Shown here: positions 1 to 64,000 of the stretch, one piece after another
Numbering within the stretch: position 1 is the first letter of the stretch
Layout of the letters: every line of letters begins with the position of its first letter
DNA from: Patescibacteria group bacterium
Lineage (GTDB): Bacteria; Patescibacteriota; Patescibacteriia; JAHJFT01
Reading direction: 5' to 3'
Assembly: GCA_028710985.1 (NCBI GenBank)
Contig: JAQTTB010000001.1
Coordinates: 523,014 to 587,013 of the forward strand
Length of the DNA: 64,000 nt
Program-made: the position numbers and the translations under genes
The notes under the pieces: model-generated
What the model was told of the DNA's origin: nothing
Seen by the model: only the letters and a program-made list of their open reading frames with translations
Databases searched by the model: none

Positions 1-276
1 TACATCGTTATCGCGTTCTGCGTTCTTTGGGTGACGATTTTTCTCTGCTGGGTTATTTATTATGTCGCCATGATCTTGCGCCAGGCCCATAGCTTAATGA
101 ACGAGCTCAAAGAAAAAATGCAGGCCATTGACGACGCAATTCGCGGCGTCCGTGAAAAGATTGAGCATTCTTCGGTGCATCTCGCTCTGATTGCCGACGG
201 CGCACGCTATCTTGTTAAATATTTTACCGAGAATAAAGAATCTAAAAGAACAAAAAAGACAAAGATAGAAATATAA
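1..276 (+). CDS. Hypothetical membrane-anchored coiled-coil protein. It is probably 5-prime partial, because the reading frame is open from window position 1.
   Basis: Frame +1 is open from base 1 and encodes a hydrophobic N-terminal segment followed by a charged coiled-coil-like tail. No homology was recognised. Confidence 0.35.
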   Translation, partial: YIVIAFCVLWVTIFLCWVIYYVAMILRQAHSLMNELKEKMQAIDDAIRGVREKIEHSSVHLALIADGARYLVKYFTENKESKRTKKTKIEI

Positions 277-301
277 TAGGAGGGTCCGATGAAAAATAAT
301 T

Positions 302-3300
302 ATGAAATTCGTACACCTGCACACGCACTCCCATTATTCTCTTCTTGACGGTCTTGGAAAAATTCCCGCTTTGGTTAGTCGGGCCAAGGAGCTTGGTATG
401 CCGGCACTCGCACTAACCGATCATGGCGCCATGTACGGCGCTATTGAATTTTATACGACCTGCCGGAAAGAGGGAATTAAGCCGATTATCGGCGTCGAGG
501 CTTATGTTGCGCCGAACCGCCGCTTTGATAAGCGGCCCAGAATTGATGACGGCGCGTTCCATCTCGTTCTGCTTGCCGAAACGCTTGAGGGATACAAAAA
601 TCTTCTGCGGCTAACCTCAAAGGCATATCTTGAGGGATTTTATTATCGGCCGCGCATGGACAAAGAAATTTTGCGGGAGTATTCACGCGGAATAATTGCG
701 TCAACCGCTTGTCTGGGCGGTCAGATACCGCGCGCTCTTATGGCCGAACGCTTTGAAGACGCGGAGAACCTGGTTACCGAATATAAATCAATTTTCGGGG
801 CAGATAATTTTTTTCTTGAGCTTCAGGACCACCCCGAATTGCCGGAATACGAAATTTTAAATCCGCGCATCATGGATCTCGCCAAAGCGACCGGCACCCC
901 ACTTATCGCCACTAAAGACATTCATTACGTTTATCCCGACGATCGCCAGGCACAGGATCTGCTGACTTGCGTGCAGACCGGTAAGACCGTAAATGACACG
1001 GACCGCCTCAACATGGCCAACCATGACGCCTCGATGACATCGCCCGAGCACATGGCCGAGGCCTTTGCTCACGTTCCCGAAGCGATTGAGAATACCGTGA
1101 AAATCGCCGAGCGCTGCAATGTGGAAATTCCGCTCGGCGGCAACATTCTTCCGGTTTTTCACGTGCCGACCGGCGAATCCGACAACGCCTATCTGCGCCG
1201 TCTTTGCGAAAAGGGACTTGGGGATCGCTTTCCCGTCGCCGGACCGGAAATCCGCGAACGGCTTGAGTACGAGCTTAGCACTATTGAACGAATGGGTTTT
1301 GCCTCGTATTTCCTGATTGTTTCGGATTTTGTGAACTGGGCCAAGGATCGAGGCATTATGGTCGGCCCGGGCCGCGGCTCGGCCGCCGGTTCGATCGTAT
1401 CGTATGTTTTAAAAATTACCGACATCGATCCATTGCGCTACGGCCTGCTGTTTGAAAGATTTTTGAATCCGGACCGCATTTCCATGCCGGATATCGACCT
1501 TGATTTTGCCGATGACCGCCGCGGCGAGGTGATTGAGTACGTCGTGAAAAAATACGGCAGCGACAATGTCGCTGGAATCATTACCTTCGGGACAATGGCC
1601 TCGCGCGCTGCGGTGCGCGATGTTGGCCGCGTCCTCGGCTGGCCGTACGGAGAAGTTGATCGCATTGCCAAACTCATCCCGCCGCCGATTCAGGGTAAGC
1701 ATATTCCGCTCGTGAAATCAGTCAAGGAAAATCCCGAGCTCCGCGCTGTCTACGAGGGAGACGCGCGTGTCAAAGAGCTTCTCGATCTCTCCATGAAACT
1801 CGAGGGGACCGTGCGCCACGCGTCCCAGCACGCCTGCGGCATCGTTATTTCCGACAAGCCGCTCACTGAATATGTGCCTCTCCAGGCGGTGCCGGATGGC
1901 GACATTGATCGGGTTACTCAGTATTCGCTCCATCCGATTGAGGATATCGGTCTTCTGAAGATGGACTTCTTGGGGCTCGCGAACCTGACCATCATTCAGA
2001 ACGCGTTGGATATCATCGGCGCGGTTTATCACGAAAAAATTGATATCGAAAAAATTCCTCTGGATGATAAGAAGGCATTCGAACTTCTCGGTCGCGGCGA
2101 AACGACGGGTGTGTTTCAGCTTGAGTCAGACGGCATGAAACGCTACATCAAAGAGCTTAAACCCACGGAAATGGAAGATATTATCGCCATGGTTGCGCTC
2201 TACCGCCCGGGCCCGATGCAATGGATTGACAGTTTCATCCGGCGCAAGCACGGTAAGGAGCGGATTGAATATGAGCATCCGCTGATGGAGAACGCGCTCA
2301 AGAACACATACGGCATTCCGGTTTATCAAGAACAGGTCATGCAGGTTTCAAAAGATATGGCCGGGTTTACCGGCGGCGAGGCCGATACTCTGCGCAAGGC
2401 CATGGGAAAGAAGATTGCCGCGCTCATGAAGGAGATGAAGGATAAATTTATCAAGGGCGCGGTCAAGCAGGGCGTGGCGCGTGACAAAGCCGACAAGGTA
2501 TTTACGCGTCTTGAAGACTTCGCGGCATACGGTTTTAACAAGTCGCACGCCACCTGCTATGCCATGATCGCTTATCGCACCGCGTTTCTCAAGGCGCGTT
2601 ATCCCAATTGTTTTATGGCCGCGCTCATGAATTCCGATTCCCAGAATATCGACCGCATCACCATTGAAGTCGATGAGTGTCGCAAGATGGGGCTGGAGGT
2701 CCTGCCGCCGGATGTTAATGAGTCATTTGGAAAATTTGCCATTGTGCCTAATACCAATAAAATTCGCTGGGGCCTTTCGGCAATCAAAAATCTCGGTGAA
2801 GATATCGTTAAGACAATTGTTCACGAAAGAAAAGCGAACGGCAATTTCCGCGACCTTGAAGATTTTATTTCACGCATCAATACAAAGAATTTTAACAAAA
2901 AATCCCTGGAATCGCTTATCCGCTCCGGCGCGCTTGATTTGTTCGGCGAGCGGAACCAGCTTTTGCAGAATATCGAAATACTTTTGGAATTTCATCGTGG
3001 CATTCAGAAAGAGATTGAAAGCGGCCAGTCCAGTCTCTTTGCCGGGTCGCCCGAGGTCGGCCGGTCAAGGCTCACCCTGCGTCCTGTCCCCGCCGCGCCA
3101 AAGAGAGAGCGTCTGCAGTGGGAGAGAGAACTATTGGGCCTTTACGTCACTGAACATCCGTTTCGCGAGCTCGAGGAGGCGCTCGGTGATGCGATTACAA
3201 GGCTTTCTGAGCTTGCGCACCGGCGCGAGGGATTCGTGAAAATTGGCGGCGTGCTTACAACGATGAAAAAAATCCTGACGAGAAAAAATGAAACCATGCT

Positions 3301-3769
3301 GTTTGCAAGAATTGAGGACACATCCGGAGATATTGAACTTATTATTTTTCCCAATACCTACCGTGATTTTAGCGCCGTTTGGCAGGCGGATAACACGATA
3401 ATCGTTTCCGGAAAAATTTCGGACAAAGATGGGGAACCGAAAGTAATAGTGAACAGCGCCTGCTCCGCGGATAAGGAAAATTGCATGCAGGCGCTTTCCA
3501 TTCTGGAAAACGGCGCCGGCTGGGCGCCGTCCGCGGCTTCTCTTTCGCGCGCGGTGCAGATCGAGATCCCGGGGAGTGCCGCTGGCGAAACTATGGCCCG
3601 GCTCAAGGAGGTACTTCTTGCGTATCCGGGCGGAGAGCGGGTGCGGCTCATAATTGGCAGCGGATACGCGGCCAAAAAAATCGAGCCCGATATTCGCGTG
3701 GATTATTCCGCCGGGCTTGTCGAGGCGGTTGGCGGCCTGCTCGGGCCCGAGAGTATTCGCATGGCGTAG
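302..3769 (+). CDS. dnaE: DNA polymerase III alpha subunit
   Basis: 1155 aa. The N-terminal PHP domain reads HLHTHSHYSLLDG...LALTDHGAMYGAIEFY. Central polymerase motifs FERFLNPDRISMPDIDLDF and C-terminal OB-fold region are present. An AGGAGGG RBS lies upstream. Confidence 0.95.
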   Translation: MKFVHLHTHSHYSLLDGLGKIPALVSRAKELGMPALALTDHGAMYGAIEFYTTCRKEGIKPIIGVEAYVAPNRRFDKRPRIDDGAFHLVLLAETLEGYKNLLRLTSKAYLEGFYYRPRMDKEILREYSRGIIASTACLGGQIPRALMAERFEDAENLVTEYKSIFGADNFFLELQDHPELPEYEILNPRIMDLAKATGTPLIATKDIHYVYPDDRQAQDLLTCVQTGKTVNDTDRLNMANHDASMTSPEHMAEAFAHVPEAIENTVKIAERCNVEIPLGGNILPVFHVPTGESDNAYLRRLCEKGLGDRFPVAGPEIRERLEYELSTIERMGFASYFLIVSDFVNWAKDRGIMVGPGRGSAAGSIVSYVLKITDIDPLRYGLLFERFLNPDRISMPDIDLDFADDRRGEVIEYVVKKYGSDNVAGIITFGTMASRAAVRDVGRVLGWPYGEVDRIAKLIPPPIQGKHIPLVKSVKENPELRAVYEGDARVKELLDLSMKLEGTVRHASQHACGIVISDKPLTEYVPLQAVPDGDIDRVTQYSLHPIEDIGLLKMDFLGLANLTIIQNALDIIGAVYHEKIDIEKIPLDDKKAFELLGRGETTGVFQLESDGMKRYIKELKPTEMEDIIAMVALYRPGPMQWIDSFIRRKHGKERIEYEHPLMENALKNTYGIPVYQEQVMQVSKDMAGFTGGEADTLRKAMGKKIAALMKEMKDKFIKGAVKQGVARDKADKVFTRLEDFAAYGFNKSHATCYAMIAYRTAFLKARYPNCFMAALMNSDSQNIDRITIEVDECRKMGLEVLPPDVNESFGKFAIVPNTNKIRWGLSAIKNLGEDIVKTIVHERKANGNFRDLEDFISRINTKNFNKKSLESLIRSGALDLFGERNQLLQNIEILLEFHRGIQKEIESGQSSLFAGSPEVGRSRLTLRPVPAAPKRERLQWERELLGLYVTEHPFRELEEALGDAITRLSELAHRREGFVKIGGVLTTMKKILTRKNETMLFARIEDTSGDIELIIFPNTYRDFSAVWQADNTIIVSGKISDKDGEPKVIVNSACSADKENCMQALSILENGAGWAPSAASLSRAVQIEIPGSAAGETMARLKEVLLAYPGGERVRLIIGSGYAAKKIEPDIRVDYSAGLVEAVGGLLGPESIRMA

Positions 3770-3825
3770 GTGTTTTTTTAATGTAAAAATGGTATAATAT
3801 TACACACAAATAAAAACACAATTTT

Positions 3826-5019
3826 ATGATACAAGACACTCAAAAACGCCAGGTGACGCGTAAGCCAGTCGCCCATATCGTAAAACAGCGTCCGCCCGCG
3901 GTACGCCTGTACCGCCGGATTGCTATCAGTTTTTTGATTCTGACAATTTTATTACTCGCCTTGGTGGCCTATCTTTCATTCTCTAGCGCCCATATTAAGA
4001 TATTCACGGCCGCCGAAACTGCAAGCGCTGAGTTTGTGGCCGACATCGTCAAGGTGGCGAGCGCGCCTAATCAGGTTGAGGGTAGGATCGTTGAGCGAAT
4101 ATTTGAAAAATCAAAAGAATTTACGCCGTCGGGCGAAGGCAAGACAACGCCAGCCAAGGCCGGCGGGGAAGTAACCATTATTAATAAATATAATAAAGAT
4201 CAGGCGCTCATTGCGACGACGCGTCTTCAGGCGACGGACGGAAAAATTTTTCGTATCGATAAGAGCGTCGTTGTACCGGCCGGCGGCGAGATAAAGGCGA
4301 CTGCTCATGCCGACAAAGAGGGCGCGGAATATGAAATCGGGCCGTCTCATTTCATTATCCCCGGGCTCTGGGAAGGGTTGCGTGACAAGATCTATGCCGA
4401 ATCCGCTTCTCCGATGACCGGCGGAACCGTAACTTTGAAAGTAGTGAGCGCCGACGATCTCACTCGCGCCGAGTCGGAGCTTGCAAGTGAAATATTAGAG
4501 CAGGTCAAGGCCGATTTAATCAGCGAGAACGCGGATCCGCGTTTCTCCAAACCGGTTTTTTCAATTGAAACGTTGGAAAAAGTTTCAGACACAATTCCTG
4601 GGCAGGAGGCTGACAAATTCACAATCAAGCTTAAGGTCAAGGTTATTGCGGTTTTCTATAATGCCGAACAAATGGACGGCGTGATGGCGTCCAAACTAGA
4701 GGAGGCCATGGATAGTGATCACACGCTCGGTGACATCATGGAAGACAGTATTATCTTCACGATTGGCCGCTATGATTCATCAACCGGAATTGTTAATCTC
4801 GCAGTGAGCGCGTTCGGCGAGGCGCGCCTCAAAGAGAACAGCCGGCTTTTGGACAAGCGGAAAATTACCGGCCTTGGCGTGGATGACGCTAAAAAGTATC
4901 TTATGAGTTCGCCGTCAATTGAGAATGTCGAAATTTCCTCAAGCCCGTTCTGGCTCAAGCGCGTCCCGAATTTGGAAGATCATATTGAATATGAAATAAT
5001 TTATGGAGGGACTGAATAA
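3826..5019 (+). CDS. Hypothetical membrane-anchored protein with one N-terminal TM helix and an extracytoplasmic domain.
   Basis: 397-aa ORF with a single N-terminal hydrophobic helix (ISFLILTILLLALVAYLSF). No recognised domain. Confidence 0.5.
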   Translation: MIQDTQKRQVTRKPVAHIVKQRPPAVRLYRRIAISFLILTILLLALVAYLSFSSAHIKIFTAAETASAEFVADIVKVASAPNQVEGRIVERIFEKSKEFTPSGEGKTTPAKAGGEVTIINKYNKDQALIATTRLQATDGKIFRIDKSVVVPAGGEIKATAHADKEGAEYEIGPSHFIIPGLWEGLRDKIYAESASPMTGGTVTLKVVSADDLTRAESELASEILEQVKADLISENADPRFSKPVFSIETLEKVSDTIPGQEADKFTIKLKVKVIAVFYNAEQMDGVMASKLEEAMDSDHTLGDIMEDSIIFTIGRYDSSTGIVNLAVSAFGEARLKENSRLLDKRKITGLGVDDAKKYLMSSPSIENVEISSSPFWLKRVPNLEDHIEYEIIYGGTE

Positions 5020-5024
5020 AAATT

Positions 5025-6818
5025 ATGGAAAAACATGACAAATTAGAAATCATGCGCCATTCGGCCGCCCATGTCATGGCCGCGGCCGTACAAAAACTTT
5101 TTCCGGATGCCAAGTTCGGCATCGGTCCGGTAATTGAGTGCGGTTTTTATTATGATTTTGACATCAGAGAGAATCTCACGCCCGAACATTTGGAGAAGAT
5201 AGAGAAAGAGATGGAGAAGATTATTAAAGAAAAAATTGAGTTTGAGCGCGAGGAAATGGATATCGAATCAGCTATCAATCTGTTCAAAAAACTTGGCCAG
5301 GATTACAAAGTTGAGCTTCTCCGCGATATCAAAGAGAAGGGCACTACGAAATTCAAATCCAGCGAAGAGCAGGAGCTCGTGCAGGAAGGAGAAAAAATTT
5401 CAATTTACCGCACCGGCGATTTCGTTGATCTCTGCCGCGGCCCTCATGTCAAAAATACTGGTGAAATAAAAGTCTTCAAACTTCTGAATCTTGCCGGAGC
5501 CTATTGGCGCGGTTCGGAAAAGAACCCCATGCTCCAGCGCATTTACGCCACGGCCTGGGAAAAACAGAAAGATCTGGACGAGTATCTTCGCGTCCAGGAA
5601 GAGGCCACCAAGCGCGACCACCGCAAGCTCGGCAAAGAGCTGGATATTTTCATATTCAACGAAAACATCGGCAAGGGCCTGCCTCTCTTATTGCCGAACG
5701 GCCGCGTTCTACGCGATGAGATTCTTAAGCTCGAGCGCGAGATTGAAGACACAGTCGGCTTTGAAAGGGTCTGGACTCCGCAAATCGCGAAAAGTGATCT
5801 CTACAAGCTCACTGGTCACTGGGACCATTATCAAGACACCATGTTTCCAGCTTTCGGCATGGAGGACGAAACCTACGTGCTCCGGCCGATGAACTGCCCG
5901 CATCACTACATGATTTATAAAAACAAGCCGCACAGCTACCGCGAACTGCCGCTGCGCATCACCGAAGACGGAACCTGCTATCGTTTTGAAAAATCCGGTG
6001 AACTCGGCGGACTCGCGCGCGTGCGCTGCCTTACAATTGATGACGCCCACATTTTTATTATGCCGAGCCAGATTGAAGAAGAATACCCGCGCCTCATCGG
6101 CATGGCGAAAAAGATGTTTGATGCGTTCCAACTCAAAGACTATTATGTCCGGCTTTCCACGCACGATCCGGAGAACACGGAAAAATATATTTCCGACCAG
6201 AATACCTGGAACAAGGCCGAAGCCCTGCTGGAAAAAATCGTCAAAGCGAATAACATCAAGTATGTTATCGGCAAGGGCGAAGCCGCCTTCTACGGGCCAA
6301 AGCTCGATTTCATCGTTCACGACGCCATCGGCCGCGAATGGCAGATGTCCACGCTTCAGATCGATTTCTTCATGGCCGAGCGGCTTGGCATGACTTATAT
6401 TGATGATAAGGGACAAGACGCTTATCCCATCATCATTCACCGTGGGTTCACCGGTTCACTTGAGCGCACCATCGCCATGCTGATTGAGCATTTCAGCGGC
6501 GCTTTTCCGGTCTGGCTCGCACCGGTTCAGGTGAAACTCATACCGGTCGGAGCCGGGCACATTGATTTTTGCGCCGCTTTGCACAAAGAATTTTTATCCC
6601 TGGGCATTCGTTCGCGCGTTGATGATGCCAATGAAACCGTGGGCAATAAAATCCGCAAGGCGGAAAAAGAAAAAGTACCCTACATGCTCGTGGTCGGGGA
6701 TAAAGAAATGAGCGGAGAAGAAATGACCGTCCGCGTTCGGGGAGAAAAGGACCAGATCAAGATGGCCAAGCCGGAATTTACAGAAAAAATCCTCGGCGAG
6801 ATAAAGAACCGGACATAA
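5025..6818 (+). CDS. thrS: Threonyl-tRNA synthetase (short N-terminus)
   Basis: 597 aa. The N-terminal editing/second-additional-domain motif HSAAHVMAAAVQKLFP is followed by a class II aaRS core and a C-terminal anticodon-binding domain. Confidence 0.9.
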   Translation: MEKHDKLEIMRHSAAHVMAAAVQKLFPDAKFGIGPVIECGFYYDFDIRENLTPEHLEKIEKEMEKIIKEKIEFEREEMDIESAINLFKKLGQDYKVELLRDIKEKGTTKFKSSEEQELVQEGEKISIYRTGDFVDLCRGPHVKNTGEIKVFKLLNLAGAYWRGSEKNPMLQRIYATAWEKQKDLDEYLRVQEEATKRDHRKLGKELDIFIFNENIGKGLPLLLPNGRVLRDEILKLEREIEDTVGFERVWTPQIAKSDLYKLTGHWDHYQDTMFPAFGMEDETYVLRPMNCPHHYMIYKNKPHSYRELPLRITEDGTCYRFEKSGELGGLARVRCLTIDDAHIFIMPSQIEEEYPRLIGMAKKMFDAFQLKDYYVRLSTHDPENTEKYISDQNTWNKAEALLEKIVKANNIKYVIGKGEAAFYGPKLDFIVHDAIGREWQMSTLQIDFFMAERLGMTYIDDKGQDAYPIIIHRGFTGSLERTIAMLIEHFSGAFPVWLAPVQVKLIPVGAGHIDFCAALHKEFLSLGIRSRVDDANETVGNKIRKAEKEKVPYMLVVGDKEMSGEEMTVRVRGEKDQIKMAKPEFTEKILGEIKNRT

Positions 6819-6842
6819 ATTATAAGCGTGTAAAAATATTCT

Positions 6843-6922
6843 GTAGGGGCAGGCCTTGTGCCTGCCCTGTTTTAATGCCGTCTAAAATAGGCGACCGCAA
6901 GGGTCGCCCCTACAGCCTCTTG
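6843..6922. repeat. Composite palindromic element. It is bounded by CTGTAGGGGC / GCCCCTACAG inverted repeats and encloses two internal hairpins.
   Basis: Read directly: ctgtaggggcaggccttgtgcctgccc...ggcgaccgcaagggtcgcccctacag. It shares the GTAGGGGC motif with the palindromes at 26.6-28.5 kb. Confidence 0.5.
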
Positions 6923-6973
6923 ACATTTTGGCTAAATTATGGTAAATTGGCCTGTTCCGAATAGGAGGACGCC

Positions 6974-7381
6974 ATGGATTCTGTCAACTCGCCTCCGGTC
7001 GTGGATTCCGTATCTCCGGCTGATTTAGAAGACGGCATTGCCGAAGCCTCGCTCACCATAGTGCCCAAGACCGTGCCGGTCGCGGACCGCAAGCTCATTC
7101 TGGTGATTGACCGCGGCTTGGACAGTCTGCCGGTTTCCGAGCTTTCCAAGCTCGAGATCACGTTTGAGTTCCGGAGCCAGGTCCAGGATTTCCGCGTTAA
7201 GGAAGTCTGGGACGGCCTGCCCTACTACCTCGAGCTTGAACCCGTAGATGCGCCGCTTTACACGGCGCTGCTCGAGGATCCCAACTCAACCACCATGGTT
7301 CCGGAGATAATCTTCTCCCACCAGTGCGGGGAAATGTTCACCAAACCCAACAGCCGCTGTCATCGCGAACTTCTTGACTGA
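6974..7381 (+). CDS. Hypothetical protein
   Basis: 135-aa ORF with an AGGAGG RBS 6 nt upstream and a TTGACA-17-TAAATT promoter upstream. A terminator follows. Confidence 0.45.
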   Translation: MDSVNSPPVVDSVSPADLEDGIAEASLTIVPKTVPVADRKLILVIDRGLDSLPVSELSKLEITFEFRSQVQDFRVKEVWDGLPYYLELEPVDAPLYTALLEDPNSTTMVPEIIFSHQCGEMFTKPNSRCHRELLD

Positions 7382-7410
7382 ACCCACTCCGGGTTCGTCT
7401 TTTTTTAATC

Positions 7411-7446
7411 AAAAAACGCCCCGAGCTTATCGAGGGGCGTTTTTCA
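7411..7446. terminator. Bidirectional rho-independent terminator (aaacgccccgagcttatcgaggggcgttttt)
   Basis: A GC-rich perfect hairpin flanked by A-run and T-run, lying between convergent genes. Confidence 0.6.
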
Positions 7447-7454
7447 ATTTATAA

Positions 7455-8744
7455 TTAATGTACCAGCATCGCTCCGGCCGTGGAATCATCCTGCTTGGCC
7501 CGTTCCTGTGCCAGCTTGTCGGTCCGCACAATATTTTTAAGTTCCGGATACTGGTCCAGGCTCATTTTGCCCATGCGGATTTTTGATGCAACCACCAGCA
7601 TCTGGCTCATGCGGTTCGGATCGTCGGCGAATTTTTTGGCAATTTTCTCAATTTCGTCATCGAAAAGATTGTCATGAATGCCGTCGCTTGTTTCAAAAAA
7701 TACATCGCCTTTTTTCGCGTCTACGGTAAAGATTTGGGCCGCGGATTCAATGTCGGCCGCGCTCTTGGAACTGATGCCTGTGGTTTTTTCGCGGATCTCG
7801 TTGATGCTAAAGGTTGCTTTTTTTGCTCCGCCCTCTTCTGAAAAATACCCCTGCTTGATCACTCTTGGACCTTTCTCTAAGATGTCGCCAAGCACCATTT
7901 TTTTAATCGCGCCGGCCGATGGTTCAGGAAATTTTTGAGAAATAATATTATCCAGTTCTTCCAGGGTGTAGCGCGTGTCGGTTGACTGGTCATCCGGAAA
8001 AATTCCCTCGTCAATCAGAAACTGCGCCGGCGAACTGTCGCGGGTCAGGCGCTCCATCTTTCCGCCGCGGAGCCGCATCACCCGGCTGTCGCCCATGTGC
8101 GCGACTGTCACTTTTTCCTGGGGTTCTTTTTTACCAAAGCCCAGGATTCCTTTTTCGCCCGGCTGGGTCCAGCGGTGCATCATGCTGAAGGTCGCACCCA
8201 TCGCTTCAGCGCCGCGGCTTTTATCGGCCCTTAAGTCATCGCCGTGTAAGGCGGCAAAGGTCGCCATTTCTTTCTGTGAAGTAAACATGAGATTGCGCAG
8301 GCTTTCTTCAATGGTTTTTTGGTCGCCCTTGGCCGCGCTGTCGCGGAGTAGCGCGTCATGGCGCTTATAAAAATCTTTCACCGTGTCGCGGATAGTGTGC
8401 GAGGCTTCATAACCGCCCATTTGCCCGCCCATGCCGTCGGCCACCAGAACATAATTATCGCCGGCCGCGAGCGCGTCTTCGTTTTTTTCATGGTCGCCTT
8501 TCAAAGAATAAGCCGTGGCTTCGGCGGATTTTTCAATCTCCGGCGAGTTTTCGGCAATGCCAATGTCCTCGCGGATTTCTTCAATCTGCGCTTCTTCGGC
8601 CGCTCGGGCTTTGGCGCGCGCCGCTTCGGGCAGCGGGGGAGGCATTCTCCTCTTCGCGGCTTCGGGAATCGGCGGCGGGCCTTTCTTTTCAGCTTTAAAT
8701 TCCTGCGGACTATAGGATTCGAATTGTGCTCCGGTTTCCGGCAT
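7455..8744 (-). CDS. PP2C-family Ser/Thr protein phosphatase-like protein with a proline-rich N-terminus.
   Basis: 429 aa. Contains VADGMGGQMGGYEASH and HMGDSRVMRL motifs typical of PPM/PP2C catalytic domains. Confidence 0.55.
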   Translation of the reverse strand: MPETGAQFESYSPQEFKAEKKGPPPIPEAAKRRMPPPLPEAARAKARAAEEAQIEEIREDIGIAENSPEIEKSAEATAYSLKGDHEKNEDALAAGDNYVLVADGMGGQMGGYEASHTIRDTVKDFYKRHDALLRDSAAKGDQKTIEESLRNLMFTSQKEMATFAALHGDDLRADKSRGAEAMGATFSMMHRWTQPGEKGILGFGKKEPQEKVTVAHMGDSRVMRLRGGKMERLTRDSSPAQFLIDEGIFPDDQSTDTRYTLEELDNIISQKFPEPSAGAIKKMVLGDILEKGPRVIKQGYFSEEGGAKKATFSINEIREKTTGISSKSAADIESAAQIFTVDAKKGDVFFETSDGIHDNLFDDEIEKIAKKFADDPNRMSQMLVVASKIRMGKMSLDQYPELKNIVRTDKLAQERAKQDDSTAGAMLVH

Positions 8745-8805
8745 ATTGAAAATATATATTGATTATTACTACAATTTTAGCATATTTTAGGCAAAAAGTC
8801 AAGTC

Positions 8806-8834
8806 TTGAATTTTCTTTATTCCGGGGTTATAAT
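8806..8834 (+). promoter_or_regulatory. Sigma70-like promoter TTGAAT-17-TATAAT upstream of miaB
   Basis: Read directly: cttgaattttctttattccggggttataat. Confidence 0.35.
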
Positions 8835-8842
8835 CAAAATCC

Positions 8843-10180
8843 ATGACTAAACATTATCATCTCATTGCCCTGGGCTGTCAGATGAATAAATCCGATTCCG
8901 AGCGCGCTGCCGCGTTACTCGATAGTCTCGGCCTGACTCAAACTCTTCGTCCCGAAGAGGCGGATTTTATTTTGATAAATACCTGCTCGGTGCGCCAGTC
9001 GGCCGAAGACCGCGTTTATGGGCAGGTGAAGAAATTTAATAAATTAAAAATCAAAAAGCCGGGGCTCATCATTGGCGTTACCGGTTGTATGCCCGGCCGT
9101 GACAAAAGAGGGGAATTTTTTAAAAAAATGCCCGGTCTTGATTTGTATTTCCCAATTAGCGACTTGCCGCATCTTCCGGCCATGCTCCGTGCCCGGAATC
9201 CGGAAATCGGCATTCTGGAAGTTGATCCCGATTATCTCAAAATCGCGCCAAAGCATCAAAACAAGTTTAAAGCATTCATTACAATCGAGACCGGCTGTGA
9301 TAAGTACTGCGCTTACTGCGTCGTGCCGTTCGCGCGCGGCCCGGTGCGCCATCGGCTACTCAGTGACATTCTGGTTGAGGCGCGCGCTCTCGCCGCCGGC
9401 GGTTGTCTGGAAATCACCCTGCTCGGCCAGACCGTGAATAATTACATAGCCGCGGATGCGGAAAATTTTAATTCAAAAAATCCGTTCAAAGACAACTTTG
9501 CCGCTCTGCTTTGGGAGCTTAATCAAATTTCCGGGATTGAACGCATCCACTTTACCGCGGCGCATCCGAGCCACATGACCGATGAGGTGATTGCCGCGCT
9601 CGCGCTGCCGCGCCAGGCCAATTATCTCCATCTCCCGGTCCAGTCGGGGAGCAATTCGGTACTCGCGAGGATGAATCGACCATATACGCGCGAAGAGTAT
9701 ATAGAAATTATCAAAAAAGTCCGCAGCGCGCGGCCGGGGATTGCCATCGGTACGGATATCATTGTCGGATTTCCGGGCGAAACAGCCGAGGAATTTGAGG
9801 AGACTCTGAGTCTCTACCGTGAAATTGAGTTTGATATATCATACAACGCGATTTATTCGCCGCGGTCCGGCACGGCCGCGGTTAAAGCCTATGGAGACGA
9901 TGTCCCGCGCGAGGAAAAAGAGTGGCGTTGGCAGGAGCTGGAAAACACCATGCGCGAAATCACTCTGCGGAAGAATCAGGCATACGCCGGCCGCGAGGTT
10001 TCCGTGCTTGTGGATTCATGCGCCGCCGGCATTTGCCGCGGCAATTCAGCAGAAATGAAGCTGGTGAATTTTTCACACCTCGGGGATTTGACAGGCCAAA
10101 TCCGGCCTGTTATTATTGAAGTCCCTAAACTGTGGATTTTGGAAGGTAAATTGGCCCTCATTAATGATAAAAAAGAGTAA
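8843..10180 (+). CDS. miaB: tRNA-i6A37 methylthiotransferase (radical SAM)
   Basis: 445 aa. An N-terminal MTTase domain, a radical-SAM CxxxCxxC motif (CDKYCAYCVVPFARG) and a C-terminal TRAM domain are present. Confidence 0.9.
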   Translation: MTKHYHLIALGCQMNKSDSERAAALLDSLGLTQTLRPEEADFILINTCSVRQSAEDRVYGQVKKFNKLKIKKPGLIIGVTGCMPGRDKRGEFFKKMPGLDLYFPISDLPHLPAMLRARNPEIGILEVDPDYLKIAPKHQNKFKAFITIETGCDKYCAYCVVPFARGPVRHRLLSDILVEARALAAGGCLEITLLGQTVNNYIAADAENFNSKNPFKDNFAALLWELNQISGIERIHFTAAHPSHMTDEVIAALALPRQANYLHLPVQSGSNSVLARMNRPYTREEYIEIIKKVRSARPGIAIGTDIIVGFPGETAEEFEETLSLYREIEFDISYNAIYSPRSGTAAVKAYGDDVPREEKEWRWQELENTMREITLRKNQAYAGREVSVLVDSCAAGICRGNSAEMKLVNFSHLGDLTGQIRPVIIEVPKLWILEGKLALINDKKE

Positions 10181-11096
10181 TAAACTCGTTGCCGTGGTTG
10201 GCCCGACGGCCGGCGGCAAGACGACCTGGAGCCTTGAATTAGCCAAAAAATTCAACGGCGAGATTGTTAATGCTGACTCGCGGCAGATTTACCGTTGGAT
10301 GGACGTCGGCACGGCCAAGGAGCCGGGCCGCTGGCGCCGGGTCGGCGGGCGGCGCTTTTATGAGGTTCAGGGCGTGCCGCATTATCTGATTGATTTTCTT
10401 GAACCGAACCGCGACTTTAGCGTCGCCGAATTCCAGCGCCGCGCCATCCGCCGCATCCGCGAAATCCAGTCGCGCGGCAAACTCCCGATTTTGGTTGGCG
10501 GTACCGGTCTCTACATTAAAGCGGTAATTGACAACATGAAGATTCCCAAGGTTAAAGCGAACCAGAATCTGCGCAAAAGCCTTGAGACCAAAAGCAATGA
10601 AGAGCTTTGGAGCCTTCTCGGTCGCATGGATCCCGGCGCCCTTAAGGTGGTTGATCCACAGAACAAACGCCGCATCATCCGCGCGCTTGAAGTCTGCATT
10701 TTGACGGGCAAGCCCTTTTCCGAACAGCGGGCCATGGGTAATCCGATTTTTGATGCATTGCAAATCGGCGTGCGCGTTCCGCGGCCGCTGCTTTACGAAA
10801 GAATTGACCGGAGAGTTGACCGGATGGTTAGAGAAGGCCTGGTTCAGGAAATTCAAAACTTGCTCTCCCGCAATTTTAAATGGGGGGACCCCGGGCTTTC
10901 GGGTATCGGCTACCGGCAGATGGGATGCTACTTGCGGGGCGAATGCGAGCTCAGGGATGCGATCGGATTTCTGAAAAAAGATACCCGTCGATATTCAAAG
11001 CGTCAGGAGACCTGGTTCAAGCGCGATTCGCGCGTGAACTGGCTGGATAATTATAATCAGGCCAAAAAATTAGTCCAGGAATTTTTACAAAAATAA
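10164..11096 (+). CDS. miaA: tRNA dimethylallyltransferase
   Basis: The P-loop VVGPTAGGKT plus DSRQIYRWMDVGTAKE motif identifies it. The chosen ATG at 10164 overlaps the miaB stop by 17 nt. The ORF track begins earlier, at 10116. Confidence 0.9.
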   Translation: MIKKSNKLVAVVGPTAGGKTTWSLELAKKFNGEIVNADSRQIYRWMDVGTAKEPGRWRRVGGRRFYEVQGVPHYLIDFLEPNRDFSVAEFQRRAIRRIREIQSRGKLPILVGGTGLYIKAVIDNMKIPKVKANQNLRKSLETKSNEELWSLLGRMDPGALKVVDPQNKRRIIRALEVCILTGKPFSEQRAMGNPIFDALQIGVRVPRPLLYERIDRRVDRMVREGLVQEIQNLLSRNFKWGDPGLSGIGYRQMGCYLRGECELRDAIGFLKKDTRRYSKRQETWFKRDSRVNWLDNYNQAKKLVQEFLQK

Positions 11097-11099
11097 AAA

Positions 11100-11156
11100 T
11101 ATCGCCCGGTACGGGCGATATTTTTTTGTAGAGGTCGCATATATGTGACCTCTACA
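11100..11156. terminator. Two adjacent hairpins (atcgcccggtacgggcgat and agaggtcgcatatatgtgacctct) between convergent miaA and gatB.
   Basis: Both are perfect stems with flanking T runs. The second belongs to the GCATATATG-loop family. Confidence 0.5.
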
Positions 11157-12665
11157 TTATTTTTGTAAAAATTTTTCAAGCAGAACCTTCGTGATATTCG
11201 GATCCGCGGTTCCTTCGGATTTTATCATCACCTGGCCGACAAAAAATTGGATGAGCGCGGTTTTTCCGGCGCGGTAGGCCTCGGCCTTGTCCGGATTATC
11301 TTCAACTACCTGGCGGACGATTTGTTCAATTTCCGCTACGTCGCTCATCTGCCCGAGTTCGCGGTCCTCCATAATCTGGCTCGGATCCTGGCCGGTTTCA
11401 AGCATGGCTGCAAGAATTTTTTGCCCGGCGGCGCTGCCGACCTTATTCGCGTAAATTAGGCTCACGAATTCGGCGAAATTTTCCGGCGTGATTTTCAGAT
11501 TCTTGATGTCAATATTTTTATCCGCCATGGCGCCCGCGAGCTTGGAGCAGAGCCATCCGCCGACAAGTTTCGCGAGTTTATTCTTGTTCTTTTCGTAAAT
11601 TTCTTCGGACGTGCCGTCCAGGTCCGGAACCGACGCCAGCCATTCCTTGAGTTCGCTCACGGTGTTTTCCGCGTATTCGGCCCAGTCGAGGTCGCTCGTA
11701 AGAAACCGCGCGTTCTCGCCCGAAAATCCGTATTCATCCATGAATCTTTTTCTCTTGGCGGCCGGAAGCTCCGGCAGGGCGGATTTTGCGCGGGTAATCA
11801 TGTCGCCCAAATCAAGCGGGGGAATATCCGGTTCGGGAAAATAGCGGTAATCTTGCTCGGCTTCCTTGACGCGTTGTTCCACGGTTTCGCCCGCATCTTC
11901 GTCCCAGCCGCGGGTTGACTGCTGGCTCGGCGGCTTCCCCTGTCCCCAGAGTTTTTCCTGGCGCATGATTTCATATTCCAGTGCGCGTTCAACGGCCTTG
12001 AATGAATTCAGGTTTTTGATTTCGGTTTTCGGAAACAGAGTCTGCGTATCGGCCGGCCGCAAGCTTACATTGGCGTCGCAGCGCAGCTCGCCGCGCTCCA
12101 TGTCGGCGTTGGAAACTCCGAGATAGCGCATAATTGTGCGCAGCTCTTGCAAAAAAATTTTGGCTTCAAACGGAGTCGCGATGTCCGGCGCGGTCACGAT
12201 TTCAATGAGCGGGGTGCCGCCGCGGTTGTAATCAACCAGCGTGGCGTCTTTTTCATCGTGAAAAGATTTAGCCGCGTCTTCTTCAAGATGCACCCGGATG
12301 ATATTTATGCGGGCATAGTTGCGCGGTCCCTTCGGAATTTCGATTTCAAGATAGCCGTCCTTGGCGATCGGCATGTCGTATTGCGATATCTGGTAGCCTT
12401 TCGGCAGATCCGGATAGAAATAATTCTTGCGGTCGAATTTTGAACGTTCCTGGATCGTGCAGCCCAGGGCCGCCGCGGCGCGAATGCCGAATTCAATGGC
12501 CGTGGAATTCACCACCGGCAAAGCGCCCGGCTGGCCGGTGCAAACCGAACAGACCGCCGTATTAGCCGGAGTGCCGTCCGGCACATTGGCGCACGGACAG
12601 AACATCTTGGTTTTAGTCTTGAGCTGAACGTGTATTTCCAGCCCGATGACTGGCTGATATTGCAT
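11157..12665 (-). CDS. gatB: Asp/Glu-tRNA amidotransferase subunit B
   Basis: 502 aa. The N-terminus reads MQYQPVIGLEIHVQL...MFCPCAN, and a C-terminal GatB/YqeY domain is present. Confidence 0.9.
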   Translation of the reverse strand: MQYQPVIGLEIHVQLKTKTKMFCPCANVPDGTPANTAVCSVCTGQPGALPVVNSTAIEFGIRAAAALGCTIQERSKFDRKNYFYPDLPKGYQISQYDMPIAKDGYLEIEIPKGPRNYARINIIRVHLEEDAAKSFHDEKDATLVDYNRGGTPLIEIVTAPDIATPFEAKIFLQELRTIMRYLGVSNADMERGELRCDANVSLRPADTQTLFPKTEIKNLNSFKAVERALEYEIMRQEKLWGQGKPPSQQSTRGWDEDAGETVEQRVKEAEQDYRYFPEPDIPPLDLGDMITRAKSALPELPAAKRKRFMDEYGFSGENARFLTSDLDWAEYAENTVSELKEWLASVPDLDGTSEEIYEKNKNKLAKLVGGWLCSKLAGAMADKNIDIKNLKITPENFAEFVSLIYANKVGSAAGQKILAAMLETGQDPSQIMEDRELGQMSDVAEIEQIVRQVVEDNPDKAEAYRAGKTALIQFFVGQVMIKSEGTADPNITKVLLEKFLQK

Positions 12666-12703
12666 AAATCTTAATTCAGTTGATTCTGGTCCATTCGGCA
12701 GGC

Positions 12704-13435
12704 TCAGGGCATGCTTTTGAATTTCTTTAGTTCGATGTATAGAATAACGGAAATCGCGCCGGCGAGCGGCATTGCCGCCACATTAACTATTTGCGATATG
12801 AGATTACTGAGCCACGGTAGATACTGTCCCGAAGCAAATGCCTCCCATTGGCCGGTCGCCAGACCGACGAGCAGAAACAGGATCGCCGTCACGATGTAGA
12901 ATATAATCCCGTACACAAAGTAGCACGCCACGAGTCTCCAGAGCACGGCCCACCACTTGCCGGTGACGAGCTGTTTACTCTGTTTTAGAGCCGCGGTGCC
13001 GCGTGTTCCTTCCAGAACATTTATCACCGAACTGAAGGTGAACCAAACTGCAAAAATAATACCAGGAATAAGGAAGAGTAGTGTTCCGCCGAAAACCGCG
13101 AATCCGGTGAGGATTGAAACCCAAAGCAGGGGAATGATTTTTGTCCAAGCATTCTGGCTTATTGCCTTTACGTCATACTGCTCGCCGTCGTAAATTTTCG
13201 CGATTATCGCGGTCATGGTTGCAAAAACCCAGAGGCCGACAATCATCGTGCCAATTCCTGCCACGATTGCGAGAAGCATGCTCAAGATCCAGAGCTCCTG
13301 GGGGATAAGTACCACGAGAATCATCGCCACTGCCGGGATTAGGGACCAGACTGCGATTAGAATGAGCGTCTTAAAATTCGCAAAATATATGGACCAGCTT
13401 TTTTTTATAAGTTCGCCCGCGCCAATAAAGTTCAT
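12704..13435 (-). CDS. Hypothetical polytopic membrane protein
   Basis: 243 aa with about 6 predicted TM helices. No recognised motif. Confidence 0.5.
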   Translation of the reverse strand: MNFIGAGELIKKSWSIYFANFKTLILIAVWSLIPAVAMILVVLIPQELWILSMLLAIVAGIGTMIVGLWVFATMTAIIAKIYDGEQYDVKAISQNAWTKIIPLLWVSILTGFAVFGGTLLFLIPGIIFAVWFTFSSVINVLEGTRGTAALKQSKQLVTGKWWAVLWRLVACYFVYGIIFYIVTAILFLLVGLATGQWEAFASGQYLPWLSNLISQIVNVAAMPLAGAISVILYIELKKFKSMP

Positions 13436-13454
13436 AGATTTTGTTATTAAATTA

Positions 13455-14042
13455 TTAATTTATTAAATTATTGATAAGGCGCCAAACTTGTTCATGTATT
13501 TCGTCAATTGAACCGTTGGCGTTGATTTTTTTCCAGCCGTACTCTTCGCCGAGCTCAATATGAATCTGCCGGACCCGCTCCGTGAATTCATCGTCGGATT
13601 CATGCCGATGCTCTTTTTCAACACCCTGTATAAATCGTTCTCCGTTAAAGAGAATTCCCAGGTCTTCGCGCAGGAGATGGGAGTTCAGCCTTTGTAAAAA
13701 AGCCTTATCAACCCCCGCGCCGGCGCCCCAGGCGATACCGGTGCCGATATAGTCTTCAGCCACGATAATTATACCATCTTTGAGTTTCTGGCGCAGAACC
13801 GGTTCGTATTGCGTGCGGTTCAGCACTTGGATAATCTGGAACTCCCGCGACGTCAGCTCGTGCGGATTTCCGTTCCGCAGATAGTTATTCAAAATTCCGC
13901 CTGAGGGTTCAAGGTCGTAAATCGCGTACTTTAAATACTCGGCCGGTCGGCCCTCGGCGTTGAGCCGCTCCACCAGCTTCTTGGCCTGCAGAGTCTTTCC
14001 AAGATTATTGATGCCGTAGAAAACTATGAATTTGCCGGTCAT
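13455..14042 (-). CDS. Thymidylate-kinase-family P-loop kinase (putative)
   Basis: Carries the P-loop FYGINNLGKT and a segment IVAEDYIGTGIAWGAGAGVD that resembles the Tmk DRY...AYQG motif region. It is adjacent to the folA-thyA-dut genes. Confidence 0.5.
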   Translation of the reverse strand: MTGKFIVFYGINNLGKTLQAKKLVERLNAEGRPAEYLKYAIYDLEPSGGILNNYLRNGNPHELTSREFQIIQVLNRTQYEPVLRQKLKDGIIIVAEDYIGTGIAWGAGAGVDKAFLQRLNSHLLREDLGILFNGERFIQGVEKEHRHESDDEFTERVRQIHIELGEEYGWKKINANGSIDEIHEQVWRLINNLIN

Positions 14043-14047
14043 ATTAA

Positions 14048-14557
14048 TTATTTGATTACGGAATATCTCAATTGGATTGCGTTATCATCCAGTTTTTTAA
14101 TTTCCAAAAGCTTCAAGTTTATATCAACGTCCGCGCCGCGAAAAAGCGGCAGTCCCTCGCCGAAGATTTTCGGTTCAATCGTGAGCCAGATCTCGTCAAT
14201 CAGCCCGCTTTTCAAAAAAAGCCCGTTAATGGTCGCACCGCCGCCGATAATGGCGTTTGAAAATCCGCGCTTCTCGAGATCGGTGAGCAGCTCACGCGGT
14301 TCCCGATTGGTAAATTCAAGCGAGTCTGGAATATTTTTCGTGGCGTCGGGTTCGGGATTCATTACCACGTTCAGCCGGCCGGGGAGCGGCCGTCCGATGG
14401 TATCATAAGTCGTCTGCCCCATGATGATGACGCCGGCTTTTTTCGTTTCTTCAACAAAAATCTTTTTGTCCGCTTTGCTCGTCCAGGTCGCGGCATGGGC
14501 CGCGTGCTTGGCGATCTTGCCGTCAAGCGTAATCGCCATGAGGAGTATTGTTTTCAT
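14048..14557 (-). CDS. Dihydrofolate reductase family protein (RibD C-terminal-like DHFR)
   Basis: MKTILLMAITLDGKIA...GQTTYDTIGRPLPGR. The start is taken at an internal ATG, which leaves a 4-nt gap to the thyA stop. Confidence 0.7.
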   Translation of the reverse strand: MKTILLMAITLDGKIAKHAAHAATWTSKADKKIFVEETKKAGVIIMGQTTYDTIGRPLPGRLNVVMNPEPDATKNIPDSLEFTNREPRELLTDLEKRGFSNAIIGGGATINGLFLKSGLIDEIWLTIEPKIFGEGLPLFRGADVDINLKLLEIKKLDDNAIQLRYSVIK

Positions 14558-14561
14558 AAAT

Positions 14562-15434
14562 TCAGACCGCAATTTCAAATTTAATCGCCGGAAAGCTCTG
14601 ATAGTCCGCGAGTTTTGTATCGTCGTATTTCCAGTCAAAGATTGACGTGAAATTATCCGTTGCAATCCGCGGCAAGGGATACTGATTCGGATCGCGGCTG
14701 ATTTGTTCTTTTGCCCCATCCAGGTGGTTTACGTAGATGTGCGTGTCCGCCAAAAATCCCACCAGTTTTCCCTCGGCAAGTCCGGCCTCTTTGGCGAGAA
14801 GGTGCAGGAGCAGGGCATAGCTCGTGATATTAAAGGGCAGGCCGAGCATGGTGTCCACGGACCGCTGATTCCAAAGAAGATTCAGTTTATTATTGATGAC
14901 CGTCACCTGAAAAGAATAATGGCACGGCGGCAGAGCCATCTCGGCGATTTTTGACGGATTCCACGCGGAGACGATCATGCGCCGGTCATTGGGATTTTTT
15001 TTAAGCGTCTCTACGACCTGCTTGAGCTGATCCACTCCCTGGCCGGCATGGTCTTTGTCAAAACCGGCATAGTCGGCGTTAAAATGCCGCCACTGAAAGC
15101 CGTAAATCGGCCCGAGGTCGCGTTCGGCCGCCATCCGCGCCTTGGTTTCCGCGCCATGACCGTATGGCACCTTGGCGGGCGATGCCCATTCGTCCCAGAT
15201 ATGGTTATTGCGCTCCTGCAGCCATTGTTTGTCGGTCAGCCCCTTGATGAAAAATTCCAATTCGCTCGCAATGCACTTGAAGGGCATTTTTTTGGTAGTG
15301 AGCAGGGGAAAGCCCTTGCTCATATCATGTTCAAACATGGCGCCGGCAATGGCAATGGTATCCACGCCGGTGCGATTGGCTTTTCGTTCACCCTGATCAA
15401 GGATTTTTTTTACGATATCAATGTAGGCTTTCAT
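14562..15434 (-). CDS. thyA: Thymidylate synthase
   Basis: 290 aa. Reads MKAYIDIVKKILDQGERKANRTGVDT...FPLLTTKKM with a conserved C-terminal region. Confidence 0.92.
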   Translation of the reverse strand: MKAYIDIVKKILDQGERKANRTGVDTIAIAGAMFEHDMSKGFPLLTTKKMPFKCIASELEFFIKGLTDKQWLQERNNHIWDEWASPAKVPYGHGAETKARMAAERDLGPIYGFQWRHFNADYAGFDKDHAGQGVDQLKQVVETLKKNPNDRRMIVSAWNPSKIAEMALPPCHYSFQVTVINNKLNLLWNQRSVDTMLGLPFNITSYALLLHLLAKEAGLAEGKLVGFLADTHIYVNHLDGAKEQISRDPNQYPLPRIATDNFTSIFDWKYDDTKLADYQSFPAIKFEIAV

Positions 15435-15461
15435 ATTTTTCTACAAGCTACAAGCTAATTC

Positions 15462-15908
15462 CTACAAGCTGGTTTTATACCCGCCGGTCGACCCGAAACC
15501 GCCGCGGTTTGCGTTGTTCATTTCGTCGGTTTCCTCGAGCTCGGCCTTCTCGATTTTTACAAGCAGGCCCTGGGCGAGTCTTTCGCCGCGTTCAATTTTG
15601 GCGGTTTGGTTTTTAAAATTATAGAGCAGAACTTTGACCTCGTCTTCGGGTCCCCAATAGTCCTGGTCGAACACGCCGACCGAATTCGGGAGCATCAGGC
15701 CCTTTTTGCCGGGAAGGCTGGAACGGGCGATTATCAAAAATGCATAACCTTCGGGAACCCGGATTATCAGGTTCGCCGGCACCGGCACGATTTCACCCGG
15801 CGCGATTTCCGTATCAACTCGCGCGCATAAATCAAAAGCTACCGCGCCAGCGGTTTGATACTGGGGTAGCGGTAGCTCTTTATCAATTCTTTTTATTTTA
15901 ACTTTCAT
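15462..15908 (-). CDS. dut: dUTP diphosphatase
   Basis: The start is at the internal MKVKIKRIDKELPLPQYQTAGAVAFDL. Trimeric dUTPase motifs are present (GAVAFDL, ARSSL, GVFDQDYWG). Confidence 0.85.
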   Translation of the reverse strand: MKVKIKRIDKELPLPQYQTAGAVAFDLCARVDTEIAPGEIVPVPANLIIRVPEGYAFLIIARSSLPGKKGLMLPNSVGVFDQDYWGPEDEVKVLLYNFKNQTAKIERGERLAQGLLVKIEKAELEETDEMNNANRGGFGSTGGYKTSL

Positions 15909-16488
15909 TGATTTGGGAAATAATTTTTCGCGCGGCCGCGATGAGTTCTTCCATAGTGCTCTCATTTATGATTGTCCAGTCGGCCATGGCGATCGGCCCG
16001 CCCTTATCCAGATTCTCAATTTCCGCGTAGTCGCGCGACTCAGCGTCGTCGCGGGAGAATGACCGGAAAATCATTTTCGGATCCTCGCCGTGATGAGCGG
16101 CGCGGTTTTCAAGCCGCGCGTATCTTGTCTCCGGAGAAGCGTAAATGGCGATTACCTTGAGCGCTTCGCCGTATTTATTTTTAAACTCTTTGTATTCGGA
16201 CCACGAGTACAGGCCGTCCACGATGACATTGGCCTCCCGAAGAGCTTCATCAATCTTCGGAAAGTTCAAAACCGCGAATGCGGCCATGCCGTGCTTGGCG
16301 CGGAGTTCTTCGCGGATCGGGCGTTCGTTTTGCTCGCTCGGCTCCAGGCCGCGGCGCTTCACTTCGTCCAGTGTAATCTGTCCGAGCCGGACATACGCCC
16401 AGTTTTGTTTTTTAAATTCATCGGCAACCGCGGTTTTGCCCGCGCCGCACATGCCGACAAGTGCGATTATTTTTTTTGTCATATTCAT
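15898..16488 (-). CDS. P-loop nucleoside/nucleotide kinase (dNMP-kinase-like or CoaE-like fold)
   Basis: P-loop reads IALVGMCGAGKT. The exact substrate could not be assigned from sequence alone. It sits within the thymidylate cluster. Confidence 0.45.
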   Translation of the reverse strand: MNMTKKIIALVGMCGAGKTAVADEFKKQNWAYVRLGQITLDEVKRRGLEPSEQNERPIREELRAKHGMAAFAVLNFPKIDEALREANVIVDGLYSWSEYKEFKNKYGEALKVIAIYASPETRYARLENRAAHHGEDPKMIFRSFSRDDAESRDYAEIENLDKGGPIAMADWTIINESTMEELIAAARKIISQINES

Positions 16489-17033
16489 TCCGTGCGCAAT
16501 TGAACGCCGCCCTCTTTGGGATCCATGGTTTCTATCTCTTTCTGGTAAAGGCTTGCCAAAAAATTATTCACCTCTTTTTTCTCTTCATATATATCAACCT
16601 GAAGACCGGCGTCTTTAAGATATTGGATCGCCTGTTCGGCGCGGTAAATTTTCCCCAGAACAACGCGGCTGACGTGGCAGGCGACAATATATTTGCAGCA
16701 ATGCATGCAGGGGCTGTAGGTCGTATAGAGCGTCGTCCCCTCGGTGCTCGCGCCGGGAACAAGGGCGGCCTGAAGCAGGGCATTGTGTTCGCCGTGGATT
16801 GTGCGGATGCAGTGGCCTTCTTCTATGAGATGGCCGTCCGGGCCGTCGCAGTGCGGCAAGCCGGGAGGCGCGCCGTTATAGCCGGTTGAGATAATGCGGT
16901 TATTCTTCACAAGAACGGCGCCGGCGCGCAGCCGGTCGCAGGTGCTCCGGGTCGCGATAATCCGGGCAATTGCCATAAAATAGTCGTCCCATTTGGGCCG
17001 AAAATATTTTTCGTCGTTTTTTTGCTCCTCCAT
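16485..17033 (-). CDS. dCMP deaminase (cytidine/deoxycytidylate deaminase zinc-binding)
   Basis: Carries HAEHNALLQAA-like HxE and PCxxC zinc motifs (IHGEHNALL...SPCMHCCKYI). Confidence 0.85.
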   Translation of the reverse strand: MEEQKNDEKYFRPKWDDYFMAIARIIATRSTCDRLRAGAVLVKNNRIISTGYNGAPPGLPHCDGPDGHLIEEGHCIRTIHGEHNALLQAALVPGASTEGTTLYTTYSPCMHCCKYIVACHVSRVVLGKIYRAEQAIQYLKDAGLQVDIYEEKKEVNNFLASLYQKEIETMDPKEGGVQLRTE

Positions 17034-17045
17034 ATTCCGGAAAGT

Positions 17046-17726
17046 TTAAATTTCAAATTTAATGCCCGGGCCCATTGAAGTCGCGATGGTTGCGCTTTTT
17101 ACGTATTCTCCCTTTGAAGAGGGCGGTTTGACGCGCAATACCGCTTCAATGAGAGCGTTCAGGTTTTCAAGAAGCTTGGCCGAATCGAGCGACACCTTGC
17201 CGATGGTCTGATGCACGTTTGCGGTGGCATCGTTTTTGAATGTGATTTTGCCCCTCTTAATTTCTTCAATCATCTTTTTAACATTCGGGCCGACGGTATC
17301 GGTTTTGGGGTTCGGCATCAGGCCCTTGGGGCCGAGAATCTTTGCGATTTTCGCGAGTTTCGGCATCATGTCCGGAGTGGCGACCGCGACGTCAAAATCG
17401 ATCTTTTCGCTTTTTTTGATTTTTTCAATCATATCATCGCCGCCGATAATGTCGGCGCCGGCCGCTTTGGCTTCGGCTTCGCGGTCCGCGGCAACGAACG
17501 CGGCGACGCGGCGCTCCTTGCCGATTGAATGCGGAAAAATAATGGTGGAGCGAATCTGCTGTTCGCCCTTGGCCGGGTCGATGCCCAGCTGGAAGTGGGC
17601 CTCAACAGCAGCGTCGAATTTTACGGTTGAAGTTTTTTTCGCAAGTTCAATCGCCTCCGCTCGCGGATAGACCTTCTTGCGGTCAATTAATTTCTTGGCC
17701 TCCTCGTATCTTTTCGATCTTGGCAT
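17046..17726 (-). CDS. rplA: 50S ribosomal protein L1
   Basis: The start is at the internal MPRSKRYEEAKK...; classic L1 N-terminus and body. The ORF track extends to 17786. Confidence 0.9.
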   Translation of the reverse strand: MPRSKRYEEAKKLIDRKKVYPRAEAIELAKKTSTVKFDAAVEAHFQLGIDPAKGEQQIRSTIIFPHSIGKERRVAAFVAADREAEAKAAGADIIGGDDMIEKIKKSEKIDFDVAVATPDMMPKLAKIAKILGPKGLMPNPKTDTVGPNVKKMIEEIKRGKITFKNDATANVHQTIGKVSLDSAKLLENLNALIEAVLRVKPPSSKGEYVKSATIATSMGPGIKFEI

Positions 17727-17806
17727 ATTGTTTTCTCCGTGGTGCAAGCCCCCGATGCTCACTTGCGTTCGATCGGGGTCCCACAATAAGAATTAGTGAT
17801 TAAAAT

Positions 17807-18232
17807 TTATTCCTGGACCGTTACGCCCATCTGGCGCGCGGTGCCTTCGATAATCTTCATTGCCGCGTCAATATCGTGGGCATTGAGATCCGGCATTTTT
17901 TTCTCGGCGATTTCCTTCACTTGGGCGTGCGTGATTTTCCCGACTTTCTCCTGGAGCGGCTTGCCCGAACCCTTTTCGATTCCGGCCGCCTTTTTAATAA
18001 GTTCCGAAGCCGGCGGGGTCTTGGTGACAAAACTGAAAGTCGCGTCCTGGTAGACGGTAATAATCACGGGCACAACTTCGCCCATTTTGTCCTTGGTCGC
18101 GGCATTGAATTTGCTGCAGAAATCCTGGATATTCAAGCCGTGCTGGCCCAAGGCCGGGCCGACCGGCGGCGCCGGGTTTGCCTGGCCGCCCTTGAGCTGC
18201 AGCTTTATCTGCGTTTTTACTTTTTTTGCCAT
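17807..18232 (-). CDS. rplK: 50S ribosomal protein L11
   Basis: [35 protein letters not shown] (internal start). The ORF track extends to 18283. Confidence 0.9.
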
Positions 18233-18304
18233 ATTAAGATTATTAATTGGATGGCACTTACTAGAAGCTTGCCCTTTGCGCATTGAGCGGTTGGGGCAAT
18301 AAGT

Positions 18305-18386
18305 GCGGGTTGGTCGGTGAATCAGTGAATCAGTGGATCAGGATATTTGTCCCGATTAACCGGTCAACTGATTCACCGATTCACCG
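18305..18386. repeat. Inverted pair of tandem octamer repeats (cggtgaatcagtgaatcagtg ... ctgattcaccgattcaccg) that forms a long hairpin between nusG and rplK.
   Basis: Read directly. The same CGATTCAC tandem appears at 29297-29326. Confidence 0.5.
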
Positions 18387-18932
18387 TTATATTTTTTTAA
18401 TCTGCAAAAAGTCCAGTTCCACCGGAGTCTCGCGTCCGAACATATTGACCAGCACTTTGATCTTGCCGCGCGCTTCGTCCAGTTCGCTGACTTTTCCTTC
18501 GAATCCCTTGAACGGCCCGTCGACAATCTTGACCGGCGATCCGGCGGAAACATCAATCTTATACTGCGGCTCCTCAACGCCCATTCTTTTCTGTAGCGAT
18601 TTAACTTCGTCCTCGGAAAGGGGAGTCGGAACCGTGCCCGTGCCGATAAATCCGGTGACATTCGGGGTGTTGCGCACCATGTACCAGGAATCGTCCGTCA
18701 CGATCATCTCGACGAGAACATAGCCCGGAAAGATTTTCTCTTCCACGATGCGGCGCTTGCCGTTCTTGATTTTAATTTTTTTCTCTTTCGGAATCAGTAC
18801 GCCGAAGACCTTGTCTTCCATGTCGTACGACTCGATTCTCTTTTTAAGATTATCCATCACATTTTCTTCATATCCCGAATATGTGTGGATCGCATACCAG
18901 CGGCGTCCCCGCTGCAATACTTGCTTTGGCAT
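18387..18932 (-). CDS. nusG: Transcription termination/antitermination factor NusG
   Basis: The NGN domain reads RWYAIHTYSGYEENV, and a C-terminal KOW domain is present. Confidence 0.9.
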   Translation of the reverse strand: MPKQVLQRGRRWYAIHTYSGYEENVMDNLKKRIESYDMEDKVFGVLIPKEKKIKIKNGKRRIVEEKIFPGYVLVEMIVTDDSWYMVRNTPNVTGFIGTGTVPTPLSEDEVKSLQKRMGVEEPQYKIDVSAGSPVKIVDGPFKGFEGKVSELDEARGKIKVLVNMFGRETPVELDFLQIKKI

Positions 18933-18972
18933 ATGATAATATTCCTCCTAAGTTAAAAGAGCGATTTTTTAT

Positions 18973-19167
18973 TTAGCGGACGACCTGTTCCAACCCGAGG
19001 GTCAAAACATAATCGCATGCTCCTAAAAACACGGCAATTGCCAGGCTGATGCCGATCACGAGCATTGAATAGTGCGTAATTTCGGCACGGGTCGGCCAGG
19101 CGACTTTTTTTAGCTCGGCTTTTGAGGAGATGATGTACTCCACGATTTTATTTTCTTTCCAAGACAT
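18973..19167 (-). CDS. secE: Preprotein translocase subunit SecE
   Basis: 64 aa with a single C-terminal TM helix, in the conserved position upstream of nusG. Confidence 0.8.
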   Translation of the reverse strand: MSWKENKIVEYIISSKAELKKVAWPTRAEITHYSMLVIGISLAIAVFLGACDYVLTLGLEQVVR

Positions 19168-19242
19168 ATTTTTATCTTTAAAAAGCCCTGTTCGGGCTTA
19201 CGCTCACAATCATACAATATATATACAAATTTGGCAAGGTTT

Positions 19243-19278
19243 AAACGTAGTGACAAGTCGCGACTTGTCACTACGTTT
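19243..19278. terminator. Strong bidirectional hairpin aaacgtagtgacaagtcgcgacttgtcactacgttt
   Basis: A 15-bp perfect stem between convergent secE and gyrB. Confidence 0.6.
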
Positions 19279-19288
19279 GATTTTGCGA

Positions 19289-21364
<2,076 letters not shown>

Positions 21365-21465
21365 TTAACTTAATTTATGCCAATATTTTATCATTTTTTA
21401 TAGCAATTAGCAAGGTAAAATATCCGCTTGGAACAAGGCGAAAATTCTGATATAATTGACGCATT

Positions 21466-22338
21466 ATGGCAAACACAAATAGTTTTACCGAAGAAGAGCA
21501 GAAGCGCACGAAATTACTCGCCTTGAGCTATTGGTATGTCACGCACAAGGTCAAGCTGCGCCGCGTCGGGCTGGGCATCCTAATCGGCATGGCCGCAATT
21601 TTTTGGCTGTACGCTCTCTGGGGAGTGCTGGATCTTTTTGTAATATCATATTCAAGATATAAGGCCATGATGAATGACCTAACTTCAGGGCCGGCTTATT
21701 CGCAGGAATGGATTCGCGTCAACGCGCCGCGGCCGATCGATGCGGGTACGGCCCGGGTTTTCCCGAGCGGCGAAAAATTTGATTTTTTGGCTAAAATTAG
21801 CAATGAAAGCCCGATATTTTGGGCCGAATTCAACTATAAATTCACCTTCGCGGGCGGCGAAACCACCCGGCGCCACGGCTTTATCCTGCCGACCGAAGAA
21901 AAATGGCTGGCTGAATTGGCTTTTTCCGGCACGGCCCGACCCGAGAGCGCCAAGCTTGTTTTGGAAGACGTCGCTCGGCATCGACTAGATGCGCACGAGG
22001 TTCCGGATTATGGGGAATGGAAAAATGAACGCTTCAATTTCAAAATTACGGATATTGCGCAGGAATCCGCACTTTCGCTCGGAAAAGGTACGGTCATGAA
22101 AACAAAATTTACGGTGCAGAATCTCTCGGCATACGGATACCGGAGCGTGGGGTTTTACGTCATCGCTTACCGTGGCGCTACGCCGTCCGGAGTAAATTTT
22201 GTCGCATTGAGTGATTTTCGCTCCGGGGAAACCCGCGCGGTTGAAGTAAGCTGGTTTGACAGTTTGGCGCAGGTAAGTAAAATGGAGATTGCGCCCGAAG
22301 TCAATATTTTTGACGAGGGCAATTACCTGCCGCTCTAA
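21466..22338 (+). CDS. Hypothetical membrane-anchored protein
   Basis: 290 aa with one TM near the N-terminus. A TTGGAA-17-GATATAAT promoter lies upstream. It sits immediately upstream of ftsW/rodA. Confidence 0.5.
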   Translation: MANTNSFTEEEQKRTKLLALSYWYVTHKVKLRRVGLGILIGMAAIFWLYALWGVLDLFVISYSRYKAMMNDLTSGPAYSQEWIRVNAPRPIDAGTARVFPSGEKFDFLAKISNESPIFWAEFNYKFTFAGGETTRRHGFILPTEEKWLAELAFSGTARPESAKLVLEDVARHRLDAHEVPDYGEWKNERFNFKITDIAQESALSLGKGTVMKTKFTVQNLSAYGYRSVGFYVIAYRGATPSGVNFVALSDFRSGETRAVEVSWFDSLAQVSKMEIAPEVNIFDEGNYLPL

Positions 22339-23430
22339 ATGTTTGTAAAACTAAAAAATTTCGACTGGATTTTGTTTGCTGCGGTTTTTTTATTGTGCTG
22401 TATCGGCCTCGCGGCTATTTATTCGGTGGCGCTCTCTCAGCAGGAACCGGATTTTTTTAATTTCAAAAAACAACTGGCCGTGCTCGCAGTCGGAGTAATT
22501 GTTATTTTTTTCATCGCCGCGTCCAATTATCGGTTGCTTCGGAATTACCGTCGGTTAATTTATATCGGCGGCCTCGCGCTGCTTGCCGGCGTATTGCTTT
22601 TTGGACAAACCATCCGCGGCACGACCGGCTGGTTCTCAATCGGCCCGCTCAATTTTCAGCCCGTTGAGCTCGCCAAGATTTGTCTCCTCGTGCTCATGGC
22701 GAGTTATTTGAGCGAGCGGAGCGGCATACATTTTGGTTTTAAACAGCTCGTTGCGGTTTCGGCGCTTGGCGGCGCGTATATTCTGCTTGTCATGGGCCAG
22801 CCGGACCTTGGTTCCGCCATGGTGCTTTTTTCACTGTGGTTCGGCCTGCTTTTTTTCGGCAATACCCGGAAAAGATTTATCGCCCTGATACTTGTCGCAA
22901 TTATCATGGTCAGTATCTTTGGATGGTTTTTTGGACTCCAGGATTTTCAGCGCGACCGCGTGCTTACTTTTTTGGACCCGGAGCGCGATCCACTCGGTCA
23001 GGGATATAACGTAACTCAGGCCGTAATTGCAATTGGCGCCGGCGGATTTTTTGGTCGCGGCCTGGGCTTCGGCTCGCAGTCCCAGCTGAAATTCCTGCCT
23101 GAAAGCCAGACTGATTTTATTTTCGCGGTCGTTGCCGAAGAGCTTGGACTCGTCGGGGTCGCTCTCATGATCGGTCTTTTTTCCATCGTACTCTGGCGTC
23201 TCTTTAAAATCTGTGCTAGGTCGGGCGATGATTTCAGCCTTTTTTTGGCGCTCGGCATCATTATTCTGCTCGCGACGCAGATCGGAGTGAACATCGCCAT
23301 GAATCTCGGCTGGTTCCCGGTCACCGGCATCACTCTGCCCTTCTTGAGCTACGGCGCCAGTTCGCTTCTTACTTTTCTCTTGATGATCGGCATTGCCGAA
23401 AGCATCGCGGTGCATGAGGCGCCGCGCTAA
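22339..23430 (+). CDS. FtsW/RodA/SpoVE family peptidoglycan glycosyltransferase
   Basis: 363-aa polytopic protein carrying the characteristic SEDS motifs. Confidence 0.85.
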   Translation: MFVKLKNFDWILFAAVFLLCCIGLAAIYSVALSQQEPDFFNFKKQLAVLAVGVIVIFFIAASNYRLLRNYRRLIYIGGLALLAGVLLFGQTIRGTTGWFSIGPLNFQPVELAKICLLVLMASYLSERSGIHFGFKQLVAVSALGGAYILLVMGQPDLGSAMVLFSLWFGLLFFGNTRKRFIALILVAIIMVSIFGWFFGLQDFQRDRVLTFLDPERDPLGQGYNVTQAVIAIGAGGFFGRGLGFGSQSQLKFLPESQTDFIFAVVAEELGLVGVALMIGLFSIVLWRLFKICARSGDDFSLFLALGIIILLATQIGVNIAMNLGWFPVTGITLPFLSYGASSLLTFLLMIGIAESIAVHEAPR

Positions 23431-23468
23431 CCCTGTCGCAATCGTGCGCATTCTGCTATCATATACCT

Positions 23469-23804
23469 ATGTTTAATTTCAACAGCCAATTTTCCCTGCC
23501 GGAGAATCTGAAGATAATGGGCAATTGTCCGCTCTGCGGGAGCTCGACGCAAAAGCTTGAGGCGCGCGTTTTGCGCGAAACGACCGAGAATCAGCTCGTT
23601 CATCTTCATTGCGCCGCGTGCCTTGGATCCGTCATTGCGCTTTTTATGGCCTCCGGAGTCGGGGTTGCCTCGTACGGCCTGATTACGGACTTGAGCTACG
23701 ATGATGTACTTAAATTCCGCAATTCCGACGAGCTCACCCTGGACCATGTGATTCGCGCCCACGAAGAGGTTGATTCTCCGCAATTTTTGGCTAAGATTTC
23801 CTAA
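23469..23804 (+). CDS. Hypothetical zinc-ribbon protein
   Basis: CPLCGSS...HLHCAAC CxxC pairs. Its support is modest: a 111-aa ORF between two genes with its own upstream spacing. Confidence 0.4.
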   Translation: MFNFNSQFSLPENLKIMGNCPLCGSSTQKLEARVLRETTENQLVHLHCAACLGSVIALFMASGVGVASYGLITDLSYDDVLKFRNSDELTLDHVIRAHEEVDSPQFLAKIS

Positions 23805-23865
23805 TCTTGACAGCCGGAGCGGATTCTGGTTAAATATAGGCACATTTTAAATATTTTTAGAGAAT

Positions 23866-24594
23866 ATGACTGAACTCACTTTAAACGTTAATAAGCGCGC
23901 CGACGGTGCCGACAAGGCCAGGGCCCTGGTCCGCCAGAGTTTGGTTCCGGGCGTTGTCTACGGACACGGCATTGCGAACCAAAATATTGTTTTAGAAAAA
24001 AACGTGCTGGAAAAAATATATAAAGCGGCCGGCGAAGCAAAACTCATTGATCTTAAAATCGGCGATGATAAGCCGGTCAAGGTTTTGATACAGGATATTC
24101 AGAGAGAACCGGTGCATGATATGCCGATTCATGTTGATTTTCGCCAGGTGCGCATGGATGAAAAAATTATTGCCGACATGGTCATCAAATTCATCGGCGA
24201 GTCGGCGGCCGTCAAAGAACTCGGCGGCACGCTGGTTAAAAATTATTACACCCTGCAGGTTGAATGTATGCCGAGCGAGCTTTCCAATGAGATCGTTGTC
24301 GATATTTCAAATCTCAAAAATTTTGAGGACGTAATTCGGGTAAAGGATCTTGCAATACCGCCGTCAATCCATGTTTTGGATGAGCCGGAGCGCAGCATCG
24401 CGGTGGTTAAGCCGCCGATGACCGAAGCCGAGATTGCTGAACTTGAAAAAGCGCCGGCCGCCGGCGTTGATCAGGTTGAAGTTGCCGCCAAGGGCAAGGC
24501 CCCGGAAGAGGGTGAAGAAGGCGCCGAAGAAGCCGCTCCTGCGGCTGGTGCGAAACCCGAAAAAGAAGAGCCAAAAAAAGAGAAAAACAAATGA
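23866..24594 (+). CDS. rplY: 50S ribosomal protein L25 (general stress protein Ctc form)
   Basis: An N-terminal L25 beta-barrel, a C-terminal Ctc-type extension and an acidic Lys/Glu tail. A TTGACA-17-TTAAAT promoter lies upstream. Confidence 0.85.
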   Translation: MTELTLNVNKRADGADKARALVRQSLVPGVVYGHGIANQNIVLEKNVLEKIYKAAGEAKLIDLKIGDDKPVKVLIQDIQREPVHDMPIHVDFRQVRMDEKIIADMVIKFIGESAAVKELGGTLVKNYYTLQVECMPSELSNEIVVDISNLKNFEDVIRVKDLAIPPSIHVLDEPERSIAVVKPPMTEAEIAELEKAPAAGVDQVEVAAKGKAPEEGEEGAEEAAPAAGAKPEKEEPKKEKNK

Positions 24595-25691
24595 AAATCG
24601 CGATCCGTGAGTTAGCAAACAAAATTTTTAAACACGCCGAAGATTCGGGTGCGGAACGACGAAGAAAGTTACTTCTCGCCGCGCTTGCTCTCGGCGTTGT
24701 TTTAATTTGCGCCGCGTCAGTCGGGACATATCTCACGGTCGCTTCGCGCTATGCCACGCCCGCGGTTTCCGATGAGCCGTCCTCGGCAGTGGCTGCGGAT
24801 ACCGCGCCGAGAACAATTGACGGCGTGATGGCTGCGGCCGGCCGCACGAATCTTGTACCCATTGCCGCGATGATTGAAAACCACATTGAATCGCGGCCGC
24901 CGTCCGGCATCTCGCGCGCGAGCCTGGTATTCGAAGCCCCGGCCGAGGCGGGCATCACGCGGTTCTTGGCGATTTTTGACCAGGATTTTTCAAGCGATGA
25001 AGTCGGCCCGGTCCGTTCGGCGCGCGATTATTATCTTGACTGGGCGGCCGAGTTCGGTGCGCTGTACGCGCATTGCGGCGGCAGTCCGCTTGCTTTGCAG
25101 AAGATTCCGTCATATCCGATTTTTGACCTGAACGAATTTTACAACGGCCGTTTTTTCTGGCGCGATAACGAACGCACGGCGCCGCATAATGTTTATTCAA
25201 ATTCCGATTTGCTCCGCCAGGCGGTTGAGGCCAAAGAGATGGACGCGGTCGCGGCTTACGAATCATGGCGCTTTAAAGACGATCAGCCGTCCGCTGCGCC
25301 GTCAGCGAATGAAATTACAATTAATTTTTCCACGCCCGCATATCTCACGCGCTGGGTCTACGCGTCCGGTACCAATGAATATGTGAGATTCCACGGCGAA
25401 GTTCAGCATATAGAAAAAAACGGCGACGCCATTAAAGCCAAAAATATCGCCATTGTCGTCACCGAAGCCACGGTGATTGATTACGAGGGCCGTCTGAATC
25501 TCCGCACCCTCGGCAAGGGCAAGGCCTGGGTTTTCCGCGACGGCGGCGCGCTTGAGGCGACCTGGCAGAAAGACGATATTCAGGACCGCCTGCGCTTCTA
25601 TGATGTCACCGGCCGGGAGATTGAATTCAACCGCGGCGTGACGTGGGTGGAAGTGGCAACCGACGCCTCTAAAATAAAATACTCAAAATAA
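24591..25691 (+). CDS. DUF3048 (YerB-like) domain lipoprotein/secreted protein
   Basis: An N-terminal TM/signal is followed by NLVPIAAMIENHIESRPPSGISRASLVFEAPAEAGITRFLAIF, typical of DUF3048. Confidence 0.55.
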   Translation: MKIAIRELANKIFKHAEDSGAERRRKLLLAALALGVVLICAASVGTYLTVASRYATPAVSDEPSSAVAADTAPRTIDGVMAAAGRTNLVPIAAMIENHIESRPPSGISRASLVFEAPAEAGITRFLAIFDQDFSSDEVGPVRSARDYYLDWAAEFGALYAHCGGSPLALQKIPSYPIFDLNEFYNGRFFWRDNERTAPHNVYSNSDLLRQAVEAKEMDAVAAYESWRFKDDQPSAAPSANEITINFSTPAYLTRWVYASGTNEYVRFHGEVQHIEKNGDAIKAKNIAIVVTEATVIDYEGRLNLRTLGKGKAWVFRDGGALEATWQKDDIQDRLRFYDVTGREIEFNRGVTWVEVATDASKIKYSK

Positions 25692-25699
25692 AAAAATAA

Positions 25700-25738
25700 A
25701 TGTATGGGTCGCATATATGCGCCCCGTACATTTATTTT
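25700..25738. terminator. Terminator hairpin tgtatgggtcgcatatatgcgccccgtaca (GCATATATGCG-loop family)
   Basis: Flanked by an A-run and a T-run. The plus strand gives the better pairing (U-G wobble). Confidence 0.55.
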
Positions 25739-26583
25739 CCCCACCCAATTACTCTCACCCGTCCGCACATATCGTCATACGGTTTAATCCGGTCGCGCGG
25801 GCCGATAAATTTGATTATTTTTTTGCCCTGCTCGGGATCAATTTCGAAATATGACTGCATGGAGTTGAGATTTGGCAAAATTTTCCGAATCTCGTTGATT
25901 AGCCGTCCGTAATATTTAAGTCCGTCTTTGCCGCCGTCAAGCGCGGCGCGCGGCTCGTATTTTTTCACATCCGCGGGGCACTCGCGCCACACCGCGGTCG
26001 GAAGATAGGGGAGATTGGCCACGATCAAAATATTGGGATTCTTTTTCCAGAATTCAATCGGCAAAGCCTTGAGCAAATCGGATTTTATAAAATCAATCTT
26101 TGCGCCAAGTTTTTTCGCGTTTTGTCGCGCGGTCTTAAGCGCGGCCGCCGAATTATCAATCGCAATGACTTTTACGCGCGGCTTGTTTTTGGCAATCGCA
26201 ATGGCAAGCGCGCCCGAGCCGGTACCTACATCGATTACGGCTGCGCGCGGATGTTTATTCAAATACTTCAACGCCAGGCTCACAAGCATTTCGCTTTCCG
26301 GCCGTGGAATAAGAACCTTTTTATTCACGCCGATCTTGAGTTTGTAAAAATATTTTATGCCCGTGAGATAGGCGACTGGCTCATGCCTGGTGCGGCGCCG
26401 AATTAACTTGGTAAATCGCGCCAGCTCCGGTGCTCGCAATTCTCTGTCCCGGTGCGCGAACAAAAAAACCCGGTCGCGTCCGAGCGCGTGCGCCAATAGA
26501 ATTTCGGCATCGAGATCTGGTGAATCAATATGATTCTGTTGTAAAATTTTCATTGCCCTGGAAAGGGCTTGGGTGATGGTCAT
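25732..26583 (-). CDS. prmC: Release-factor glutamine N5-methyltransferase
   Basis: Carries the SAM-binding DVGTGSGALAIAIAK and the NLPY (NPPY-type) motif. Confidence 0.85.
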   Translation of the reverse strand: MTITQALSRAMKILQQNHIDSPDLDAEILLAHALGRDRVFLFAHRDRELRAPELARFTKLIRRRTRHEPVAYLTGIKYFYKLKIGVNKKVLIPRPESEMLVSLALKYLNKHPRAAVIDVGTGSGALAIAIAKNKPRVKVIAIDNSAAALKTARQNAKKLGAKIDFIKSDLLKALPIEFWKKNPNILIVANLPYLPTAVWRECPADVKKYEPRAALDGGKDGLKYYGRLINEIRKILPNLNSMQSYFEIDPEQGKKIIKFIGPRDRIKPYDDMCGRVRVIGWGK

Positions 26584-26616
26584 ATCGTTATCATATCATG
26601 TTTATTGCATCATTCG

Positions 26617-26644
26617 GTAGGGGCGTATTGCAATACGCCCCTAC
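26617..26644. repeat. Perfect 28-bp palindrome GTAGGGGCGTATTGCAATACGCCCCTAC
   Basis: Read directly. It is a member of the GTAGGGGCG palindrome family. Confidence 0.7.
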
Positions 26645-26776
26645 AAGACGACCGCGCATTGACAACCCGGCGCGATTTTGGTACAAATCAATATCCCGCC
26701 GGAATATTTCCGGCCGGAAAACCATGGGTAAGGCTGGCGTCGCAATGCGGCGTTGGTAGGCCCAAGGAGGAAAGAG

Positions 26777-27388
26777 ATGTCCGAAAAGAAAATGATGAGT
26801 CCGAGGCAACTTCGCGAGCTCATGGCCGTGGTCAGCCGGCACCTGTCTATTCATCTGCCGGCCAAGGTGGCGCAGAGCGTGATCGACAAGCCCGGCGATT
26901 TGGAGTTTGAGCTCTGCGAGCTCTTCTGGCGCATCGCCGAAGCGAACGAGAAGGCAAGAAGGGCGGTGGAAGCGAAGCACATCATCGACTGCGACGCCGA
27001 CCCCTATCTGCTCGGCCTCTTCACCGTGGAAGAGCACCGGAGAAGCGGTCAGTTGGAGTGGGACCCGGACAAGGTCGTTCTTTACCTTTCCGATTTGCAG
27101 AGGGGTCGTAGTGTTGTCCAGGGCCACGCGCTCCGCAAGGAACTCCAAAATCAGTCGGTTCTGAACGCCTGCGTCCTGGATTACCTGCTCGTTCATCCAA
27201 ACCTCATTCCCATCATGTGGATGAGGATGCGGGTCTACTTCTGGGGTACGATTTATTGCGATCGAGAAGGTGACCTCTGCGTTCGCGGCCTCTTCTGGGA
27301 AGACGAAAAAGGGTGGTTCTGGCGCTACAAGCATCTTTCGCACGATTTCTACCGCGACGACACCGCGGCGGTTTCTGCAAGCGTCTAG
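26777..27388 (+). CDS. Hypothetical protein (higher-GC orphan gene flanked by palindromic repeats)
   Basis: An AAGGAGG RBS lies 7 nt upstream of an ATG at 26777. A private terminator (acccgtttgcattaaattgcaacgggtctttttt) sits downstream. No recognisable domain. Confidence 0.5.
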   Translation: MSEKKMMSPRQLRELMAVVSRHLSIHLPAKVAQSVIDKPGDLEFELCELFWRIAEANEKARRAVEAKHIIDCDADPYLLGLFTVEEHRRSGQLEWDPDKVVLYLSDLQRGRSVVQGHALRKELQNQSVLNACVLDYLLVHPNLIPIMWMRMRVYFWGTIYCDREGDLCVRGLFWEDEKGWFWRYKHLSHDFYRDDTAAVSASV

Positions 27389-27621
27389 TAGCGGCGCATT
27401 GCAATACGCTGCTACGCGCCGACCCCCTGACCCGTTTGCATTAAATTGCAACGGGTCTTTTTTATTTAAATGCGAGTAGGGGCGGACCCCTGCGTCCGCC
27501 CTGTTCGTCGGGCGTCCGCCCCTACCATTTGTCGTCACCAACAAACGGCCGGTCGTCGATTTTCACCGCGTAGGGGCGAACGGCCGTTCGCCCCTACCGT
27601 TGATCCGTAATACGCCCCTAC
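27388..27621. repeat. Cluster of GTAGGGGCG-family palindromes. The members are a degenerate copy at 27388-27415, a split copy at 27476-27535, a perfect copy at 27570-27597 and a half-site at 27607-27621. An intrinsic terminator at 27430-27463 lies among them.
   Basis: Read directly; the sequences are given in the findings. Confidence 0.65.
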
Positions 27622-27645
27622 CGGCGCAACCCCAATTCATTCCAT

Positions 27646-27673
27646 TTGATTTTAGGGGGAGGTATGATACAAT
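27646..27673 (+). promoter_or_regulatory. Promoter TTGATT-16-TGaTACAAT (extended -10) for the 27702 paralog
   Basis: Read directly. It lies in the duplicated leader segment. Confidence 0.4.
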
Positions 27674-27701
27674 AATATCAATTTAAAATTAAATTAAAAT
27701 T

Positions 27702-28421
27702 ATGGACAAAATCAACCCATCCATGCCCGGCGAGGCAAAAAATATGTCCGCGGTCTGGATAATCGTCGCCATCGTAATCGTCGCCGTCGCGCTCGGCGGA
27801 TTAATGTATTATTTTCAAACCCTGTCGCAAGAAAAATTCGTTGCGCAGGAACAGGCGATTAATGATTTGCGCGAAGAACTTGGTCAGCCGACGGTCGTGG
27901 CTGAGGAAGGGGTGGAAGAGGAAGGTTCGGCCGAGGAAGAATATCTTACCTTTGAATCCGAACCAGTTTCTGTTTTACCCGAGATATTCTCGTTTGAATA
28001 TGCCAAAGGTTGGCATATTTATCATGAATATGATCATGGATGGGGCGAGGAAAAAGAAATTAGCAAAATATTAGTTTCGCCTGACCCGCTTCAGATTGCG
28101 CTTGACGCCGAATATTTACCTCAAGTTTATATTCTTGTCGATTTTGACTCCGTGGATACTCTTGATGAGTTCGTCGATCGGAAGTATGGAGATTCGGTGG
28201 AAACGAGTGAGGACGTAATAATTGCCAACTATCCCGGAAAAAAGATACACGTTGTAGATGACAAGATCAGCGGAGAAGATATTGAGGTTTATGCCTTCGT
28301 ATCCCCCAATGCCGCGTATTCTATTTATATTTATTATCCCGGCATAAAACAAGCAAGCATTGACCTCCCGGCAGAATATCAGCGCATCATTGATTCATTC
28401 AAGATTGAGTCAGGCAGTTAA
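27702..28421 (+). CDS. Membrane-anchored hypothetical protein, paralog A
   Basis: The N-terminal 60 aa are near-identical to the 28631 gene (MDKINPSMPGEAKNMSAVWIIVAIVIV...QTLSQEKFVAQEQAI). An acidic linker and a divergent C-terminal domain follow. Confidence 0.55.
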   Translation: MDKINPSMPGEAKNMSAVWIIVAIVIVAVALGGLMYYFQTLSQEKFVAQEQAINDLREELGQPTVVAEEGVEEEGSAEEEYLTFESEPVSVLPEIFSFEYAKGWHIYHEYDHGWGEEKEISKILVSPDPLQIALDAEYLPQVYILVDFDSVDTLDEFVDRKYGDSVETSEDVIIANYPGKKIHVVDDKISGEDIEVYAFVSPNAAYSIYIYYPGIKQASIDLPAEYQRIIDSFKIESGS

Positions 28422-28432
28422 TCGCACGATTC

Positions 28433-28465
28433 AAAAAAGGCCGCGCGTTTATTGCCGGCCTTTTT
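28433..28465 (+). terminator. Terminator aaaaaaggccgcgcgtttattgccggccttttt
   Basis: Hairpin followed by a T-run after the stop of the 27702 gene. Confidence 0.55.
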
Positions 28466-28475
28466 GAATATACGC

Positions 28476-28545
28476 GCAGGGGCGTATTGTCGCGTAGGGG
28501 CGAACGGCCGTTCGCCCCTACCGTTGATCCGCAATACGCCCCTAC
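28476..28545. repeat. Nested palindrome. The outer arms are gcaGGGGCGTATTG ... GCAATACGCCCCTAC. The perfect inner palindrome GTAGGGGCGAACGGCCGTTCGCCCCTAC (28494-28521) is inserted between them.
   Basis: Read directly. Confidence 0.65.
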
Positions 28546-28569
28546 CGGCGCAACCCCAATTCATTCCAT

Positions 28570-28600
28570 TTGATTTTATCCGGGGGGGGGGTGGTATAAT
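28570..28600 (+). promoter_or_regulatory. Promoter TTGATT-19-TGgTATAAT carrying a G10 homopolymer (28582-28591) in the spacer.
   Basis: Read directly. The homologous position in the 27646 promoter has G5. Confidence 0.45.
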
Positions 28601-28630
28601 GCAATCAATAATTAAATCATTAAAATACAT

Positions 28631-29233
28631 ATGGACAAACTAAATGCATCCATGCCCGGCGTGGCAAAAAATATGTCCGCGGTCTGGATTATCGTCGCTA
28701 TCATCATCGTTGCCGCAATTCTCGGCGGAATGATGTATTATTTTCAAACCCTGTCGCAAGAAAAATTCGTTGCGCAGGAAGAGGCGATTGAGGCTCTACG
28801 CGCCGAGTTAAGCGAACCGGCCGCTTCAACTGCGGTAGAAGAAGAGGAGGCGGTTGCGGGAGATCAGGCCAAAGTCGAAGCAATTGATGAGCTTCAATAT
28901 GAAAACGATTATTATGGATTCAGCCTGTCATTCCCAGAGACATGGAGGGGCTATTCCGTTTATCATGAAGCCAATTCAATACATTTTGGTTTCGCGGCGG
29001 AGAAAGATCTCATGGCGATAGAAGTGATGGATTTGGAGGATTGGAAGATAATGAAAAAAGAATTGGATCTTCCGGGCCATGAAGCCGATGCGCTCTATAG
29101 CGCAGCCTACAGGGGCGAGAATGATAATTTCGCATTCTTTGGATGGGCGGCCCAAGACACGGTAAACGATGAGTTTATTCTTTCCAGAAGGATGGAAGTA
29201 GGGTCAATAATTAAAACGTTTAAAGCGAAATAG
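28631..29233 (+). CDS. Membrane-anchored hypothetical protein, paralog B
   Basis: MDKLNASMPGVAKNMSAVWIIVAIIIV...QTLSQEKFVAQEEAI. Tandem paralog of the 27702 gene. Confidence 0.55.
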   Translation: MDKLNASMPGVAKNMSAVWIIVAIIIVAAILGGMMYYFQTLSQEKFVAQEEAIEALRAELSEPAASTAVEEEEAVAGDQAKVEAIDELQYENDYYGFSLSFPETWRGYSVYHEANSIHFGFAAEKDLMAIEVMDLEDWKIMKKELDLPGHEADALYSAAYRGENDNFAFFGWAAQDTVNDEFILSRRMEVGSIIKTFKAK

Positions 29234-29242
29234 TTAAATAAA

Positions 29243-29285
29243 AAATCGCCCCGACGTTCACTTCATTCAGTCGGGACGATTTTTA
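29243..29285 (-). terminator. prfA terminator (hairpin tcgtcccgac...gtcggggcga plus U-run on the minus strand)
   Basis: The G-U wobble is satisfied only on the minus strand. Confidence 0.5.
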
Positions 29286-29310
29286 TTTTCTCAGTTCCCG
29301 ATTCACCGAT

Positions 29311-30381
<1,071 letters not shown>

Positions 30382-30394
30382 AAAAATAAATAAT

Positions 30395-30545
30395 GGATAT
30401 CCGCTCGTCGTCATTCCGAGCGAAGCCCCGATCGCAATCGGGGCAAAGCCGAGGAATCCCTTTTCTTCAATCCAGCCAGTCTGATTAAAGAGATTCCTCC
30501 GCTCATCCCCCGCGTTGCGGGGGACTCGGTCGGAATGACGAGCGT
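30395..30545 (-). ncRNA. Unclassified structured intergenic element between rpmE and prfA. A long-range stem encloses three hairpins.
   Basis: The outer arms are cgctcgtcgtcattccgagcga and ctcggtcggaatgacgagcg. The inner hairpins are gccccgatcgcaatcggggc, gaggaatc...gattcctc and cccccgcgttgcggggg. The strand assignment is an assumption from the flanking genes. Confidence 0.3.
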
Positions 30546-30552
30546 TGTATTT

Positions 30553-30575
30553 AAAAATCCCCGCGCGGGGATTTT
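30553..30575 (-). terminator. rpmE terminator aatccccgcgcggggattttt (minus-strand sense)
   Basis: Perfect hairpin followed by a T-run immediately downstream of rpmE. Confidence 0.5.
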
Positions 30576-30633
30576 GTGGGCGAGTGTAAGGGCGATTCAC
30601 GAATCGCCCAAAAACCGCCCGGCTGTAATTCAG

Positions 30634-30915
30634 CTATTTCTTGGCGGATTTTTTGGCAGTGGCGCGCTTGGCGCGTTTTGCTTTTTTGCCCTGTCGCGCG
30701 GCCGCGCTCGCGGTCTTTGCCTTAACCTTGGCCTGGAATTTTTCCACGCGGCGGGCGGTGTCCACGAGTTTCTGTTTGCCGGTATAAAAAGGATGGCACG
30801 CCGAACAAAGCTCAACATTGATTTCCGGCACGGTCGCGCCGGTTGTAAAGCTGTTGCCGCACGCGCAGGTCACGCGCGCATTCGGATAATAAGTTGGATG
30901 AATATCTTTTTTCAT
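30634..30915 (-). CDS. rpmE: 50S ribosomal protein L31
   Basis: [10 protein letters not shown]...CxCG...[10 protein letters not shown], with a Lys-rich C-terminal extension. Confidence 0.85.
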
Positions 30916-31011
30916 AACAGCTCAAGTTTAGCATAAGCTAAATAATCATGCAAGTCTGGGTTTATAAAAAAAATCACCCCAAGAGACGGGGTGGAAAAGG
31001 CAGTTGATTGG

Positions 31012-31623
31012 CTAGGGAATAAGGGAGAGCAGCTTGAGCCACTCGGGCTTGATGGTGTCCGCGCCGGTGGGAAACTTGCCGGAGCGGATATTTCCGAGCG
31101 CCTGCTCAAGGCGCGACTTCGTGTTCTCCTCGCTCGCAAGCGTGTGCGTGCTCGGCAGTTTCTTTTTGAAGCCCATGAATTCCTCGTAGGCGGCATATAC
31201 CACGAACTTCGCGCCCTCGGGCTTGGCAACCGGGCTCGGTTCGCTGATCGTCATGCGCACGTAGCCGTACTGGTTATCATCAATGGCCTCGGAATCCATC
31301 CAGTGGCCGCTCCAGAACGGGCCGTCGCCTTCGCGCCGCAGGTAGTAGATGTAGAAATGCGACGATGAGTATATTTTGAAGAAAGCTATGAGGTCGTCTT
31401 CAATGAGCCCCTGGATGACCGAGTCCCCGTAGCGGTCTTTCAGGCCGCCGACGAAATATTTGTCCTCCGTATCGACGTAGAGCTGGCCCGCGAAGTCGAC
31501 GGGCGGATATACTCCTCCGTCATAATTGGCTTCGACGAACTTGCCGCTGACCAAACTTATTTTCAGCATGTTTTCCTCCTCGCTGAACAAAGAATATAAT
31601 GCATGAGGCGCGGTGTCAAGCAA
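31012..31623 (-). CDS. Hypothetical protein
   Basis: 203-aa ORF. The track start appears to be non-ATG; an internal ATG (MLKISLVSGKF) near 31569 is the more likely start. No recognised domain. Confidence 0.45.
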   Translation of the reverse strand: MLDTAPHALYSLFSEEENMLKISLVSGKFVEANYDGGVYPPVDFAGQLYVDTEDKYFVGGLKDRYGDSVIQGLIEDDLIAFFKIYSSSHFYIYYLRREGDGPFWSGHWMDSEAIDDNQYGYVRMTISEPSPVAKPEGAKFVVYAAYEEFMGFKKKLPSTHTLASEENTKSRLEQALGNIRSGKFPTGADTIKPEWLKLLSLIP

Positions 31624-31658
31624 TTGATTTTTGCCGCGTTTAGTATAAAATACTCAAC

Positions 31659-32675
31659 ATGTTCACCTCTGACTTTAACTACAATCTTCCGCAAGAACTC
31701 ATCGCCCAGTCGCCGGCCCGGCCGCGCGACAGCTCGCGGCTCATGGTTCTCGACCGAAAAACCGGCGCAATCGAGCACCAGCATTTTTATGATTTGCCGG
31801 AATTCCTGAAATCCGGCGATGTTTTGGTATTCAATGAAACCAAAGTTTTCAAGGCGCGGCTCATGGGAAAACTCGGCGGCCGTGAAATTGAAATATTTCT
31901 CTTGCGCGAGCGGGACGGATTATGGCAGGCGCTTGCCCGGCCGGCAAAATTACTTGAAACCGGAGCGGAAATTAATTTTCCGGGTGGTCTCGTCGCCACG
32001 GTCGCGGATAAAGATAGCCAGGGCATCGTGGCAATAAAGTTTAATTTGTCCGAAGACGAACTCATGGCCGCGATTTCGGAGATCGGCAAGGTGCCCACGC
32101 CGCCGTACATAAAAACTTTGGCCGAGCTCGAAGATTATCAGACCGTCTATGCCAAGAATACGGGTTCGGTCGCCGCGCCCACGGCCGGCTTTCATTTCAC
32201 TTCCGAACTTTTGGAAAAATTGAAAACCGCGGGCGTGTCCTTGGAATTTTTGACGCTTCATGTCGGGCTTGGCACATTCCGCCCGGTTCAATCCGAAAAT
32301 CTCGAAGACCACGAAATGCACGCCGAGTTTGTCGAGCTTGACGCCGAAACCGCGGATCGCATCAGCCGGGCGAAGCAGGAGGGGAGGCGAATAATCGCCA
32401 TCGGCACAACCACCACGCGGGCGCTTGAAGGCATTGCCGCTACAAATCACGGCGCGCTTAAAGAATTTCGCGGGGACATAAATATTTTTATCAAACCCGG
32501 TTTTGAATTCAAAATTATTGACGGGCTGATTACCAATTTTCATCTTCCCAAATCAACCCTGCTTGTTTTGGTCTCGGCCTTGGCCGGCCGCGAAAAAATT
32601 CTCGCCGCGTATCAAGAGGCAGTCAATCAAAAATATCGGTTTTATTCTTTCGGCGACGCCATGCTGATTACTTAG
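31659..32675 (+). CDS. queA: S-adenosylmethionine:tRNA ribosyltransferase-isomerase
   Basis: MFTSDFNYNLPQELIAQSPARPRDSSRLMVLDR; full-length QueA. Confidence 0.9.
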   Translation: MFTSDFNYNLPQELIAQSPARPRDSSRLMVLDRKTGAIEHQHFYDLPEFLKSGDVLVFNETKVFKARLMGKLGGREIEIFLLRERDGLWQALARPAKLLETGAEINFPGGLVATVADKDSQGIVAIKFNLSEDELMAAISEIGKVPTPPYIKTLAELEDYQTVYAKNTGSVAAPTAGFHFTSELLEKLKTAGVSLEFLTLHVGLGTFRPVQSENLEDHEMHAEFVELDAETADRISRAKQEGRRIIAIGTTTTRALEGIAATNHGALKEFRGDINIFIKPGFEFKIIDGLITNFHLPKSTLLVLVSALAGREKILAAYQEAVNQKYRFYSFGDAMLIT

Positions 32676-32723
32676 AGACCATGTCTTGCTAAATTCATCT
32701 TTTTCTGCTAACATTACCTAACT

Positions 32724-33761
32724 ATGCAAACCGTTGAATCCGTAACCATGGGCCATCCGGACAAGATCTGCGACCAGATTGCCGATTCAATTTTGGATGA
32801 ATATCTGCGTCGCGATCCGGACGCGCGCGTGGCGATTGAAGTTTTTGGCGGCCATGGCGCGTTGTTTATCGGCGGCGAGGTAACGAGCCGCGAATCTTTT
32901 GATATTTCAAATCTGGCGCTCTCGGTTTACCGCGACATCGGCTACCGCGACGCACTTGAACCGTTCGTAAATATCGAATCCCAGTCTCCGGAAATCGCGT
33001 CCGCGGTTGACGATGGCGGCGCCGGCGACCAGGGCATCATGTACGGTTATGCCACGCTCGAGACTCCGGAGTTTCTTCCGGCCGCCCTGGTCCATGCGCG
33101 CAACCTGACCCGCCGGCTTACCGACCTTTCGCGCAATCACCAGGATTTTTACTGGCTCGGGCCGGACGGCAAGTCGCAGGTCACGGTTCAGGCCGGCCGC
33201 GTTTCCCACGTGGTTGTTTCATCCCAGCACGCCGAGGACATGGAGCTCGCTGAAGTGCGTTCACAAATCAAACAACATGTCGTTACGCCGGTCATCGGAA
33301 ACATTGACGGCGCGGAAATTATCATTAACCCGGCCGGTCCGTTTACCCGCGCCGGATTCTCGGCCGACGCCGGACTCACTGGCCGCAAAATCATGGTTGA
33401 TACCTACGGCGGACTTTTGCCCGCCGGCGGCGGAGCTTTTTCCGGCAAGGACCCTTCCAAGGTTGATCGTTCGGCCGCGTATATGGCGCGTTTTGCCGCC
33501 AAGAACCTGGTGGCCAATGGTTTTGCCAAAAACTGCCTGGTTTCCGTGGCTTATGCCATCGGCCGGGCAGAGCCGGTCATGCTCGCGGCGCGCGACGGCA
33601 AAGGCAGGGACCTCACTGCGGTTCTCAAGGAAAAATTTGACTTCCGGCCAAAGGCAATTATTGAGCGCCTGGATCTCAAGCGCCCGATTTACCGCGACAC
33701 CGCGGCCAACGGCCATTTTGGCCGCGAAGGTTTGTCGTGGGAAGAGGTAGTTAATATTTAA
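32724..33761 (+). CDS. metK: S-adenosylmethionine synthetase (short form)
   Basis: Carries the GHPDKICDQIADSILDEYL N-terminal signature. It is 345 aa, shorter than the canonical MetK. Confidence 0.75.
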   Translation: MQTVESVTMGHPDKICDQIADSILDEYLRRDPDARVAIEVFGGHGALFIGGEVTSRESFDISNLALSVYRDIGYRDALEPFVNIESQSPEIASAVDDGGAGDQGIMYGYATLETPEFLPAALVHARNLTRRLTDLSRNHQDFYWLGPDGKSQVTVQAGRVSHVVVSSQHAEDMELAEVRSQIKQHVVTPVIGNIDGAEIIINPAGPFTRAGFSADAGLTGRKIMVDTYGGLLPAGGGAFSGKDPSKVDRSAAYMARFAAKNLVANGFAKNCLVSVAYAIGRAEPVMLAARDGKGRDLTAVLKEKFDFRPKAIIERLDLKRPIYRDTAANGHFGREGLSWEEVVNI

Positions 33762-33770
33762 TTTATATTT

Positions 33771-34388
33771 ATGCAAAAAGCTGCTATAATTTTTTTGATA
33801 TTCGGCGCCCTCGCGCTTTCCGGCTGCGGCGAGCCGGTTGAGTATAATATTCCAGAAAATAATAACGACACAACTATGCAAAATGCGCAGACGTATTTTT
33901 TTCCCGGCCGGCTCGCGGACGAAGAGATTAAAAACAAAGTCGTGGTTATCGGAACCGCCAAGGGCGACATCGCGTTCGAGCTTTATGCCGACGAAGCGCC
34001 GCTTACGGTTTCCAACTTTATTTATCTCGCCAAGGCGGGGTTTTATAACGATCTGACATTTCATCGCGTTGAGCCCGGATTCGTGGTCCAGGGCGGCGAT
34101 CCGTCCGGCAACGGCACCGGCGGCCCGGGCTACACCGTGCCCGCGGAAATCGTGCCGACCCTGAAACACGTGAAGGGCGCGGTCGCCATGGCGCGGCTTC
34201 CTGACCAGGTTAATCCGGAGAAAGCCTCAAGCGGCAGCCAATTTTACATAACTCTCGATGAAACGTCATTTCTCGACGGCCAGTATACGATTTTCGGTAA
34301 GGTGATTGACGGCATGGCCGTTGTTGAAAAAATTCAAATTGGCGACAAAATAACTTCGATTAAAATCCAGGACAAAGAATCTAATTAA
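33771..34388 (+). CDS. Cyclophilin-type peptidyl-prolyl cis-trans isomerase lipoprotein
   Basis: Lipobox LALSGC. Carries FHRVEPGFVVQGGDP...GTGGPGY cyclophilin motifs. Confidence 0.85.
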   Translation: MQKAAIIFLIFGALALSGCGEPVEYNIPENNNDTTMQNAQTYFFPGRLADEEIKNKVVVIGTAKGDIAFELYADEAPLTVSNFIYLAKAGFYNDLTFHRVEPGFVVQGGDPSGNGTGGPGYTVPAEIVPTLKHVKGAVAMARLPDQVNPEKASSGSQFYITLDETSFLDGQYTIFGKVIDGMAVVEKIQIGDKITSIKIQDKESN

Positions 34389-34390
34389 TT

Positions 34391-35572
34391 TTGCCCGACC
34401 TGCCTGCCGGCAGGCAGGTTCACCGTATGACCAAGAGGCCGCCATTTTTTAGCAAACCATCCAGGATCATTCTCTGGGTTGCGATTTGCGCGACTGTAAT
34501 TTTTTCAATTTATATTCTTGTCATGCCCAAGGGAAGTACGAAGCAGATCGAGCTCGTGAGCCTCCCAAAGAGAATGCCCACGCCCGAAGAGGTGCGTGGG
34601 ATTTATGTTACTTCGTTCATCGCCGCCCAGCCCGAATTGCGCCAGGAGCTCGTAAATCTCGTTGACCGTACCGACCTCAATACAATGGTTATTGATATCA
34701 AAGATGCCTTAGGCAACCTTGCGTTTGAACCGCGCCGGCCGACTTTCCGCGATATCGGACGCTCCGATATGCAGATAACCGATTTTAGCGAATGGCTTGC
34801 GGACTTGCATGACCGCGGCATCTATACGGTGGCGCGCATGCCGGTTTTTCAGGACGAGGCGCTGGCCCAGGTGCATCCCGAGTGGGCGATTCGCCGGCAG
34901 AGCGGCGGGGTCTGGCATGACTGGCAAGGCAAGGCCTGGATCGATCCGGGCTCCCAGGAAGCCTGGGAGTACATCGCCGACACGGCGCGTGAGGCCTATG
35001 ACCTTGGTTTTGATGAAGTGAATTTTGACTATATCCGCTTTCCTTCGGACGGGGATCTCTCGCAGATTGTATATACCTATCACCGCAACGATGAAAGACG
35101 CAAATATGTCACCATGGAGGAATTCTATGAATGGCTGGACTCGGAGTTGAACTATCTGCCGATCCCGTTGTCTGTCGATCTTTTCGGGCTAACGTATGTC
35201 AAACAGAATCAGGAAGACGATATGAATATCGGCCAGCGCATCGCCGATGCGATTGAACATTTTGAATATATCTGCCCCATGGTTTACGCGAGCCATTATC
35301 CGGCTGGATTTTTGGGATATGAAAACCCGGCGGAACATCCGTACGAAATCGTGAAAGACAGTCTGACTATCGGCGCGGAAATCATCCAGGAATACGGCGG
35401 CGATCCGCATCAGTCGCGGCCGTGGATTCAGGATTTTAACATGGGTGCGGATTACACGCCGGAAATGGTGCGCGGTCAGATTAATGCCGAGCGTGAAGTT
35501 GGTGCAAGTGGTTTCGTCGCCTGGAACGCGCGCAACATTTACTCCGAAGAGGCTTTTAAAAATCTTGAATAA
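34391..35572 (+). CDS. Putative glycoside-hydrolase-like TIM-barrel protein with an N-terminal TM anchor. It may correspond to the GHL10/DUF4015-type family.
   Basis: Single N-terminal TM; VRGIYVTSFIAAQPE...MVIDIKDALGNLAFEP. The family assignment is recalled, not searched. Confidence 0.35.
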   Translation: MPDLPAGRQVHRMTKRPPFFSKPSRIILWVAICATVIFSIYILVMPKGSTKQIELVSLPKRMPTPEEVRGIYVTSFIAAQPELRQELVNLVDRTDLNTMVIDIKDALGNLAFEPRRPTFRDIGRSDMQITDFSEWLADLHDRGIYTVARMPVFQDEALAQVHPEWAIRRQSGGVWHDWQGKAWIDPGSQEAWEYIADTAREAYDLGFDEVNFDYIRFPSDGDLSQIVYTYHRNDERRKYVTMEEFYEWLDSELNYLPIPLSVDLFGLTYVKQNQEDDMNIGQRIADAIEHFEYICPMVYASHYPAGFLGYENPAEHPYEIVKDSLTIGAEIIQEYGGDPHQSRPWIQDFNMGADYTPEMVRGQINAEREVGASGFVAWNARNIYSEEAFKNLE

Positions 35573-35573
35573 A

Positions 35574-35612
35574 AAAAGTACGGGTAGCATATATGCGACC
35601 CGTACTTTTTTT
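35574..35612. terminator. Bidirectional terminator gtacgggtagcatatatgcgacccgtac (GCATATATGCG-loop family)
   Basis: Lies between convergent genes and is flanked by an A-run and a T-run. Confidence 0.55.
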
Positions 35613-37233
35613 AATATAATTCTTCTTTTTTCTCTTTGAAGAAATTCACAAAATCTTCAAGCGATTCAATGAGCGCCTTGAACGGCGCTTCAATTATAAC
35701 GTCAAAGATAAATATAAAGAAGTTGATTTTTACGGATTTGAGCGACAGCCATCGGCCGAGCCGGACAATCGGCAAAAAGAGCAGGTCAAAAATCAAAGTT
35801 ATGATATTGCCGCTCGAGCGAATGACGATAAGTTCGTGCGCACTTTGCCGGATTCTGACCCCGAAAAAGCTGATTAAGCTCAGGAACACAATGAATATCG
35901 CGCCGCTCGCGATATTGAATTCAAGTCGGCGCAACCCGTAAATGATAAGTCCAAGGACTCCGACAAAAACCACGGCGTAGATAATATTAAAAATGAAAGT
36001 TACAATCGGGCTGCGGCGCACCACGGTTTGCATGACGATTTTCCCCTGCTCTTCGGGGCTCTTAAAAATTATTTCGCGTAAACCGTCAACGATTTTTTCC
36101 GTGTTCTTTTTGGAAGGAACACGCACCGTCGCGCCGAGGAAGAACATGAGGAGCGGCGGGAAGAGTACGTTTATAGTAACCGGAATGTAGCGGAATTCAT
36201 GGGCGATATAAATATCAAACGGTACCTCGAGGAGAACCGCAAGCACCATTTTTGTGAGAAAAATATAGATCACACTGCGCACCATGCTGCGGCGCAGTTT
36301 GCTCCGGGATTCGTGATAACGGCTGTCGCAGGATTTCCGTATTTCTGAAAAAAACGCTTCTTCCGGACGGAAGGCTGTGCGCGCGAGTTCCGGCTTCTCG
36401 AGGAGTACATCCCGCAGAATGTCGAAAAACACCGTATGCTGCCGGAAGATGCGCAACATTTTTTCGCCGACCGGTTTAACGGCGATGGATTCAATCATTT
36501 TTATTATTTTTTCAAATTCGCGTGCGTAATTTTCTAAATTCTGCTCGCTTGGGGATGACCATTCGGGCCACATCTTTCTTATCATTTCGTAGCGGATGAT
36601 GCCCATGTCGGCTTTCCAGAGAGAACGGAGGTTTGCCACAAAAAGGAGGTAGTCTTTTTCCAGCTCACTCACGCGCAGATCCACGAAATGAACTTTATTG
36701 CTGACCGTCTGCAGCATGAACTGGAGAAGCGCGCGTTCGCGGTCCTTGGGCAGGAGAAGATCCTCAATTTCCGCGGCCGCGGCGCTCCAGAGCCAGTCGA
36801 TATTGCTCCGGTTGTAGGCGCGCGGGTCGGTTTCATTGATTTTTTCTAAAAGAAAAAAATACTTGGAGAGCACCTGCTCTATTTCAAGTATCTTTGTTTC
36901 CGGCACCGTATTATTTTTAAGATATCCGCCGCGGATAAGTTCGTAGGTCAGCGGCCGCGCGATTTCCTGGGATTCAACCCCCGGATAGATGCGGCGTTTG
37001 AGTATCCTCTGGATTGCATTTTTCCGGAGCAGATGGTCGTCCTTATAGTCAACAATGTTGCGGAATCTTTCGTAGACATAGGCAAGCGCGCCGATGATTA
37101 CGTTCACCTGAATCTTTGCGGCACTGGGAGCCGATTCGCCGGCGTGCATTGCCCGTACGTATGAGCTTAAAAATTTTTCCACCAGGGGATATAACTTTAT
37201 GGCCGAGGTGTTTTGCTGATTTGGAATCATCAT
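35611..37233 (-). CDS. Large hypothetical protein with a C-terminal multi-TM region
   Basis: 540 aa. The N-terminal part is soluble and the C-terminal part has about 5 TM helices. No recognised motif. Confidence 0.5.
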   Translation of the reverse strand: MMIPNQQNTSAIKLYPLVEKFLSSYVRAMHAGESAPSAAKIQVNVIIGALAYVYERFRNIVDYKDDHLLRKNAIQRILKRRIYPGVESQEIARPLTYELIRGGYLKNNTVPETKILEIEQVLSKYFFLLEKINETDPRAYNRSNIDWLWSAAAAEIEDLLLPKDRERALLQFMLQTVSNKVHFVDLRVSELEKDYLLFVANLRSLWKADMGIIRYEMIRKMWPEWSSPSEQNLENYAREFEKIIKMIESIAVKPVGEKMLRIFRQHTVFFDILRDVLLEKPELARTAFRPEEAFFSEIRKSCDSRYHESRSKLRRSMVRSVIYIFLTKMVLAVLLEVPFDIYIAHEFRYIPVTINVLFPPLLMFFLGATVRVPSKKNTEKIVDGLREIIFKSPEEQGKIVMQTVVRRSPIVTFIFNIIYAVVFVGVLGLIIYGLRRLEFNIASGAIFIVFLSLISFFGVRIRQSAHELIVIRSSGNIITLIFDLLFLPIVRLGRWLSLKSVKINFFIFIFDVIIEAPFKALIESLEDFVNFFKEKKEELY

Positions 37234-37357
37234 ATTTTGCTTAAAATATAATCCAAATCCGGTCTTTTGTCAATTTAAGTTTTTAGCAGGTGACGATTTT
37301 GCCTTCGGTTAAAATATGTGATAAAATACATTCATAAAAAAATAATTTATTAATAAT

Positions 37358-37654
37358 ATGAGAAAGTTATTTGCATTGTTCACGGTATTCGCGCTCGTTG
37401 CTCTGATGGGCGCCGGCTGCGCTCTCTCAATTTCTCCGGAAGAGAAACCGGTGACCGTGCCGAGCGAAGAGGTGCCCGTGCCCACGGCCGATGAGATTGG
37501 CGAGGTAGATGTTGTCGAAGAAGGCGAGGCCGAAAGCGAGAAGAGCATCGACGAATTGATCGGGGAAGCAGATGGCTTAGAGGAAGAAGCCGCCGGTACT
37601 CTAAATGATCTGCAAAATATTGACGACTCGCAGGATAATAAAGTGAATTTATAA
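37358..37654 (+). CDS. Small acidic lipoprotein (lipobox LMGAGC)
   Basis: Signal peptide plus lipobox, followed by a Glu/Asp-rich low-complexity tail. Confidence 0.5.
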   Translation: MRKLFALFTVFALVALMGAGCALSISPEEKPVTVPSEEVPVPTADEIGEVDVVEEGEAESEKSIDELIGEADGLEEEAAGTLNDLQNIDDSQDNKVNL

Positions 37655-37658
37655 ATAT

Positions 37659-38345
37659 ATGAAAAATAAAATTATTTTCGGTTTCGCGCTCGCGGCCCTT
37701 TCCGCGACGATCGGTTTTTCCGCATTGGCGCTCACTCCGCTGGTCGATGAGCAGACCAAGCTCGACAGCTGGCGTACGCTCGGTCTTAATATGATTGAGA
37801 ATCGCCTCAGCGTTCTTTCTACGGCGGACACTCTTTTGTCTCAGGCCGCGCTTGTTTCCGACCGGGTAAAAGCCGACCTCTCGACCGAGATTCAAAATAA
37901 CGAAGCCAGCCTTAGTGCGCTCAAGGACGAGATCAGCGCCGAAACCGCACTTGACGCCATGAAGCAGAAAGTCGCTTCCATTGTTGAGCAATACCGAATT
38001 TACATCGTCGTGCTTCCCAAAACATATGGTTTCGCCACGGCGAGCCGTTTCCGCTCCCTTGAGGCCAAGGTGGATGTCTTAGCCGACAAGATTGAAGAAG
38101 AATCCGTGGATGACTCAAGTGAGGCAAAGTCGCTGATCGAGCAGGCGCGGAATCTCTTGGTTTTGGCTGAACAGAAAATTGATTTAGCGGAACAGAAATA
38201 CAGCGCCATGAGCGTGGAAAATTATCTGCAGGCCGCGGCATTGAATTTTGAAGCGCGTGCTTATCTCATTGAAGTAAAGGGCTATCTGCACGATGCCCTT
38301 GCCAAGGTAAAGCAGGCTGTGGACATACTAAAATCCGGCGAATAA
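37659..38345 (+). CDS. Secreted coiled-coil hypothetical protein
   Basis: Signal peptide followed by heptad-rich helical sequence. A terminator follows at 38355-38390. Confidence 0.5.
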   Translation: MKNKIIFGFALAALSATIGFSALALTPLVDEQTKLDSWRTLGLNMIENRLSVLSTADTLLSQAALVSDRVKADLSTEIQNNEASLSALKDEISAETALDAMKQKVASIVEQYRIYIVVLPKTYGFATASRFRSLEAKVDVLADKIEEESVDDSSEAKSLIEQARNLLVLAEQKIDLAEQKYSAMSVENYLQAAALNFEARAYLIEVKGYLHDALAKVKQAVDILKSGE

Positions 38346-38460
38346 TTAAATGAAAAATGCCCCGAGTCTATCGCGGGCATTTTTTTGTCGGCCGGGTGAT
38401 TGACATTTTTCCGCCGTTATGGTTAGGTTTAATCAGCACTTTGAGAAGGAGGGACGTTTC

Positions 38461-38946
38461 ATGGATCCGACAGAAAATCCGAAAAAGAATCCGGCAACCT
38501 GTCCGCACGCTTCGATGCATGAAATCACTTTCGGCAATATTTGCGACGATTGCGGTCTCGTCTTTCCGGGCGACGTGTTTCTCGACGAACTCCGTTGGGC
38601 CGTGGAAAATAATGCCACGCCGCCCTGCCCGGTTTGCGGCCAAGACCTTTCGCTGGTCGAGGATCAGGGAGGAGTCTTCGTCTGTGGCCACTGCAATAAT
38701 CGGACCGAATATCCCAAAGATATTGGCAAGATAATCCTCGCAATTAAAGACCCGTCTTTCAAAAGTCGCACATTCTACCCCCTCGTCGACCGCGTTCGCT
38801 TGCTCGCGAGGTGTCCCTATTGTGAGAAGGACAGGCTGGGACGCATCGCCGAGCTCGCGGTCAAGTGCTTGGATTGCGGACTGACGATCCGCCGTTGTCC
38901 AGACGGGGACGATCTAGTATTCGAGTTCTTCTTCTCCAGGAAATAA
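38461..38946 (+). CDS. Multi-CxxC zinc-ribbon hypothetical protein
   Basis: An AAGGAGG RBS precedes the ATG at 38461. There are four CxxC pairs: CPHAS...CDDCG, CPVCGQ...CGHCNN, CPYCEK...CLDCG. Confidence 0.45.
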   Translation: MDPTENPKKNPATCPHASMHEITFGNICDDCGLVFPGDVFLDELRWAVENNATPPCPVCGQDLSLVEDQGGVFVCGHCNNRTEYPKDIGKIILAIKDPSFKSRTFYPLVDRVRLLARCPYCEKDRLGRIAELAVKCLDCGLTIRRCPDGDDLVFEFFFSRK

Positions 38947-39046
38947 TCGAACAGCCGAACGGTCACCCCGATCGGCTGATTTTTTTTGCTAATAATGCCG
39001 AAAGTTGGTATAATATAATCAAATTAATTCAATAATAATCCACCTT

Positions 39047-39301
39047 ATGACGCAAAACATTCTTGATATTACATCCGGCGATTGGCTCGCTTTCAGCGGG
39101 GCATCCGTCCTGATGATTGTTCTCATCATCTGGGCTCTTTTCTGGAAGGGCTGGGCGCTTTGGCGCGCCGCGCGCAACGGGCACAAGATCTGGTACATCG
39201 CGCTATTAATTCTTAACACAGTCGGCATCCTGGAGATACTCTATATTTTTATCTGGGGAAAGTCCAAGAGCGAAAAGCCGGGCATTCCGCCGGCCGCATA
39301 A
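39047..39301 (+). CDS. Small 2-TM membrane protein, possibly of the PLD-nuclease N-terminal-domain type.
   Basis: A TTGCTA-17-TATAAT promoter lies upstream. The sequence IIWALFWKGWALW...ILEILYIFIWGK resembles PLDc_N. A terminator lies downstream. Confidence 0.4.
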   Translation: MTQNILDITSGDWLAFSGASVLMIVLIIWALFWKGWALWRAARNGHKIWYIALLILNTVGILEILYIFIWGKSKSEKPGIPPAA

Positions 39302-39385
39302 ATTAATAAATAAAATACCCTGAGTTTATCGAAGGGTATTTTTATTAAAAAAAGGCCGTCCCAAGGAGGGAGCGGCAGAGCGCGG

Positions 39386-39598
39386 TTAGCTGTGGATTCT
39401 TATCGCGATGTGCGACGGAATCGCCATGGCTAACCCGACGAGCATGACAAGGATCAGGAACCAGCGCGCTGTTTCCGGATCCACGAAGATGTAGGCGATA
39501 AATCCGCCGAATGTTGCGAAGATGCCTACAAACCGGATGGCATGGAGCAGTGCAGTCCGAGTACCTTCACTTCGCGACCTCGCATCCAGGTTGTTCAT
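39386..39598 (-). CDS. Small membrane protein (hypothetical)
   Basis: 70 aa with an AAGGAGG RBS on the minus strand and two hydrophobic helices. Confidence 0.4.
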   Translation of the reverse strand: MNNLDARSRSEGTRTALLHAIRFVGIFATFGGFIAYIFVDPETARWFLILVMLVGLAMAIPSHIAIRIHS

Positions 39599-39684
39599 TC
39601 CTACCTCCTTTTCTCGGACAAGGATAGAGGATACACTATTTTCGTATTTTTGTCAATCCTCCGGACAAATGGTAGAATTAAACC

Positions 39685-40551
39685 ATGTTTATTTATCTTA
39701 TCCAAATAGTCTGTTTCGTGCTCTTCGGCGTTCTGGCAGTAATCGCGCTGCGCCGCCGTGAGCTTTGGACTTTGTTCGTGGCGACGATTTACGCCGCTTT
39801 TTTTGAAAATCTCGACATCATCATTTCCCGCGGAGAGTTTGGCAGTTACACCTATGATCCCCATCTTATCCTCATCGTCATTCAAACCCCGCTTTTTGTC
39901 ATTCTGTCCTGGGGCATAATTTTTTACTCATCATTCCTGCTTGCGAAAGGGCTGACCCGAAAGTTTTGGATTCAGGCGCTCTCCGTGCCTCTTCTCGCAA
40001 CAATTATAGATTTGACCATGGATCCGGTGGCCACACGGCTTGGGTTGTGGTCATGGCAGGGCTATGGCGCGCACGACGGCATTCTCGGCGTGCCGCTCGC
40101 GAATTTCATGGGCTGGTATCTCGTAGTGTTTGCACTCATGATCACCTTGCGCCTTATCGGTCACATTGATTTTTTGGGACGAACGGGCCGCAATGTCATC
40201 ATGCCAATTTTTTCCTGCGGGCTTTTTTTTATTTTTTTCGCTGCGTTCAGTTTTACGGCCAATGCGTTCGGCCTGAATATTTCAAATCAGTTTAATTTTA
40301 TCCAATTTTTCTTTCCGCCGGTTGCGGCGGCTTGCATTATCGGTTGGATATTATTTCCGGGAAAAATCAGCATCAGTCGTAGCCATCTTTTTTGGATGTA
40401 TGCATCGCGTGGGCTTTTCTACATATTTTCGGTTTACGGATTAATCGCTCTGGGCTTCTGGAAAGAGCCGGTGTTCATTATTCTGCTGGTCTTCTCGCTG
40501 GTTATCGAAATCATTGCAGGTATAAAATTTAAAATAAATGCCAAGACTTAG
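39685..40551 (+). CDS. Polytopic membrane protein (hypothetical)
   Basis: 288 aa, about 8 TM helices. A TTGTCA-17-TAGAAT promoter ends only about 6 nt before the ATG, so the mRNA may be leaderless. Confidence 0.5.
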   Translation: MFIYLIQIVCFVLFGVLAVIALRRRELWTLFVATIYAAFFENLDIIISRGEFGSYTYDPHLILIVIQTPLFVILSWGIIFYSSFLLAKGLTRKFWIQALSVPLLATIIDLTMDPVATRLGLWSWQGYGAHDGILGVPLANFMGWYLVVFALMITLRLIGHIDFLGRTGRNVIMPIFSCGLFFIFFAAFSFTANAFGLNISNQFNFIQFFFPPVAAACIIGWILFPGKISISRSHLFWMYASRGLFYIFSVYGLIALGFWKEPVFIILLVFSLVIEIIAGIKFKINAKT

Positions 40552-41917
40552 CGCTTCACAGCTTTACAATTTTTCTCAGTGCCCCTACCGCGTCCACCTT
40601 GATATTTTCGGAGATGAGAAAGAGAAATCGCCGGAATCGGATTTCCTCGCCATGCTGATCGAGGAGGGCGTGCGTCATGAAAAAGACGCCATCGCTGAAA
40701 TGCCATTCTTAGAGGTGGAGGCGCGCGGCACGCTTACGGCACGAGCCGAAGTTACACGCGACCTGATGAAAAAGAAAACGCCCTGGATTTATCAGGGCGT
40801 GCTTCTGACTCGCACCATGGTCGGCATTCCTGATATTTTGGAATATACGGGCGGCCGGTATATCCCCGTGGAAATCAAGTCCGGTGCCGGTCTTAAGGAA
40901 GCGTATATCCAGCAAATCTGTTTTTACGATGAGTTGCTCGGCGAGCTTTTTGGACGTCGTTCGGGTCGCGGTAAAATAATAAATATCAAGAAAGAAATTT
41001 TGGAAGTGGACTGCAATGCCTCGCGTCGCGCCTTTCTTGATAACCTTGCCGCCCTTAAGAAAATCGCCTCGGGTGAAGAAGAGAGTGAGCTGGCCATCGG
41101 TTCGGATTGCAATAACTGCCACTGGAGAAAATTCTGCGAAGAAAAAGCGCGCGCCGAAGATGATCTTACTCTGATCCACGGTCTCGGCCGAGCGTTCAAA
41201 GAGGGGCTGAGGCAGGCCGGGATCAAAACCCAGGGCCAAGCCGCTAAGGTCGATCCGTCGCTCGCGCGCGAAATCCGGCGCCTCGGTCCGGCAAAGCTTG
41301 AAAAATTCCGCGAACAGGCTAAGGTGAACATTGCCGGCAAGATGATGGTTTTCGCGAGGCCCACGATGCGCTGCGCGCCCCTCGAGATATTCATCGATCT
41401 CGAAGGGGATCCGATGCTCGGGATAGACTACCTTATTGGTATGATCGTCCGAAAAAAGGGTAAGGAGCAGTATGTCAGCTTCGTTGCCCGCCGGCCCGAA
41501 GATGAGGCCGCGATGTGGGAGGAGTTCCTTAATTTCATGGCCGGCATCTCGGAAGATTACATTCTTTATCATTATCATAATTATGAAAAAGTGCATTTCA
41601 AGATGCTGTTCGAAAAATATGGCGGCGACGGAGAGCTTTATCATGAAATCGACTATGCGCTCGAGGATCTGAAGAGAACGATCGATAAATCAATGTATCT
41701 TCCGCTTACGCGCTATAGCCTCAAGTGCGTTGCGCGCCATTTGGGTTTTGAATGGCGCGCGGGAGAAGAGGCCGGAGGCGCAAATTCCATTATCTGGTAC
41801 GAGAAATATCTTGGGGATACTGAAAAGAATGCAGATTTGATGCAAAAAATTATTGACTACAATGCCGATGACTGCCGCGCGACCCGTGTGGTCAAAGACT
41901 GGCTTGAGAAAATTTGA
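40538..41917 (+). CDS. RecB-family nuclease of the TM0106/TIGR03491 type. It fuses a Cas4-like PD-(D/E)XK domain carrying a Cys cluster to an RNase H-like 3-prime-5-prime exonuclease domain.
   Basis: The N-terminus reads SQLYNFSQCPYRVHLD. A Cys cluster CNNCHWRKFC and a C-terminal region IDLEGDP...YHYHNYEK...DDCRAT are present. Confidence 0.6.
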   Translation: MPRLSASQLYNFSQCPYRVHLDIFGDEKEKSPESDFLAMLIEEGVRHEKDAIAEMPFLEVEARGTLTARAEVTRDLMKKKTPWIYQGVLLTRTMVGIPDILEYTGGRYIPVEIKSGAGLKEAYIQQICFYDELLGELFGRRSGRGKIINIKKEILEVDCNASRRAFLDNLAALKKIASGEEESELAIGSDCNNCHWRKFCEEKARAEDDLTLIHGLGRAFKEGLRQAGIKTQGQAAKVDPSLAREIRRLGPAKLEKFREQAKVNIAGKMMVFARPTMRCAPLEIFIDLEGDPMLGIDYLIGMIVRKKGKEQYVSFVARRPEDEAAMWEEFLNFMAGISEDYILYHYHNYEKVHFKMLFEKYGGDGELYHEIDYALEDLKRTIDKSMYLPLTRYSLKCVARHLGFEWRAGEEAGGANSIIWYEKYLGDTEKNADLMQKIIDYNADDCRATRVVKDWLEKI

Positions 41918-42705
41918 ATATGAAAAAAATCGTTATTGCAATTTTTGCCGTATTCCTGCTCTCGGTTGCTTTCTTGTACCGCGTGGAAATCCGGCAATGG
42001 TATGAAAATCGGACTCGGGAAGTCGTGCCGTCTCCGCGTTCGGCCGAGGAATTCTCTTACCCGGAAGAGAACGGCGCTTTTGCCAATGTTCTGCCCGACG
42101 CGGCATCCATGACCGCGAGCGGCGGTTTGCCGGATGAATTCAATCTCGACGTGCCGTTTACATCCCAGGCGCCGCTCAAGGAGTGGGATGAAACCCATGA
42201 GGAGTCCTGCGAAGAAGCGTCGGTTATTATGGTTGATTATTTTTATAAAAATAATCAATTCACCAGTCCGGAACAGGCGGATGAAGCAATATTGAAATTC
42301 ATTGATTACGAAAAAACATTTCTGGGATTTTTTGAGAGCACCACGGCTGACGAACTGGCGCGCGTCGTTGAATCGTACTATGATTATGATGTCGATTTGA
42401 TTTATGATTTTTCGGTGGACAATGTAAAACAGGCGGTGCGCCGCGGCTATCCGGTGATTGTTCCGGCCGCTGGCCGGGTTTTGGATAATCCGCACTTTCA
42501 GGATCCGGGTCCCATTTACCACATGCTGGTTATCAAGGGCTGGAAAGGGGATTCCTTCATCACAAATGATCCTGGAACCCAGTTCGGCGCCGATTGGCTT
42601 TACACCTTCGATCATCTGATGGAATCGGCCCATGATTGGAACGGAGGAAATGTGGAACAAGGGAAGAGAGTCATGCTCATCGTAAAACCGCGTGTAAACA
42701 ATTAA
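41914..42705 (+). CDS. C39-like cysteine peptidase domain protein (Peptidase_C39_2-like), membrane-anchored
   Basis: An N-terminal TM is followed by VPFTSQAPLKEWDETHEESCEEASVIMV, which fits the Gln...Cys pattern of C39-like domains. Confidence 0.5.
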   Translation: MNMKKIVIAIFAVFLLSVAFLYRVEIRQWYENRTREVVPSPRSAEEFSYPEENGAFANVLPDAASMTASGGLPDEFNLDVPFTSQAPLKEWDETHEESCEEASVIMVDYFYKNNQFTSPEQADEAILKFIDYEKTFLGFFESTTADELARVVESYYDYDVDLIYDFSVDNVKQAVRRGYPVIVPAAGRVLDNPHFQDPGPIYHMLVIKGWKGDSFITNDPGTQFGADWLYTFDHLMESAHDWNGGNVEQGKRVMLIVKPRVNN

Positions 42706-42715
42706 TAGAATATAT

Positions 42716-43150
42716 ATGATATCACTTTCTTACGGATTTATTGCCGGTGGCATCGGCGGCATTGTCATGGCCATACTAATTCATCTTGCACCGCTTATTG
42801 CAAGCAAAAAATATTTACCCGATATTGATAAGTACTTTTTTCTCGGCCGTCATTTTTCGGCTCGCGAAGTCCATCTCTTTGGAATTTTTATTCAGCTCGC
42901 CTTGAGTGTAATTTTCGGCGGGATATATATTCTACTCGTTGATCAAAAAATAATATTTCATGATTTTCACTATGTGTCCATTCTTTTTTACGGCGTACTT
43001 GTCTGGCTCGCCAAGGGGGCGATTCTCACCCCGCTCCTCGGGGCCGGGTTCTTCGGCGCCAAGCAGGGAAAATACGTCTGGCTGGAAATGTTTATAATCC
43101 ATCAAATTTACGCCCTGGTTTTCTGGCTGGCGGTCAATTTATACGTCTGA
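42716..43150 (+). CDS. Small 4-TM membrane protein (hypothetical)
   Basis: 144 aa with four hydrophobic helices. Confidence 0.45.
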   Translation: MISLSYGFIAGGIGGIVMAILIHLAPLIASKKYLPDIDKYFFLGRHFSAREVHLFGIFIQLALSVIFGGIYILLVDQKIIFHDFHYVSILFYGVLVWLAKGAILTPLLGAGFFGAKQGKYVWLEMFIIHQIYALVFWLAVNLYV

Positions 43151-43199
43151 GTTATCCACAGAACCCGGTCCCTTTACTTGGAAAATATAGGCTGGTATA

Positions 43200-43508
43200 A
43201 TATATTTAGCCGTAAGGAGTGGTGATACGCTCTCTATGGCGATAGTTCGGGAAAACAAAATCTCACCATCCGGTGAGATTTTGCTTTCTAGAGTGTCGTC
43301 GCTTGACAGTTTTTCGCTTGTATTGTAATATATTGTTATCAATTTAATTTTTGCCGAAGATAACGGGGGTTTCAGCCAGAGGCTGAGGCTTAAAACCACA
43401 CCCCGTCGAGGTGAAATTCCGGCCTGACACTACTTTTAGGTCATGGACTCGGACCTCGTTATCTGCGGCAAAACCGCAGTTTATTTTTTACCCAAAGGTC
43501 GCAACTAT
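43200..43508 (+). promoter_or_regulatory. rplJ promoter (TTGACA-17-TAATAT at about 43303-43333) plus a long structured 5-prime leader, the likely L10(L12) autoregulatory leader.
   Basis: About 200 nt of untranslated, hairpin-rich sequence directly upstream of rplJ. The role is inferred from the known L10-leader mechanism. Confidence 0.4.
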
Positions 43509-44033
43509 ATGCCAAAAACAAGAGTACAGAAAGAAAATACCGTTTCCGACTTGGTCGACAAATTCAGCCGCACCAAGTCAGTGGTTTTTGCCGATTTTCA
43601 GGGGCTCAAAATGCCGGAAATCGACGAATTGCGCAACCAATGCCTAAAGCAGGGCATTTCTTACTCAGTCGCCAAAAAGACCCTGGTGCGCATCGCGCTT
43701 GAGAAAGCGGGCGTCAAAGAGATTGATCCAAAGTCAATTGAAGGTTCGCTCGCCACGGTTTTTGGATTTGAGGATGAGGTCGCGCCTGCAAAATTGCTCG
43801 CCACCTTCTCCAGAGCGCACGAGGCGCTCAAGATTAAAGCCGGCATACTTGAAGGCCGGCTCATTCCGTTCGAAGAAGTAATGAAGCTTTCTAAGATACC
43901 GTCAAGGCTTGAGCTTTATGCCATGCTCGTTCGTACCATGAATGGACCGGTTTCCGGATTCGCCAATGTTCTTGCTGGAAATCTGCGGAAATTTATGTAC
44001 GCATTAAACGCAATCAAAGAATCTAAATCATAA
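43509..44033 (+). CDS. rplJ: 50S ribosomal protein L10
   Basis: The internal start [33 protein letters not shown] gives 174 aa. The ORF track starts at 43443. Confidence 0.85.
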
Positions 44034-44047
44034 ATAATTTTAAAAAT

Positions 44048-44452
44048 ATGGCAGAAGAGAAAAAAGACGTCGTGGTTCCGGAAAAATTCAAGAAGCTCGT
44101 TGAGGAAGTTGAAAAAATGAGCGTACTTGATCTCTCGGAACTCGTTAGCATTCTTGAGGATAAATTCGGCGTTTCGGCCGCCGCTCCGGCAGTTGCCGTT
44201 GCCGCCGCCGCTCCAGTCGCCGCCGAAGCCGCCGATGAAAAGACCGAGTTCAATCTTGAACTCCTTGAAGCCGGCGCCAACAAGATCAACGTGATTAAGG
44301 TGGTTCGTGAAGTCACGGGTTTAGGCCTCGCCGATGCCAAGGCCATCGTTGACAGCGCACCGAAGATAGTGAAAGAAGCCATGCCAAAGGCTGATGCCGA
44401 AGCCGCCAAAAAGAAGATTGAGGAAGCCGGCGGAAAAGCAGCTCTCAAATAA
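44048..44452 (+). CDS. rplL: 50S ribosomal protein L7/L12
   Basis: An Ala-rich hinge and a C-terminal domain [28 protein letters not shown]. Confidence 0.9.
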
Positions 44453-44465
44453 TTGGTTACAAAAT

Positions 44466-44506
44466 AAAAAAAGAACGGCCGTGTAATTATGCGGCCGTTC
44501 TTTTGA
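44466..44506. terminator. Terminator/palindrome aaaataaaaaaagaacggccg-tgtaattatg-cggccgttctttt. It is the left copy of a pair.
   Basis: Read directly. Its 21-nt left arm is identical to the one at 46296. Confidence 0.6.
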
Positions 44507-44554
44507 TTTTTTTAAAAAAAGAGGCATCGCGTTTGCGATGCCCGAGCGGCGTAG

Positions 44555-45460
44555 TTAAATACCGAGTTTTCTTAATGCCCTCAGTCCGTTAAAGCGGTCG
44601 ACGAGCTTGGTTTCAGTGCGGTTGTGCGGAGCACAGTATTCGGTCGCCCCCCAGAAAGCGCCCATCATGCCAGCGGCCTGGGCAAAATTTGCACGGCCGC
44701 GTTTGACCGAGTACAGGCGGCCGCGTATCTTGCGCAGATAGTGCCGCGGGATAAAGATGCGGCTGGTCTTATCCATGGCAATGCCGTTGATGACCACCGG
44801 AGCCTTTTGGATGTCGCGGACAATGGATTTCTTATGGTTGATCTGGAATCCAGCCGCGAGAATGATGCGCCGTATCATCTGCCGCTTTCTTTTGCCGATC
44901 GGTTCAGTCGCCGAAAAGGTCAGGTCGTCGAGATAGCGCGTATAGATGATGCCGTGGCGCCGGCAGAATTCGCCGAGCGGCCGGTCAAGAAGTTCGCCGG
45001 CATAGCGGTTGGCAAGATCCGGCGAAGCCGGCGCGCCGGTTGCGAGCCCACCCTCGTCTGCTATGCAGTACTTATTAAGAAAGGCGAGAAGCCCTGTCTC
45101 GTCCTCCATCAGCCGTTCGTCAAGATTCATGAGTATCCCGGCGAGCCGCTCGGCGTCCACGCTCGGATAGAAATTGTGGATGTCGGTGAGGTAGAAAAAG
45201 CGGTTGCCGCGGTGCCGGAGCACATTTTTCTTGGGGGATGAGCCGCGCATCGCGCCGGTGGCGTGCGGCAGGGGATGGTGCTCGAGAAGGTGGCGCCGCA
45301 AGTAAAAGATTAGCCCGCGGTGGACCTGGCGCATCGCGTTATTTGGCGCGTAGAGCGTGCGCATTTTTACGGTCTTCGCTACCGGATTTACGTCTCTGTA
45401 GGTAAATTTGTTGAACCCCGGAGTCCCATCTATGTTTTTCAGAATTATATCAAAGAGCAT
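44555..45460 (-). CDS. Retron-type reverse transcriptase
   Basis: An internal ATG at 45460 carries a TAAGGAGGG RBS. The motifs match the order seen in retron Ec86 RT: KMRTLYAPNNAMRQVHRGL, LTDIHNFYPSV, LATGAPASPDLANRY, GIIYTRYLDDLTFS (YxDD), FQINHKKS and VVINGIAM. The length is about 300 aa. The ORF-track N-terminal extension to 45880 reads through non-coding repeats. Confidence 0.8.
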   Translation of the reverse strand: MLFDIILKNIDGTPGFNKFTYRDVNPVAKTVKMRTLYAPNNAMRQVHRGLIFYLRRHLLEHHPLPHATGAMRGSSPKKNVLRHRGNRFFYLTDIHNFYPSVDAERLAGILMNLDERLMEDETGLLAFLNKYCIADEGGLATGAPASPDLANRYAGELLDRPLGEFCRRHGIIYTRYLDDLTFSATEPIGKRKRQMIRRIILAAGFQINHKKSIVRDIQKAPVVINGIAMDKTSRIFIPRHYLRKIRGRLYSVKRGRANFAQAAGMMGAFWGATEYCAPHNRTETKLVDRFNGLRALRKLGI

Positions 45461-45537
45461 GGCGCCCTCCTTATAGATTTTTGTGTAGGTTGATTTTAGT
45501 ACAGCGCCGAATAAAATGCAAGTAAATTTTTTTGGTA

Positions 45538-45900
45538 TAAAAAACGCATCAAACCAGGGGTTTGACGCGAAGGGAGAAACCCGATTTTCATCGGGCAGTG
45601 AATTCACAGCGGCGGGTTGGCCAAGTTCGTTGCCCGATTCTGGGTTCTGCGGACAACGATCAAGAGAACAGACTTTGCCGCTGAGGCTTCGATGCAGGGC
45701 CGAAACGGCAGCGCCGAGGCCGCAGGCCGGGGCGCCCTCTGTGCCGAAAGAAGAAGAGAAGGGGCGGATACTATGGCAATTTCCGTTTCCGGAAATCCCG
45801 CTGGCGCACCTTGATGCGCCAACCCTCGTGGGCAAGAGCACTTTGGCGTCCAGCCAGAACCAGGAAACCGTCTTGGCCAACCCGGACTGGACTTGGCTTT
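45538..45900 (-). ncRNA. Structured non-coding RNA unit 1, a candidate retron msr-msd-like RNA
   Basis: a1/a2-like long-range complement gggttggccaag (45613-45624) / cttggccaaccc (45872-45883). Hairpin cccga-N-tcggg. A terminal hairpin gcatcaaa...tttgacgc next to an A/T run. Homologous to unit 2 with compensatory changes. Confidence 0.4.
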
Positions 45901-45911
45901 ATCCTATCATA

Positions 45912-46295
45912 AACAAAAAAACGCATCAAACCAGGGGGTTTGATGCGAAGAGAGAGAGTCCCGACTCGGTCGGGAAGAAAGTGCAGCGGCGGGTTTGAGT
46001 CATTGTCCGCAAGGGACTTTCCGGGCATGGGAGCTTGCCGCTGAAGATACCCGTGGCGTCCGAGGGCACTGAACAACGGGCCGAATCAGCCACTGCGGCC
46101 GCTGATCCGCCTCATGCAGATACCAACGGGAGCGCTTCGGGTTGCCCAGGGGCGATGGGGTACTGTTCAAAGCCCTGGTTTAACCCTTTGGCGCACCTGA
46201 AATGCGCCAAGACGATGAGCACCGAGGATCTCACCCGGAATGAACTAGCTCAAACCCAGCCAAGGTGGCTATGAAGAGGGTAGCATAAAATTCAA
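45912..46295 (-). ncRNA. Structured non-coding RNA unit 2, tandem paralog of unit 1
   Basis: a1/a2-like complement cgggtttgag (45992-46001) / ctcaaaccc (46250-46258). Hairpin cccgac-tcg-gtcggg. Terminal hairpin gcatcaaa...tttgatgc followed by an A/T run. Confidence 0.4.
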
Positions 46296-46336
46296 AATAA
46301 AAAAAGAACGGCCGCGATATCGTGGGCCGTTCTTTT
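46296..46336. terminator. Terminator/palindrome aaaataaaaaaagaacggccg-cgatatcgtg-ggccgttctttttt. It is the right copy of the pair.
   Basis: Read directly. Confidence 0.6.
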
Positions 46337-48574
46337 TTATTCGCTGAATCCGAAATTCCAGACGCCGTTGTCGGCCAGCACCCAGATTTGGCGTGCCGTG
46401 CGATCGATGTAAAAACTTTTTATATTCTGCAGGTCGTTCAGGAGGTATTGAGTTTTGAGTTTACCGTCCTTGGCCAGTACTACAACACGTTTTCCGGCCG
46501 GGTCAAGAATAAATATATTGTCCGTACCCTCGGTCGTCCAAATTTGCGTCGCGCCCGTCAGCGCGGGATCAATGGTCGTAGCCGACCAGGATTGTTTTTC
46601 ACCGGTATAGAATTTATAAATTTCACCATTTGATTTCAGGGCGTAAATCGAGCCGTCAATCGTAATGGCGACTGCGTCCGAAAGATTGACATTCGCAGTT
46701 TTAATCCAGGCCGCGCCGGCCGCGAGCCCGGAATCGGGCGAGCGGTGCTGCTTAAATATTTGGTTCGCCGTGGTGTCCAAGACATAAATATTTGAATTCC
46801 AGCCGGCCGCGTCAATAAAGCTCTTTTGTTCGGCCGCGGCGGCGAGGGGAACGTCCCTCCACGAAAGTCCGGCCACGTCAATTTCCGAAGCCCCTGGGCG
46901 CTGGTCGAAAACCAAATATGAATTATCGCCGGATTTGTAAATCGCGGTAATGCTTTGTATATCCGCATTTTCCCAGTCAACTTCCTGCCAGGCATTCGCG
47001 TCGTCGCGCCAGACATAAAGTTCTTTTGCCCCGGAAAGAATCAAAGTTTTATCGGCGTTTCGCAGGAGATAACGAAAGTTAATCGTCTGGCCTTCGGCGC
47101 TGAGCGGCATGTCGGCGACTTTCTCTAAATCGTTTGGAATGACTTCATGGCGGAGCTCTTGGCGTAAAATATCAATTTGGGCGAGAAGTCCCTGTTTGAT
47201 TTCGCGCTGATCGCGCTTTGCTTCCGGTAGCGACTGGATTGCGGATAGCGCTTGGCTCACAAGCTCACGCGTGCGTTCCTCGTCGCCGTAGATCAGGGTA
47301 CTCTCGGCCTCGTCTTTTATTTGAGTGATCTCAATCACTTTATTATTATAAACCGCCTCGTCTTCGCGTGCATGTTTCCGATAGTTGAGATAAATCAGGC
47401 TCCATGCAAAAAGTAGCACCAGGATAAGGGCGATGATAAAAACCGATTTATTTTTCTTGCCGAGATGGCTGAACCAGCCGACCGAGCGGTCTCCGGTTTC
47501 CTGGGCATCGCTCTTATAGCTCGCGATGGTTTCGGCGCGTTTGCCGTGGAAGTTCGTAATGATAAAAAATAAGTTTTTGAAGAAGCGGCCGGTGATGCCG
47601 ATTGCGCGGAGCGTGATGGCACCGATCCAAATAAAGAATTTGGCAATGCTCCGGGGGAGTTCGCGCGGGGTTGGAGCGATTTTTTCCTCATATTTCGGGC
47701 CGCGTATTGGTATCAGTCGTGAAATTACCGCAGTGAGCCCAGCCCAAATCTTTGAGGCAAACCCAGTGCCGCCGCCTAAAAGATATCGGTCGGTTTCCGC
47801 GGTAGTCGCCTTAAGATGCTCAAGCGAACCTCGGAAATTCTTCGGTGCCGCCGCTTCGGTGCCGACCGGGATAAGTTCTTCATAATGCTGGATGATAATG
47901 GCCGTATATCCGCCGCGCAGACTGCCGTGCAAAAGTTCATTGCGCAGATATTCGACGGATTCGACCGGTTTTTTCGCGGTTACAATCGGCAACAGCCGTT
48001 CTTCGGGGAAGGCTTCGGCCAGTTCGGAGTTTGAGATTATTATGGCATCCCCGCTTTGGATGGAGCCGTACATTACATTTTCAAAAATTTTAACGGGATT
48101 AAAATTATCCGGATCGGATTGAACGTTCTTCGTAAGATCAAAAACGCGGTAACCTTTGCCATCCTGCTTCTGGAAAAACATCATTTTATTCTGGCCGATC
48201 GCGGAGAACGAAAGGTCCGTGCCGGAGCAAGCGGCGATTAAGATATTCAATTTCTTAAGATCCACCGGATTGGATTCTTTGGAGATAAAATCCGTGATAT
48301 TTTTATTGGTCGCCTGTAGGGATTTTTCAAACTCCGCGCCAAAGTCAATGCCATGCTCTTCCTGATAAAATTTTTCAATGCCGTCGATAAAGTTTTCGGT
48401 CAAACGTTCGTAGGCTGGATGGATGGAGTCGATTTTAATAATGCCAAAAATAGATCCGCCTTCATGCGCCGCACCCGGTGGAATTTCAAAATTAAAAACG
48501 CGGTTAATGCATTGGCGGTTCGTTGCGCTTTCTAGGAAAAGCTCGTTTATGAGTATCTCCGGCTTCTTTGACAT
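46337..48574 (-). CDS. Large hypothetical membrane protein. It has an N-terminal cytoplasmic domain, a central TM helix and a C-terminal extracytoplasmic beta-rich domain.
   Basis: 745 aa. The central helix is SVFIIALILVLLFAWSLIYLNY. No confident domain assignment. Confidence 0.5.
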   Translation of the reverse strand: MSKKPEILINELFLESATNRQCINRVFNFEIPPGAAHEGGSIFGIIKIDSIHPAYERLTENFIDGIEKFYQEEHGIDFGAEFEKSLQATNKNITDFISKESNPVDLKKLNILIAACSGTDLSFSAIGQNKMMFFQKQDGKGYRVFDLTKNVQSDPDNFNPVKIFENVMYGSIQSGDAIIISNSELAEAFPEERLLPIVTAKKPVESVEYLRNELLHGSLRGGYTAIIIQHYEELIPVGTEAAAPKNFRGSLEHLKATTAETDRYLLGGGTGFASKIWAGLTAVISRLIPIRGPKYEEKIAPTPRELPRSIAKFFIWIGAITLRAIGITGRFFKNLFFIITNFHGKRAETIASYKSDAQETGDRSVGWFSHLGKKNKSVFIIALILVLLFAWSLIYLNYRKHAREDEAVYNNKVIEITQIKDEAESTLIYGDEERTRELVSQALSAIQSLPEAKRDQREIKQGLLAQIDILRQELRHEVIPNDLEKVADMPLSAEGQTINFRYLLRNADKTLILSGAKELYVWRDDANAWQEVDWENADIQSITAIYKSGDNSYLVFDQRPGASEIDVAGLSWRDVPLAAAAEQKSFIDAAGWNSNIYVLDTTANQIFKQHRSPDSGLAAGAAWIKTANVNLSDAVAITIDGSIYALKSNGEIYKFYTGEKQSWSATTIDPALTGATQIWTTEGTDNIFILDPAGKRVVVLAKDGKLKTQYLLNDLQNIKSFYIDRTARQIWVLADNGVWNFGFSE

Positions 48575-48638
48575 AGGGATTCGTGAGTATTATACTGTAT
48601 TATACAACAATGGTTATTTTTAGAAAAGGTCAACGAAT

Positions 48639-49232
48639 ATGCTTGAACAACTCTTTGGTTCACATACCCGGGCGCGCCTGCTAAATTTGTTTTTGCGCAA
48701 TTCGGACAAGTCTTTTTTTGTCCGCGAAATTACCCGGAAAATCCAGTCCCAGATCAATTCGGTACGGCGCGAATTGCGCAATCTGGAGGATGTCGGTTTG
48801 CTTACCTCCACCGAGATGCAGGATGCCGAAGGTAGGGCGCTCCCCAAAACCGCCAAGCGATTTTACCGCGTGAATAAAGATTTTGTTCTGTATCAGGAAT
48901 TGCAGGCCTTGATTTTAAAATCCCAACTCCTGCTCCAGCGTGATCTGCAAAGAAAAATTGATGAACTTGGCACGATCAGTTATTTGGCGCTCACCGGTTC
49001 ATTCCTCGGGCGCGAGGATATGCCGATTGACGTGTTTATTGTCGGACGAATCAGCGGTGAAAAGCTCGCCCGCCTCATCAAAAAGTTTGAAAAATCTTTG
49101 GGCGAAGAAATCAATTATACCGCCATGACGCTCAAAGAATTTAATTATCGCCGTCAACTCACGGATAAATTTCTTTTCTCCATACTCGAGGGTCCCAAGA
49201 TTGTTCTCATTGATAAACTGGAAGTTAGCTAA
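48639..49232 (+). CDS. Putative winged-helix transcriptional regulator
   Basis: The N-terminal HTH-like segment is RARLLNLFLRNSDKSFFVREITRKIQSQINSVRRELRNLEDVGLL. Confidence 0.4.
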   Translation: MLEQLFGSHTRARLLNLFLRNSDKSFFVREITRKIQSQINSVRRELRNLEDVGLLTSTEMQDAEGRALPKTAKRFYRVNKDFVLYQELQALILKSQLLLQRDLQRKIDELGTISYLALTGSFLGREDMPIDVFIVGRISGEKLARLIKKFEKSLGEEINYTAMTLKEFNYRRQLTDKFLFSILEGPKIVLIDKLEVS

Positions 49233-49234
49233 AT

Positions 49235-49651
49235 ATGTTTCTTTTCATTGACATGACACCGGAAAAAGGGTTCGGGCTCGCGCTGGGGAAGCCCGAAGCG
49301 ACAGGACCTCTTTTTTTAATGCGCGAGGGCTTTGATGCACCGGCCGAGGACCTGCTCGGTATCATTGATAAATTTTTTAAAAAAAATAAAGTGCTTGTCG
49401 CGGAACTCGCCGGCATCGCGCTCGCTGGCGGCCGTTCGTTTACTCAAACGCGCACTGCTGCATCGGTTGCGAACACAATCGGATTTTTCATGGATATCCC
49501 GGTCGCGGTTATCACCGCACCGGACGTCACCGAGGGTGTGCGGGCGCTTCGCGGAAAATCGGGATTTGTCCCGGCCCGGCCGGTCTATTCGGCCAAACCG
49601 AATATTACCCGGCCAAAATCCCGCAAACTGAAAATAAAACATCGGCCATGA
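49235..49651 (+). CDS. TsaB/YeaZ-like protein, N-terminal domain only
   Basis: MFLFIDMT...ELAGIALAGGRSFTQTRTAASVANTIGFFMDIPV resembles the TsaB actin-like fold core. Confidence 0.45.
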   Translation: MFLFIDMTPEKGFGLALGKPEATGPLFLMREGFDAPAEDLLGIIDKFFKKNKVLVAELAGIALAGGRSFTQTRTAASVANTIGFFMDIPVAVITAPDVTEGVRALRGKSGFVPARPVYSAKPNITRPKSRKLKIKHRP

Positions 49652-51126
49652 GCGAAAAAATCGAAAAAAAATTGCTGGAAATGTTTCCCGGCGCGCTCGT
49701 CTGGCTCACTTTGATCTTGGGCCTGATATTTTCCTTTACGCGTCCGCTTTGGGTTATATATTTCATTATTCTTTTTGATTTATTCTGGGTGCTTAGGCTT
49801 TTATATTTCATTTTTTATCTTCTTACCTCATGGAGGCGGTATCGCCGAGATATTAAAATTGACTGGGTCAGCCGGCTTGGTAATAAAGAATCCTGGGATA
49901 AATACTATCATTTTATTTTCTTGCCCACGTATGAAGAGCCGTTGGAGGTTTTGGAAAATACGTTTAGCGCCCTCTGCGAAGTAAATTATCCGCTTGATCG
50001 GTTTGTGGTTATTCTGGGCGGCGAGGCCCGCGAGCGCGAGAATTTTTTGGCGCGCGCGCGGATTATCCAGGAAAAATATGCCGCGAGATTCCACAAGATG
50101 ATTATTACAGTGCATGCGCTCGCGGACGATGAGGTGCCGGGCAAGGGATCGAATCTCAACTGCATGGGTCGCGAGGTTAAGAAGTTCATCGATGATAGCG
50201 GCCTGGCGTACGAGAATATCATCGTTTCGTCATTTGACGTTGATACCGTCACGCATCCGCAGTATTTTGCCTGCCTTACATATTTATATATGACCACGCC
50301 GGCTCCGACCCGTTCGTCATTTCAGCCGGTTGCGCTTTTTGGTAACAATATCTGGGAAGCGCGTTCAATCGTCCGCGTTTCGTCTTTCGGCACGACCTTC
50401 TGGCTCCTGGGCGAGCTTGCGCGGCCGGATCGGCTATGGACGTTCGCGTCGCACAGTATGAGTTTTAAAATGCTTGTGGATGTTGGTTTTTGGCAGAAGG
50501 ATATTGTCACCGAAGATTCGCGTATATTTCTGCAGGGACTCACCCAGTATCATGGCGATTATCGCGTGGTGCCGATTTTTTTGCCGGTTTCCATGGATGC
50601 GGTTTCCGGAGCTAGCTTCTGGGAGGCGCTTGCGAATCTTTATAAACAGCAGCGGCGTTGGGCATGGGGAGTTGAGCATCTGCCATATCTTTTTATGAAA
50701 TTCCGGCGCGACCGGCTCATGCCGCTTCGCACCAAGATTAAATTTCTCTGGAATCACATTGAGGGAATGTATACTTGGGCCGTGGCGCCAATTTTGATTT
50801 TTGTGCTTGGTTATTTGCCGCTCATTGTCGGCCGCGAGCAGGCCGCGACCAGCGCCCTGTTTCAGAACGCGCCGTACACCCTTGAGACCCTGATGCGCAT
50901 CGCTACGATCGGCGTTTTTGTTTCGGCGATTCTTAGCCTGGTCCTGCTTCCGCCACGACCCAAGTTTTATCCGCGCCACCGGTATTTAATCATGATTCTG
51001 CAGTGGGTTCTCCTTCCTATTACTATTACCCTGTTTGGTTCCCTACCAGCGATTGACGCGCAGACGCGACTCATGCTCGGCGGCCGCTTCCGCCTCGGAT
51101 TTAACGTTACTCAGAAAAAAAGATAA
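49648..51126 (+). CDS. Membrane-integrated family-2 glycosyltransferase with a QxxRW motif (processive, cellulose-synthase-like)
   Basis: N-terminal TMs, a DxD (SSFDVDT), QQRRWAWG and C-terminal TMs. Confidence 0.7.
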   Translation: MSEKIEKKLLEMFPGALVWLTLILGLIFSFTRPLWVIYFIILFDLFWVLRLLYFIFYLLTSWRRYRRDIKIDWVSRLGNKESWDKYYHFIFLPTYEEPLEVLENTFSALCEVNYPLDRFVVILGGEARERENFLARARIIQEKYAARFHKMIITVHALADDEVPGKGSNLNCMGREVKKFIDDSGLAYENIIVSSFDVDTVTHPQYFACLTYLYMTTPAPTRSSFQPVALFGNNIWEARSIVRVSSFGTTFWLLGELARPDRLWTFASHSMSFKMLVDVGFWQKDIVTEDSRIFLQGLTQYHGDYRVVPIFLPVSMDAVSGASFWEALANLYKQQRRWAWGVEHLPYLFMKFRRDRLMPLRTKIKFLWNHIEGMYTWAVAPILIFVLGYLPLIVGREQAATSALFQNAPYTLETLMRIATIGVFVSAILSLVLLPPRPKFYPRHRYLIMILQWVLLPITITLFGSLPAIDAQTRLMLGGRFRLGFNVTQKKR

Positions 51127-51127
51127 T

Positions 51128-52225
51128 ATGGCTCGAATATCCATAAATATTGTCACCTGGAACGGCATGCGCTATCTTCCCGAGGCGCTTGAGTCGATTT
51201 CTAATCAGACATTCCAGGATATTGAAATAGTGATAATTGATAATGGTTCAACCGACGGCACGGTTGAATATATCCGCGATAATTTTACCGGAATTACGCT
51301 TCTACGGAATATGCGCAACCTCGGTTTCGCGCATGGCCACAATCAGGGAATCCGCTTGGTGCTGAACCGATGGCAGAATCAGGATTTGGAAAATAGTTTC
51401 ATTCTCGTTACTAATCAAGATATTATTTTGCGTAAGGATTTTTTGGAAAAAATGATTTCCGTCGCCGAGACGGCGCCGCGCGCGGCGAGTTTTGGCGGAA
51501 AGTTGTTTAAGGCGTTTTTTGCTACAGCTGAAGATAATATCGAAGACAGCATCAAGTCGGATACGCTCGATTCCACTGGCCTCCGGTGCTTTAGATCGCA
51601 CCGTTTCGTGGACAGGGGGGCTGGTGAGCGCGATCAGGGGCAGTATGATGCCGAGAGGGAGGTTTTCGGTGTATCCGGGGCGATTATGATGCTGCGCGCT
51701 TCGGCACTCGCGAGTGTGAGATATAAAGATGAGTTTTTTGATGAAAATTATTTTGCGTATAAAGAGGATGTCGATCTTGCCTGGCGTTTGCGCTTGGCGG
51801 GATGGGGGAGCCTGTATGTTCCCGAAGCGATCGCTCATCATTACCGCGGCGCCTACTCGGCCGAACGCGCCGGATGGATGGAGACCTGGCGCAGCCGTAA
51901 GAGCCGCTCGATGATTGTCAAATTAAATTCGTACGTCAATCATTACCTGACGATTATAAAAAACGCGCATATCCGCAATATCATCCTGCGCCTCCCGTGG
52001 ATTATTGCCTACGAGCTTAAAAAAAATATTTATTTATTTTTTCTTGAGCCTCGGGTTTTCTGGAAAGGGCTTTTTAAACTTTCCGTGAAGCTTCCGGACG
52101 CGCTCCGTAAGAGAAAATTCATCCTTTCCCGCGCCATGCCTACCGGCCCGCTTCGCCATAGCTTCAGCGAGGCGAGCAGGCAGGCCGCGGCGCGCCCGGC
52201 GGAGATAAGAAAATGGTTCAAGTAA
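51128..52225 (+). CDS. Family-2 glycosyltransferase
   Basis: ISINIVTWNGMRYLPEALESISNQTFQDIEIVIIDNGSTDGT. The start is at an internal ATG; the ORF track begins at 51035. Confidence 0.75.
   Translation: MARISINIVTWNGMRYLPEALESISNQTFQDIEIVIIDNGSTDGTVEYIRDNFTGITLLRNMRNLGFAHGHNQGIRLVLNRWQNQDLENSFILVTNQDIILRKDFLEKMISVAETAPRAASFGGKLFKAFFATAEDNIEDSIKSDTLDSTGLRCFRSHRFVDRGAGERDQGQYDAEREVFGVSGAIMMLRASALASVRYKDEFFDENYFAYKEDVDLAWRLRLAGWGSLYVPEAIAHHYRGAYSAERAGWMETWRSRKSRSMIVKLNSYVNHYLTIIKNAHIRNIILRLPWIIAYELKKNIYLFFLEPRVFWKGLFKLSVKLPDALRKRKFILSRAMPTGPLRHSFSEASRQAAARPAEIRKWFK
52137..52190. repeat. 52-bp repeat copy inside the 3-prime coding region of the GT2 gene. It is the inverted copy of 59833-59884.
   Basis: The reverse complement reads cggcctgcctgctcgcctcgctgaagctatggcgaagcgggccggtaggcatggc. 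That matches 59833-59884 with 2 mismatches. Confidence 0.7.
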
Positions 52226-52229
52226 AAAT

Positions 52230-53021
52230 ATGGACGTCAGTATAATCATCCTAAATTACAAAAGTTCCGGTTTGGCGCGCCAGTGCATTAAAAGCATTGT
52301 TGCAGCTGCGCCGAAACTTGAGTATGAAATTATTGTCGTTGATAACAATTCTCACGACGGCATTGGGAGAATGCTTCGCGAGCAGTTCCCGCAAGTAAAA
52401 TTTATTCAGTCCAGCCGCAACGCCGGCTTTGCCGCGGGCAATAACATCGGCCTGCGCGTCGCCACCGGACGCTATGCCATGATCGTGAATCCGGACATTA
52501 TTGTGAATCCCGGAACCCTGGAGGAAATGGTAAAAGAAATGGATGCCCATCCCGAAATCGGCTTGCTCGCGCCGCAGCTCCTAAATCCCGACAAAACAAT
52601 TCAGTATTCATGCTATCGTCTTCCGACATTCGGCATACCGTTTTATCGCCGCACGCCGCTCGGTCTCACACCTCGCGGTAAGCGCATGATCCGCTCGTAT
52701 CTTATGGCCGAATGGGACCATGCCGCTCCGCGCGAGATTGATTGGTGCGTCGCCGCCTGCATCATGGTTCGGCGAAGCGCCGTTGAGTGCGTTGGTTATT
52801 TTGACGAAAGATATTTTATGTATTTTGAAGACGCCGACTGGTGCCGTCGGTTTCATCAAGCCGGATTCAGGGTAGTATATTTTCCACGTGCAAAAATGTT
52901 TCATTATCACATCCGTCAGTCCGCTGATGTGCCGTGGTTCATGGGATTATTTCAAAAAATAAGCCGCATCCATATGGCAAGCGCGTTAAAATATTTCTGG
53001 AAGTGGAAGGGCAAGGAATAA
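52230..53021 (+). CDS. Family-2 glycosyltransferase
   Basis: VSIIILNYKSSGLARQCIKSIV...EIIVVDNNSHDG. Confidence 0.75.
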   Translation: MDVSIIILNYKSSGLARQCIKSIVAAAPKLEYEIIVVDNNSHDGIGRMLREQFPQVKFIQSSRNAGFAAGNNIGLRVATGRYAMIVNPDIIVNPGTLEEMVKEMDAHPEIGLLAPQLLNPDKTIQYSCYRLPTFGIPFYRRTPLGLTPRGKRMIRSYLMAEWDHAAPREIDWCVAACIMVRRSAVECVGYFDERYFMYFEDADWCRRFHQAGFRVVYFPRAKMFHYHIRQSADVPWFMGLFQKISRIHMASALKYFWKWKGKE

Positions 53022-53038
53022 ATATTTAAAATAAAAAA

Positions 53039-55078
53039 ATGTACGAGTATCCAACAAATTTTGTCGCGCAGGCTCCGAGTGAAGTTCGTAATGTCCGGGT
53101 CGGCCGGCCGAAGTGGCCGTATATCGGAGCGGTGCTTTTGATTATTATCGTTGTATTGGTAATCGCCGCCGTGCCCTACGCCCTGCTTGCCAACAATATT
53201 TACAACGAGGCTCTTGCCGGAAAGGCAAATTTAGAAGAAGCGCAGAATTACGCCGTGGCGCTTAAATTTGACGGCGCCCGCGAGCAGATCGACGACGCGG
53301 TTGGGCACTTTATATCGGCGCGCCGGAGCTTTATTCCGTTCAAAATTTTTATTTGGATGCCGTGGATCGGAAGGCAGATTAAAGCCGTGGACAGTCTTTT
53401 GGAAACCGGAGTTGAAACATCCGAAGCGGTCGGCGACCTTCTCGAGGTCGGTGAAGAAATTTATAAAGTTTTTGAATTGTCCGAAGAAATCAAGGCGGAC
53501 ATTAAGCCCGAAATATCCGGCGGCGTCCGGTTCATTGATCTTGACCGCGAAACAAAAAGAGAAATTTTGAAAAAATTATACGAGTCGGGTCCGCGCATCC
53601 AGGAAGCGCTCGTCCGCATCGACCTCGCCATATCGAGCTTCAGCCGTATTCCGCAGGACGATTTGGCCAAGCCGCTCCGCGACGCCATCGCGCCGTTTGC
53701 CGACAAGCTTCCGGAATTCAAGAAACAGCTGACGCTCGCCGTGCCGCTCGTAAAGATTCTGCCCGAACTCGCCGGTTATCCCGAACCGAAAAATTATCTT
53801 ATACTATTATCCAACAACGCCGAGCTCCGGCCGGCTGGCGGATTTCTTGGCACTTATGGAATATTTAAGGTCGCGGACGGTGAAATTCTGGACCTCTCGA
53901 CCCACGATGTGTACGCGCTTGACCGCCAGGCCGAATCTTTTTTGCGCGTGGATCCGCCGCCGCCGCTCGTGAAATATCTCAAGGTGAACAACTGGTATAT
54001 GCGCGACGCCAACTGGTCGCCGGATTTTGCTGCGTCGGCGCAGAAGGTTCTTTGGTTTTATTCCGAAGAGGCGCGCGGGGTTGCCACCCGCCGCGGTTCG
54101 CCGCTCCCCGAAGCGCCGCTTATAAATTTTAACGGCGTGATTTCCGTGAACCCGACCGTAGTTGCGGACATTCTTTCTATCATCGGCCCGATTACGATTG
54201 AAAATCAAACATTTAATTCTGAGAATTTTATTGATTCGCTCGAGTATCAGGTTGAAGTTGCTTTTCTTTCCGACGGCACCCCGCGCAGTCAGCGAAAAGA
54301 AATTATTAGCCTGCTTTCGGCGGAGATAATTGATAAATTATTTTCACTCCCGGCTGTGAAATGGATAGATGTTCTACGCGAGGCAGAACGTGGGCTGGAA
54401 GAGCGGGAAATTATTGTTTATGAAAACGACCCCGATATTCAGGAATCGCTTGAATTCCAAAATTGGGCCGGACGCGTCCGGTCGACTGACGGAGATTTCC
54501 TGAAAGTCGTTGACGCCAATCTCGCGAGTCTTAAAACCGATCCGTACGTTGAGCGTCAAATCAAATACGAATCTTGGTTTGAGGAGGACGGCGCTCTCAT
54601 GGCCCGGGTGAATATTCATTATAAAAACACAGCCGGCTTCAGCTGGAAGACGACGCGTTATCGCACTTATACCCGCGTCTACGCGCCCGAGGGAAGTGAG
54701 TTGGTTTCCGTTACCGGCAGTCTCAGGGATGATAAACTCGCCAATCCCGGTCTTGAGCCCGGCACGCCGGACGAATATAACGAGCTCGGCAAAACGGTTT
54801 TTGGCGCCTTCACCGCCATTGAGCCCGGAGCCCAGGGCGATCTTGTCTTCACCTACAAACTGCCCGAGTCGGTCAGCGCAATGATAAAGAACGGAGATTA
54901 TAATCTTTACGTTGAAAAACAGGCCGGAGCGGTGGCTTATGGCTTGACTTTGTCCCTGAATTTTGATAAAAACTTAAAGCAAGCCGAACCGGCAGAGCTT
55001 GAATCGCACTGGGGAGACCGGAGTTATAATCTTGAGACCGACCTTAGGGTCGATCGCACCGTCAATATAAAATTCTAA
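53039..55078 (+). CDS. DUF4012-like large membrane-anchored protein
   Basis: N-terminal TM followed by a long extracytoplasmic region. The DUF4012 assignment is recalled from similar gene neighbourhoods in glycan clusters, not searched. Confidence 0.45.
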   Translation: MYEYPTNFVAQAPSEVRNVRVGRPKWPYIGAVLLIIIVVLVIAAVPYALLANNIYNEALAGKANLEEAQNYAVALKFDGAREQIDDAVGHFISARRSFIPFKIFIWMPWIGRQIKAVDSLLETGVETSEAVGDLLEVGEEIYKVFELSEEIKADIKPEISGGVRFIDLDRETKREILKKLYESGPRIQEALVRIDLAISSFSRIPQDDLAKPLRDAIAPFADKLPEFKKQLTLAVPLVKILPELAGYPEPKNYLILLSNNAELRPAGGFLGTYGIFKVADGEILDLSTHDVYALDRQAESFLRVDPPPPLVKYLKVNNWYMRDANWSPDFAASAQKVLWFYSEEARGVATRRGSPLPEAPLINFNGVISVNPTVVADILSIIGPITIENQTFNSENFIDSLEYQVEVAFLSDGTPRSQRKEIISLLSAEIIDKLFSLPAVKWIDVLREAERGLEEREIIVYENDPDIQESLEFQNWAGRVRSTDGDFLKVVDANLASLKTDPYVERQIKYESWFEEDGALMARVNIHYKNTAGFSWKTTRYRTYTRVYAPEGSELVSVTGSLRDDKLANPGLEPGTPDEYNELGKTVFGAFTAIEPGAQGDLVFTYKLPESVSAMIKNGDYNLYVEKQAGAVAYGLTLSLNFDKNLKQAEPAELESHWGDRSYNLETDLRVDRTVNIKF

Positions 55079-55081
55079 ATT

Positions 55082-56086
55082 ATGTGGGTTAAAAAAATCG
55101 GCATTGATCTCGGAACAGCAACCGTGCTTGTCTACGTTCCAAAACGCGGCATCATTTTGAATGAGCCGTCGGTTGTTGCGATTTCCACGATTGATAAAAA
55201 AGTTCTGGCCGTGGGTCGCGAAGCGAAAGACATGCTCGGCCGCACGCCGGATTCAATCATTGCGCGCCGTCCCTTGAAAGACGGCGTAATTGCCGATTAT
55301 CGCACTACCGAAGCGATGCTTAAATATTTCATTAACAAGGCGCTGGGTGGCATGCGTCTTTTTCGTCCCGAGGTTATGGTCGCGGTTCCGGGCGGCATTA
55401 CCTCAACCGAGCGCCGCGCCGTGATTGACGCGGCCATCGCCGCCGGCGCCAAAGCGGCCTACATCATCAAAGAACCGATTGTCGCGGCCATCGGCGCCGA
55501 TATTCCGATTGGCAGCGCGTCCGGCCACATGGTTGTTGACATCGGCGGCGGCACCGCCGAGATTGCCGTAATCTCTTTGGGCGGAATCGTGGCTTCTGAA
55601 TCGGTGCGCATCGGCGGCACGAAGTTCGATCTCGCCATCATGGAGCACGTACGCCGCAAATACGGTCTCGCCATCGGCGAGCGCACGGCCGAAGAAGTAA
55701 AAATCAATATTGGCTCGGCCATGTATATGGAAAATAAATTGACCATGGAAGTAAAAGGCCGCGACATGATGACCGGATTGCCGCGCATCATCACCATCAC
55801 TTCGGACGATATTACCGATGCGATTCAAAATGAACTTGACGGTATCATTGACGCCATCAAAGACGTTTTGCAAAAAACCCCGCCCGAACTTTCGGCCGAT
55901 GTCATGGACAAGGGCATGATTTTGACCGGCGGTTCAGCCCTGCTTCGCAATCTTGGCCAACTTTTCCGCGAAGCAACCGGCGTGTCCGCCTACGTAGCGG
56001 ATGAGCCCCAGCTCTGCGTGGCAAAGGGCACCGGCATCGCGCTTGAAAATCTTGAATCCTACAAGCGTTCTATTTTTTCCGGATAA
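55082..56086 (+). CDS. mreB: Rod-shape-determining actin homolog MreB
   Basis: IGIDLGTATVLVYV...VAVPGGITSTERRAV...VVDIGGGTAEIAVISLGG. Confidence 0.9.
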   Translation: MWVKKIGIDLGTATVLVYVPKRGIILNEPSVVAISTIDKKVLAVGREAKDMLGRTPDSIIARRPLKDGVIADYRTTEAMLKYFINKALGGMRLFRPEVMVAVPGGITSTERRAVIDAAIAAGAKAAYIIKEPIVAAIGADIPIGSASGHMVVDIGGGTAEIAVISLGGIVASESVRIGGTKFDLAIMEHVRRKYGLAIGERTAEEVKINIGSAMYMENKLTMEVKGRDMMTGLPRIITITSDDITDAIQNELDGIIDAIKDVLQKTPPELSADVMDKGMILTGGSALLRNLGQLFREATGVSAYVADEPQLCVAKGTGIALENLESYKRSIFSG

Positions 56087-56095
56087 AAATTTATT

Positions 56096-57223
56096 ATGAT
56101 CATTGGGATTGAGGCGGCTCGTCCGAACCGGCCGCAAAAAACCGGCACCGAATGGTACGGTTACCACGTGATTCAGGAAATTAAAAAAATCGCCGATCCT
56201 TCGGATCGGTTTATTTTATATACAAATGATCCTCTCCGTTCCGGCCTTGAGATAATGCCCAATGCGAACTGGCGCGAGAAGCGGCTCGGCTGGCCGATTC
56301 CGAAGTTTTGGACCCAGGGCCGCCTGTCGCTCGAGATGCTCGTAAATTCGCCGGATGCGGTTTTTATACCCGCGCATGCCATGCCAATTATTCATGTCAA
56401 GAATACGGTGGTCACTCTGCATGACGTTGGTTTTGAAAGATTTCCCGAGCTTTATTCCCGCGCCGATCTCTGGTACCACCGTTGGTCCGCGAAATTCATC
56501 ATCCGCCATGCCGCGAAAATTATCACGGTTTCAAATTTTTCAAAAAACGAACTCGTTGAGCTTTATGGCGCTCCGGCGGAAAAAATCTTTGTTACGCATC
56601 TGGGCTACGATGCCGAACGCTATCGGGTTATTGAGCCGGCCGAGGTGGAAAAAGTTTTACTGAAGCATAGAATCAAAACGCCGTATATTTTTTATATCGG
56701 CCGCCTGGAGCGCAAAAAAAATATTCCGCTGCTTATTGAAGCCTTCGGACGCTTTAAGCAAAAGAATCAAAACGACTCGCACTCGCTCGTTCTGGTCGGT
56801 CGGCCGGGATTTGATTATGAAAAAATTCAGGAAAATATAAAAAAATTCAATCTTGAACAATGGGTAATCCAAACCGGCTGGGTGGGGGAGGATAGTATCC
56901 CGTATTTTTACAACGGCGCGGCGGCGTTTGTTTTTCCGAGCCGTTACGAAGGCTTCGGCATCCCGCTCATTGAAGCAATGGCCTGCGGCACGCCGATTCT
57001 CGCGTCGCGCGCCGGGTCCATTCCCGAAGTTGCGGCCGATGCGGCGTTGTATTTTGAAACCGAGAGTGCGGATTCGCTCATCGCGGGCATGGAAAATATT
57101 CTGAACAATCAGGAGTTGCGCGGCTGTCTCCGCGCCGCCGGCTTGGCCCGCTGCCAAAATTTTTCCTGGGCTCGTACCGCCCGTCAGACTTTGGAAATTT
57201 TGAAATCAAATTCTAGATTCTAG
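56096..57223 (+). CDS. Family-4 (GT-B) glycosyltransferase
   Basis: FPSRYEGFGIPLIEAMACGTPILASRAGSIPEV with EX7E-type motifs. Confidence 0.8.
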   Translation: MIIGIEAARPNRPQKTGTEWYGYHVIQEIKKIADPSDRFILYTNDPLRSGLEIMPNANWREKRLGWPIPKFWTQGRLSLEMLVNSPDAVFIPAHAMPIIHVKNTVVTLHDVGFERFPELYSRADLWYHRWSAKFIIRHAAKIITVSNFSKNELVELYGAPAEKIFVTHLGYDAERYRVIEPAEVEKVLLKHRIKTPYIFYIGRLERKKNIPLLIEAFGRFKQKNQNDSHSLVLVGRPGFDYEKIQENIKKFNLEQWVIQTGWVGEDSIPYFYNGAAAFVFPSRYEGFGIPLIEAMACGTPILASRAGSIPEVAADAALYFETESADSLIAGMENILNNQELRGCLRAAGLARCQNFSWARTARQTLEILKSNSRF

Positions 57224-57244
57224 CTTCTAGATTCTAGATTCTCC
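57209..57244. repeat. Tandem heptamer (TTCTAGA) x about 5 that straddles the GT4 stop codon. A terminator tccccgcaaggggatttttt follows.
   Basis: Read directly: ttctagattctagcttctagattctagattct. Confidence 0.55.
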
Positions 57245-57297
57245 GCCGCCTCCCCGCAAGGGGATTTTTTGTGTTATAATGTTGACATAATTTCAAT

Positions 57298-58065
57298 ATG
57301 ATTGAACAGGAGTTGCAAAAATTTGGCTTAAGCCAAAAAGAAATTAAGGTCTACCTTTCTTCGCTCCAGAGCGGTCCGCGCTCGGCGCAGGAGATTTCGC
57401 GCGTTGCCGGCGTCAACCGTGTCACGTGCTATGTCATCCTTGAATCCCTAAAGGGATACGGCTTGGTTACCCAGGTGGACGGGGAACGGGGCCGGCTTTT
57501 TGCCGCGGAAAATCCGGCGAATATCATAAGATTTTTGGAATCCCGCGAAAGAGAAATCCAGGATGTGAAGGCCAGGGTGCACCGCGCTATGCCTGAACTC
57601 ATGGCGATATTCAACGGCTTAGGCGATAAGCCGCTCATCCGTTTCCTTGACGGCATTGAAGGCATTGAGGTTATCCAGCGGGAGGTTTTTGAAAAAGATG
57701 TCAAAAACATTGACAGCATCGCCTGCCTGGATGCGGCGTTTGAACATATTGATCCCTACGAGTTCACCGAATATCGTGAGAACATGATCGCCAAGAAAAT
57801 TACCGGACGGACAATCTACACTTCAAAAAAATATACAACCGAATATCTGCCCGACGGATATGAAAAATGCCAGGAATTGCGCCGCCTGCCGTTTGAAAAA
57901 TTTAATTTTCCCGCCGAAATCTGGATTGCGGATAATTTCGCCGCCATTTTCAGCTTTCAGGGCAAGCCGGCGGTTATCGCGATTGAGCATCCTGCCATTA
58001 TTGCCGCAATGAAAACCTGGTTTGAGCTCGCGTGGGAAGCGGCCGCGCACCACGCCCAGCAATAA
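57298..58065 (+). CDS. TrmB-family transcriptional regulator-like protein
   Basis: FGLSQKEIKVYLSSLQSGPRSAQEISRVAGVNRVTCYVILESLKGYGLV N-terminal wHTH. Paralog of the 60072 gene. Confidence 0.55.
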   Translation: MIEQELQKFGLSQKEIKVYLSSLQSGPRSAQEISRVAGVNRVTCYVILESLKGYGLVTQVDGERGRLFAAENPANIIRFLESREREIQDVKARVHRAMPELMAIFNGLGDKPLIRFLDGIEGIEVIQREVFEKDVKNIDSIACLDAAFEHIDPYEFTEYRENMIAKKITGRTIYTSKKYTTEYLPDGYEKCQELRRLPFEKFNFPAEIWIADNFAAIFSFQGKPAVIAIEHPAIIAAMKTWFELAWEAAAHHAQQ

Positions 58066-58087
58066 ATTAAAGAAAACATTTTTAAAT

Positions 58088-60067
58088 ATGGCGTTTAAAA
58101 ATCTTTTTGAGCCGATAATGATCGGCTCGCTCAAATTAAAAAATCGTTTGGTCCTGCCACCCATGGTGCGAAACTGGGCAACCGAACGCGGCGAGGTGAC
58201 CGACCGATTGGTGGATCATTATGCCGCCCTCGCTCGCGGCGGTACGGCCATGCTGATTCTTGAGGCGATCTATGTTTCGCCCGAGGGTCGCGGCTTTACT
58301 TATCAGATGGGCATCGATAATGATGCCTTGGTTCCGGGACTAAAAAAATTAGTTGATGCCGCGCATCAATATGGCGCGGCAATCGGGCCGCAGCTATATC
58401 ATGCCGGCCGCCAGACAAACTCAAAAACTATCAGCCAGCCGCCGGTCGCGCCTTCGCCCATCCCGTGCCCGGTTCAGCGGGAAATGCCGCGCGAACTCTC
58501 GGCCGAGGAAATTTCCGAAATTGAAAACGCCTTCGCCGCGGCCGCCCTGCGCGCCAAGGGAGCGGGATTTGATTTTGTTGAAGTGCACGGTGCGCACGGT
58601 TATCTCATTACGCAATTTTTATCCGCGTATTCAAACAAAAGAAAAGACGCGTACGGCGGCGATCTTGAAGGCCGCATGGCATTTTTAAAAAATATCATTA
58701 AAAAAATTAGAGCTGCGGTTGGCCCGGATTATCCCGTGACCGTGCGGCTTTCGGGTGAGGAGCGCGTTCCCGGCGGTCTCACCATTGACGACACGAAAAA
58801 AATCGTCAAAGAGCTGGAAAAACTCGGCATTGACGCGGTGCACATTTCCGTCGGCAATTACGGAAGCTTTGCCGAGGGACTCATGATTCCGACCATGGCC
58901 GCGCCGACCGGAGCGCTGGTATATCTCGCCGAACAGGTGAAGAAATCAACCAGGCTGCCGGTAATCGCGGTCGGAAAAATCAACACCCCCGAACTCGCTG
59001 AAGAAATTATTGCGAACGGCCAGGCCGATATGGTTGCCCTCGGCCGGGAGCTTATGGCCGATCCGGAATGGCCGAACAAGGTGCGCGATGGCCGCGCCGA
59101 TGAGATTCAGCGGTGCATTGCCTGCAACCAGGGATGCATTGACCGGCTGTTTGCCGGGCTTGATACTCAGTGCGTGGTCAATCCGCTTTTCGGGCGCGAA
59201 CGCGAATTCGCGGTTACCCCGGCGGCTGATTTAAAAAAAATCATGGTGATCGGCGGCGGTCCGGCGGGCATGCAGGCCGCGATTGTCGCCAAGAAACGCG
59301 GACATGGAGTTGCGATTTATGAACAAGGAAGCGAACTTGGCGGCGCTTTGCTTTTTGCGCAGAAACCGCCGCATCGCGAGGGCATCGCCTGGCTGGTTAA
59401 GGATTTTATCGCTCAAATACACGAACTCGGCATTGAGGAAAATTTCAATACCGAAGTGACGCCCGAACTTGTCGCCGAGGTCAAACCCGACGCGATTATT
59501 ATCGCCACCGGCTCGGAGTGTGCCCTTCCTCCGATTCCGGGAGTAAATCTGCCGAACGTGATGTCGCCGCGCGATGTTCTTTCCGGCCAGGTCAGAGTTG
59601 GAAATAGTGTTATCGTCGCTGGCGGCGGCTGTGTCGGCGCCGAGGTAGCCGAATATTTGGTCGAGCGCGGACATAAAGTGAAAATTGTGGAAATGAGAGA
59701 GGCGATTGTCAGCGATCTTGGATTTGCGGACGGCGTTCAGCTGCGCGCCCGTTTGGAAAAACTTGGCGTTGAAATTTTTACAAAAACAAAAATTCTTGAA
59801 ATAAAAAAAGACGGTATTGTGATTGAGCGCGAAGGCCTGCCTGCTCGCCTCGCTGAAGCTGTGGCGAAGCGGGCCGGTAGGCAGGGCAAACGCGATGAAA
59901 TCGGTGGCGAGAGTCTGGTGCTTTGCCTCGGCTCAAAATCGGTTAATGATCTCGAAAAATTGCTCGTCGGAGCCGCGTCCGAAATCGTGGTTGTCGGCGA
60001 CGCCGTGGAACCGCGGCGTATTCTTGAAGCGGTCTACGAAGGCTATGCCGCCGGATTAAATATTTAA
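58088..60067 (+). CDS. Old-Yellow-Enzyme-family NADH:flavin oxidoreductase. It is fused to a pyridine-nucleotide-disulfide-oxidoreductase-like domain (2,4-dienoyl-CoA-reductase-like architecture).
   Basis: The N-terminal TIM barrel reads LKNRLVLPPMVRNWATERGEVTD...HGAHGYLITQFLS. The C-terminal Rossmann region reads MVIGGGPAGMQAA...VAGGGCVGAEVAE. The start is at an internal ATG; the ORF track begins at 58022. Confidence 0.8.
   Translation: MAFKNLFEPIMIGSLKLKNRLVLPPMVRNWATERGEVTDRLVDHYAALARGGTAMLILEAIYVSPEGRGFTYQMGIDNDALVPGLKKLVDAAHQYGAAIGPQLYHAGRQTNSKTISQPPVAPSPIPCPVQREMPRELSAEEISEIENAFAAAALRAKGAGFDFVEVHGAHGYLITQFLSAYSNKRKDAYGGDLEGRMAFLKNIIKKIRAAVGPDYPVTVRLSGEERVPGGLTIDDTKKIVKELEKLGIDAVHISVGNYGSFAEGLMIPTMAAPTGALVYLAEQVKKSTRLPVIAVGKINTPELAEEIIANGQADMVALGRELMADPEWPNKVRDGRADEIQRCIACNQGCIDRLFAGLDTQCVVNPLFGREREFAVTPAADLKKIMVIGGGPAGMQAAIVAKKRGHGVAIYEQGSELGGALLFAQKPPHREGIAWLVKDFIAQIHELGIEENFNTEVTPELVAEVKPDAIIIATGSECALPPIPGVNLPNVMSPRDVLSGQVRVGNSVIVAGGGCVGAEVAEYLVERGHKVKIVEMREAIVSDLGFADGVQLRARLEKLGVEIFTKTKILEIKKDGIVIEREGLPARLAEAVAKRAGRQGKRDEIGGESLVLCLGSKSVNDLEKLLVGAASEIVVVGDAVEPRRILEAVYEGYAAGLNI
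59833..59884. repeat. 52-bp repeat copy inside the OYE-family gene (it encodes ...GLPARLAEAVAKRAGRQG...).
   Basis: Read directly: ggcctgcctgctcgcctcgctgaagctgtggcgaagcgggccggtaggcagg. Confidence 0.7.
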
Positions 60068-60071
60068 AAAT

Positions 60072-60836
60072 ATGAAACTTGAAAAAACATTGAACAAGCT
60101 CGGACTCTCGGACAAGGAAGCGCGCGTCTACCTCGCCGCGCTTGAACTCGGGCCCGAGGCCGTGCAGGAGATTGCCAAAAAATCCGGCGTCAACCGCGCC
60201 ACCACTTACGTGATGATTGAGTCGCTCATCCGGCGCGGGCTCATGAGCTCATACGAGCAGGGGAAAAAACGGCTTTTCGCGCCAGAAGAACCCAACCGGC
60301 TTTTTAACTCTCTGAAATCCGCGGAGCAGGAAATTGAAGAAAGACAAAGCGCGCTTAAGTCAATCATGCCCGATCTTCTCGCCATTTGCGCTGGCGCCGA
60401 AAACAAGCCGCGCATCAGATTATTTGAGGGCTACGAAGGCATCATCTCCATAAAACAAGATATTCAGGAATCGGGAACTGATTATATGGATAACATACTT
60501 GATATGGATGAATTCAAAAGAATATTTTCTGGCCATGAGTTTGATGAGCAGAATAAAAAATTTTTTAAAAGTAAATTAAACTATCGCTGCATTTTAACCT
60601 CCGGTCCGCTGGAACAAGAAATATTAGAAAAGTTTAAAGTGTTTTCTGGCATCAGATTCTTGGAAAGAGGAAAATTTTTTTTCCCGGGAGAGATCGGGAT
60701 GTACGCAAACAAGTCCGCGTTCCTAACTTATCGCGGCACCATGATCGGCGTAATAATTGAAAGTGCGGAAATCAATCAAATGCTTCGGGCCATGTTCAGC
60801 ATGCTTTGGGAGATGAATATTGGCGAAAAATTATAA
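60072..60836 (+). CDS. TrmB-family transcriptional regulator-like protein (paralog)
   Basis: LGLSDKEARVYLAALELGPEAVQEIAKKSGVNRATTYVMIESLIRRGLM. Confidence 0.55.
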   Translation: MKLEKTLNKLGLSDKEARVYLAALELGPEAVQEIAKKSGVNRATTYVMIESLIRRGLMSSYEQGKKRLFAPEEPNRLFNSLKSAEQEIEERQSALKSIMPDLLAICAGAENKPRIRLFEGYEGIISIKQDIQESGTDYMDNILDMDEFKRIFSGHEFDEQNKKFFKSKLNYRCILTSGPLEQEILEKFKVFSGIRFLERGKFFFPGEIGMYANKSAFLTYRGTMIGVIIESAEINQMLRAMFSMLWEMNIGEKL

Positions 60837-60965
60837 AAAAAGACACCGACCGAGTACCGGTGGTGCCGTGCATATCCCCCAATTTATTGAGATTCCTCCC
60901 GAATTTTTCTTCTGAACTTTATGTTAAGGCTTGAAAGCTTGCCGTTTACGTTATATGCGGCATCG

Positions 60966-61343
60966 TTAGCCACCCCAGCCGCAATTGCAGTGCCGGACCG
61001 CGGACTTGCGCCAGCGGCGCATGTATGGCGTCTTCCAGCCCTTGAGGACCGGATCGTCCGCCGCCTGAAACGCGCTCTCCATGAGCGCGATTTTGTTTAC
61101 TTCGGTCGCAGAGGCACCGCGTGCCCTGCCCGGCATGTTGTTTGCATTCTCCCTTGGGAGAGCGGCAAACTCCGGACAAAGCAGTACGTCATCGCACTTA
61201 CTCGCCAGCCGCTCTCCCTCGGATCCGTGTGGAACCCTGGAAAGTGACTTTGCTTCTCGGAAAAACTCGCTGATTGGCTGCTTCAGTACGCTTGCCATCA
61301 TTCTGTTTTCCGTGAGCACGAGTTTGCGCGATAGACTTGGCAT
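60966..61343 (-). CDS. Hypothetical protein
   Basis: 125-aa ORF with an AAGGAGG RBS 7 nt upstream on the minus strand. It is preferred over the overlapping plus-strand ORF at 60921-61247, which lacks an RBS. Confidence 0.4.
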   Translation of the reverse strand: MPSLSRKLVLTENRMMASVLKQPISEFFREAKSLSRVPHGSEGERLASKCDDVLLCPEFAALPRENANNMPGRARGASATEVNKIALMESAFQAADDPVLKGWKTPYMRRWRKSAVRHCNCGWGG

Positions 61344-62464
61344 GATATTCCTCCTTGAGCACGGTTTAGAATTAACTGGCCTGCATTGATGATTTGGACC
61401 TTATAATTGGTTTTGTTCTTGGCCGCGAATCGCCAATATCCGGTTTACCCCACAAGGGGAACCGGCCACTATATCACAAGATTTCACGCTTGTCAATGGA
61501 GGGGGGGATGTGTTAAAAAAGCGGACATCTTGTCCGCATTTTTTGTTCGTAAATCGGTAAATTGATTTGAATTTTAGATAATTCTGTCAGCAACTCTTGA
61601 CAAATTCCGCAGAGCGTACTAATGTTCAAGGTTCGTTGCGAAAATAATATTTTCAGGGTTGTGTAAATAAGTTTGAAGTAAAAATATTACGGGAGGGGAT
61701 TGAGGGCCAATCTCGCAAATCCTACTTATCTACACCATTGTGAAAATTTTGTCAAGCGATTGACAGATTAATCACGCGTAGAGGAGAAAGATAAGAATGC
61801 CTTGGTATATCTCGTAGTGCCGGGGCGTTTTTGTATTGTAGTAGATGATTGTGGACTTGTATAAAACGAAAACAGACCCAGAAGGGATCTGTCAGGAAAT
61901 TAAGCACTTGAAATGATTTATTGGTTCATTTCAGACCAGGACAGCTTTCCGCCTCACCACTTGTCTTCCCACGGCATGGAAAGACACCAGGTGACTGATG
62001 GGGGCTTGATCGTGTCTAGATCGTGTTTTGTGGCTCCTTAGGCCACGCCTTTTACCTGAATCCGCTCATGTCCTCTTGTCCTCCTTGGCTGATCGAAGTC
62101 CGAGAGCATCGTAGCACTAGCACAACATGCCCATATAATATCACATTTTGGCACTTTTGTCAAGAGACTGCCAGCCCGCAGCAAAGCTGCGGGCAATTTT
62201 AAGTTGTAAATTTTAAATTTTAATTCAAGCCCCAATTTCTAAATTTTTAATAACAAAATGTCGCGTCGCTGCTTGTTTGAAGAATTTTGAATTTATAATT
62301 TAAAATTGAATTATAATTTAAAATTAAAAAAGTCCTCATTTTGCATTACGCGCAAAAGAGGACCGGCACCCAATTCTTATATTAACAAACAATTTATTAG
62401 CATAAGGATTGTGAGCGCTTTTTGACAGAATGTCGAGGCGCGCTCGAGAATACCTCGGAAGGAG

Positions 62465-63682
62465 CTAGTGAACGAACGGGTCCCAGTCGTTGTCATCGCT
62501 GCCGCCGCACCAATCTGCCTCATAATCGTCTCGATCGTGATCCGGGCAGACCGAGAAGTAATGGGGGCCGAGTTGGGGTTCGGGCGTGCAGCGTTCCGAG
62601 GTTGTGGTCTTGCCTGCGACCCGCAAGTCGTTGAGGTTCAGAAGCCCGAACTGGACTTCGCCGCTATAAAGACCTATATAGATCCTTACCTTCAGGTATG
62701 GATTGTCGATTTCCGGCATCGTTATATTCTCGAAAACGAAACCGCCATCATCTTCTTGGGCTACGTTTCCGAGAAAGGCATCTACCGACATGCCGTCTCT
62801 GACGCCATGCGCCCAAAGGATTGCGACAATTCCTGCGGGGCCTCCGCTTATCGGGATCGGTGTTTCGCCGCGCGTCTGATGCACGGCCAACCGTTCGATC
62901 GTATCACCCGGTTCCAGATTGGTTGTGGCAAAGGAAAGCAAGTATTCATCCGGACTCTCCATATACCACAGCGTGGGGGATTCGGGAACGCATGAGTAGA
63001 TCAGCTCGAGGCCGATCGCCACCTGGCCTTCGGGAACCCCGTCCTCGAATGGGCAAAAGCCCGATTCGCCTGGGCAGTTGTGTTCGCACACACCCTCGTC
63101 GATCTCGCCGTCACAGTCGTTGTCGTGGATGAGGTCGCATACTTCTTCAGCGCCCGGATGGATGTCGGCGCGATGATCGTTGCAGTCGTCGCCATTCGTC
63201 ACGTACCCCGGGGGCATCTCGGTGGCCGGACAGTGTAGAGAAGTGCTGGTGCTGTCCACTCCGCCGAACCCGTCGCCGTCTTCGTCAAAGAATATCAGGA
63301 CGCGGTCGATCTGGTCATGGACGCACGCGCCGTCGAAGCCGCACACGTCCATGGTGCACAGATCGCCGTCGTCGCAGTCCAGGTGACTCTCGCAGGACGG
63401 GGAGCAGAGGGGGTCCTCGCTCGGTGTCTGTACGCACGCGCCGCTCTCGCAGCTACCTATAGTGCACGGATCTTCGTCCATGCAGTCCGAGTCTTCGTCG
63501 CATTCCAGACAATCCGGAATCGCGAAGTGCTGGCACTCGGCCACGGAGTCGCACACATCGCTGGTGCACGGGTCACCGTCGTCGCAGTCGGTTGAGCACT
63601 CGATCGGATCGCCGTCGACCCTATCCGTTCCGTAGCATCCCATGAGCATCGCGGCCACGAACAGTATTACGATATTCCTCAT
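62465..63682 (-). CDS. Secreted Cys/Asp-rich repeat lipoprotein. It carries MopE-like / putative metal-binding DxDxDG-Cys repeat motifs.
   Basis: Lipobox LMGC. Repeated DCDDGDPCTSDVC, DCMDEDPCTIGSC, DCDDGDLCTMDVC and CNDHRADIHPGAEEVCDLIHDNDCDGEIDEG. A GGGAGG RBS and a terminator gtcctc...gaggac plus T-run lie downstream at about 62330-62365. Confidence 0.6.
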   Translation of the reverse strand: MRNIVILFVAAMLMGCYGTDRVDGDPIECSTDCDDGDPCTSDVCDSVAECQHFAIPDCLECDEDSDCMDEDPCTIGSCESGACVQTPSEDPLCSPSCESHLDCDDGDLCTMDVCGFDGACVHDQIDRVLIFFDEDGDGFGGVDSTSTSLHCPATEMPPGYVTNGDDCNDHRADIHPGAEEVCDLIHDNDCDGEIDEGVCEHNCPGESGFCPFEDGVPEGQVAIGLELIYSCVPESPTLWYMESPDEYLLSFATTNLEPGDTIERLAVHQTRGETPIPISGGPAGIVAILWAHGVRDGMSVDAFLGNVAQEDDGGFVFENITMPEIDNPYLKVRIYIGLYSGEVQFGLLNLNDLRVAGKTTTSERCTPEPQLGPHYFSVCPDHDRDDYEADWCGGSDDNDWDPFVH

Positions 63683-63821
63683 CTCATCCTCCCGCCTCCG
63701 ACACCGTCGGAGGACTTGTTGCGTTGTTTAGGAACACCTGGACCGACAAATTTTTTATCAGCTCGGGTGTTGGCTGAATTAGATTCAGCCAAGAAAATGT
63801 TGAAGGAGCATCTCTCACCAT

Positions 63822-64000
63822 GCCGACGGGGTGATGACGATGTAGCTGACGAACTTGCCGTCGTACTCCTTGGCCAGGTAGGCCGTTAGAGCACTCGCCA
63901 CATTCCCATCGGGCTGGAACTGCACATCCAGCGCTATGTGTCTCTTCGTTCCGTCGAGTTCTACGTAGTTAGCGATCACTTTTATCTCTCGAGCGTTGAG
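63822..64000 (-). CDS. 3-prime end of a hypothetical gene that continues beyond the window
   Basis: An open minus-strand frame from the window edge to a TGA at 63822 (...VITPSAW*). The frame is open from 64000 to that stop, so no start codon lies within the window. Confidence 0.3.

What the first reader, a model, noticed from the sequence alone, without database searches (positions are those of the whole stretch)
44555..45460. Retron-type reverse transcriptase where rpoB should be
The roughly 300-aa minus-strand ORF carries the full set of RT motifs in the order and spacing of retron RTs. Compared with Ec86 RT the pairs are: KRMRTIYQPS / KMRTLYAPN, NIDLEDFFPSL / LTDIHNFYPSV, GAPSSPKLANL / GAPASPDLANR, YTRYADDLTLS / YTRYLDDLTFS, VINSKKT / QINHKKS, and a VTG-like xING segment.

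It sits immediately after rplL, on the opposite strand. That is the position rpoB-rpoC occupy in almost all bacteria. It has its own RBS (TAAGGAGGG), its own promoter (TTGCAT-17-TAAAAT) and its own terminator.

Retrons are rare to unreported in small-genome lineages that resemble CPR organisms, so both the lineage and the locus are unusual.
Basis: partly seen in the sequence, partly recalled or inferred. Interest (0 to 1): 0.8.

Follow-up and report, generated by a model that had tools for sequence, protein, structure and literature searches.

The report
Effector-less retron-like cassette in Patescibacteria
The ORF is a real, intact retron-type reverse transcriptase that comes with two copies of its own previously uncatalogued structured RNA, forms a 1.8-kb cassette inserted into the terminator behind rplL, and belongs to a family spread through the small-genome Patescibacteria (CPR) that has no partner toxin gene.

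Summary
Window 44555-45460 (-) encodes a 301-aa reverse transcriptase (RT) with every catalytic motif intact. Sequence profiles, solved structures and a confident AlphaFold model all place it with retron RTs, far above group II, DRT/UG, Abi or DGR enzymes. It is equidistant from all 13 described retron types.

Upstream on the same strand lie two tandem ~378-nt structured RNAs (45537-46292). They belong to an RNA family absent from Rfam. That family accompanies this RT family in 32 of 47 loci, in 1-4 copies, almost always on the RT strand. Its layout is retron-like: a long terminal stem, two covarying short hairpins and one long variable hairpin. An invariant AGC sits on the 3' strand, the opposite side from canonical retrons.

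No neighbouring gene is conserved, so there is no linked effector.

Related genomes have rplL and the 745-aa gene 58 nt apart, sharing one terminator, with no RT and no rpoB. The cassette is therefore an insertion that duplicated that terminator. "Where rpoB should be" is wrong for this lineage.

Verdict: a new variant of a known kind. DNA synthesis and biological role are inferred, not shown.

The parts
44555..45460 (-). Reverse transcriptase gene, 301 aa, retron clade. Motifs: PNNAMRQVH, NVLRH (region X), FFYLTD, TGAPASPDLAN, YTRYLDDLTFS, INHKKS, VINGIA (region Y).
44522..44543 (-). Intrinsic terminator hairpin after the RT gene (GGGCATCGC-AAAC-GCGATGCCT followed by a T-run).
45465..45473 (-). 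Ribosome-binding site TAAGGAGGG, 4 nt before the ATG.
   Evidence: read directly from the sequence
45493..45521 (-). Promoter-like TTGCAT-17-TAAAAT. The -10 is good and the -35 is weak. The consensus scan did not call it.
45537..45915 (-). ncRNA unit A, proximal to the RT; complete unit including its own terminator.
45830..45884 (-). Unit A: 5' arm of the long terminal stem (a1 arm).
   Evidence: (I1)
45824..45829 (-). Unit A: R5 motif (ACGAGG; family consensus nUGAGG). It is complementary to the CCUC(A) part of X.
45801..45822 (-). Unit A: HP1, a conserved covarying hairpin (UUGGCGCA-UCAAG-GUGCGCCAG), msr-like.
45778..45797 (-). Unit A: HP2, a conserved covarying hairpin (GAUUUCCG-GAAA-CGGAAAUU), msr-like.
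45687..45777 (-). Unit A: HP3 region with a U-rich 5' strand. In the family this is a variable long hairpin of 37-156 nt, msd-like.
45678..45686 (-). Unit A: X motif CCUCAGCGG, containing the family-invariant AGC.
45613..45677 (-). Unit A: 3' arm of the long terminal stem (a2 arm). It pairs with 45830-45884.
45606..45612 (-). Unit A: R3 motif CCGCUGU (family consensus CCGCUGA). It is the invariant 3' tail at the base of the stem and is complementary to X.
45545..45569 (-). Unit A: intrinsic terminator (hairpin plus U-run). A small hairpin at 45580-45595 precedes it.
45916..46292 (-). ncRNA unit B, distal from the RT. It has the same architecture with different stem sequences and an enlarged HP2. 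Sub-parts: a1 arm about 46235-46261; R5 46229-46234; HP1 46186-46211; X 46038-46046; a2 arm 45990-46037; R3 45983-45989; small hairpin 45960-45974; terminator 45922-45947.
44460..44508 (.). Left copy of the 49-nt duplicated bidirectional terminator hairpin (the rplL terminator); cassette boundary.
   Evidence: (D1)
46293..46341 (.). Right copy of the duplicated terminator hairpin (terminator of the 745-aa gene); cassette boundary.
   Evidence: (D1)

Best explanation
This is a retron-like retroelement of a new, Patescibacteria-wide lineage. It consists of a 301-aa retron-clade RT plus its cognate structured ncRNA, present here as two tandem, separately terminated copies. Together they form a 1.8-kb cassette that was inserted into the shared terminator between rplL and a conserved 745-aa gene.

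Proposed mechanism, inferred by analogy with retrons:
1. The RT binds the two conserved short hairpins, HP1 and HP2.
2. It uses a 2'-OH of a guanosine at the conserved junction of the long terminal stem as primer.
3. It copies part of the ncRNA into single-stranded RT-DNA (msDNA). With two units it would make two different products.

The priming G is most likely the invariant G of the AGC in motif X. Because that AGC lies on the 3' strand of the stem, the template would be the 5' arm, which is a permuted layout. The canonical alternative is priming just after R5 and copying the variable hairpin HP3.

No effector gene is linked. The RT/RT-DNA complex therefore either acts with an unlinked partner, acts by itself, or mainly serves the cassette's own spread.

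Shown: the RT's identity, the RNA partnership, the RNA structure, the absence of a conserved neighbour gene, and the insertion. Inferred: DNA synthesis, the priming site, and the biological role.
For: **RT is retron clade.**
- PADLOC retron RT models 1e-23 to 1.6e-34 for the window protein, and all 50 family members hit retron models.
- NCBIfam retron St85 2e-33, against Drt3a 9e-8, Drt2 5e-6 and group II 6e-5.
- PDB profile search: Ec83 4e-34 and Ec86 2e-32, against GsI-IIC 2e-11 and DRT2 9e-8.
- AF2 model with pLDDT 95.6. The top 18 Foldseek PDB hits are retron RTs.
- Catalytic D94 and the Y177/D179/D180 residues of the YLDD motif, H84 of NAXXH and G227 of the VTG position are invariant in the family.

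**ncRNA partner.**
- A covariance model of HP1+HP2 gives 40/40 hits at E<=0.006 on the RT strand.
- The iterated model gives 46 hits, 45 on the RT strand, in 32 of 47 RT loci, and none in six control loci.
- HP1/HP2 covariation: 91.4% of cells paired against 64% in shuffles; 16/16 pairs change on both sides; score 0.785 against 0.277 shuffled and at most 0.18 when slid.
- In 28 of 31 units, the segment between X and R3 pairs with the segment 5' of R5 (19-46 bp, median z -4), ending exactly at R3.
- Units A and B fold the same way with different stem sequences.
- This layout fits the published description of msr-msd transcripts: terminal inverted repeats hybridise, the msr holds 1-3 short hairpins, and the msd is a long stem-loop (PMC7736814). 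HP3 is variable at 37-156 nt.

**No effector.** The best neighbour-gene cluster occurs in only 4 of 47 loci, and neighbours are varied housekeeping genes.

**Insertion.**
- Empty sites in L052 and L053.
- A 49-nt flanking repeat found only at the two cassette ends.
- GC of about 58% in the cassette against about 47% in the flanks.
Against: - No msDNA or RT-DNA has been observed.
- The invariant AGC lies on the 3' strand of the terminal stem, not after the 5' arm as in every characterised retron. No conserved G follows R5.
- Covariation for the R5:X and X:R3 pairings is not significant, because these motifs hardly vary.
- HP3 fold z-scores are modest: median -1.8, with 12 of 31 below -2.
- The RT scores stay below every type-specific cut-off (116 bits against 235 for St85).
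- Retrons are generally tripartite, and no effector is present here.
- Each ncRNA unit in the window ends in a terminator before the RT gene. Co-transcription, as in classical retrons, is therefore not the arrangement here.
- 15 of 47 RT loci gave no ncRNA hit with the current model.
Confidence: 0.65

Rival explanations
1. DRT2-like mechanism. The RT copies a template bounded by the direct repeats R5 (CCnnUGAGG) and R3 (CCGCUGA). It then jumps from one repeat to the other, making concatemeric cDNA, rather than making a branched msDNA.
For: R5 and R3 are imperfect direct repeats that flank most of each unit. A solitary RT with an upstream ncRNA and no effector gene is the DRT2 layout. DRT2 appears among the structural hits.
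Against: The RT is far closer to retron RTs: 1e-34 against 5e-6 for Drt2. It is about 120 aa shorter than DRT2. R5 sits at the top of the long stem and R3 at its base, so they are not brought together. The region between them is dominated by conserved scaffold hairpins. I did not test whether a junction-spanning ORF exists.
Confidence: 0.1
2. Self-mobilising or selfish cassette. The main 'function' of the RT and RNA is the spread of the 1.6-1.8-kb module itself, with long target duplications, rather than a host function.
For: The window cassette is an insertion with a duplicated 49-nt terminator and no recombinase inside it. L026 has a 1.6-kb cassette of two ncRNA units plus the RT, flanked by an 87-nt perfect repeat of the miaA 5' end. 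Insertion sites differ in every locus. GC is atypical for the host genome.
Against: In L035 the module is cargo of an ordinary tyrosine-integrase island at tRNA-Ala, and L002 and L005 have an integrase next to it. Movement can therefore be explained by conventional recombinases acting in cis or in trans. No endonuclease or integrase domain is present in the RT. I found only one copy per locus and no multi-copy signature. No retron is known to retrotranspose.
Confidence: 0.15
3. Diversity-generating retroelement (DGR), the dominant RT type in CPR genomes. The upstream RNA would be a template repeat that mutagenises a target gene.
For: DGRs make up about 80% of RTs reported from CPR (PMC8632793). 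The RT is small and stands next to a non-coding region.
Against: No second copy (variable repeat) of any part of 45480-46300 exists in the 64-kb window. Motif 4 reads GAPASPDL, the retron/group II 'SP' type. The DGR RT ranks only 26th in the fold search and reaches 2.5e-4 in the sequence search. The two units differ by general divergence, not by adenine-specific changes. No Avd-like or target gene is conserved nearby.
Confidence: 0.02
4. Group II intron remnant, or a UG/Abi-type RT such as UG38, which has been reported from Parcubacteria.
For: Insertion next to a terminator hairpin recalls class C group II introns. UG38 occurs in CPR (PMC9226505).
Against: Rfam finds no group II intron or any other family in the region, in the window or in 12 other loci. 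There is no maturase or endonuclease domain. Group II RT models score 6e-5 and UG/DRT models at best 9e-8, against 1e-34 for retron models.
Confidence: 0.02

Closest known systems
Bacterial retrons (e.g. Retron-Eco1/Ec86, Eco4/Ec83, Sen2/St85)
   Same: The RT fold and sequence motifs match, including region X (N-x-x-x-H) and the RT7 G. The RT is about 300 aa. An adjacent same-strand ncRNA has hybridising terminal inverted repeats, short conserved hairpins and one long variable hairpin. A conserved AGC lies next to a helix end. The module is carried on small islands and inserted at varying sites.
   Different: - It is equidistant from all 13 described types and below every type-specific cut-off.
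- No effector gene or fused effector domain is present.
- The ncRNA occurs in 1-4 tandem copies, sometimes downstream of the RT.
- In the window, each copy has its own terminator.
- The terminal stem is very long (19-46 bp).
- The invariant AGC is on the 3' strand of the stem.
- An extra invariant 3' tail (CCGCUGA) is complementary to the AGC motif.
- The host range is Patescibacteria.
Retron-Eco5 (Ec107) branch, retron RT clade 2
   Same: This is a retron RT branch that is mostly without an associated protein (PMC7736814). The PADLOC RT_Ec107-like model hits at 1.3e-29.
   Different: It is no closer than any other retron model. The Ec107 branch is gammaproteobacterial and has a single canonical msr-msd.
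DRT2 (UG2) RT-ncRNA defence system
   Same: It is a two-component system: a solitary RT plus an upstream structured ncRNA, with no effector gene.
   Different: The RT belongs to a different clade (5e-6 to the Drt2 model) and is larger. The DRT2 ncRNA template gives rolling-circle cDNA that encodes a toxic repeat protein, and nothing here indicates that.

Membership tests
Retron | The RT belongs to the retron/retron-like clade by sequence and structure. | tested here: met
   Best HMM, PDB and fold hits are all retron RTs, more than 20 orders of magnitude above other RT classes.
Retron | Region X NAXXH motif (H most conserved) and the region Y VTG triplet in RT7 (G most conserved), per PMC7736814. 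| tested here: met
   NVLRH aligns with the NAKIH of Ec83, and the H is invariant. The VTG position reads ING here, with (I/V)(N/T)G across the family and the G invariant. The V and T are substituted in this protein.
Retron | Membership of one of the 13 described retron types (RT type models or NCBIfam cut-offs). | tested here: not met
   All type models score alike (1e-27 to 1e-39) for all 50 family members. St85 scores 116 bits against a cut-off of 235.
Retron | An adjacent ncRNA whose terminal inverted repeats hybridise, enclosing 1-3 short msr hairpins and a long msd stem-loop. | tested here: met
   Long a1:a2 stem in 28 of 31 units. HP1 and HP2 covary strongly. HP3 is variable at 37-156 nt. 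Same strand as the RT in 45 of 46 hits.
Retron | A conserved priming guanosine in an AGC context, immediately 3' of the 5' inverted repeat (a1). | tested here: inconclusive
   An invariant AGC exists (30-31 of 31 units) directly after a helix strand (CCUC). However, it is on the 3' strand of the terminal stem, and no conserved G follows the 5' strand.
Retron | msr-msd and the RT gene transcribed as one RNA. | tested here: inconclusive
   In most loci the last unit ends about 25 nt before the RT start codon. In the window both units end in intrinsic terminators, and the RT has its own promoter-like site.
Retron | An associated effector protein or fused effector domain (tripartite system). | tested here: not met
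   No neighbour family occurs in more than 4 of 47 loci. The RT is RT-only at 301 aa.
Retron | Production of branched msDNA with a 2'-5' linkage. | not testable with these tools
   This needs expression and nucleic-acid analysis.
DGR | A template repeat / variable repeat pair with adenine-specific mismatches, and a DGR-type RT. | tested here: not met
   No second copy in the window. The DGR RT is a weak hit.
Group II intron | Intron RNA domains around the RT ORF, and a maturase (X) domain. | tested here: not met
   No Rfam hit. The group II RT/maturase model scores 6e-5.
UG/Abi (DRT) RTs | The RT belongs to the UG/Abi clade. | tested here: not met
   Drt3a 9e-8, Drt2 5e-6, AbiK 4e-4, against retron 1e-34.

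The most novel reading that the evidence does not exclude
A Patescibacteria-specific retron lineage that works without any effector protein and drives arrays of two to four different template RNAs from one RT. Its priming guanosine sits on the 3' strand of the terminal stem, which is a circularly permuted msr/msd arrangement. An invariant 3' tail can re-pair with the priming motif as a switch. The minimal RT+RNA cassette may be able to insert itself with 45-90-bp target duplications.
Probability: 0.25. Interest if true: 0.85.

Novelty: new variant of a known kind. Interest (0 to 1): 0.66.

Why it matters
Retrons are currently understood as three-part defence systems (RT, ncRNA, effector), mainly of Proteobacteria. 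Very few defence systems are known from Patescibacteria.

This is a whole lineage of retron-type RTs, with at least 255 clusters at 50% identity. The RTs are solitary, carry a new conserved RNA in tandem arrays, and sit in the smallest bacterial genomes.

If the units are reverse-transcribed, these would be natural multi-template retrons with compact 300-aa RTs. That is directly relevant to retron-based genome editing, where arrays are built artificially.

The family also raises two questions. What does a retron do without a toxin? Can a retron-like module move on its own?

The RNA family itself (two covarying hairpins plus three invariant, mutually complementary motifs) is a clean candidate for Rfam and for biochemical study.

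Tried and rejected
- **Rfam.** I searched the region at E<=1 and 12 related loci at gathering thresholds. Nothing hit the ncRNA, so it is neither a retron msr family nor a group II intron.
- **DGR.** I looked for a second copy of the RNA region in the window and found none.
- **Conserved effector.** I clustered all ORFs of at least 70 aa within 3.5 kb of 47 RT loci. No cluster occurs in more than 4 loci. The 4-locus cluster I checked (its L015 member) is an amino-acid permease, and a 3-locus one (its L002 and L035 members) is a tyrosine integrase.
- **The 745-aa upstream gene as effector.** Rejected. It is conserved next to rplL in relatives that lack the RT.
- **R5:X and X:R3 pairings.** I tested covariation on concatenated motif windows. 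It is not significant because the motifs are nearly invariant. X:R3 and the long a1:a2 stem cannot form together, because the a2 arm fills the whole X-R3 interval.
- **A fourth motif 5' of the a1 arm pairing with R3.** Found in only 4 of 31 units.
- **Phage origin.** There is no family member in 2.9 million viral contigs.
- **RNA on the opposite strand.** Rejected. The model hits are co-oriented with the RT, G-U pairs are abundant in HP1, and the terminators lie on the minus strand.
- **ORFs overlapping the RNA region.** The long ORFs 44555-45880 (441 aa from a TTG start) and 45516-45998 (+) are artefacts of the GC-rich RNA region. Family alignment and the RBS fix the start at 45460.
- **Literature.** Searches for retrons in CPR, Patescibacteria or Parcubacteria found no description. 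The supplementary tables of PMC7736814 were not available.
Full report
**1. The observation**

The minus-strand ORF is real. Reading from the ATG at 45460 to the stop at 44555 gives 301 aa. This start has the RBS TAAGGAGGG four bases upstream, and it aligns with the N-termini of about 110 homologues.

The longer ORF from a TTG at 45880 is an artefact of the GC-rich non-coding region upstream.

The protein matches:
- Pfam RVT_1 at 1.6e-10;
- PADLOC retron RT models down to 1.6e-34;
- NCBIfam retron St85 RT at 2e-33.

A terminator follows the gene at 44543-44522 on the minus strand. The quoted promoter TTGCAT-17-TAAAAT exists at 45521-45493 but has a weak -35, and the consensus scan did not call it. 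rplJ and rplL lie immediately upstream on the plus strand.

**2. What kind of RT it is**

A profile of 50 family members was searched against all PDB sequences. The ranking was:
- retron Ec83, 4e-34;
- retron Ec86, 2e-32;
- Ec78, Ec67, St85-type, Kva2 and Eco8;
- only then a group II RT (2e-11), DRT2 (9e-8), Drt3a, DRT9, a DGR RT (2.5e-4) and AbiK.

The AlphaFold2 model is very confident, with pLDDT 95.6 and pTM 0.90. Its best 18 Foldseek matches among solved structures are all retron RTs.

The two sequence signatures that define retron RTs are present (definition from PMC7736814).
- The region-X NAXXH motif reads NVLRH. It aligns with the NAKIH of Ec83, and the H is invariant in the family.
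- The RT7 VTG triplet reads ING here. Across the family it is (I/V)(N/T)G, and the G is invariant.

The catalytic Asp of motif 2 and the Y, D and D of the YLDD motif are invariant.

Type-level placement fails. All 50 family members hit essentially every PADLOC retron-type model equally, at 1e-27 to 1e-39. NCBIfam scores stay far below the type cut-offs, for example 116 bits against 235. The protein is therefore a retron-clade RT of a separate lineage.

**3. The family**

An exhaustive HMMER search found 255 cluster representatives (50% identity) at E<1e-30. The word-indexed search found 112 relatives. Most are 40-52% identical to the window protein and nearly all are about 300 aa. The few that carry a source's organism name are named as Patescibacteria, Parcubacteria or Paceibacterota, or simply 'bacterium'.

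A scan of one genome per GTDB species returned 40 family loci. They come from Parcubacteria, Paceibacterota and the Kerfeld-, Wildermuth-, Zambryski-, Vogel-, Campbell-, Harrison- and Andersenbacteria. Some are auto-labelled TPA bins. Three Planctomycetota RTs were also returned, but they are distant at 27-31% identity.

No member was found in 2.9 million viral contigs.

I found no description of retrons in CPR in the searchable literature. Reviews state that about 80% of CPR RTs are DGRs (PMC8632793).

**4.

Between the RT and the next gene lie about 830 nt of GC-rich non-coding DNA. On the RT strand this region consists of two tandem ~378-nt units, A (45537-45915) and B (45916-46292).

Each unit folds into a long closing stem that encloses hairpins. 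Fold z-scores are -4.9 and -3.9. Each unit ends in a small hairpin plus an intrinsic terminator. The stems of A and B differ in sequence but keep their pairing.

Upstream regions of homologous RT genes contain the same elements. I built a covariance model of the two best-conserved hairpins, HP1 and HP2.
- At E<=0.006 it found 40 matches in 439 kb, all on the RT strand.
- The iterated model found 46 matches, 45 of them on the RT strand. They lie in 32 of 47 RT loci, and none lies in six control loci.

Units occur 1-4 times per locus. They are usually upstream in tandem (L002 and L005 have three, L020 has four). Sometimes a unit lies downstream of the RT (L011, L012, L017, L018, L022, L028, L034).

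Covariation in HP1 and HP2 is strong:
- 91.4% of cells are paired, against 64.3% in shuffles;
- all 16 pairs show changes on both sides;
- the covariation score is 0.785, against 0.277 shuffled and at most 0.18 for slid partners;
- many G-U pairs fix the strand.

Rfam 15 has no family for this RNA, either in the window at E<=1 or in 12 other loci at gathering thresholds.

**5. Architecture of a unit**

Read 5' to 3', a unit contains:
1. a variable 5' arm (a1 arm);
2. motif R5 (CC-n-n-UGAGG);
3. an A-rich spacer of about 10 nt;
4. HP1 (9 bp);
5. HP2 (7 bp, with a GAAA-type loop);
6. a linker and HP3, which has a U-rich 5' strand and is variable at 37-156 nt;
7. motif X (gaA-CCUCAGCGG);
8. a variable 3' arm (a2 arm);
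9. motif R3 (CCGCUGA).

In most loci the RBS of the RT gene follows about 25 nt later. In arrays, a hairpin or terminator follows instead.

In 28 of 31 units the whole X-to-R3 interval pairs with the segment just 5' of R5. The helix has 19-46 bp, and the median z against shuffles is -4. It begins 0-6 nt after X in 25 of the 31 units (10-28 nt in six) and ends exactly at R3 in all but one.

The RNA is therefore one long terminal stem (a1 arm + R5 paired with X + a2 arm) capped by three hairpins. [quoted passage not shown]

Three things are unusual.
- **Invariant motifs.** X (C-A-G-C at 30-31 of 31 units) and R3 (G-C-U at 31 of 31) are essentially invariant, while the helices around them covary freely.
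- **Competing partners for X.** R5 and R3 are both complementary to X and are direct repeats of each other. X:R3 cannot coexist with the long stem. Covariation for either pairing is too sparse to be significant, although there are individual compensatory cases, such as UGAGA:UCUCA, UGAAGG:CCUUCA and CAGCGU:ACGCUG.
- **AGC on the wrong strand.** The invariant AGC is the sequence context of the retron priming guanosine (PMC6868368), and it directly follows a helix strand. However, it lies on the 3' strand of the stem. No conserved G follows R5 on the 5' strand.

Two readings follow.
- The element primes canonically after R5 from a non-conserved G and copies HP3.
- It primes from the invariant G of X and copies the 5' arm, which is a permuted arrangement.

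I cannot decide between these by computation.

**6. No effector**

I clustered all ORFs of at least 70 aa within 3.5 kb of 47 RT loci. No family is present in more than four loci. Neighbours are tRNA synthetases, release factor, ATP synthase, glycosyltransferases and similar genes.

The 745-aa gene upstream of the cassette is a conserved neighbour of rplL in relatives that have no RT. It is therefore not part of the system. The RT has no extra domain.

The only recurrent neighbour of note is a tyrosine integrase, found in L002, L005 and L035.

**7. The locus is an insertion, not a displaced rpoB site**

Two relatives were examined, L052 and L053. Their 745-aa proteins are 61% and 57% identical to the window's. 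In both, rplJ-rplL and that gene are convergent and 58 nt apart. A single A-run/hairpin/T-run terminator lies between them. There is no RT and no rpoB.

In the window the same interval holds the 1.78-kb cassette. It is flanked by two copies of a 49-nt terminator hairpin at 44460-44508 and 46293-46341. The copies are 76% identical, and the stems and flanks are conserved. This hairpin sequence occurs nowhere else in the 64 kb.

Cassette GC is about 57-61%, against about 45-50% around it.

Related cassettes show similar boundaries.
- L026 has a 1.6-kb module of two ncRNA units plus the RT, flanked by a perfect 87-nt repeat of the miaA 5' end.
- L035 has a 3.2-kb island at tRNA-Ala, carrying an integrase, the ncRNA and the RT. 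It is bounded by a 45-nt repeat of the tRNA 3' end.

The module is therefore mobile cargo. Whether the integrase-free cases moved by recombinases acting in trans or by the RT itself is open.

**8. Mechanism and rivals**

The best-supported reading is a retron-like RT-ncRNA element that makes RT-DNA from its ncRNA units, two different ones here. I put this at about 0.65.

Shown: the RT clade, the RNA partnership and structure, the lack of an effector, and the insertion. Inferred: DNA synthesis, the priming site and the biological role.

Rivals:
- a DRT2-like repeat-to-repeat template jump (about 0.1);
- a primarily selfish, self-mobilising cassette (about 0.15);
- a DGR, a group II remnant or a UG/Abi RT, all tested and not met.

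**9. Novelty and verdict**

The element passes the retron tests on RT signatures and RNA layout. It fails on type membership and on the effector. It is inconclusive on the priming site and on co-transcription.

It is best filed as a new variant of a known kind: an effector-less, multi-ncRNA, Patescibacteria-wide retron-like lineage with a new RNA family.

The rpoB framing is wrong. The most interesting parts, namely the RNA arrays, the missing effector, the insertion and the misplaced AGC, were not in the finding.

Noticed in passing
L026:3344-3430 and L026:5032-5118: A perfect 87-nt direct repeat of the 5' end of miaA flanks a 1.6-kb cassette of two ncRNA units plus the RT. The left copy keeps a different miaA start region and is fused to a foreign 74-aa reading frame. 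There is no integrase between the repeats.
   Followed up: partly
L035:1958-5226: A mini-island at tRNA-Ala. It contains the tRNA (1958-2032), a 162-aa ORF, a tyrosine integrase (2689-3621), an ncRNA hit at about 3764 and the RT (4010-4909). A 45-nt repeat of the tRNA 3' end at 5182-5226 closes it. L002 and L005 also have a tyrosine integrase just upstream of their three-unit RNA arrays.
   Followed up: partly
window 45916-45950 and 45537-45570: The terminator hairpin at the end of each ncRNA unit is a 92% identical 40-nt repeat. In unit B its 3' arm (TTGATG) lies 17 nt upstream of a TAGGAT box, so terminator and next promoter may overlap. I read this by eye and did not test it.
   Followed up: no
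window 43336-43494 (+): A sub-threshold match to the ribosomal protein L10 leader (RF00557; 32 bits against a gathering score of 44; E=0.015) lies just upstream of rplJ. This is the expected place for an L10/L12 autoregulatory leader.
   Followed up: no
window 40538-41917 (+): A 459-aa protein combines a Cas4/PD-(D/E)XK nuclease region with an RNase_H_2 superfamily domain. The same gene is present near rplJL in relative L053, which lacks the RT, so it is not tied to the cassette.
   Followed up: partly
window 46337-48574 (-): A 745-aa protein with no Pfam or NCBIfam match in the window copy (one homologue carries a precomputed PF00558 hit). Homologues are 53-61% identical, and in both relatives whose context I examined the gene sits convergent to rplL. 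Function unknown.
   Followed up: partly
L036:3822-3893 (-): This is the only ncRNA model hit (E=2.5e-4) that lies on the strand opposite to the RT gene, about 110 nt upstream of it. It may be an inverted unit or a false positive.
   Followed up: no
L007:2387-2779 (+): The bacterial RNase P RNA gene lies directly upstream of the ncRNA unit and RT in this locus. It accounts for most of the large 'non-coding gap' there.
   Followed up: yes
L012:3760-3800 and L012:3935-3960: A 9-nt direct repeat (UGGCUCUAC) occurs in both strands of the internal loop between the terminal stem and the R5:X helix. A similar imperfect repeat is seen in L013. It may be chance, or it may relate to template switching.
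   Followed up: no

What the first reader, a model, noticed from the sequence alone, without database searches (positions are those of the whole stretch)
45538..46295. Two tandem, divergent, structurally covarying ncRNA units upstream of the RT (candidate double msr-msd)
Two adjacent units of about 370 nt are roughly 75% identical and share the same architecture.

First, both have a terminal hairpin next to an A/T run: gcatcaaa-cca(g)4-5-tttga(c/t)gc. In the RT-sense (minus) strand this reads as hairpin plus U-run, and the single mismatch in unit 1 becomes a G-U pair only on that strand.

Second, both have a short second hairpin that differs in sequence but keeps pairing: cccga-ttttca-tcggg versus cccgac-tcg-gtcggg.

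Third, both have a long-range complementary pair enclosing about 260 nt, and its sequence differs between units while complementarity is kept: gggttggccaag/cttggccaaccc versus gggtttgag/ctcaaaccc. That is exactly the a1/a2 arrangement of retron msr-msd RNAs.

Fourth, both share a conserved internal hairpin ggcgcacc-N-tgcgcc.

Compensatory changes in three separate stems argue strongly for a functional RNA rather than drifted DNA. A retron with two non-identical template RNAs in tandem, each with its own terminator, has not been described to my knowledge.
Basis: seen in the sequence. Interest (0 to 1): 0.9.

Follow-up and report, generated by a model that had tools for sequence, protein, structure and literature searches.

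The report
Twin RNA genes beside retron-like RT
Beside a small retron-type reverse transcriptase in a candidate-phyla-radiation bacterium lie two diverged copies of a roughly 355-nt structured RNA gene from an RNA family absent from Rfam 15; this family accompanies the enzyme in dozens of related genomes, often in several copies, so one enzyme probably serves several RNAs.

Summary
The two units are real. They are 377-378 nt apart. Each ends in an intrinsic terminator on the RT (minus) strand, and each is closed by a long helix whose sequence differs between the units while staying complementary. Global identity is about 53%, not 75%; only some blocks are 78-96% identical.

The RT (44555-45460, minus) is retron-type but belongs to a separate clade seen almost only in Patescibacteria. 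A covariance model built only from relatives finds unit 1 on the right strand. It also finds the same core in 35 of 68 related loci, upstream of the RT, downstream of it, or both, in one to four copies. The core is a UGAGG motif followed by two adjacent hairpins. Nothing matches in Rfam 15. No effector gene is conserved nearby.

Best reading: two independently transcribed cognate RNAs of a new retron-like type, presumably primer-templates. Production of msDNA and a branching G are not shown.

Relatives have an empty site, so the whole 1.8-kb module is an insertion. It duplicated the terminator shared by rplL and its neighbour.

The parts
44460..44508 (.). Copy 1 of the duplicated bidirectional terminator (next to rplL); left boundary of the inserted module
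   Evidence: 49-nt direct repeat with 46293-46341, spacing 1833. Relatives have a single terminator at this site.
44522..44543 (-). Intrinsic terminator after the RT gene
   Evidence: Terminator scan, 9 pairs followed by a T-run.
44555..45460 (-). Retron-type reverse transcriptase, 301 aa, YLDD catalytic box
   Evidence: Pfam RVT_1 at 1.6e-10. PADLOC retron RT models at 1e-34 to 1e-23. PDB profile hits to the Ec83, Ec86 and Ec78 RTs at 1e-29 to 1e-21. N79-V-x-R-H83 and I224-N-G226 are conserved in the family alignment.
45539..45909 (-). Unit 1: ncRNA gene, about 355-nt transcript
   Evidence: Fold z-score -4.2. The independent model R1 hits 45776-45833 on the minus strand at 14.7 bits, E 0.0016.
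45539..45569 (-). Unit 1 terminator hairpin plus U-run
45580..45595 (-). Unit 1 small 3' hairpin, CCCGAUGAAAAUCGGG
45607..45612 (-). Unit 1 tail motif CCGCUG; it can pair with CAGCGG of the central motif
45613..45643 (-). Unit 1 closing helix P1, 3' strand (a2)
   Evidence: Inverted repeat I1. Cognate-pairing test: 12 bp with its own 5' region against at most 8 bp with any non-cognate one.
45677..45687 (-). Unit 1 central motif GCCUCAGCGGC
45746..45764 (-). Unit 1 U/C-rich tract, CCCCUUCUCUUCUUCUUUC
   Evidence: Equivalent tracts are seen in relatives.
45775..45799 (-). Unit 1 SL2, a hairpin capped by a GAAA tetraloop
45801..45822 (-). Unit 1 SL1 hairpin
45823..45830 (-). Unit 1 5' motif CACGAGGG, the family's UGAGG position
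   Evidence: R1 alignment.
45854..45884 (-). Unit 1 closing helix P1, 5' strand (a1)
45901..45909 (-). Unit 1 extended -10-like element, TGATAGGAT (inferred promoter)
   Evidence: Motif only. TGnTAnnnT lies upstream of 23 of 59 units, against 6 of 59 on the antisense control.
45916..46285 (-). Unit 2: diverged paralogous ncRNA gene
   Evidence: Fold z-score -4.0. Collinear with unit 1. Not detected by R1.
45916..45947 (-). Unit 2 terminator hairpin plus U-run
45960..45974 (-). Unit 2 small 3' hairpin
45984..45989 (-). Unit 2 tail motif CCGCUG
45990..45999 (-). Unit 2 closing helix, 3' strand (a2)
46037..46048 (-). Unit 2 central motif AUCUUCAGCGGC
46188..46210 (-). Unit 2 SL1 hairpin
46249..46258 (-). 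Unit 2 closing helix, 5' strand (a1)
46277..46285 (-). Unit 2 extended -10-like element, TGCTACCCT (inferred promoter)
   Evidence: Motif only.
46293..46341 (.). Copy 2 of the duplicated bidirectional terminator (next to the 745-aa gene); right boundary of the inserted module

Best explanation
The region holds two paralogous ncRNA genes on the minus strand. Each is about 355 nt. Each probably has its own extended -10 promoter and certainly has its own intrinsic terminator.

Both RNAs belong to a family not found in Rfam 15 or in the paper searches run here. That family is the cognate partner of a Patescibacteria-specific clade of small (about 300 aa) retron-type reverse transcriptases.

Shared architecture, 5' to 3':
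- a long closing helix P1 (a1/a2) whose sequence is free to vary;
- a 5' motif, UGAGG;
- two adjacent hairpins, SL1 and SL2, forming the conserved core and the likely RT-binding site, comparable to msr stem-loops;
- a variable insert, often carrying a U/C-rich tract (msd-like);
- a central motif, CCUCAGCGG;
- the 3' strand of P1;
- a tail, CCGCUG.

Inferred mechanism, by analogy with retrons: the RT binds the SL1-SL2 core of each RNA and reverse-transcribes part of the variable insert, with the helix junction setting the start site. One RT with two RNAs that share a core but differ in P1 and insert would then make two different cDNA products.

Shown: the RNAs, their strand, their structure, their family, and their linkage to the RT.
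Inferred: binding, templating, the priming chemistry, and the biological role.
For: - The RT is retron-type. PADLOC retron RT models score 1e-34 to 1e-23. A family profile hits solved retron RTs (Ec83 1.7e-29, Ec86 4e-28) far better than group II RTs (1e-8) or Drt2 (1e-6).
- The two residues that Mestre 2020 calls most conserved in retron regions X and Y (H and G) are invariant here.
- SL1 and SL2 covary. In 11 hand-picked units, 85% of cells are paired and 14 of 19 pairs change on both sides. In 65 distinct model hits, 90% of cells are paired and all 19 pairs change on both sides; sliding the partners drops pairing to 42-65%.
- Model R1, built without the window, finds unit 1 on the minus strand at the expected place.
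- 70 of the 75 hits in relatives lie on the RT strand.
- P1 is supported. The 13 nt directly 5' of the tail pair contiguously over a mean of 10.8 bp with their own 5' region, against 6.6 bp for non-cognate combinations (n=30). The a2 strand ends 0-2 nt before the tail in about 24 of 32 units.
- The inner pairings covary. In UGAGG:CCUCA the fourth pair is G-C in the main group and A-U in seven other units. In CAGCGG:CCGCUG the terminal pair is G-C, G.U, A-U or U-A.
- The minus strand carries the terminators.
- Multi-unit arrays recur, in L005, L006, L007, L009, L012 (four units), L016 and L018. L031 also shows two repeated units.
Against: - No experiment or transcriptome shows transcription, RT binding or cDNA.
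- No conserved G lies directly 3' of P1. The retron 'AGC' context appears at a fixed offset in only 12 of 47 units and in neither window unit.
- The RT scores below every curated retron cutoff (116 bits against 235).
- No effector gene is conserved, unlike characterised defence retrons.
- Unit 2 is not detected by R1. Its SL2 is replaced by a larger stem-loop, it lacks the U/C tract, and the homologous 5' motif is deleted.
- The UGAGG:CCUCA and CAGCGG:CCGCUG pairings overlap by two bases, so both cannot be fully formed at once. The fold of that junction is unresolved.
Confidence: 0.6

Rival explanations
1. The module (RT plus RNA units) is an autonomous or formerly autonomous mobile retroelement. 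The structured RNAs would be its cis-acting recognition, priming or integration elements rather than templates for a small msDNA. Tandem units would arise from RT-mediated re-copying.
For: - Relatives have an empty site. Orthologues of the 745-aa gene and rplL are separated by about 58 nt holding one terminator, whereas the window has 1.88 kb with that terminator duplicated on both sides.
- Other modules are bracketed by direct repeats of host sequence: L018 108 nt at 94% identity, L073 142 nt at 94%, L072 41 nt, L041 30 nt.
- Genomic contexts vary and no neighbouring gene is conserved.
- Gene order is permuted (RNA-RT, RT-RNA, RNA-RT-RNA).
- The module contains no integrase or transposase.
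Against: - Only 6 of 76 loci (5 distinct) show flanking repeats. The weaker three overlap the control range: controls gave 3 of 124, with a maximum score of 23.
- The RT has no endonuclease domain.
- No genome was shown to carry multiple near-identical copies.
- The -10-like element of unit 2 lies inside the insert, which does not fit a simple transcript copy.
- The two window units are only 53% identical, so the duplication is old and both copies have been kept.
Confidence: 0.2
2. Only unit 1 is functional, and unit 2 is a decaying duplicate. This is compatible with the best explanation for unit 1.
For: - R1 detects unit 1 but not unit 2.
- In unit 2, SL2 is replaced by a 48-nt stem-loop, there is no U/C tract, and 7 nt covering the homologous GAGG motif are deleted.
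Against: - Unit 2 keeps a strong terminator, a -10-like element, an identical SL1 stem, and intact central and tail motifs.
- It keeps a closing helix maintained by three double compensatory changes, plus a second inner helix (UUCCGGG/CCCGGAA). That is not what neutral decay at 53% identity would leave.
- Other loci carry several complete units.
Confidence: 0.3
3. The units are cis-regulatory leaders or attenuators that control transcription read-through into the RT gene.
For: - They lie upstream of the RT on the same strand.
- Each ends in a terminator.
Against: - In at least 9 related loci the same RNA lies downstream of the RT, and in 2 loci on both sides.
- Downstream-type units have their own TTGACA-17-TATAAT promoters.
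- In L001, L005, L007, L041 and L043 there is no terminator between the RNA and the RT.
Confidence: 0.04
4. A DRT2-like system: the RNA is copied by rolling-circle reverse transcription into a concatemer that encodes the missing effector.
For: - The architecture is RT plus ncRNA only, with no effector.
- A UGA-containing motif occurs both 5' of the core and in the 3' tail.
Against: - The RT matches Drt2 only at 5e-6 and 1e-6, against 1e-34 for retron models.
- The distance between the two motifs is a multiple of three in only 8 of 25 units, and stop-free concatemer frames are rare.
- The variable parts evolve by RNA-helix covariation, not by coding constraint.
Confidence: 0.03

Closest known systems
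Retrons (msr-msd ncRNA plus retron RT), especially the minimal 'orphan' Retron-Eco5 (Ec107)
   Same: - The RT is retron-type by HMM and by the region X and region Y hallmark residues.
- The ncRNA lies adjacent on the same strand, is closed by an inverted repeat, and has short stem-loops followed by a variable hairpin region.
- Ec107 is likewise a module of RT plus RNA only. It replaced a palindromic 34-bp intergenic sequence and most of its branch lacks an effector (PMC6868368; PMC7736814).
   Different: - The RT forms a separate clade: 40-50% identity within it, then a jump to E 1e-13 for St85-type RTs. It scores below all curated cutoffs.
- The motifs are NVxRH and ING rather than NAXXH and VTG.
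- The RNA is longer, at about 300-355 nt.
- The RNA carries conserved UGAGG, CCUCAGCGG and CCGCUG motifs with a pseudoknot-type pairing.
- It has its own promoter and terminator, can lie downstream of the RT, and occurs in one to four copies.
- No conserved branching G lies next to a1.
Retron-Nex1 (Ne160) of Nannocystis exedens, with duplicated msr-msd repeats
   Same: Several msr-msd-like copies in one genome region are already on record for a retron (PMC6868368).
   Different: - Those repeats are described as lying without an RT within a kilobase, and are interpreted as retrotransposed copies.
- Here the copies are directly next to the RT. Each has promoter-like and terminator signals and a helix maintained by compensatory change.
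DRT2 (UG2 RT plus pseudoknotted ncRNA, no protein effector gene)
   Same: - Two-component architecture of RT plus ncRNA.
- A structured RNA with a pseudoknot-type long-range pairing.
   Different: - The RT family differs.
- There is no sign of a repeat-encoded open reading frame.
Bacterial class C group II introns, which insert at intrinsic terminators (from my own knowledge, not checked here)
   Same: An RT-encoding insertion located at a terminator hairpin.
   Different: - No group II ribozyme domains were detected by Rfam.
- The RT matches group II RTs only at 1e-5 to 1e-8.
- Here the target terminator is duplicated.

Membership tests
Retron | RT belongs to the retron/retron-like lineage | tested here: met
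   Sixty-two PADLOC models match at E<=0.01; the 25 best listed are all retron RT models, best RT_II-A at 1.6e-34. The PDB profile's best hits are all retron RTs. It is not a member of any named type: NCBIfam retron_St85_RT scores 116 bits against a cutoff of 235.
Retron | Region X NAXXH motif and region Y VTG triplet in the RT (definitions from PMC7736814) | tested here: met
   The family alignment has N79 (nearly invariant)-V-x-R-H83 (invariant) between RT2 and RT3, and I224-N-G226 (G invariant) in RT7. These are variant letters, but the residues the paper calls most conserved (H and G) are kept.
Retron | ncRNA contiguous with the RT gene on the same strand | tested here: met
   Placement is flexible (upstream or downstream), which is atypical for retrons.
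Retron | Terminal inverted repeats a1/a2 closing the RNA | tested here: met
Retron | Short msr stem-loops that the RT recognises | tested here: met
   SL1 (9 bp) and SL2 (10 bp, capped by a GNRA or UNCG loop) covary strongly. RT binding itself was not tested.
Retron | Long msd hairpin used as template | tested here: inconclusive
   A variable stem-containing insert lies between SL2 and the central motif. No consistent single long hairpin could be defined, and templating is unknown.
Retron | Priming (branching) G in a conserved AGC context directly after a1 | tested here: inconclusive
   The bases after P1 are not conserved. AGC peaks 7-8 nt upstream of UGAGG in 12 of 47 units. Unit 2 has GAG|C at the end of a1 and unit 1 has AAG|A. 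The Gs of UGAGG are candidates.
Retron | Production of branched msDNA | not testable with these tools
   Needs expression and nucleic-acid analysis.
Retron | Associated effector gene (tripartite system) | tested here: not met
   All-against-all comparison of neighbouring ORFs across the 104 related loci and the window finds no conserved partner. PADLOC and Pfam find nothing in the 745-aa neighbour, and that gene sits at the same place in relatives that lack the module.
Retron | Match to a curated retron RNA model in Rfam | tested here: not met
   No Rfam 15 family matches the units at E<=10 in the window or at E<=1 in seven relatives.
DRT2 | UG2-type RT and a template whose concatemer gives a stop-free ORF | tested here: not met
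   Drt2 model at 5.4e-6 and 25.8 bits, against a cutoff of 390. No length bias towards multiples of three.
Diversity-generating retroelement (TR/VR pair) | Two repeats that differ mainly at adenines of the template, with one repeat inside a target gene | tested here: not met
   The 172 substitutions are spread evenly over all four bases, with 46 gapped columns as well. Both units are non-coding. The RT has the retron/group II-like SP motif rather than the DGR SQ motif (the motif rule is from my own knowledge).
Group II intron | Ribozyme domains, and an RT with maturase and endonuclease regions | tested here: not met
   No Rfam intron hit. The group II RT model scores 5.8e-5 and 22 bits, against a cutoff of 300.

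The most novel reading that the evidence does not exclude
The 1.3-1.8-kb module of RT plus RNA is a self-mobilising retron-like retroelement. It would insert at terminator hairpins and other sites while duplicating 30-140 bp of target. Its RNA-gene arrays would be made and diversified by the element's own reverse transcriptase. Apart from group II introns, that would be a new class of autonomous bacterial retroelement.
Probability: 0.2. Interest if true: 0.9.

Novelty: new variant of a known kind. Interest (0 to 1): 0.72.

Why it matters
- It defines a distinct, apparently effector-less retron-like clade that is widespread in Patescibacteria, whose RT content is otherwise described as mostly DGRs (PMC8632793).
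- It comes with an RNA family absent from Rfam 15 and from the paper searches run here.
- One small RT serving one to four RNAs that share a constant core but differ in closing helix and insert would be a natural multi-template arrangement. That bears on how retron RTs recognise their RNAs, and on multiplexed retron editing with a 300-aa enzyme.
- The empty-site evidence that the module is an insertion duplicating its target reopens the old question of how minimal retrons such as Ec107 move.

Tried and rejected
- nhmmer with each unit against 40 related loci found nothing, as did simple motif searches for the window's SL1 and CCGCCGC strings. The family is too diverged for sequence-only search.
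- R1 with default filters over the whole window missed unit 1. It needed filters off.
P1, P2 and the tail pairing were therefore tested with my own scripts.
- The DGR reading was rejected.
- The DRT2/Neo-like reading was rejected.
- The group II intron reading was rejected.
- The cis-attenuator reading was rejected because of the downstream units.
- A search for targets of the variable regions found no 13-mer from the units elsewhere in the 64-kb window, on either strand.
- tRNA genes next to modules occur in a few loci but not systematically.
- Weak Rfam hits at 44.4-44.6 kb and 46.3 kb are terminator look-alikes.
- Searches of the held paper library for retrons in Patescibacteria, CPR or Saccharibacteria found no description of this clade or RNA.
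Full report
**Observation.** The region 45538-46295 holds two collinear units. Direct-repeat families place equivalent points 377-378 nt apart. On the minus strand each unit ends in an 11-bp G+C-rich hairpin followed by a T-run. The terminator scan reports these hairpins only for the minus strand, at 45569->45545 and 45947->45922. A third minus-strand terminator sits just after the RT stop, at 44543->44522. The third stem pair of the terminal hairpin is G.U in unit 1 and A-U in unit 2 on the minus strand, and would be an A.C mismatch on the plus strand.

Both units fold better than shuffled sequence on the minus strand (z -4.2 and -4.0) than on the plus strand (z -2.4 and -2.9). The long-range closing pair is real in both. 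Unit 1 has 31-nt arms that are 81% complementary. Unit 2 pairs UGGGUUUGAG with CUCAAACCCG. Three positions carry double compensatory differences between the units.

First, global identity is 53% (196 of 368 aligned positions, plus 46 gapped columns), not about 75%. High similarity is confined to the terminator, the 3' tail and SL1. Second, the 'second hairpin' has the same stem (CCCGA/UCGGG) in both units, so it shows no compensation.

**The enzyme.** The ORF at 44555-45460 (minus strand; 301 aa; YLDD box) is an RT (Pfam RVT_1). It matches dozens of PADLOC retron RT models at 1e-34 to 1e-23 without favouring one. It falls below every NCBIfam cutoff; retron_St85_RT scores 116 bits against 235.

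A database search returns about 65 proteins at 40-50% identity. Where a source names them, nearly all are from Patescibacteria. After these, the E-value jumps to 1e-13 for St85-type retron RTs. A profile of the family hits solved retron RTs (Ec83 1.7e-29, Ec86 4e-28, Ec78, Ec67) far better than group II RTs (1e-8) or Drt2 (1e-6).

The family alignment keeps N79-V-x-R-H83 between RT2 and RT3, and I224-N-G226 in RT7. These positions correspond to the NAXXH and VTG hallmarks of retron RTs, and the residues Mestre et al. call most conserved (H and G) are invariant (PMC7736814). So this is a retron-type RT of a separate clade.

**The RNA family.** Sequence-only searches with the units found nothing in 40 related loci. 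Reading the upstream regions showed a shared architecture. From 5' to 3' it runs as follows:
- a closing helix P1 whose sequence differs everywhere;
- a 5' motif, YUGAGG;
- about 10 nt of spacer;
- a 9-bp hairpin, SL1;
- one nucleotide;
- a 10-bp hairpin, SL2, capped by a GNRA or UNCG tetraloop;
- a variable insert that often carries a U/C-rich tract;
- a central motif, RACCUCAGCGR;
- the 3' strand of P1;
- a tail, CCGCUG(A).

For the core, 11 units from 9 loci show 85% of cells paired, and 14 of 19 pairs change on both sides. SL1 alone is 96.9% paired.

A covariance model (R1) built from those units, without the window, finds unit 1 at 45776-45833 on the minus strand (14.7 bits, E 0.0016 in 2.1 kb, filters off). 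That is a modest score, but it is the top hit at the expected place and strand. R1 does not find unit 2.

Over 99 related loci R1 gives 75 hits at E<=1, of which 70 lie on the RT strand. In the resulting alignment (65 distinct sequences) 90% of cells are paired and all 19 pairs change on both sides. Sliding the partners drops pairing to 42-65%. That alignment is fitted to the model, so it leans towards the structure.

For P1, the 13 nt just 5' of the tail pair contiguously over a mean of 10.8 bp with their own 5' region, against 6.6 bp for non-cognate combinations (n=30). The a2 strand ends 0-2 nt before the tail in about 24 of 32 units.

Two inner pairings have some covariation. In UGAGG:CCUCA the fourth pair is G-C in the main group, A-U in seven units and G.U in three. 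In CAGCGG:CCGCUG the terminal pair is G-C, G.U, A-U or U-A, with seven mismatches. The second pairing is pseudoknotted relative to P1. The two overlap by two bases, so the junction fold is unresolved.

No Rfam 15 family matches the RNA in the window or in relatives.

**Arrangement across the clade.** Among 68 non-redundant loci with enough flank, 35 have a core hit of at least 18 bits. In 24 the RNA is upstream of the RT only, in 9 downstream only, and in 2 on both sides. Seven loci have two or more units, and L012 has four. L031 has two repeated units that R1 misses.

Units usually carry promoter-like elements directly upstream. TGnTAnnnT occurs before 23 of 59 units, against 6 of 59 in the antisense control. 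Downstream-type units have TTGACA-17-TATAAT. The window units have TGATAGGAT and TGCTACCCT at the equivalent place. In several loci the tail runs straight into the RT ribosome-binding site with no terminator.

Units within one array keep the core but have different P1 sequences. No neighbouring gene is conserved, so there is no dedicated effector.

**The two window units.** Unit 1 has every family element. Unit 2 keeps the terminator, the small 3' hairpin, the tail, the central motif (as AUCUUCAGCGGC), P1a, a second inner helix (UUCCGGG/CCCGGAA) and an identical SL1 stem. Its SL2 is a larger stem-loop, the U/C tract is absent, and the 7 nt that hold unit 1's GAGG are deleted. A UGAGAU further upstream could pair with AUC(U)UCA instead.

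At 53% identity, retention of these helices by compensatory change argues that unit 2 is maintained. It may nevertheless work differently, or less well.

**Mechanism.** The following are shown: two structured RNAs on the RT strand, their membership of an RT-linked family, and the retron-type nature of the RT. The following are inferred by analogy with retrons. The RT binds the SL1-SL2 core. It initiates at the junction formed by P1 and the conserved motifs. It copies part of the variable insert. Two RNAs would therefore give two cDNAs. I put 0.6 on this reading overall: about 0.9 for 'cognate RNA of the RT' and about 0.5 for retron-style templating and priming.

The retron signature of a priming G in an AGC context next to a1 (PMC6868368) is not clearly present.

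**Rivals.**
- DGR TR/VR pair: rejected, because there is no adenine bias and there are many indels.
- DRT2-like gene synthesis: no length bias towards multiples of three, and the RT family is wrong.
- Attenuator leader: contradicted by the downstream and promoter-bearing units.
- Decaying duplicate for unit 2: possible (0.3).
- Mobile-element reading: discussed next.

**Insertion.** The module is bracketed by a 49-nt imperfect direct repeat (44460-44508 and 46293-46341). This repeat is the bidirectional terminator of the convergent rplL and 745-aa genes. In relatives with orthologues of the 745-aa gene (61% and 57% identity), that gene abuts rplL across about 58 nt containing a single terminator. 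The 1784-bp module is therefore an insertion that duplicated its target.

Flanking direct repeats of host sequence also bracket modules in L018/L069 (108 nt, 94%, the 5' end of what looks by eye like a miaA gene), L073 (142 nt, 94%), L072 (41 nt) and L041 (30 nt). The last two are terminator-like hairpins. Six of 76 loci show such repeats, against 3 of 124 controls. Only the two longest clearly exceed the control scores.

This parallels Retron-Eco5 (Ec107), a minimal retron that replaced a palindromic 34-bp intergenic sequence (PMC6868368). It leaves open a self-mobilising retroelement, to which I give 0.2.

**Verdict.** The retron-like interpretation is partly supported. The object is best filed as a new variant of the retron kind: a distinct RT clade, an RNA architecture not in Rfam, no effector, independently transcribed RNA genes in variable number and position, and evidence of insertion. 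Searches of the held paper library found no prior description. Duplicated msr-msd copies as such are already recorded for Retron-Nex1.

Noticed in passing
window 44460-44508 and 46293-46341; L105 7233-7290; L107 5697-5753: The RT plus two-RNA module (44509-46292) is an insertion. Relatives have rplL and the 745-aa gene convergent across about 58 nt with one terminator. In the window that terminator is duplicated on both sides of the module: the stems are identical and the loops are 5/10 identical.
   Followed up: yes
L018 3320-3427 / 5008-5115; L073 1059-1200 / 2613-2753; L072 2849-2889 / 4392-4432; L041 701-730 / 2050-2079: Other modules of the same clade are bracketed by 30-142-nt direct repeats of host sequence. 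In L018 the repeat covers the 5' end of what looks by eye like a miaA gene (not checked against any library); the upstream copy is truncated and the downstream copy continues as an ORF. In L072 and L041 the repeats are terminator-like hairpins.
   Followed up: partly
L004, L014, L020, L024, L052, L057, L059, L063, L068, L071-L073, L083 (downstream); L005, L009 (both sides); L012 2846-3948 (four units): The RNA gene can lie downstream of the RT or on both sides, and in arrays of up to four. This amounts to a permuted order of RNA and RT genes across the clade.
   Followed up: partly
window 45746-45764 (minus strand) and the equivalent positions in relatives: A 10-19-nt U/C-rich tract follows SL2 in most units (for example CCCCUUCUCUUCUUCUUUC in unit 1) but is missing from unit 2. 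Its role is unknown; it could be a termination or hybrid site for cDNA synthesis.
   Followed up: no
window 46337-48574 (minus strand): A 745-aa ORF with no Pfam, NCBIfam or PADLOC match. It is conserved at 53-61% identity in other Patescibacteria at the same syntenic position next to rplL, so it is not linked to the RT module.
   Followed up: partly
12 of 47 units, e.g. L041, L044, L054, L057, L063, L071-L073, L083: A semi-conserved ACAGCYCC element lies 7-8 nt upstream of the UGAGG motif. It contains the AGC context reported for retron priming Gs. The window units have GUGCUC at a comparable place.
   Followed up: partly
L063 218-292; L071 1495-1566; L017 4949-5032; L027 3327-3549; L057 2713-2787: tRNA genes lie directly beside some modules, but not systematically.
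   Followed up: partly
window 44430-44580 and 46203-46367: Weak Rfam matches (STnc240, L20_leader, trpB, mir-6 and others, all far below their gathering scores) fall on the terminator hairpins and are look-alikes.
   Followed up: yes

What the first reader, a model, noticed from the sequence alone, without database searches (positions are those of the whole stretch)
52137..59884. 52-bp near-identical inverted repeat embedded in two unrelated coding sequences
ggcctgcctgctcgcctcgctgaagct(g/a)tggcgaagcgggccggtaggca(g/t)gg occurs at 59833-59884, inside the OYE-family flavoenzyme gene, where it encodes GLPARLAEAVAKRAGRQG. Its reverse complement occurs at 52137-52190, in the C-terminal tail of a GT2 glycosyltransferase, where it encodes MPTGPLRHSFSEASRQAA.

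The two copies are 50 of 52 identical, against a background in which the surrounding genes share nothing.

In-frame tolerance in two different proteins, in opposite orientations, suggests one of two things: a small mobile insertion (a MITE-like miniature element tolerated as a surface loop or tail), or recent gene conversion between the two sites.
Basis: seen in the sequence. Interest (0 to 1): 0.55.

Follow-up and report, generated by a model that had tools for sequence, protein, structure and literature searches.

The report
Selfish hairpin DNA inserted inside genes
Two unrelated genes of an uncultivated Patescibacteria (CPR) bacterium each carry the same 51-base hairpin-forming DNA element as an in-frame passenger; it belongs to a widespread family of tiny nested palindromes in CPR genomes that sit even inside RNA polymerase and ribosomal protein genes, as the "palindromic elements" of Rickettsia do.

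Summary
Two copies in opposite orientation (52136-52186 and 59834-59884) differ at 2 of about 52 bases; chance expects 0. Each is an exact 17-codon insertion, absent from 59 homologs of the GT2 glycosyltransferase and 59 of the OYE/2,4-dienoyl-CoA-reductase-like flavoenzyme.

The unit folds into a long hairpin. It is composite: a 20-nt palindrome (P1, CCTGCCTGCCGGCAGGCAGG) with a 30-nt hairpin "core" in its apical loop. P1 also occurs alone in the window (34398-34419).

Public collections hold about 55 genuine copies in GTDB genomes and about 50 in metagenomes, mostly diverse Patescibacteria. About 57% lie in long ORFs and are read in all five stop-free frames. Hosts include RpoB, uL6, CysRS, TopA, UvrA and ribonucleotide reductase.

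- Copies are 90% alike within genomes and 58% between them.
- No consistent target-site duplication, no GTAG/CGTC tag, and no transposase in the window.
- One uL6 site shows empty, P1-only and P1+core states.
- AlphaFold2 places the flavoenzyme insert as the only low-confidence segment, at a β-hairpin turn.

Best reading: a non-autonomous selfish palindrome tolerated as a passenger peptide. It works like Rickettsia RPEs and intragenic REPs but belongs to none of those families. How it moves is unknown.

The parts
52136..52186 (-). Copy A: 51-nt (17-codon) insertion in the C-terminal tail of the GT2 gene, element in reverse orientation; encodes MPTGPLRHSFSEASRQA. An equivalent phase is 52133-52183, because GCC flanks both sides. 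The 50-nt palindrome proper is 52135-52184.
   Evidence: absent from 59 GT2 homologs, whose 12-aa tail (..EMRKWF.) resumes in frame after the insert; hairpin -45.5 kcal/mol, z = -4.1
59834..59884 (+). Copy B: 51-nt (17-codon) insertion in the Pyr_redox_2 domain of the OYE-like flavoenzyme gene, element in forward orientation; encodes GLPARLAEAVAKRAGRQ. An equivalent phase is 59837-59887, because GGC flanks both sides. The 50-nt palindrome proper is 59836-59885.
   Evidence: absent from 59 homologs; the only low-pLDDT segment of the AlphaFold2 model, at the turn between strands 576-581 and 602-606; present in two independent Logan assemblies
59845..59874 (+). 30-nt inner hairpin ('core') of copy B, TCGCCTCGCTGAAGCTGTGGCGAAGCGGGC. 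This is the module conserved across genomes and also found inside other outer palindromes.
   Evidence: it is exactly the difference between the P1-only and P1+core states at the uL6 site
52146..52175 (-). 30-nt inner hairpin ('core') of copy A (reverse complement on the + strand).
34398..34419 (.). Solo outer module: perfect 22-nt palindrome ACCTGCCTGCCGGCAGGCAGGT (P1 = 34399-34418) in the 38-nt gap between the stop at 34388 and the ATG at 34427. It is the outer stem of the 51-nt element without the core.
   Evidence: 5 pattern matches against 0.55 expected; the same P1 occurs alone in L045, L052, L057 and L059 and in 35 viral-contig stretches
51128..52225 (+). Host gene 1: GT2 family glycosyltransferase (P0121, 365 aa; homologs 346-350 aa).
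58088..60067 (+). Host gene 2: FMN/FAD oxidoreductase of the OYE / 2,4-dienoyl-CoA-reductase-like type (P0001, 659 aa; homologs mostly 641-643 aa).

Best explanation
The two sequences are copies of a small, non-autonomous, selfish palindromic DNA element that entered both genes secondarily.

Anatomy (shown). The unit is a roughly 50-nt G+C-rich imperfect palindrome built from two nested modules. The outer module is a 20-nt palindrome, P1 (CCTGCCTGC|CGGCAGGCAGG). The inner module is a 30-nt hairpin core (TCGCCTCGCTGAAGCTnnGGCGAAGCGGGC) sitting 1-3 nt off P1's dyad, in what would be P1's apical loop.

Behaviour (shown). The composite, the core and P1 are each dispersed repeats in many Patescibacteria and some other genomes. 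Genomes carry their own sequence subfamilies. Copies lie both between genes and inside genes. Genic copies are read through in whichever of the five stop-free frames the insertion happened to create, which gives unrelated peptides.

Mechanism (inferred).
1. The element multiplies within a genome by a hairpin-dependent insertion that leaves no regular target-site duplication. The most likely agent is a trans-acting enzyme acting on single-stranded or cruciform DNA, of the HUH/Y1 kind (RAYT, IS200/IS605-like). Recombination or repair at hairpin tips is the alternative route.
2. The core can be gained or lost at the tip of a resident palindrome.
3. Selection then filters the insertions. In this roughly 92%-coding genome, only those survive that add a multiple of 3 nt, contain no stop codon and land in a tolerant place (β-turns, linkers, termini).
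4. The encoded 17 residues are therefore passengers, not a selected module.
For: - Insertion status: exact 17-aa gaps in 59/59 homologs of each host. Downstream conserved sequence stays in frame, including the ..EIRKWFK tail of GT2 and the GDA motif region of the flavoenzyme.
- Hairpin. 87.5% of cells are paired against 49% or less in slid registers; 37 double-sided changes against 18±3.3 in shuffles, 0/500.
- Dispersed family: the 20-mer scan of GTDB species genomes gave 90 stretches, of which about 55 carry the whole inner hairpin. They include Saccharibacteria, Sungiibacteriota (6 or more copies in one MAG), Yanofsky-, Moranii-, Lipton-, Shapiro-, Terry-, Kaiser-, Jorgensen- and Falkowbacteria and Paceibacterota, plus MAGs labelled WOR-3, Omnitrophota, Elusimicrobia and others. 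The metagenome scan added 54 loci.
- Genic copies: 32/56 lie in stop-to-stop ORFs of 150 aa or more, 21 of them internal, and all five open frames are used.
- Hosts confirmed by Pfam: RpoB, class II RNR, TopA, UvrA, CysRS, an S1 protein, uL6 and a Wzy ligase. The uL6 insert aligns to a gap in every solved uL6.
- Intragenomic proliferation: variable parts are 0.90 identical within genomes and 0.58 between them, p = 5e-15.
- Recent gain and modularity: at one uL6 codon boundary the closest relative (83% nt, 91% aa) is empty, another genome has P1 only (18 nt), and L004 has P1+core (48 nt). The two filled states differ by exactly the 30-nt core, and 33 other relatives are empty.
- Solo P1 in the window.
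- Tolerated location: the AlphaFold2 model has pLDDT 95.2 overall, and only residues 581-600 (the insert) drop to 60-64.
- No regular TSD among 19 full-length copies.
Against: - No mobilising enzyme was identified. None of 10 unassigned window ORFs is a transposase, and the rest of the 744-kb contig could not be read.
- Only two composite copies plus one solo P1 occur in these 64 kb. The copy number in the source genome is unknown.
- No presence/absence polymorphism between strains of one species was seen. The three assemblies of this locus are identical.
- The window copies are both flanked by GGC...GGC, which could be a 3-bp duplication, but this is not general.
- '5 of 6 frames open' is what a 72.5% G+C 51-mer gives by chance (P = 0.54). 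It is not evidence of adaptation to coding regions.
- Near-identity of the 30-nt core across classes is partly ascertainment, because the search demanded an exact 20-mer or 21-mer.
- Translation through the element is inferred from frame conservation, not observed.
- Flank complementarity around non-canonical cores is only modestly above control (p = 0.026).
Confidence: 0.75

Rival explanations
1. Recombination-driven spread without a transposase. Palindromes extrude hairpins or cruciforms, which are nicked at the tip. Repair copies the centre (the core) or the whole palindrome from another copy. This is gene conversion or 'homing' among palindromes, with apical deletions generating the shorter forms.
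For: Variation is concentrated at the hairpin tip: a long form, an '-ATT-' form and a loop-less form. The P1-only and P1+core states differ by exactly 30 nt with a 2-nt GC microhomology at the junction. There is no regular TSD. Within-genome homogeneity is strong. No transposase lies in the window.
Against: Conversion needs a pre-existing homologous recipient, yet copies sit at unrelated sites in unrelated genes. The core also occurs inside outer stems of unrelated sequence. The first arrival at a naive site is left unexplained.
Confidence: 0.15
2. A selected cis-acting hairpin. Each copy is kept because the DNA or RNA structure does something locally, such as acting as a terminator or attenuator, stabilising mRNA, pausing the ribosome for folding, or binding a protein.
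For: The hairpin is maintained with compensatory changes. About 43% of copies are intergenic or at gene ends, and some are followed by T-runs (L019, L063). REPs are credited with such roles (PMC3733652).
Against: Copies sit mid-ORF in RpoB, TopA, UvrA, CysRS and uL6 at non-homologous positions, and they are absent from close relatives of the same genes. Palindromy would also be maintained by any hairpin-dependent copying mechanism. Nothing matches in Rfam.
Confidence: 0.07
3. Recent gene conversion or duplication between just these two sites.
For: The two window copies are closer to each other (2 differences) than to most copies elsewhere. They share the rare ..CCGGTAGGCA.. variant.
Against: Both are insertions relative to all homologs. 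The same sequence exists in about 100 other loci in other genomes. The flanks share nothing.
Confidence: 0.02
4. A selected peptide module (for example a short amphipathic helix) acquired convergently by both proteins.
For: The flavoenzyme insert is predicted to be helical (residues 586-595).
Against: The two window copies are read from opposite strands and give unrelated peptides. Across the family, five different frames are used. Conservation is at the nucleotide and hairpin level.
Confidence: 0.01

Closest known systems
Rickettsia palindromic elements (RPEs; Ogata et al. 2000 Science 290:347; 2002 Genome Res 12:808, as summarised in PMC10969869 and PMC1779305)
   Same: Palindromic, hairpin-forming dispersed repeats found both between genes and in frame inside unrelated, often essential genes. 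The insert is absent from orthologs. Families are lineage-specific. Inserts are predicted to be compatible with the protein fold. The mobilising mechanism is unknown. The host has a small genome and a dependent lifestyle.
   Different: RPEs are 100-150 bp and this unit is 51 nt (modules of 20 and 30 nt). Each RPE family encodes one conserved peptide, whereas this element is read in five frames. The taxon differs (Patescibacteria and others, not Rickettsiales). No sequence relationship was shown. Nested modular build has not been described for RPEs.
REPs, including intragenic REPs (GTAG- and CGTC-tagged superfamilies; Di Nocera et al. 2013, PMC3733652) and their RAYT transposases
   Same: Short G+C-rich stem-loops in many copies and species-specific families. 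Some lie inside genes, notably replication and repair genes such as uvrA, which is also a host here (L059). No TSD. Thought to be mobilised in trans.
   Different: The defining terminal GTAG or CGTC tetranucleotide is absent. REPs are predominantly extragenic and downstream of ORFs, whereas 57% of these copies are in long ORFs. No RAYT or REPtron was found in the window. No head-to-head REPIN dimers were seen.
Bacterial MITEs (for example Correia, ERIC, Nezha; review PMC10969869)
   Same: Small, non-autonomous and multi-copy with inverted-repeat ends. They can form in-frame fusions with ORFs.
   Different: No consistent target-site duplication, no identified parent IS, and a size at or below the lower limit for MITEs. 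The whole unit is one hairpin rather than TIRs flanking a body.
Small dispersed repeats (SDRs) of heterocystous cyanobacteria (Elhai et al. 2008, Genome Res 18:1484; cited from memory, could not be retrieved in the paper library)
   Same: Very small (about 20-30 nt) repeats, partly palindromic, that are found nested inside one another and inside other elements, with no known mobilising enzyme.
   Different: Different sequences and taxa. A comparison of target sites and coding-region behaviour could not be made here.
Mitochondrial G+C-rich hairpin elements inside coding regions (Allomyces double-hairpin elements; yeast GC clusters; 'byp' elements of Magnusiomyces; from memory)
   Same: G+C-rich hairpins of 27-60 nt that invade protein-coding genes of compact genomes.
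   Different: Byps are skipped by the ribosome and need not be 3n or stop-free. Here all four measured net inserts are 3n (51, 51, 48, 18 nt) and open, which points to plain translation. The genetic system is also different.

Membership tests
Rickettsia palindromic elements (RPE) | Dispersed repeat able to fold as a palindrome or hairpin | tested here: met
   hairpin with covariation; about 100 copies in other genomes
Rickettsia palindromic elements (RPE) | In-frame insertion in ORFs, absent from orthologs | tested here: met
   59/59 homologs lack it in each host; uL6
Rickettsia palindromic elements (RPE) | Size 100-150 bp, one conserved encoded peptide per family, Rickettsiales host (PMC1779305, PMC10969869) | tested here: not met
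   The unit is 51 nt. Five frames are used, giving five unrelated peptides. Hosts are Patescibacteria and others.
Rickettsia palindromic elements (RPE) | Sequence similarity to RPE-1 to RPE-10 consensus sequences | not testable with these tools
Rfam has no match.
GTAG/CGTC-tagged REP superfamilies | Terminal GTAG or CGTC tetranucleotide at one end of the palindrome (PMC3733652) | tested here: not met
   GTAG/CTAC occurs anywhere in 7/48 copies and CGTC/GACG in 3/48. In the window copies GTAG is internal (..CCGGTAGGCA..) and is a minority variant of consensus GCAG.
GTAG/CGTC-tagged REP superfamilies | Predominantly extragenic, downstream of ORFs | tested here: not met
   32/56 copies lie inside stop-to-stop ORFs of 150 aa or more, 21 of them internal
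GTAG/CGTC-tagged REP superfamilies | Cognate RAYT (HUH/Y1 transposase) flanked by the repeats (REPtron) | tested here: inconclusive
   None among 10 unassigned window ORFs, but only 64 kb of a genome with a contig of at least 744 kb could be read
MITE | Target-site duplication of fixed length flanking each copy | tested here: not met
   the best direct repeats are 1-4 nt at inconsistent periods in 19 full-length copies. GGC..GGC occurs in the window only. L004 has none against its empty site.
MITE | Terminal inverted repeats shared with an autonomous IS | not tested
   The ends are mutually complementary (CCTGCC../..GGCAGG), but no IS with these ends was sought or seen
Self-splicing or excised intervening sequence (intron, intein, IVS, bypass element) | Need not preserve frame; catalytic RNA or protein motifs; removed from the product | tested here: not met
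   No Rfam intron match. At 17 aa it is far too small for an intein. All measured net inserts are 3n and stop-free. Removal from the product itself was not testable.

The most novel reading that the evidence does not exclude
The element is one visible piece of an undescribed, cross-phylum system of nested mini-palindromes: a 20-nt P1 and a 30-nt core, plus other outer stems such as GTCATTGCGAGCGA.. and GTCATTCCCGCGAA... These insert without target duplication into hairpin loops and into turn-encoding sites of essential genes and even tRNA genes. They are carried by phage-like contigs as well as by CPR and other uncultivated bacteria. They depend on a still unknown, widely shared hairpin-specific DNA insertion activity. 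This would make 'protein-coding palindromes' a general feature of reduced, host-dependent bacteria rather than a peculiarity of Rickettsia.
Probability: 0.3. Interest if true: 0.75.

Novelty: new member of a known kind. Interest (0 to 1): 0.55.

Why it matters
In-frame 'protein-coding palindromes' have been treated as a hallmark of Rickettsia, with scattered intragenic REPs elsewhere. Here the same phenomenon appears in Patescibacteria/CPR, a huge radiation of small-genome symbionts. It involves a much smaller element and reaches into RpoB, uL6, CysRS, TopA and UvrA.

This has practical consequences:
- Such inserts inflate and distort protein alignments, phylogenetic markers and structure predictions for CPR.
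- They break de Bruijn assemblies at palindromes.
- They generate spurious 'hypothetical proteins'.

Conceptually, the three-state uL6 site (empty / P1 / P1+core) and the nesting of one hairpin in the loop of another give a tractable handle on an old question: how do tiny palindromes without transposase genes move? The parallel between two unrelated lineages with reduced genomes and dependent lifestyles suggests that weak selection, rather than any benefit, lets selfish DNA write itself into essential proteins.

Tried and rejected
- Chance or artefact: rejected. Zero matches in shuffles, and two independent assemblies are identical to the window.
- Ancient conserved segment: rejected. It is absent from all homologs.
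- Known RNA family: nothing in Rfam at gathering or at E ≤ 1, except a sub-threshold miRNA-hairpin hit at 29 bits against a gathering score of 90.5.
- More diverged copies in the window: blastn-short and an nhmmer profile found none besides the two copies and the solo P1.
- Target-site duplication: sought at periods of 48-54 nt with shifted boundaries, and none was consistent. The window's GGC..GGC is not general. One core-only copy (L042) has an 11-nt direct repeat, but it is unique.
- GTAG/CGTC REP tags: absent.
- Adaptation to coding ('5 of 6 frames open'): rejected as evidence, since P = 0.54 by composition.
- Transposase, RAYT or RT in the window: 10 unassigned ORFs were scanned. They gave only a PCRF/RF-1 release factor, a carotenoid-synthesis-like membrane protein, a Cas4/PD-(D/E)XK + RNase_H_2 fusion and weak hits.
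- CysRS against PDB: the alignment did not open a clean gap, so it is uninformative.
- ORF context of P1 in viral contigs: uninformative, because most are 60-68% G+C and long ORFs arise there by chance.
- Literature: six searches found no description of these elements in CPR/Patescibacteria. The library lacks most subscription journals, so absence is weak evidence.
- About 25 of the 90 genome hits and 3 of the 54 metagenome hits are chance coding matches in high-G+C genomes (LLASLKL and similar). These were excluded.

Full report
**1. The observation.** The window holds two copies of one sequence in opposite orientation. The repeat finder gives arms 52133-52193 and 59827-59887, 61 nt and 92% complementary. 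A 50-nt pattern from copy B matches only 59834-59883 (exact) and 52137-52186 on the minus strand (1 mismatch), and 100 dinucleotide shuffles gave no matches. In register, similarity starts and stops abruptly and the flanks share nothing. Copy A is a G+C spike: 0.68 against 0.36-0.38 next to it. Pfam confirms a GT2 glycosyltransferase and an Oxidored_FMN + Pyr_redox_2 flavoenzyme. Two Logan assemblies from different sequencing runs are identical to the window over 9.2 and 9.4 kb and contain copy B. One of them ends exactly inside copy A, as expected for a repeat or palindrome in a de Bruijn graph.

**2. Both copies are secondary insertions.** The flavoenzyme is P0001, from a Patescibacteria MAG whose longest contig is 744,538 bp. 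In an alignment with 59 homologs (47-62% identity, mostly 641-643 aa), the segment GLPARLAEAVAKRAGRQ is a clean 17-column gap in every other sequence..ERE[insert]GKRDE... The GT2 protein (P0121, 365 aa) aligned with 59 homologs (346-350 aa) shows the same pattern..SRA[MPTGPLRHSFSEASRQA]AARPAEIRKWFK. The conserved 12-residue tail resumes in frame after the insert. Each insert is therefore exactly 51 nt.

**3. Anatomy.**
- The unit is an imperfect palindrome. It folds at -33 to -45.5 kcal/mol, with z down to -4.1.
- Across 48 copies, conservation has a sharp left edge and fades 50-51 nt later.
- The unit is composite. Window 34398-34419, in a 38-nt intergenic gap, is a perfect 22-nt palindrome, ACCTGCCTGCCGGCAGGCAGGT.
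- This is the outer stem of the element without its middle. The 51-nt element equals P1 (CCTGCCTGC|CGGCAGGCAGG) plus a 30-nt hairpin, TCGCCTCGCTGAAGCTnnGGCGAAGCGGGC, placed 1-3 nt from P1's dyad.
- P1 alone also occurs in four other fetched loci.

**4. It is a widespread family.**
- A scan of one genome per GTDB species for a 20-mer from the left half gave 90 stretches. About 25 are chance coding matches in high-G+C genomes. About 55 carry the whole inner hairpin.
- By record title these include Saccharibacteria, a Sungiibacteriota MAG with at least 6 copies, Yanofsky-, Moranii-, Lipton-, Shapiro-, Terry-, Kaiser-, Jorgensen-, Falkow- and Moranbacteria, Paceibacterota and Spechtbacterales. There are also MAGs labelled WOR-3, Omnitrophota, Elusimicrobia, Bdellovibrionales, Planctomycetia and 'uncultured Gammaproteobacteria'. 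I did not verify these MAG labels.
- The source genome itself is not among the GTDB representatives that were hit.
- A metagenome scan for the right half in the window's ..GGTAGG.. variant gave 54 more loci. They include shorter forms whose apical part is replaced (-ATT-) or missing.
- In viral contigs the core occurs 3 times. P1 occurs in 35 stretches, several of them multi-copy.
- Rfam has no matching family.

**5. Behaviour in genes.**
- Of 56 genuine copies, 32 lie in stop-to-stop ORFs of 150 aa or more. Of these, 21 have at least 30 codons on both sides, 6 are near C-termini and 5 are near N-termini.
- All five stop-free frames are used, and they give unrelated peptides: LPARLAEAPAKRAG, CLLASLKLRRSG, PARFAGASARRAG, PASPELQRGEQAG and LPAGPLRRSFSEASRQ.
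- Pfam identifies hosts as RpoB, class II ribonucleotide reductase, topoisomerase I, UvrA, CysRS, an S1-domain protein, ribosomal protein uL6 and a Wzy-type ligase.
- In uL6 the insert aligns to a gap in every solved bacterial uL6, at the first β-hairpin turn.
- Having five of six frames open is not special. A 72.5% G+C 51-mer does so with P = 0.54.

**6. Evidence bearing on mechanism.**
- (a) Hairpin maintenance. On 45 distinct copies, 87.5% of cells pair, against 49% or less in slid registers. There are 37 double-sided changes against 18±3.3 in shuffles (0/500). Six outer-stem pairs covary.
- (b) Nesting. Some core copies sit at the tip of unrelated palindromes. L028 has GCATTTTTTC[core]GAAAAAATGC, and L061, L067, L084 and L092 sit inside other recurrent palindromes. 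Flank complementarity of non-canonical copies exceeds a mismatched-pair control only modestly (p = 0.026).
- (c) No regular target-site duplication in 19 full-length copies.
- (d) Subfamilies. Variable positions are 0.90 identical within genomes and 0.58 between them (p = 5e-15). The two window copies share a rare variant.
- (e) A three-state site in uL6. The closest relative of the element-bearing uL6 (91% aa, 83% nt) is empty (GAT|GGT). A more distant genome has 18 nt of P1 at the same codon boundary. L004 has 48 nt of P1+core. The two filled states differ by exactly the 30-nt core, and 33 other relatives are empty. This shows recent gain. It also shows either gain or loss of the core inside a resident P1, or a strongly preferred target.
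- (f) Net insert sizes measured so far are 51, 51, 48 and 18 nt, all multiples of three.
- (g) No transposase was found among 10 unassigned window ORFs.

**7. Structural tolerance.** AlphaFold2 with a 68-sequence alignment models the 659-aa flavoenzyme at mean pLDDT 95.2 and pTM 0.92. The only low-confidence stretch is residues 581-600 (block means 64 and 60), which is the insert. It is drawn as a short helix (586-595) at the turn between strands 576-581 and 602-606. The GT2 insert is 12 residues from the C-terminus.

**8. Explanation.** The best-supported account is a non-autonomous selfish palindrome that multiplies within genomes and is filtered by selection. Survivors inside genes add 3n nucleotides without stops at tolerant sites, and the peptides are passengers.
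- Shown: insertion status, hairpin, family, subfamilies, genic read-through, modular build and a tolerated location.
- Inferred: translation of the insert and the mode of movement.
- For movement I favour a hairpin-dependent, duplication-free insertion by a trans-acting enzyme of the HUH/Y1 kind (about 0.35 for that step). Tip-directed recombination or repair is the main rival.

**9. Comparison with what is known.**
- Functionally this is the RPE phenomenon: 100-150 bp elements, intergenic and in frame in coding regions, with lineage-specific families (PMC1779305, PMC10969869).
- It also resembles the intragenic REPs of Di Nocera et al., who noted a bias to replication and repair genes including uvrA (PMC3733652).
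- Membership fails for each named family. It has no GTAG/CGTC tag and is not mainly extragenic. It has no TSD (MITE). It is not 100-150 bp with one peptide per family (RPE).
- Six literature searches found no description of such elements in CPR. The library is incomplete, so this is weak evidence of novelty.
- I file it as a new member of a known kind: small palindromic repeats that colonise coding sequence in frame.

**10. Verdict.** The gene-conversion alternative is wrong as an origin. Interest is moderate to good (0.55). It is ordinary in kind, but the extension to CPR, the presence in core information-processing genes and the nested architecture with a three-state site make it worth a dedicated survey.

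Noticed in passing
window 34398-34419: Perfect 22-nt palindrome ACCTGCCTGCCGGCAGGCAGGT in the short gap between two + strand genes. It is the outer stem of the 51-nt element without its 30-nt core.
   Followed up: yes
L004 (uL6, Saccharibacteria MAG) vs L185 and L186: The same codon boundary in ribosomal protein uL6 exists in three states in different genomes: empty (L185), 18-nt P1 only (L186), and 48-nt P1+core (L004). This means either a hotspot hit twice, or core gain or loss inside a resident palindrome.
   Followed up: yes
L174 2239-2330 (viral contig IMGVR_UViG_3300033148_008720): ARAGORN calls a 92-nt tRNA-Met in which the 20-nt P1 palindrome (2284-2303) occupies the variable region like a long extra arm. 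L151 has the same flanks, and L181 has P1 after GGTAGCTCAGTTGGTA (a D-arm-like sequence), but neither is called as a tRNA.
   Followed up: partly
L092 1540-2190; L061, L067, L084, L046, L011, L075: Other recurrent palindromes of CPR genomes (GTCATTCCCGCGAA..GGGAATC; GTCATCCTGA..GGATC; GTCATTGCGAGCGA..CGCGGCAATCC) carry the 30-nt core at their tip. This suggests a larger ecosystem of nested mini-palindromes.
   Followed up: partly
L042 about 4510-4570: A 33-nt core-only copy is flanked by an 11-nt perfect direct repeat, TCTGCTATCTG. It is the only copy with a long flanking duplication.
   Followed up: no
L009 (RpoB, Moraniibacteriota) and L059 (UvrA): The nhmmer profile reports a second, more diverged hit in the same loci. 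The RpoB ORF also contains ..ARLAVATAERAGAKAG.., which resembles the element peptide. UvrA also carries solo P1 (..TLPAGRQGLGKS..).
   Followed up: no
core positions GGCGAAGCGGG (window 59863-59873) and GCTGAAGC (59852-59859): The right arm contains the heptamer GCGAAGC. From memory (Hirao et al., NAR 1994), this forms an unusually stable DNA mini-hairpin. It may be relevant to single-strand folding of the element.
   Followed up: no
window 60900-62450: An ORF-poor stretch of about 1.5 kb in an otherwise roughly 92% coding window, with A+T-rich inverted repeats at 62194-62330 and an 18-nt tandem duplicate at 62293-62328. It has no Rfam match and no tRNA.
   Followed up: partly
window 57298-58065 and 60072-60836: Two paralogous TrmB-family regulators (255 and 254 aa) bracket the flavoenzyme gene. 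They share a 43-nt stretch at 72% identity (57407 / 60184).
   Followed up: no
window 27702-28421 and 28631-29233: Tandem paralogous ORFs with nearly identical N-terminal 50 residues (MDK[IL]N[PA]SMPG.AKNMSAVWIIVAI..YYFQTLSQEKFVAQE). They look like small membrane-anchored proteins.
   Followed up: no
window 40538-41917: A 459-aa ORF combining Cas4/PD-(D/E)XK nuclease and RNase_H_2 superfamily domains. It is not obviously linked to the element.
   Followed up: no
reconstructed targets of window copies A and B and of L004: Post hoc observation with n = 3: in a suitable orientation, all three insertions lie immediately 5' of GGY (GAA|GGC, CGC|GGC, GAT|GGT). This could reflect microhomology with the element end ..CAGG.
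   Followed up: partly
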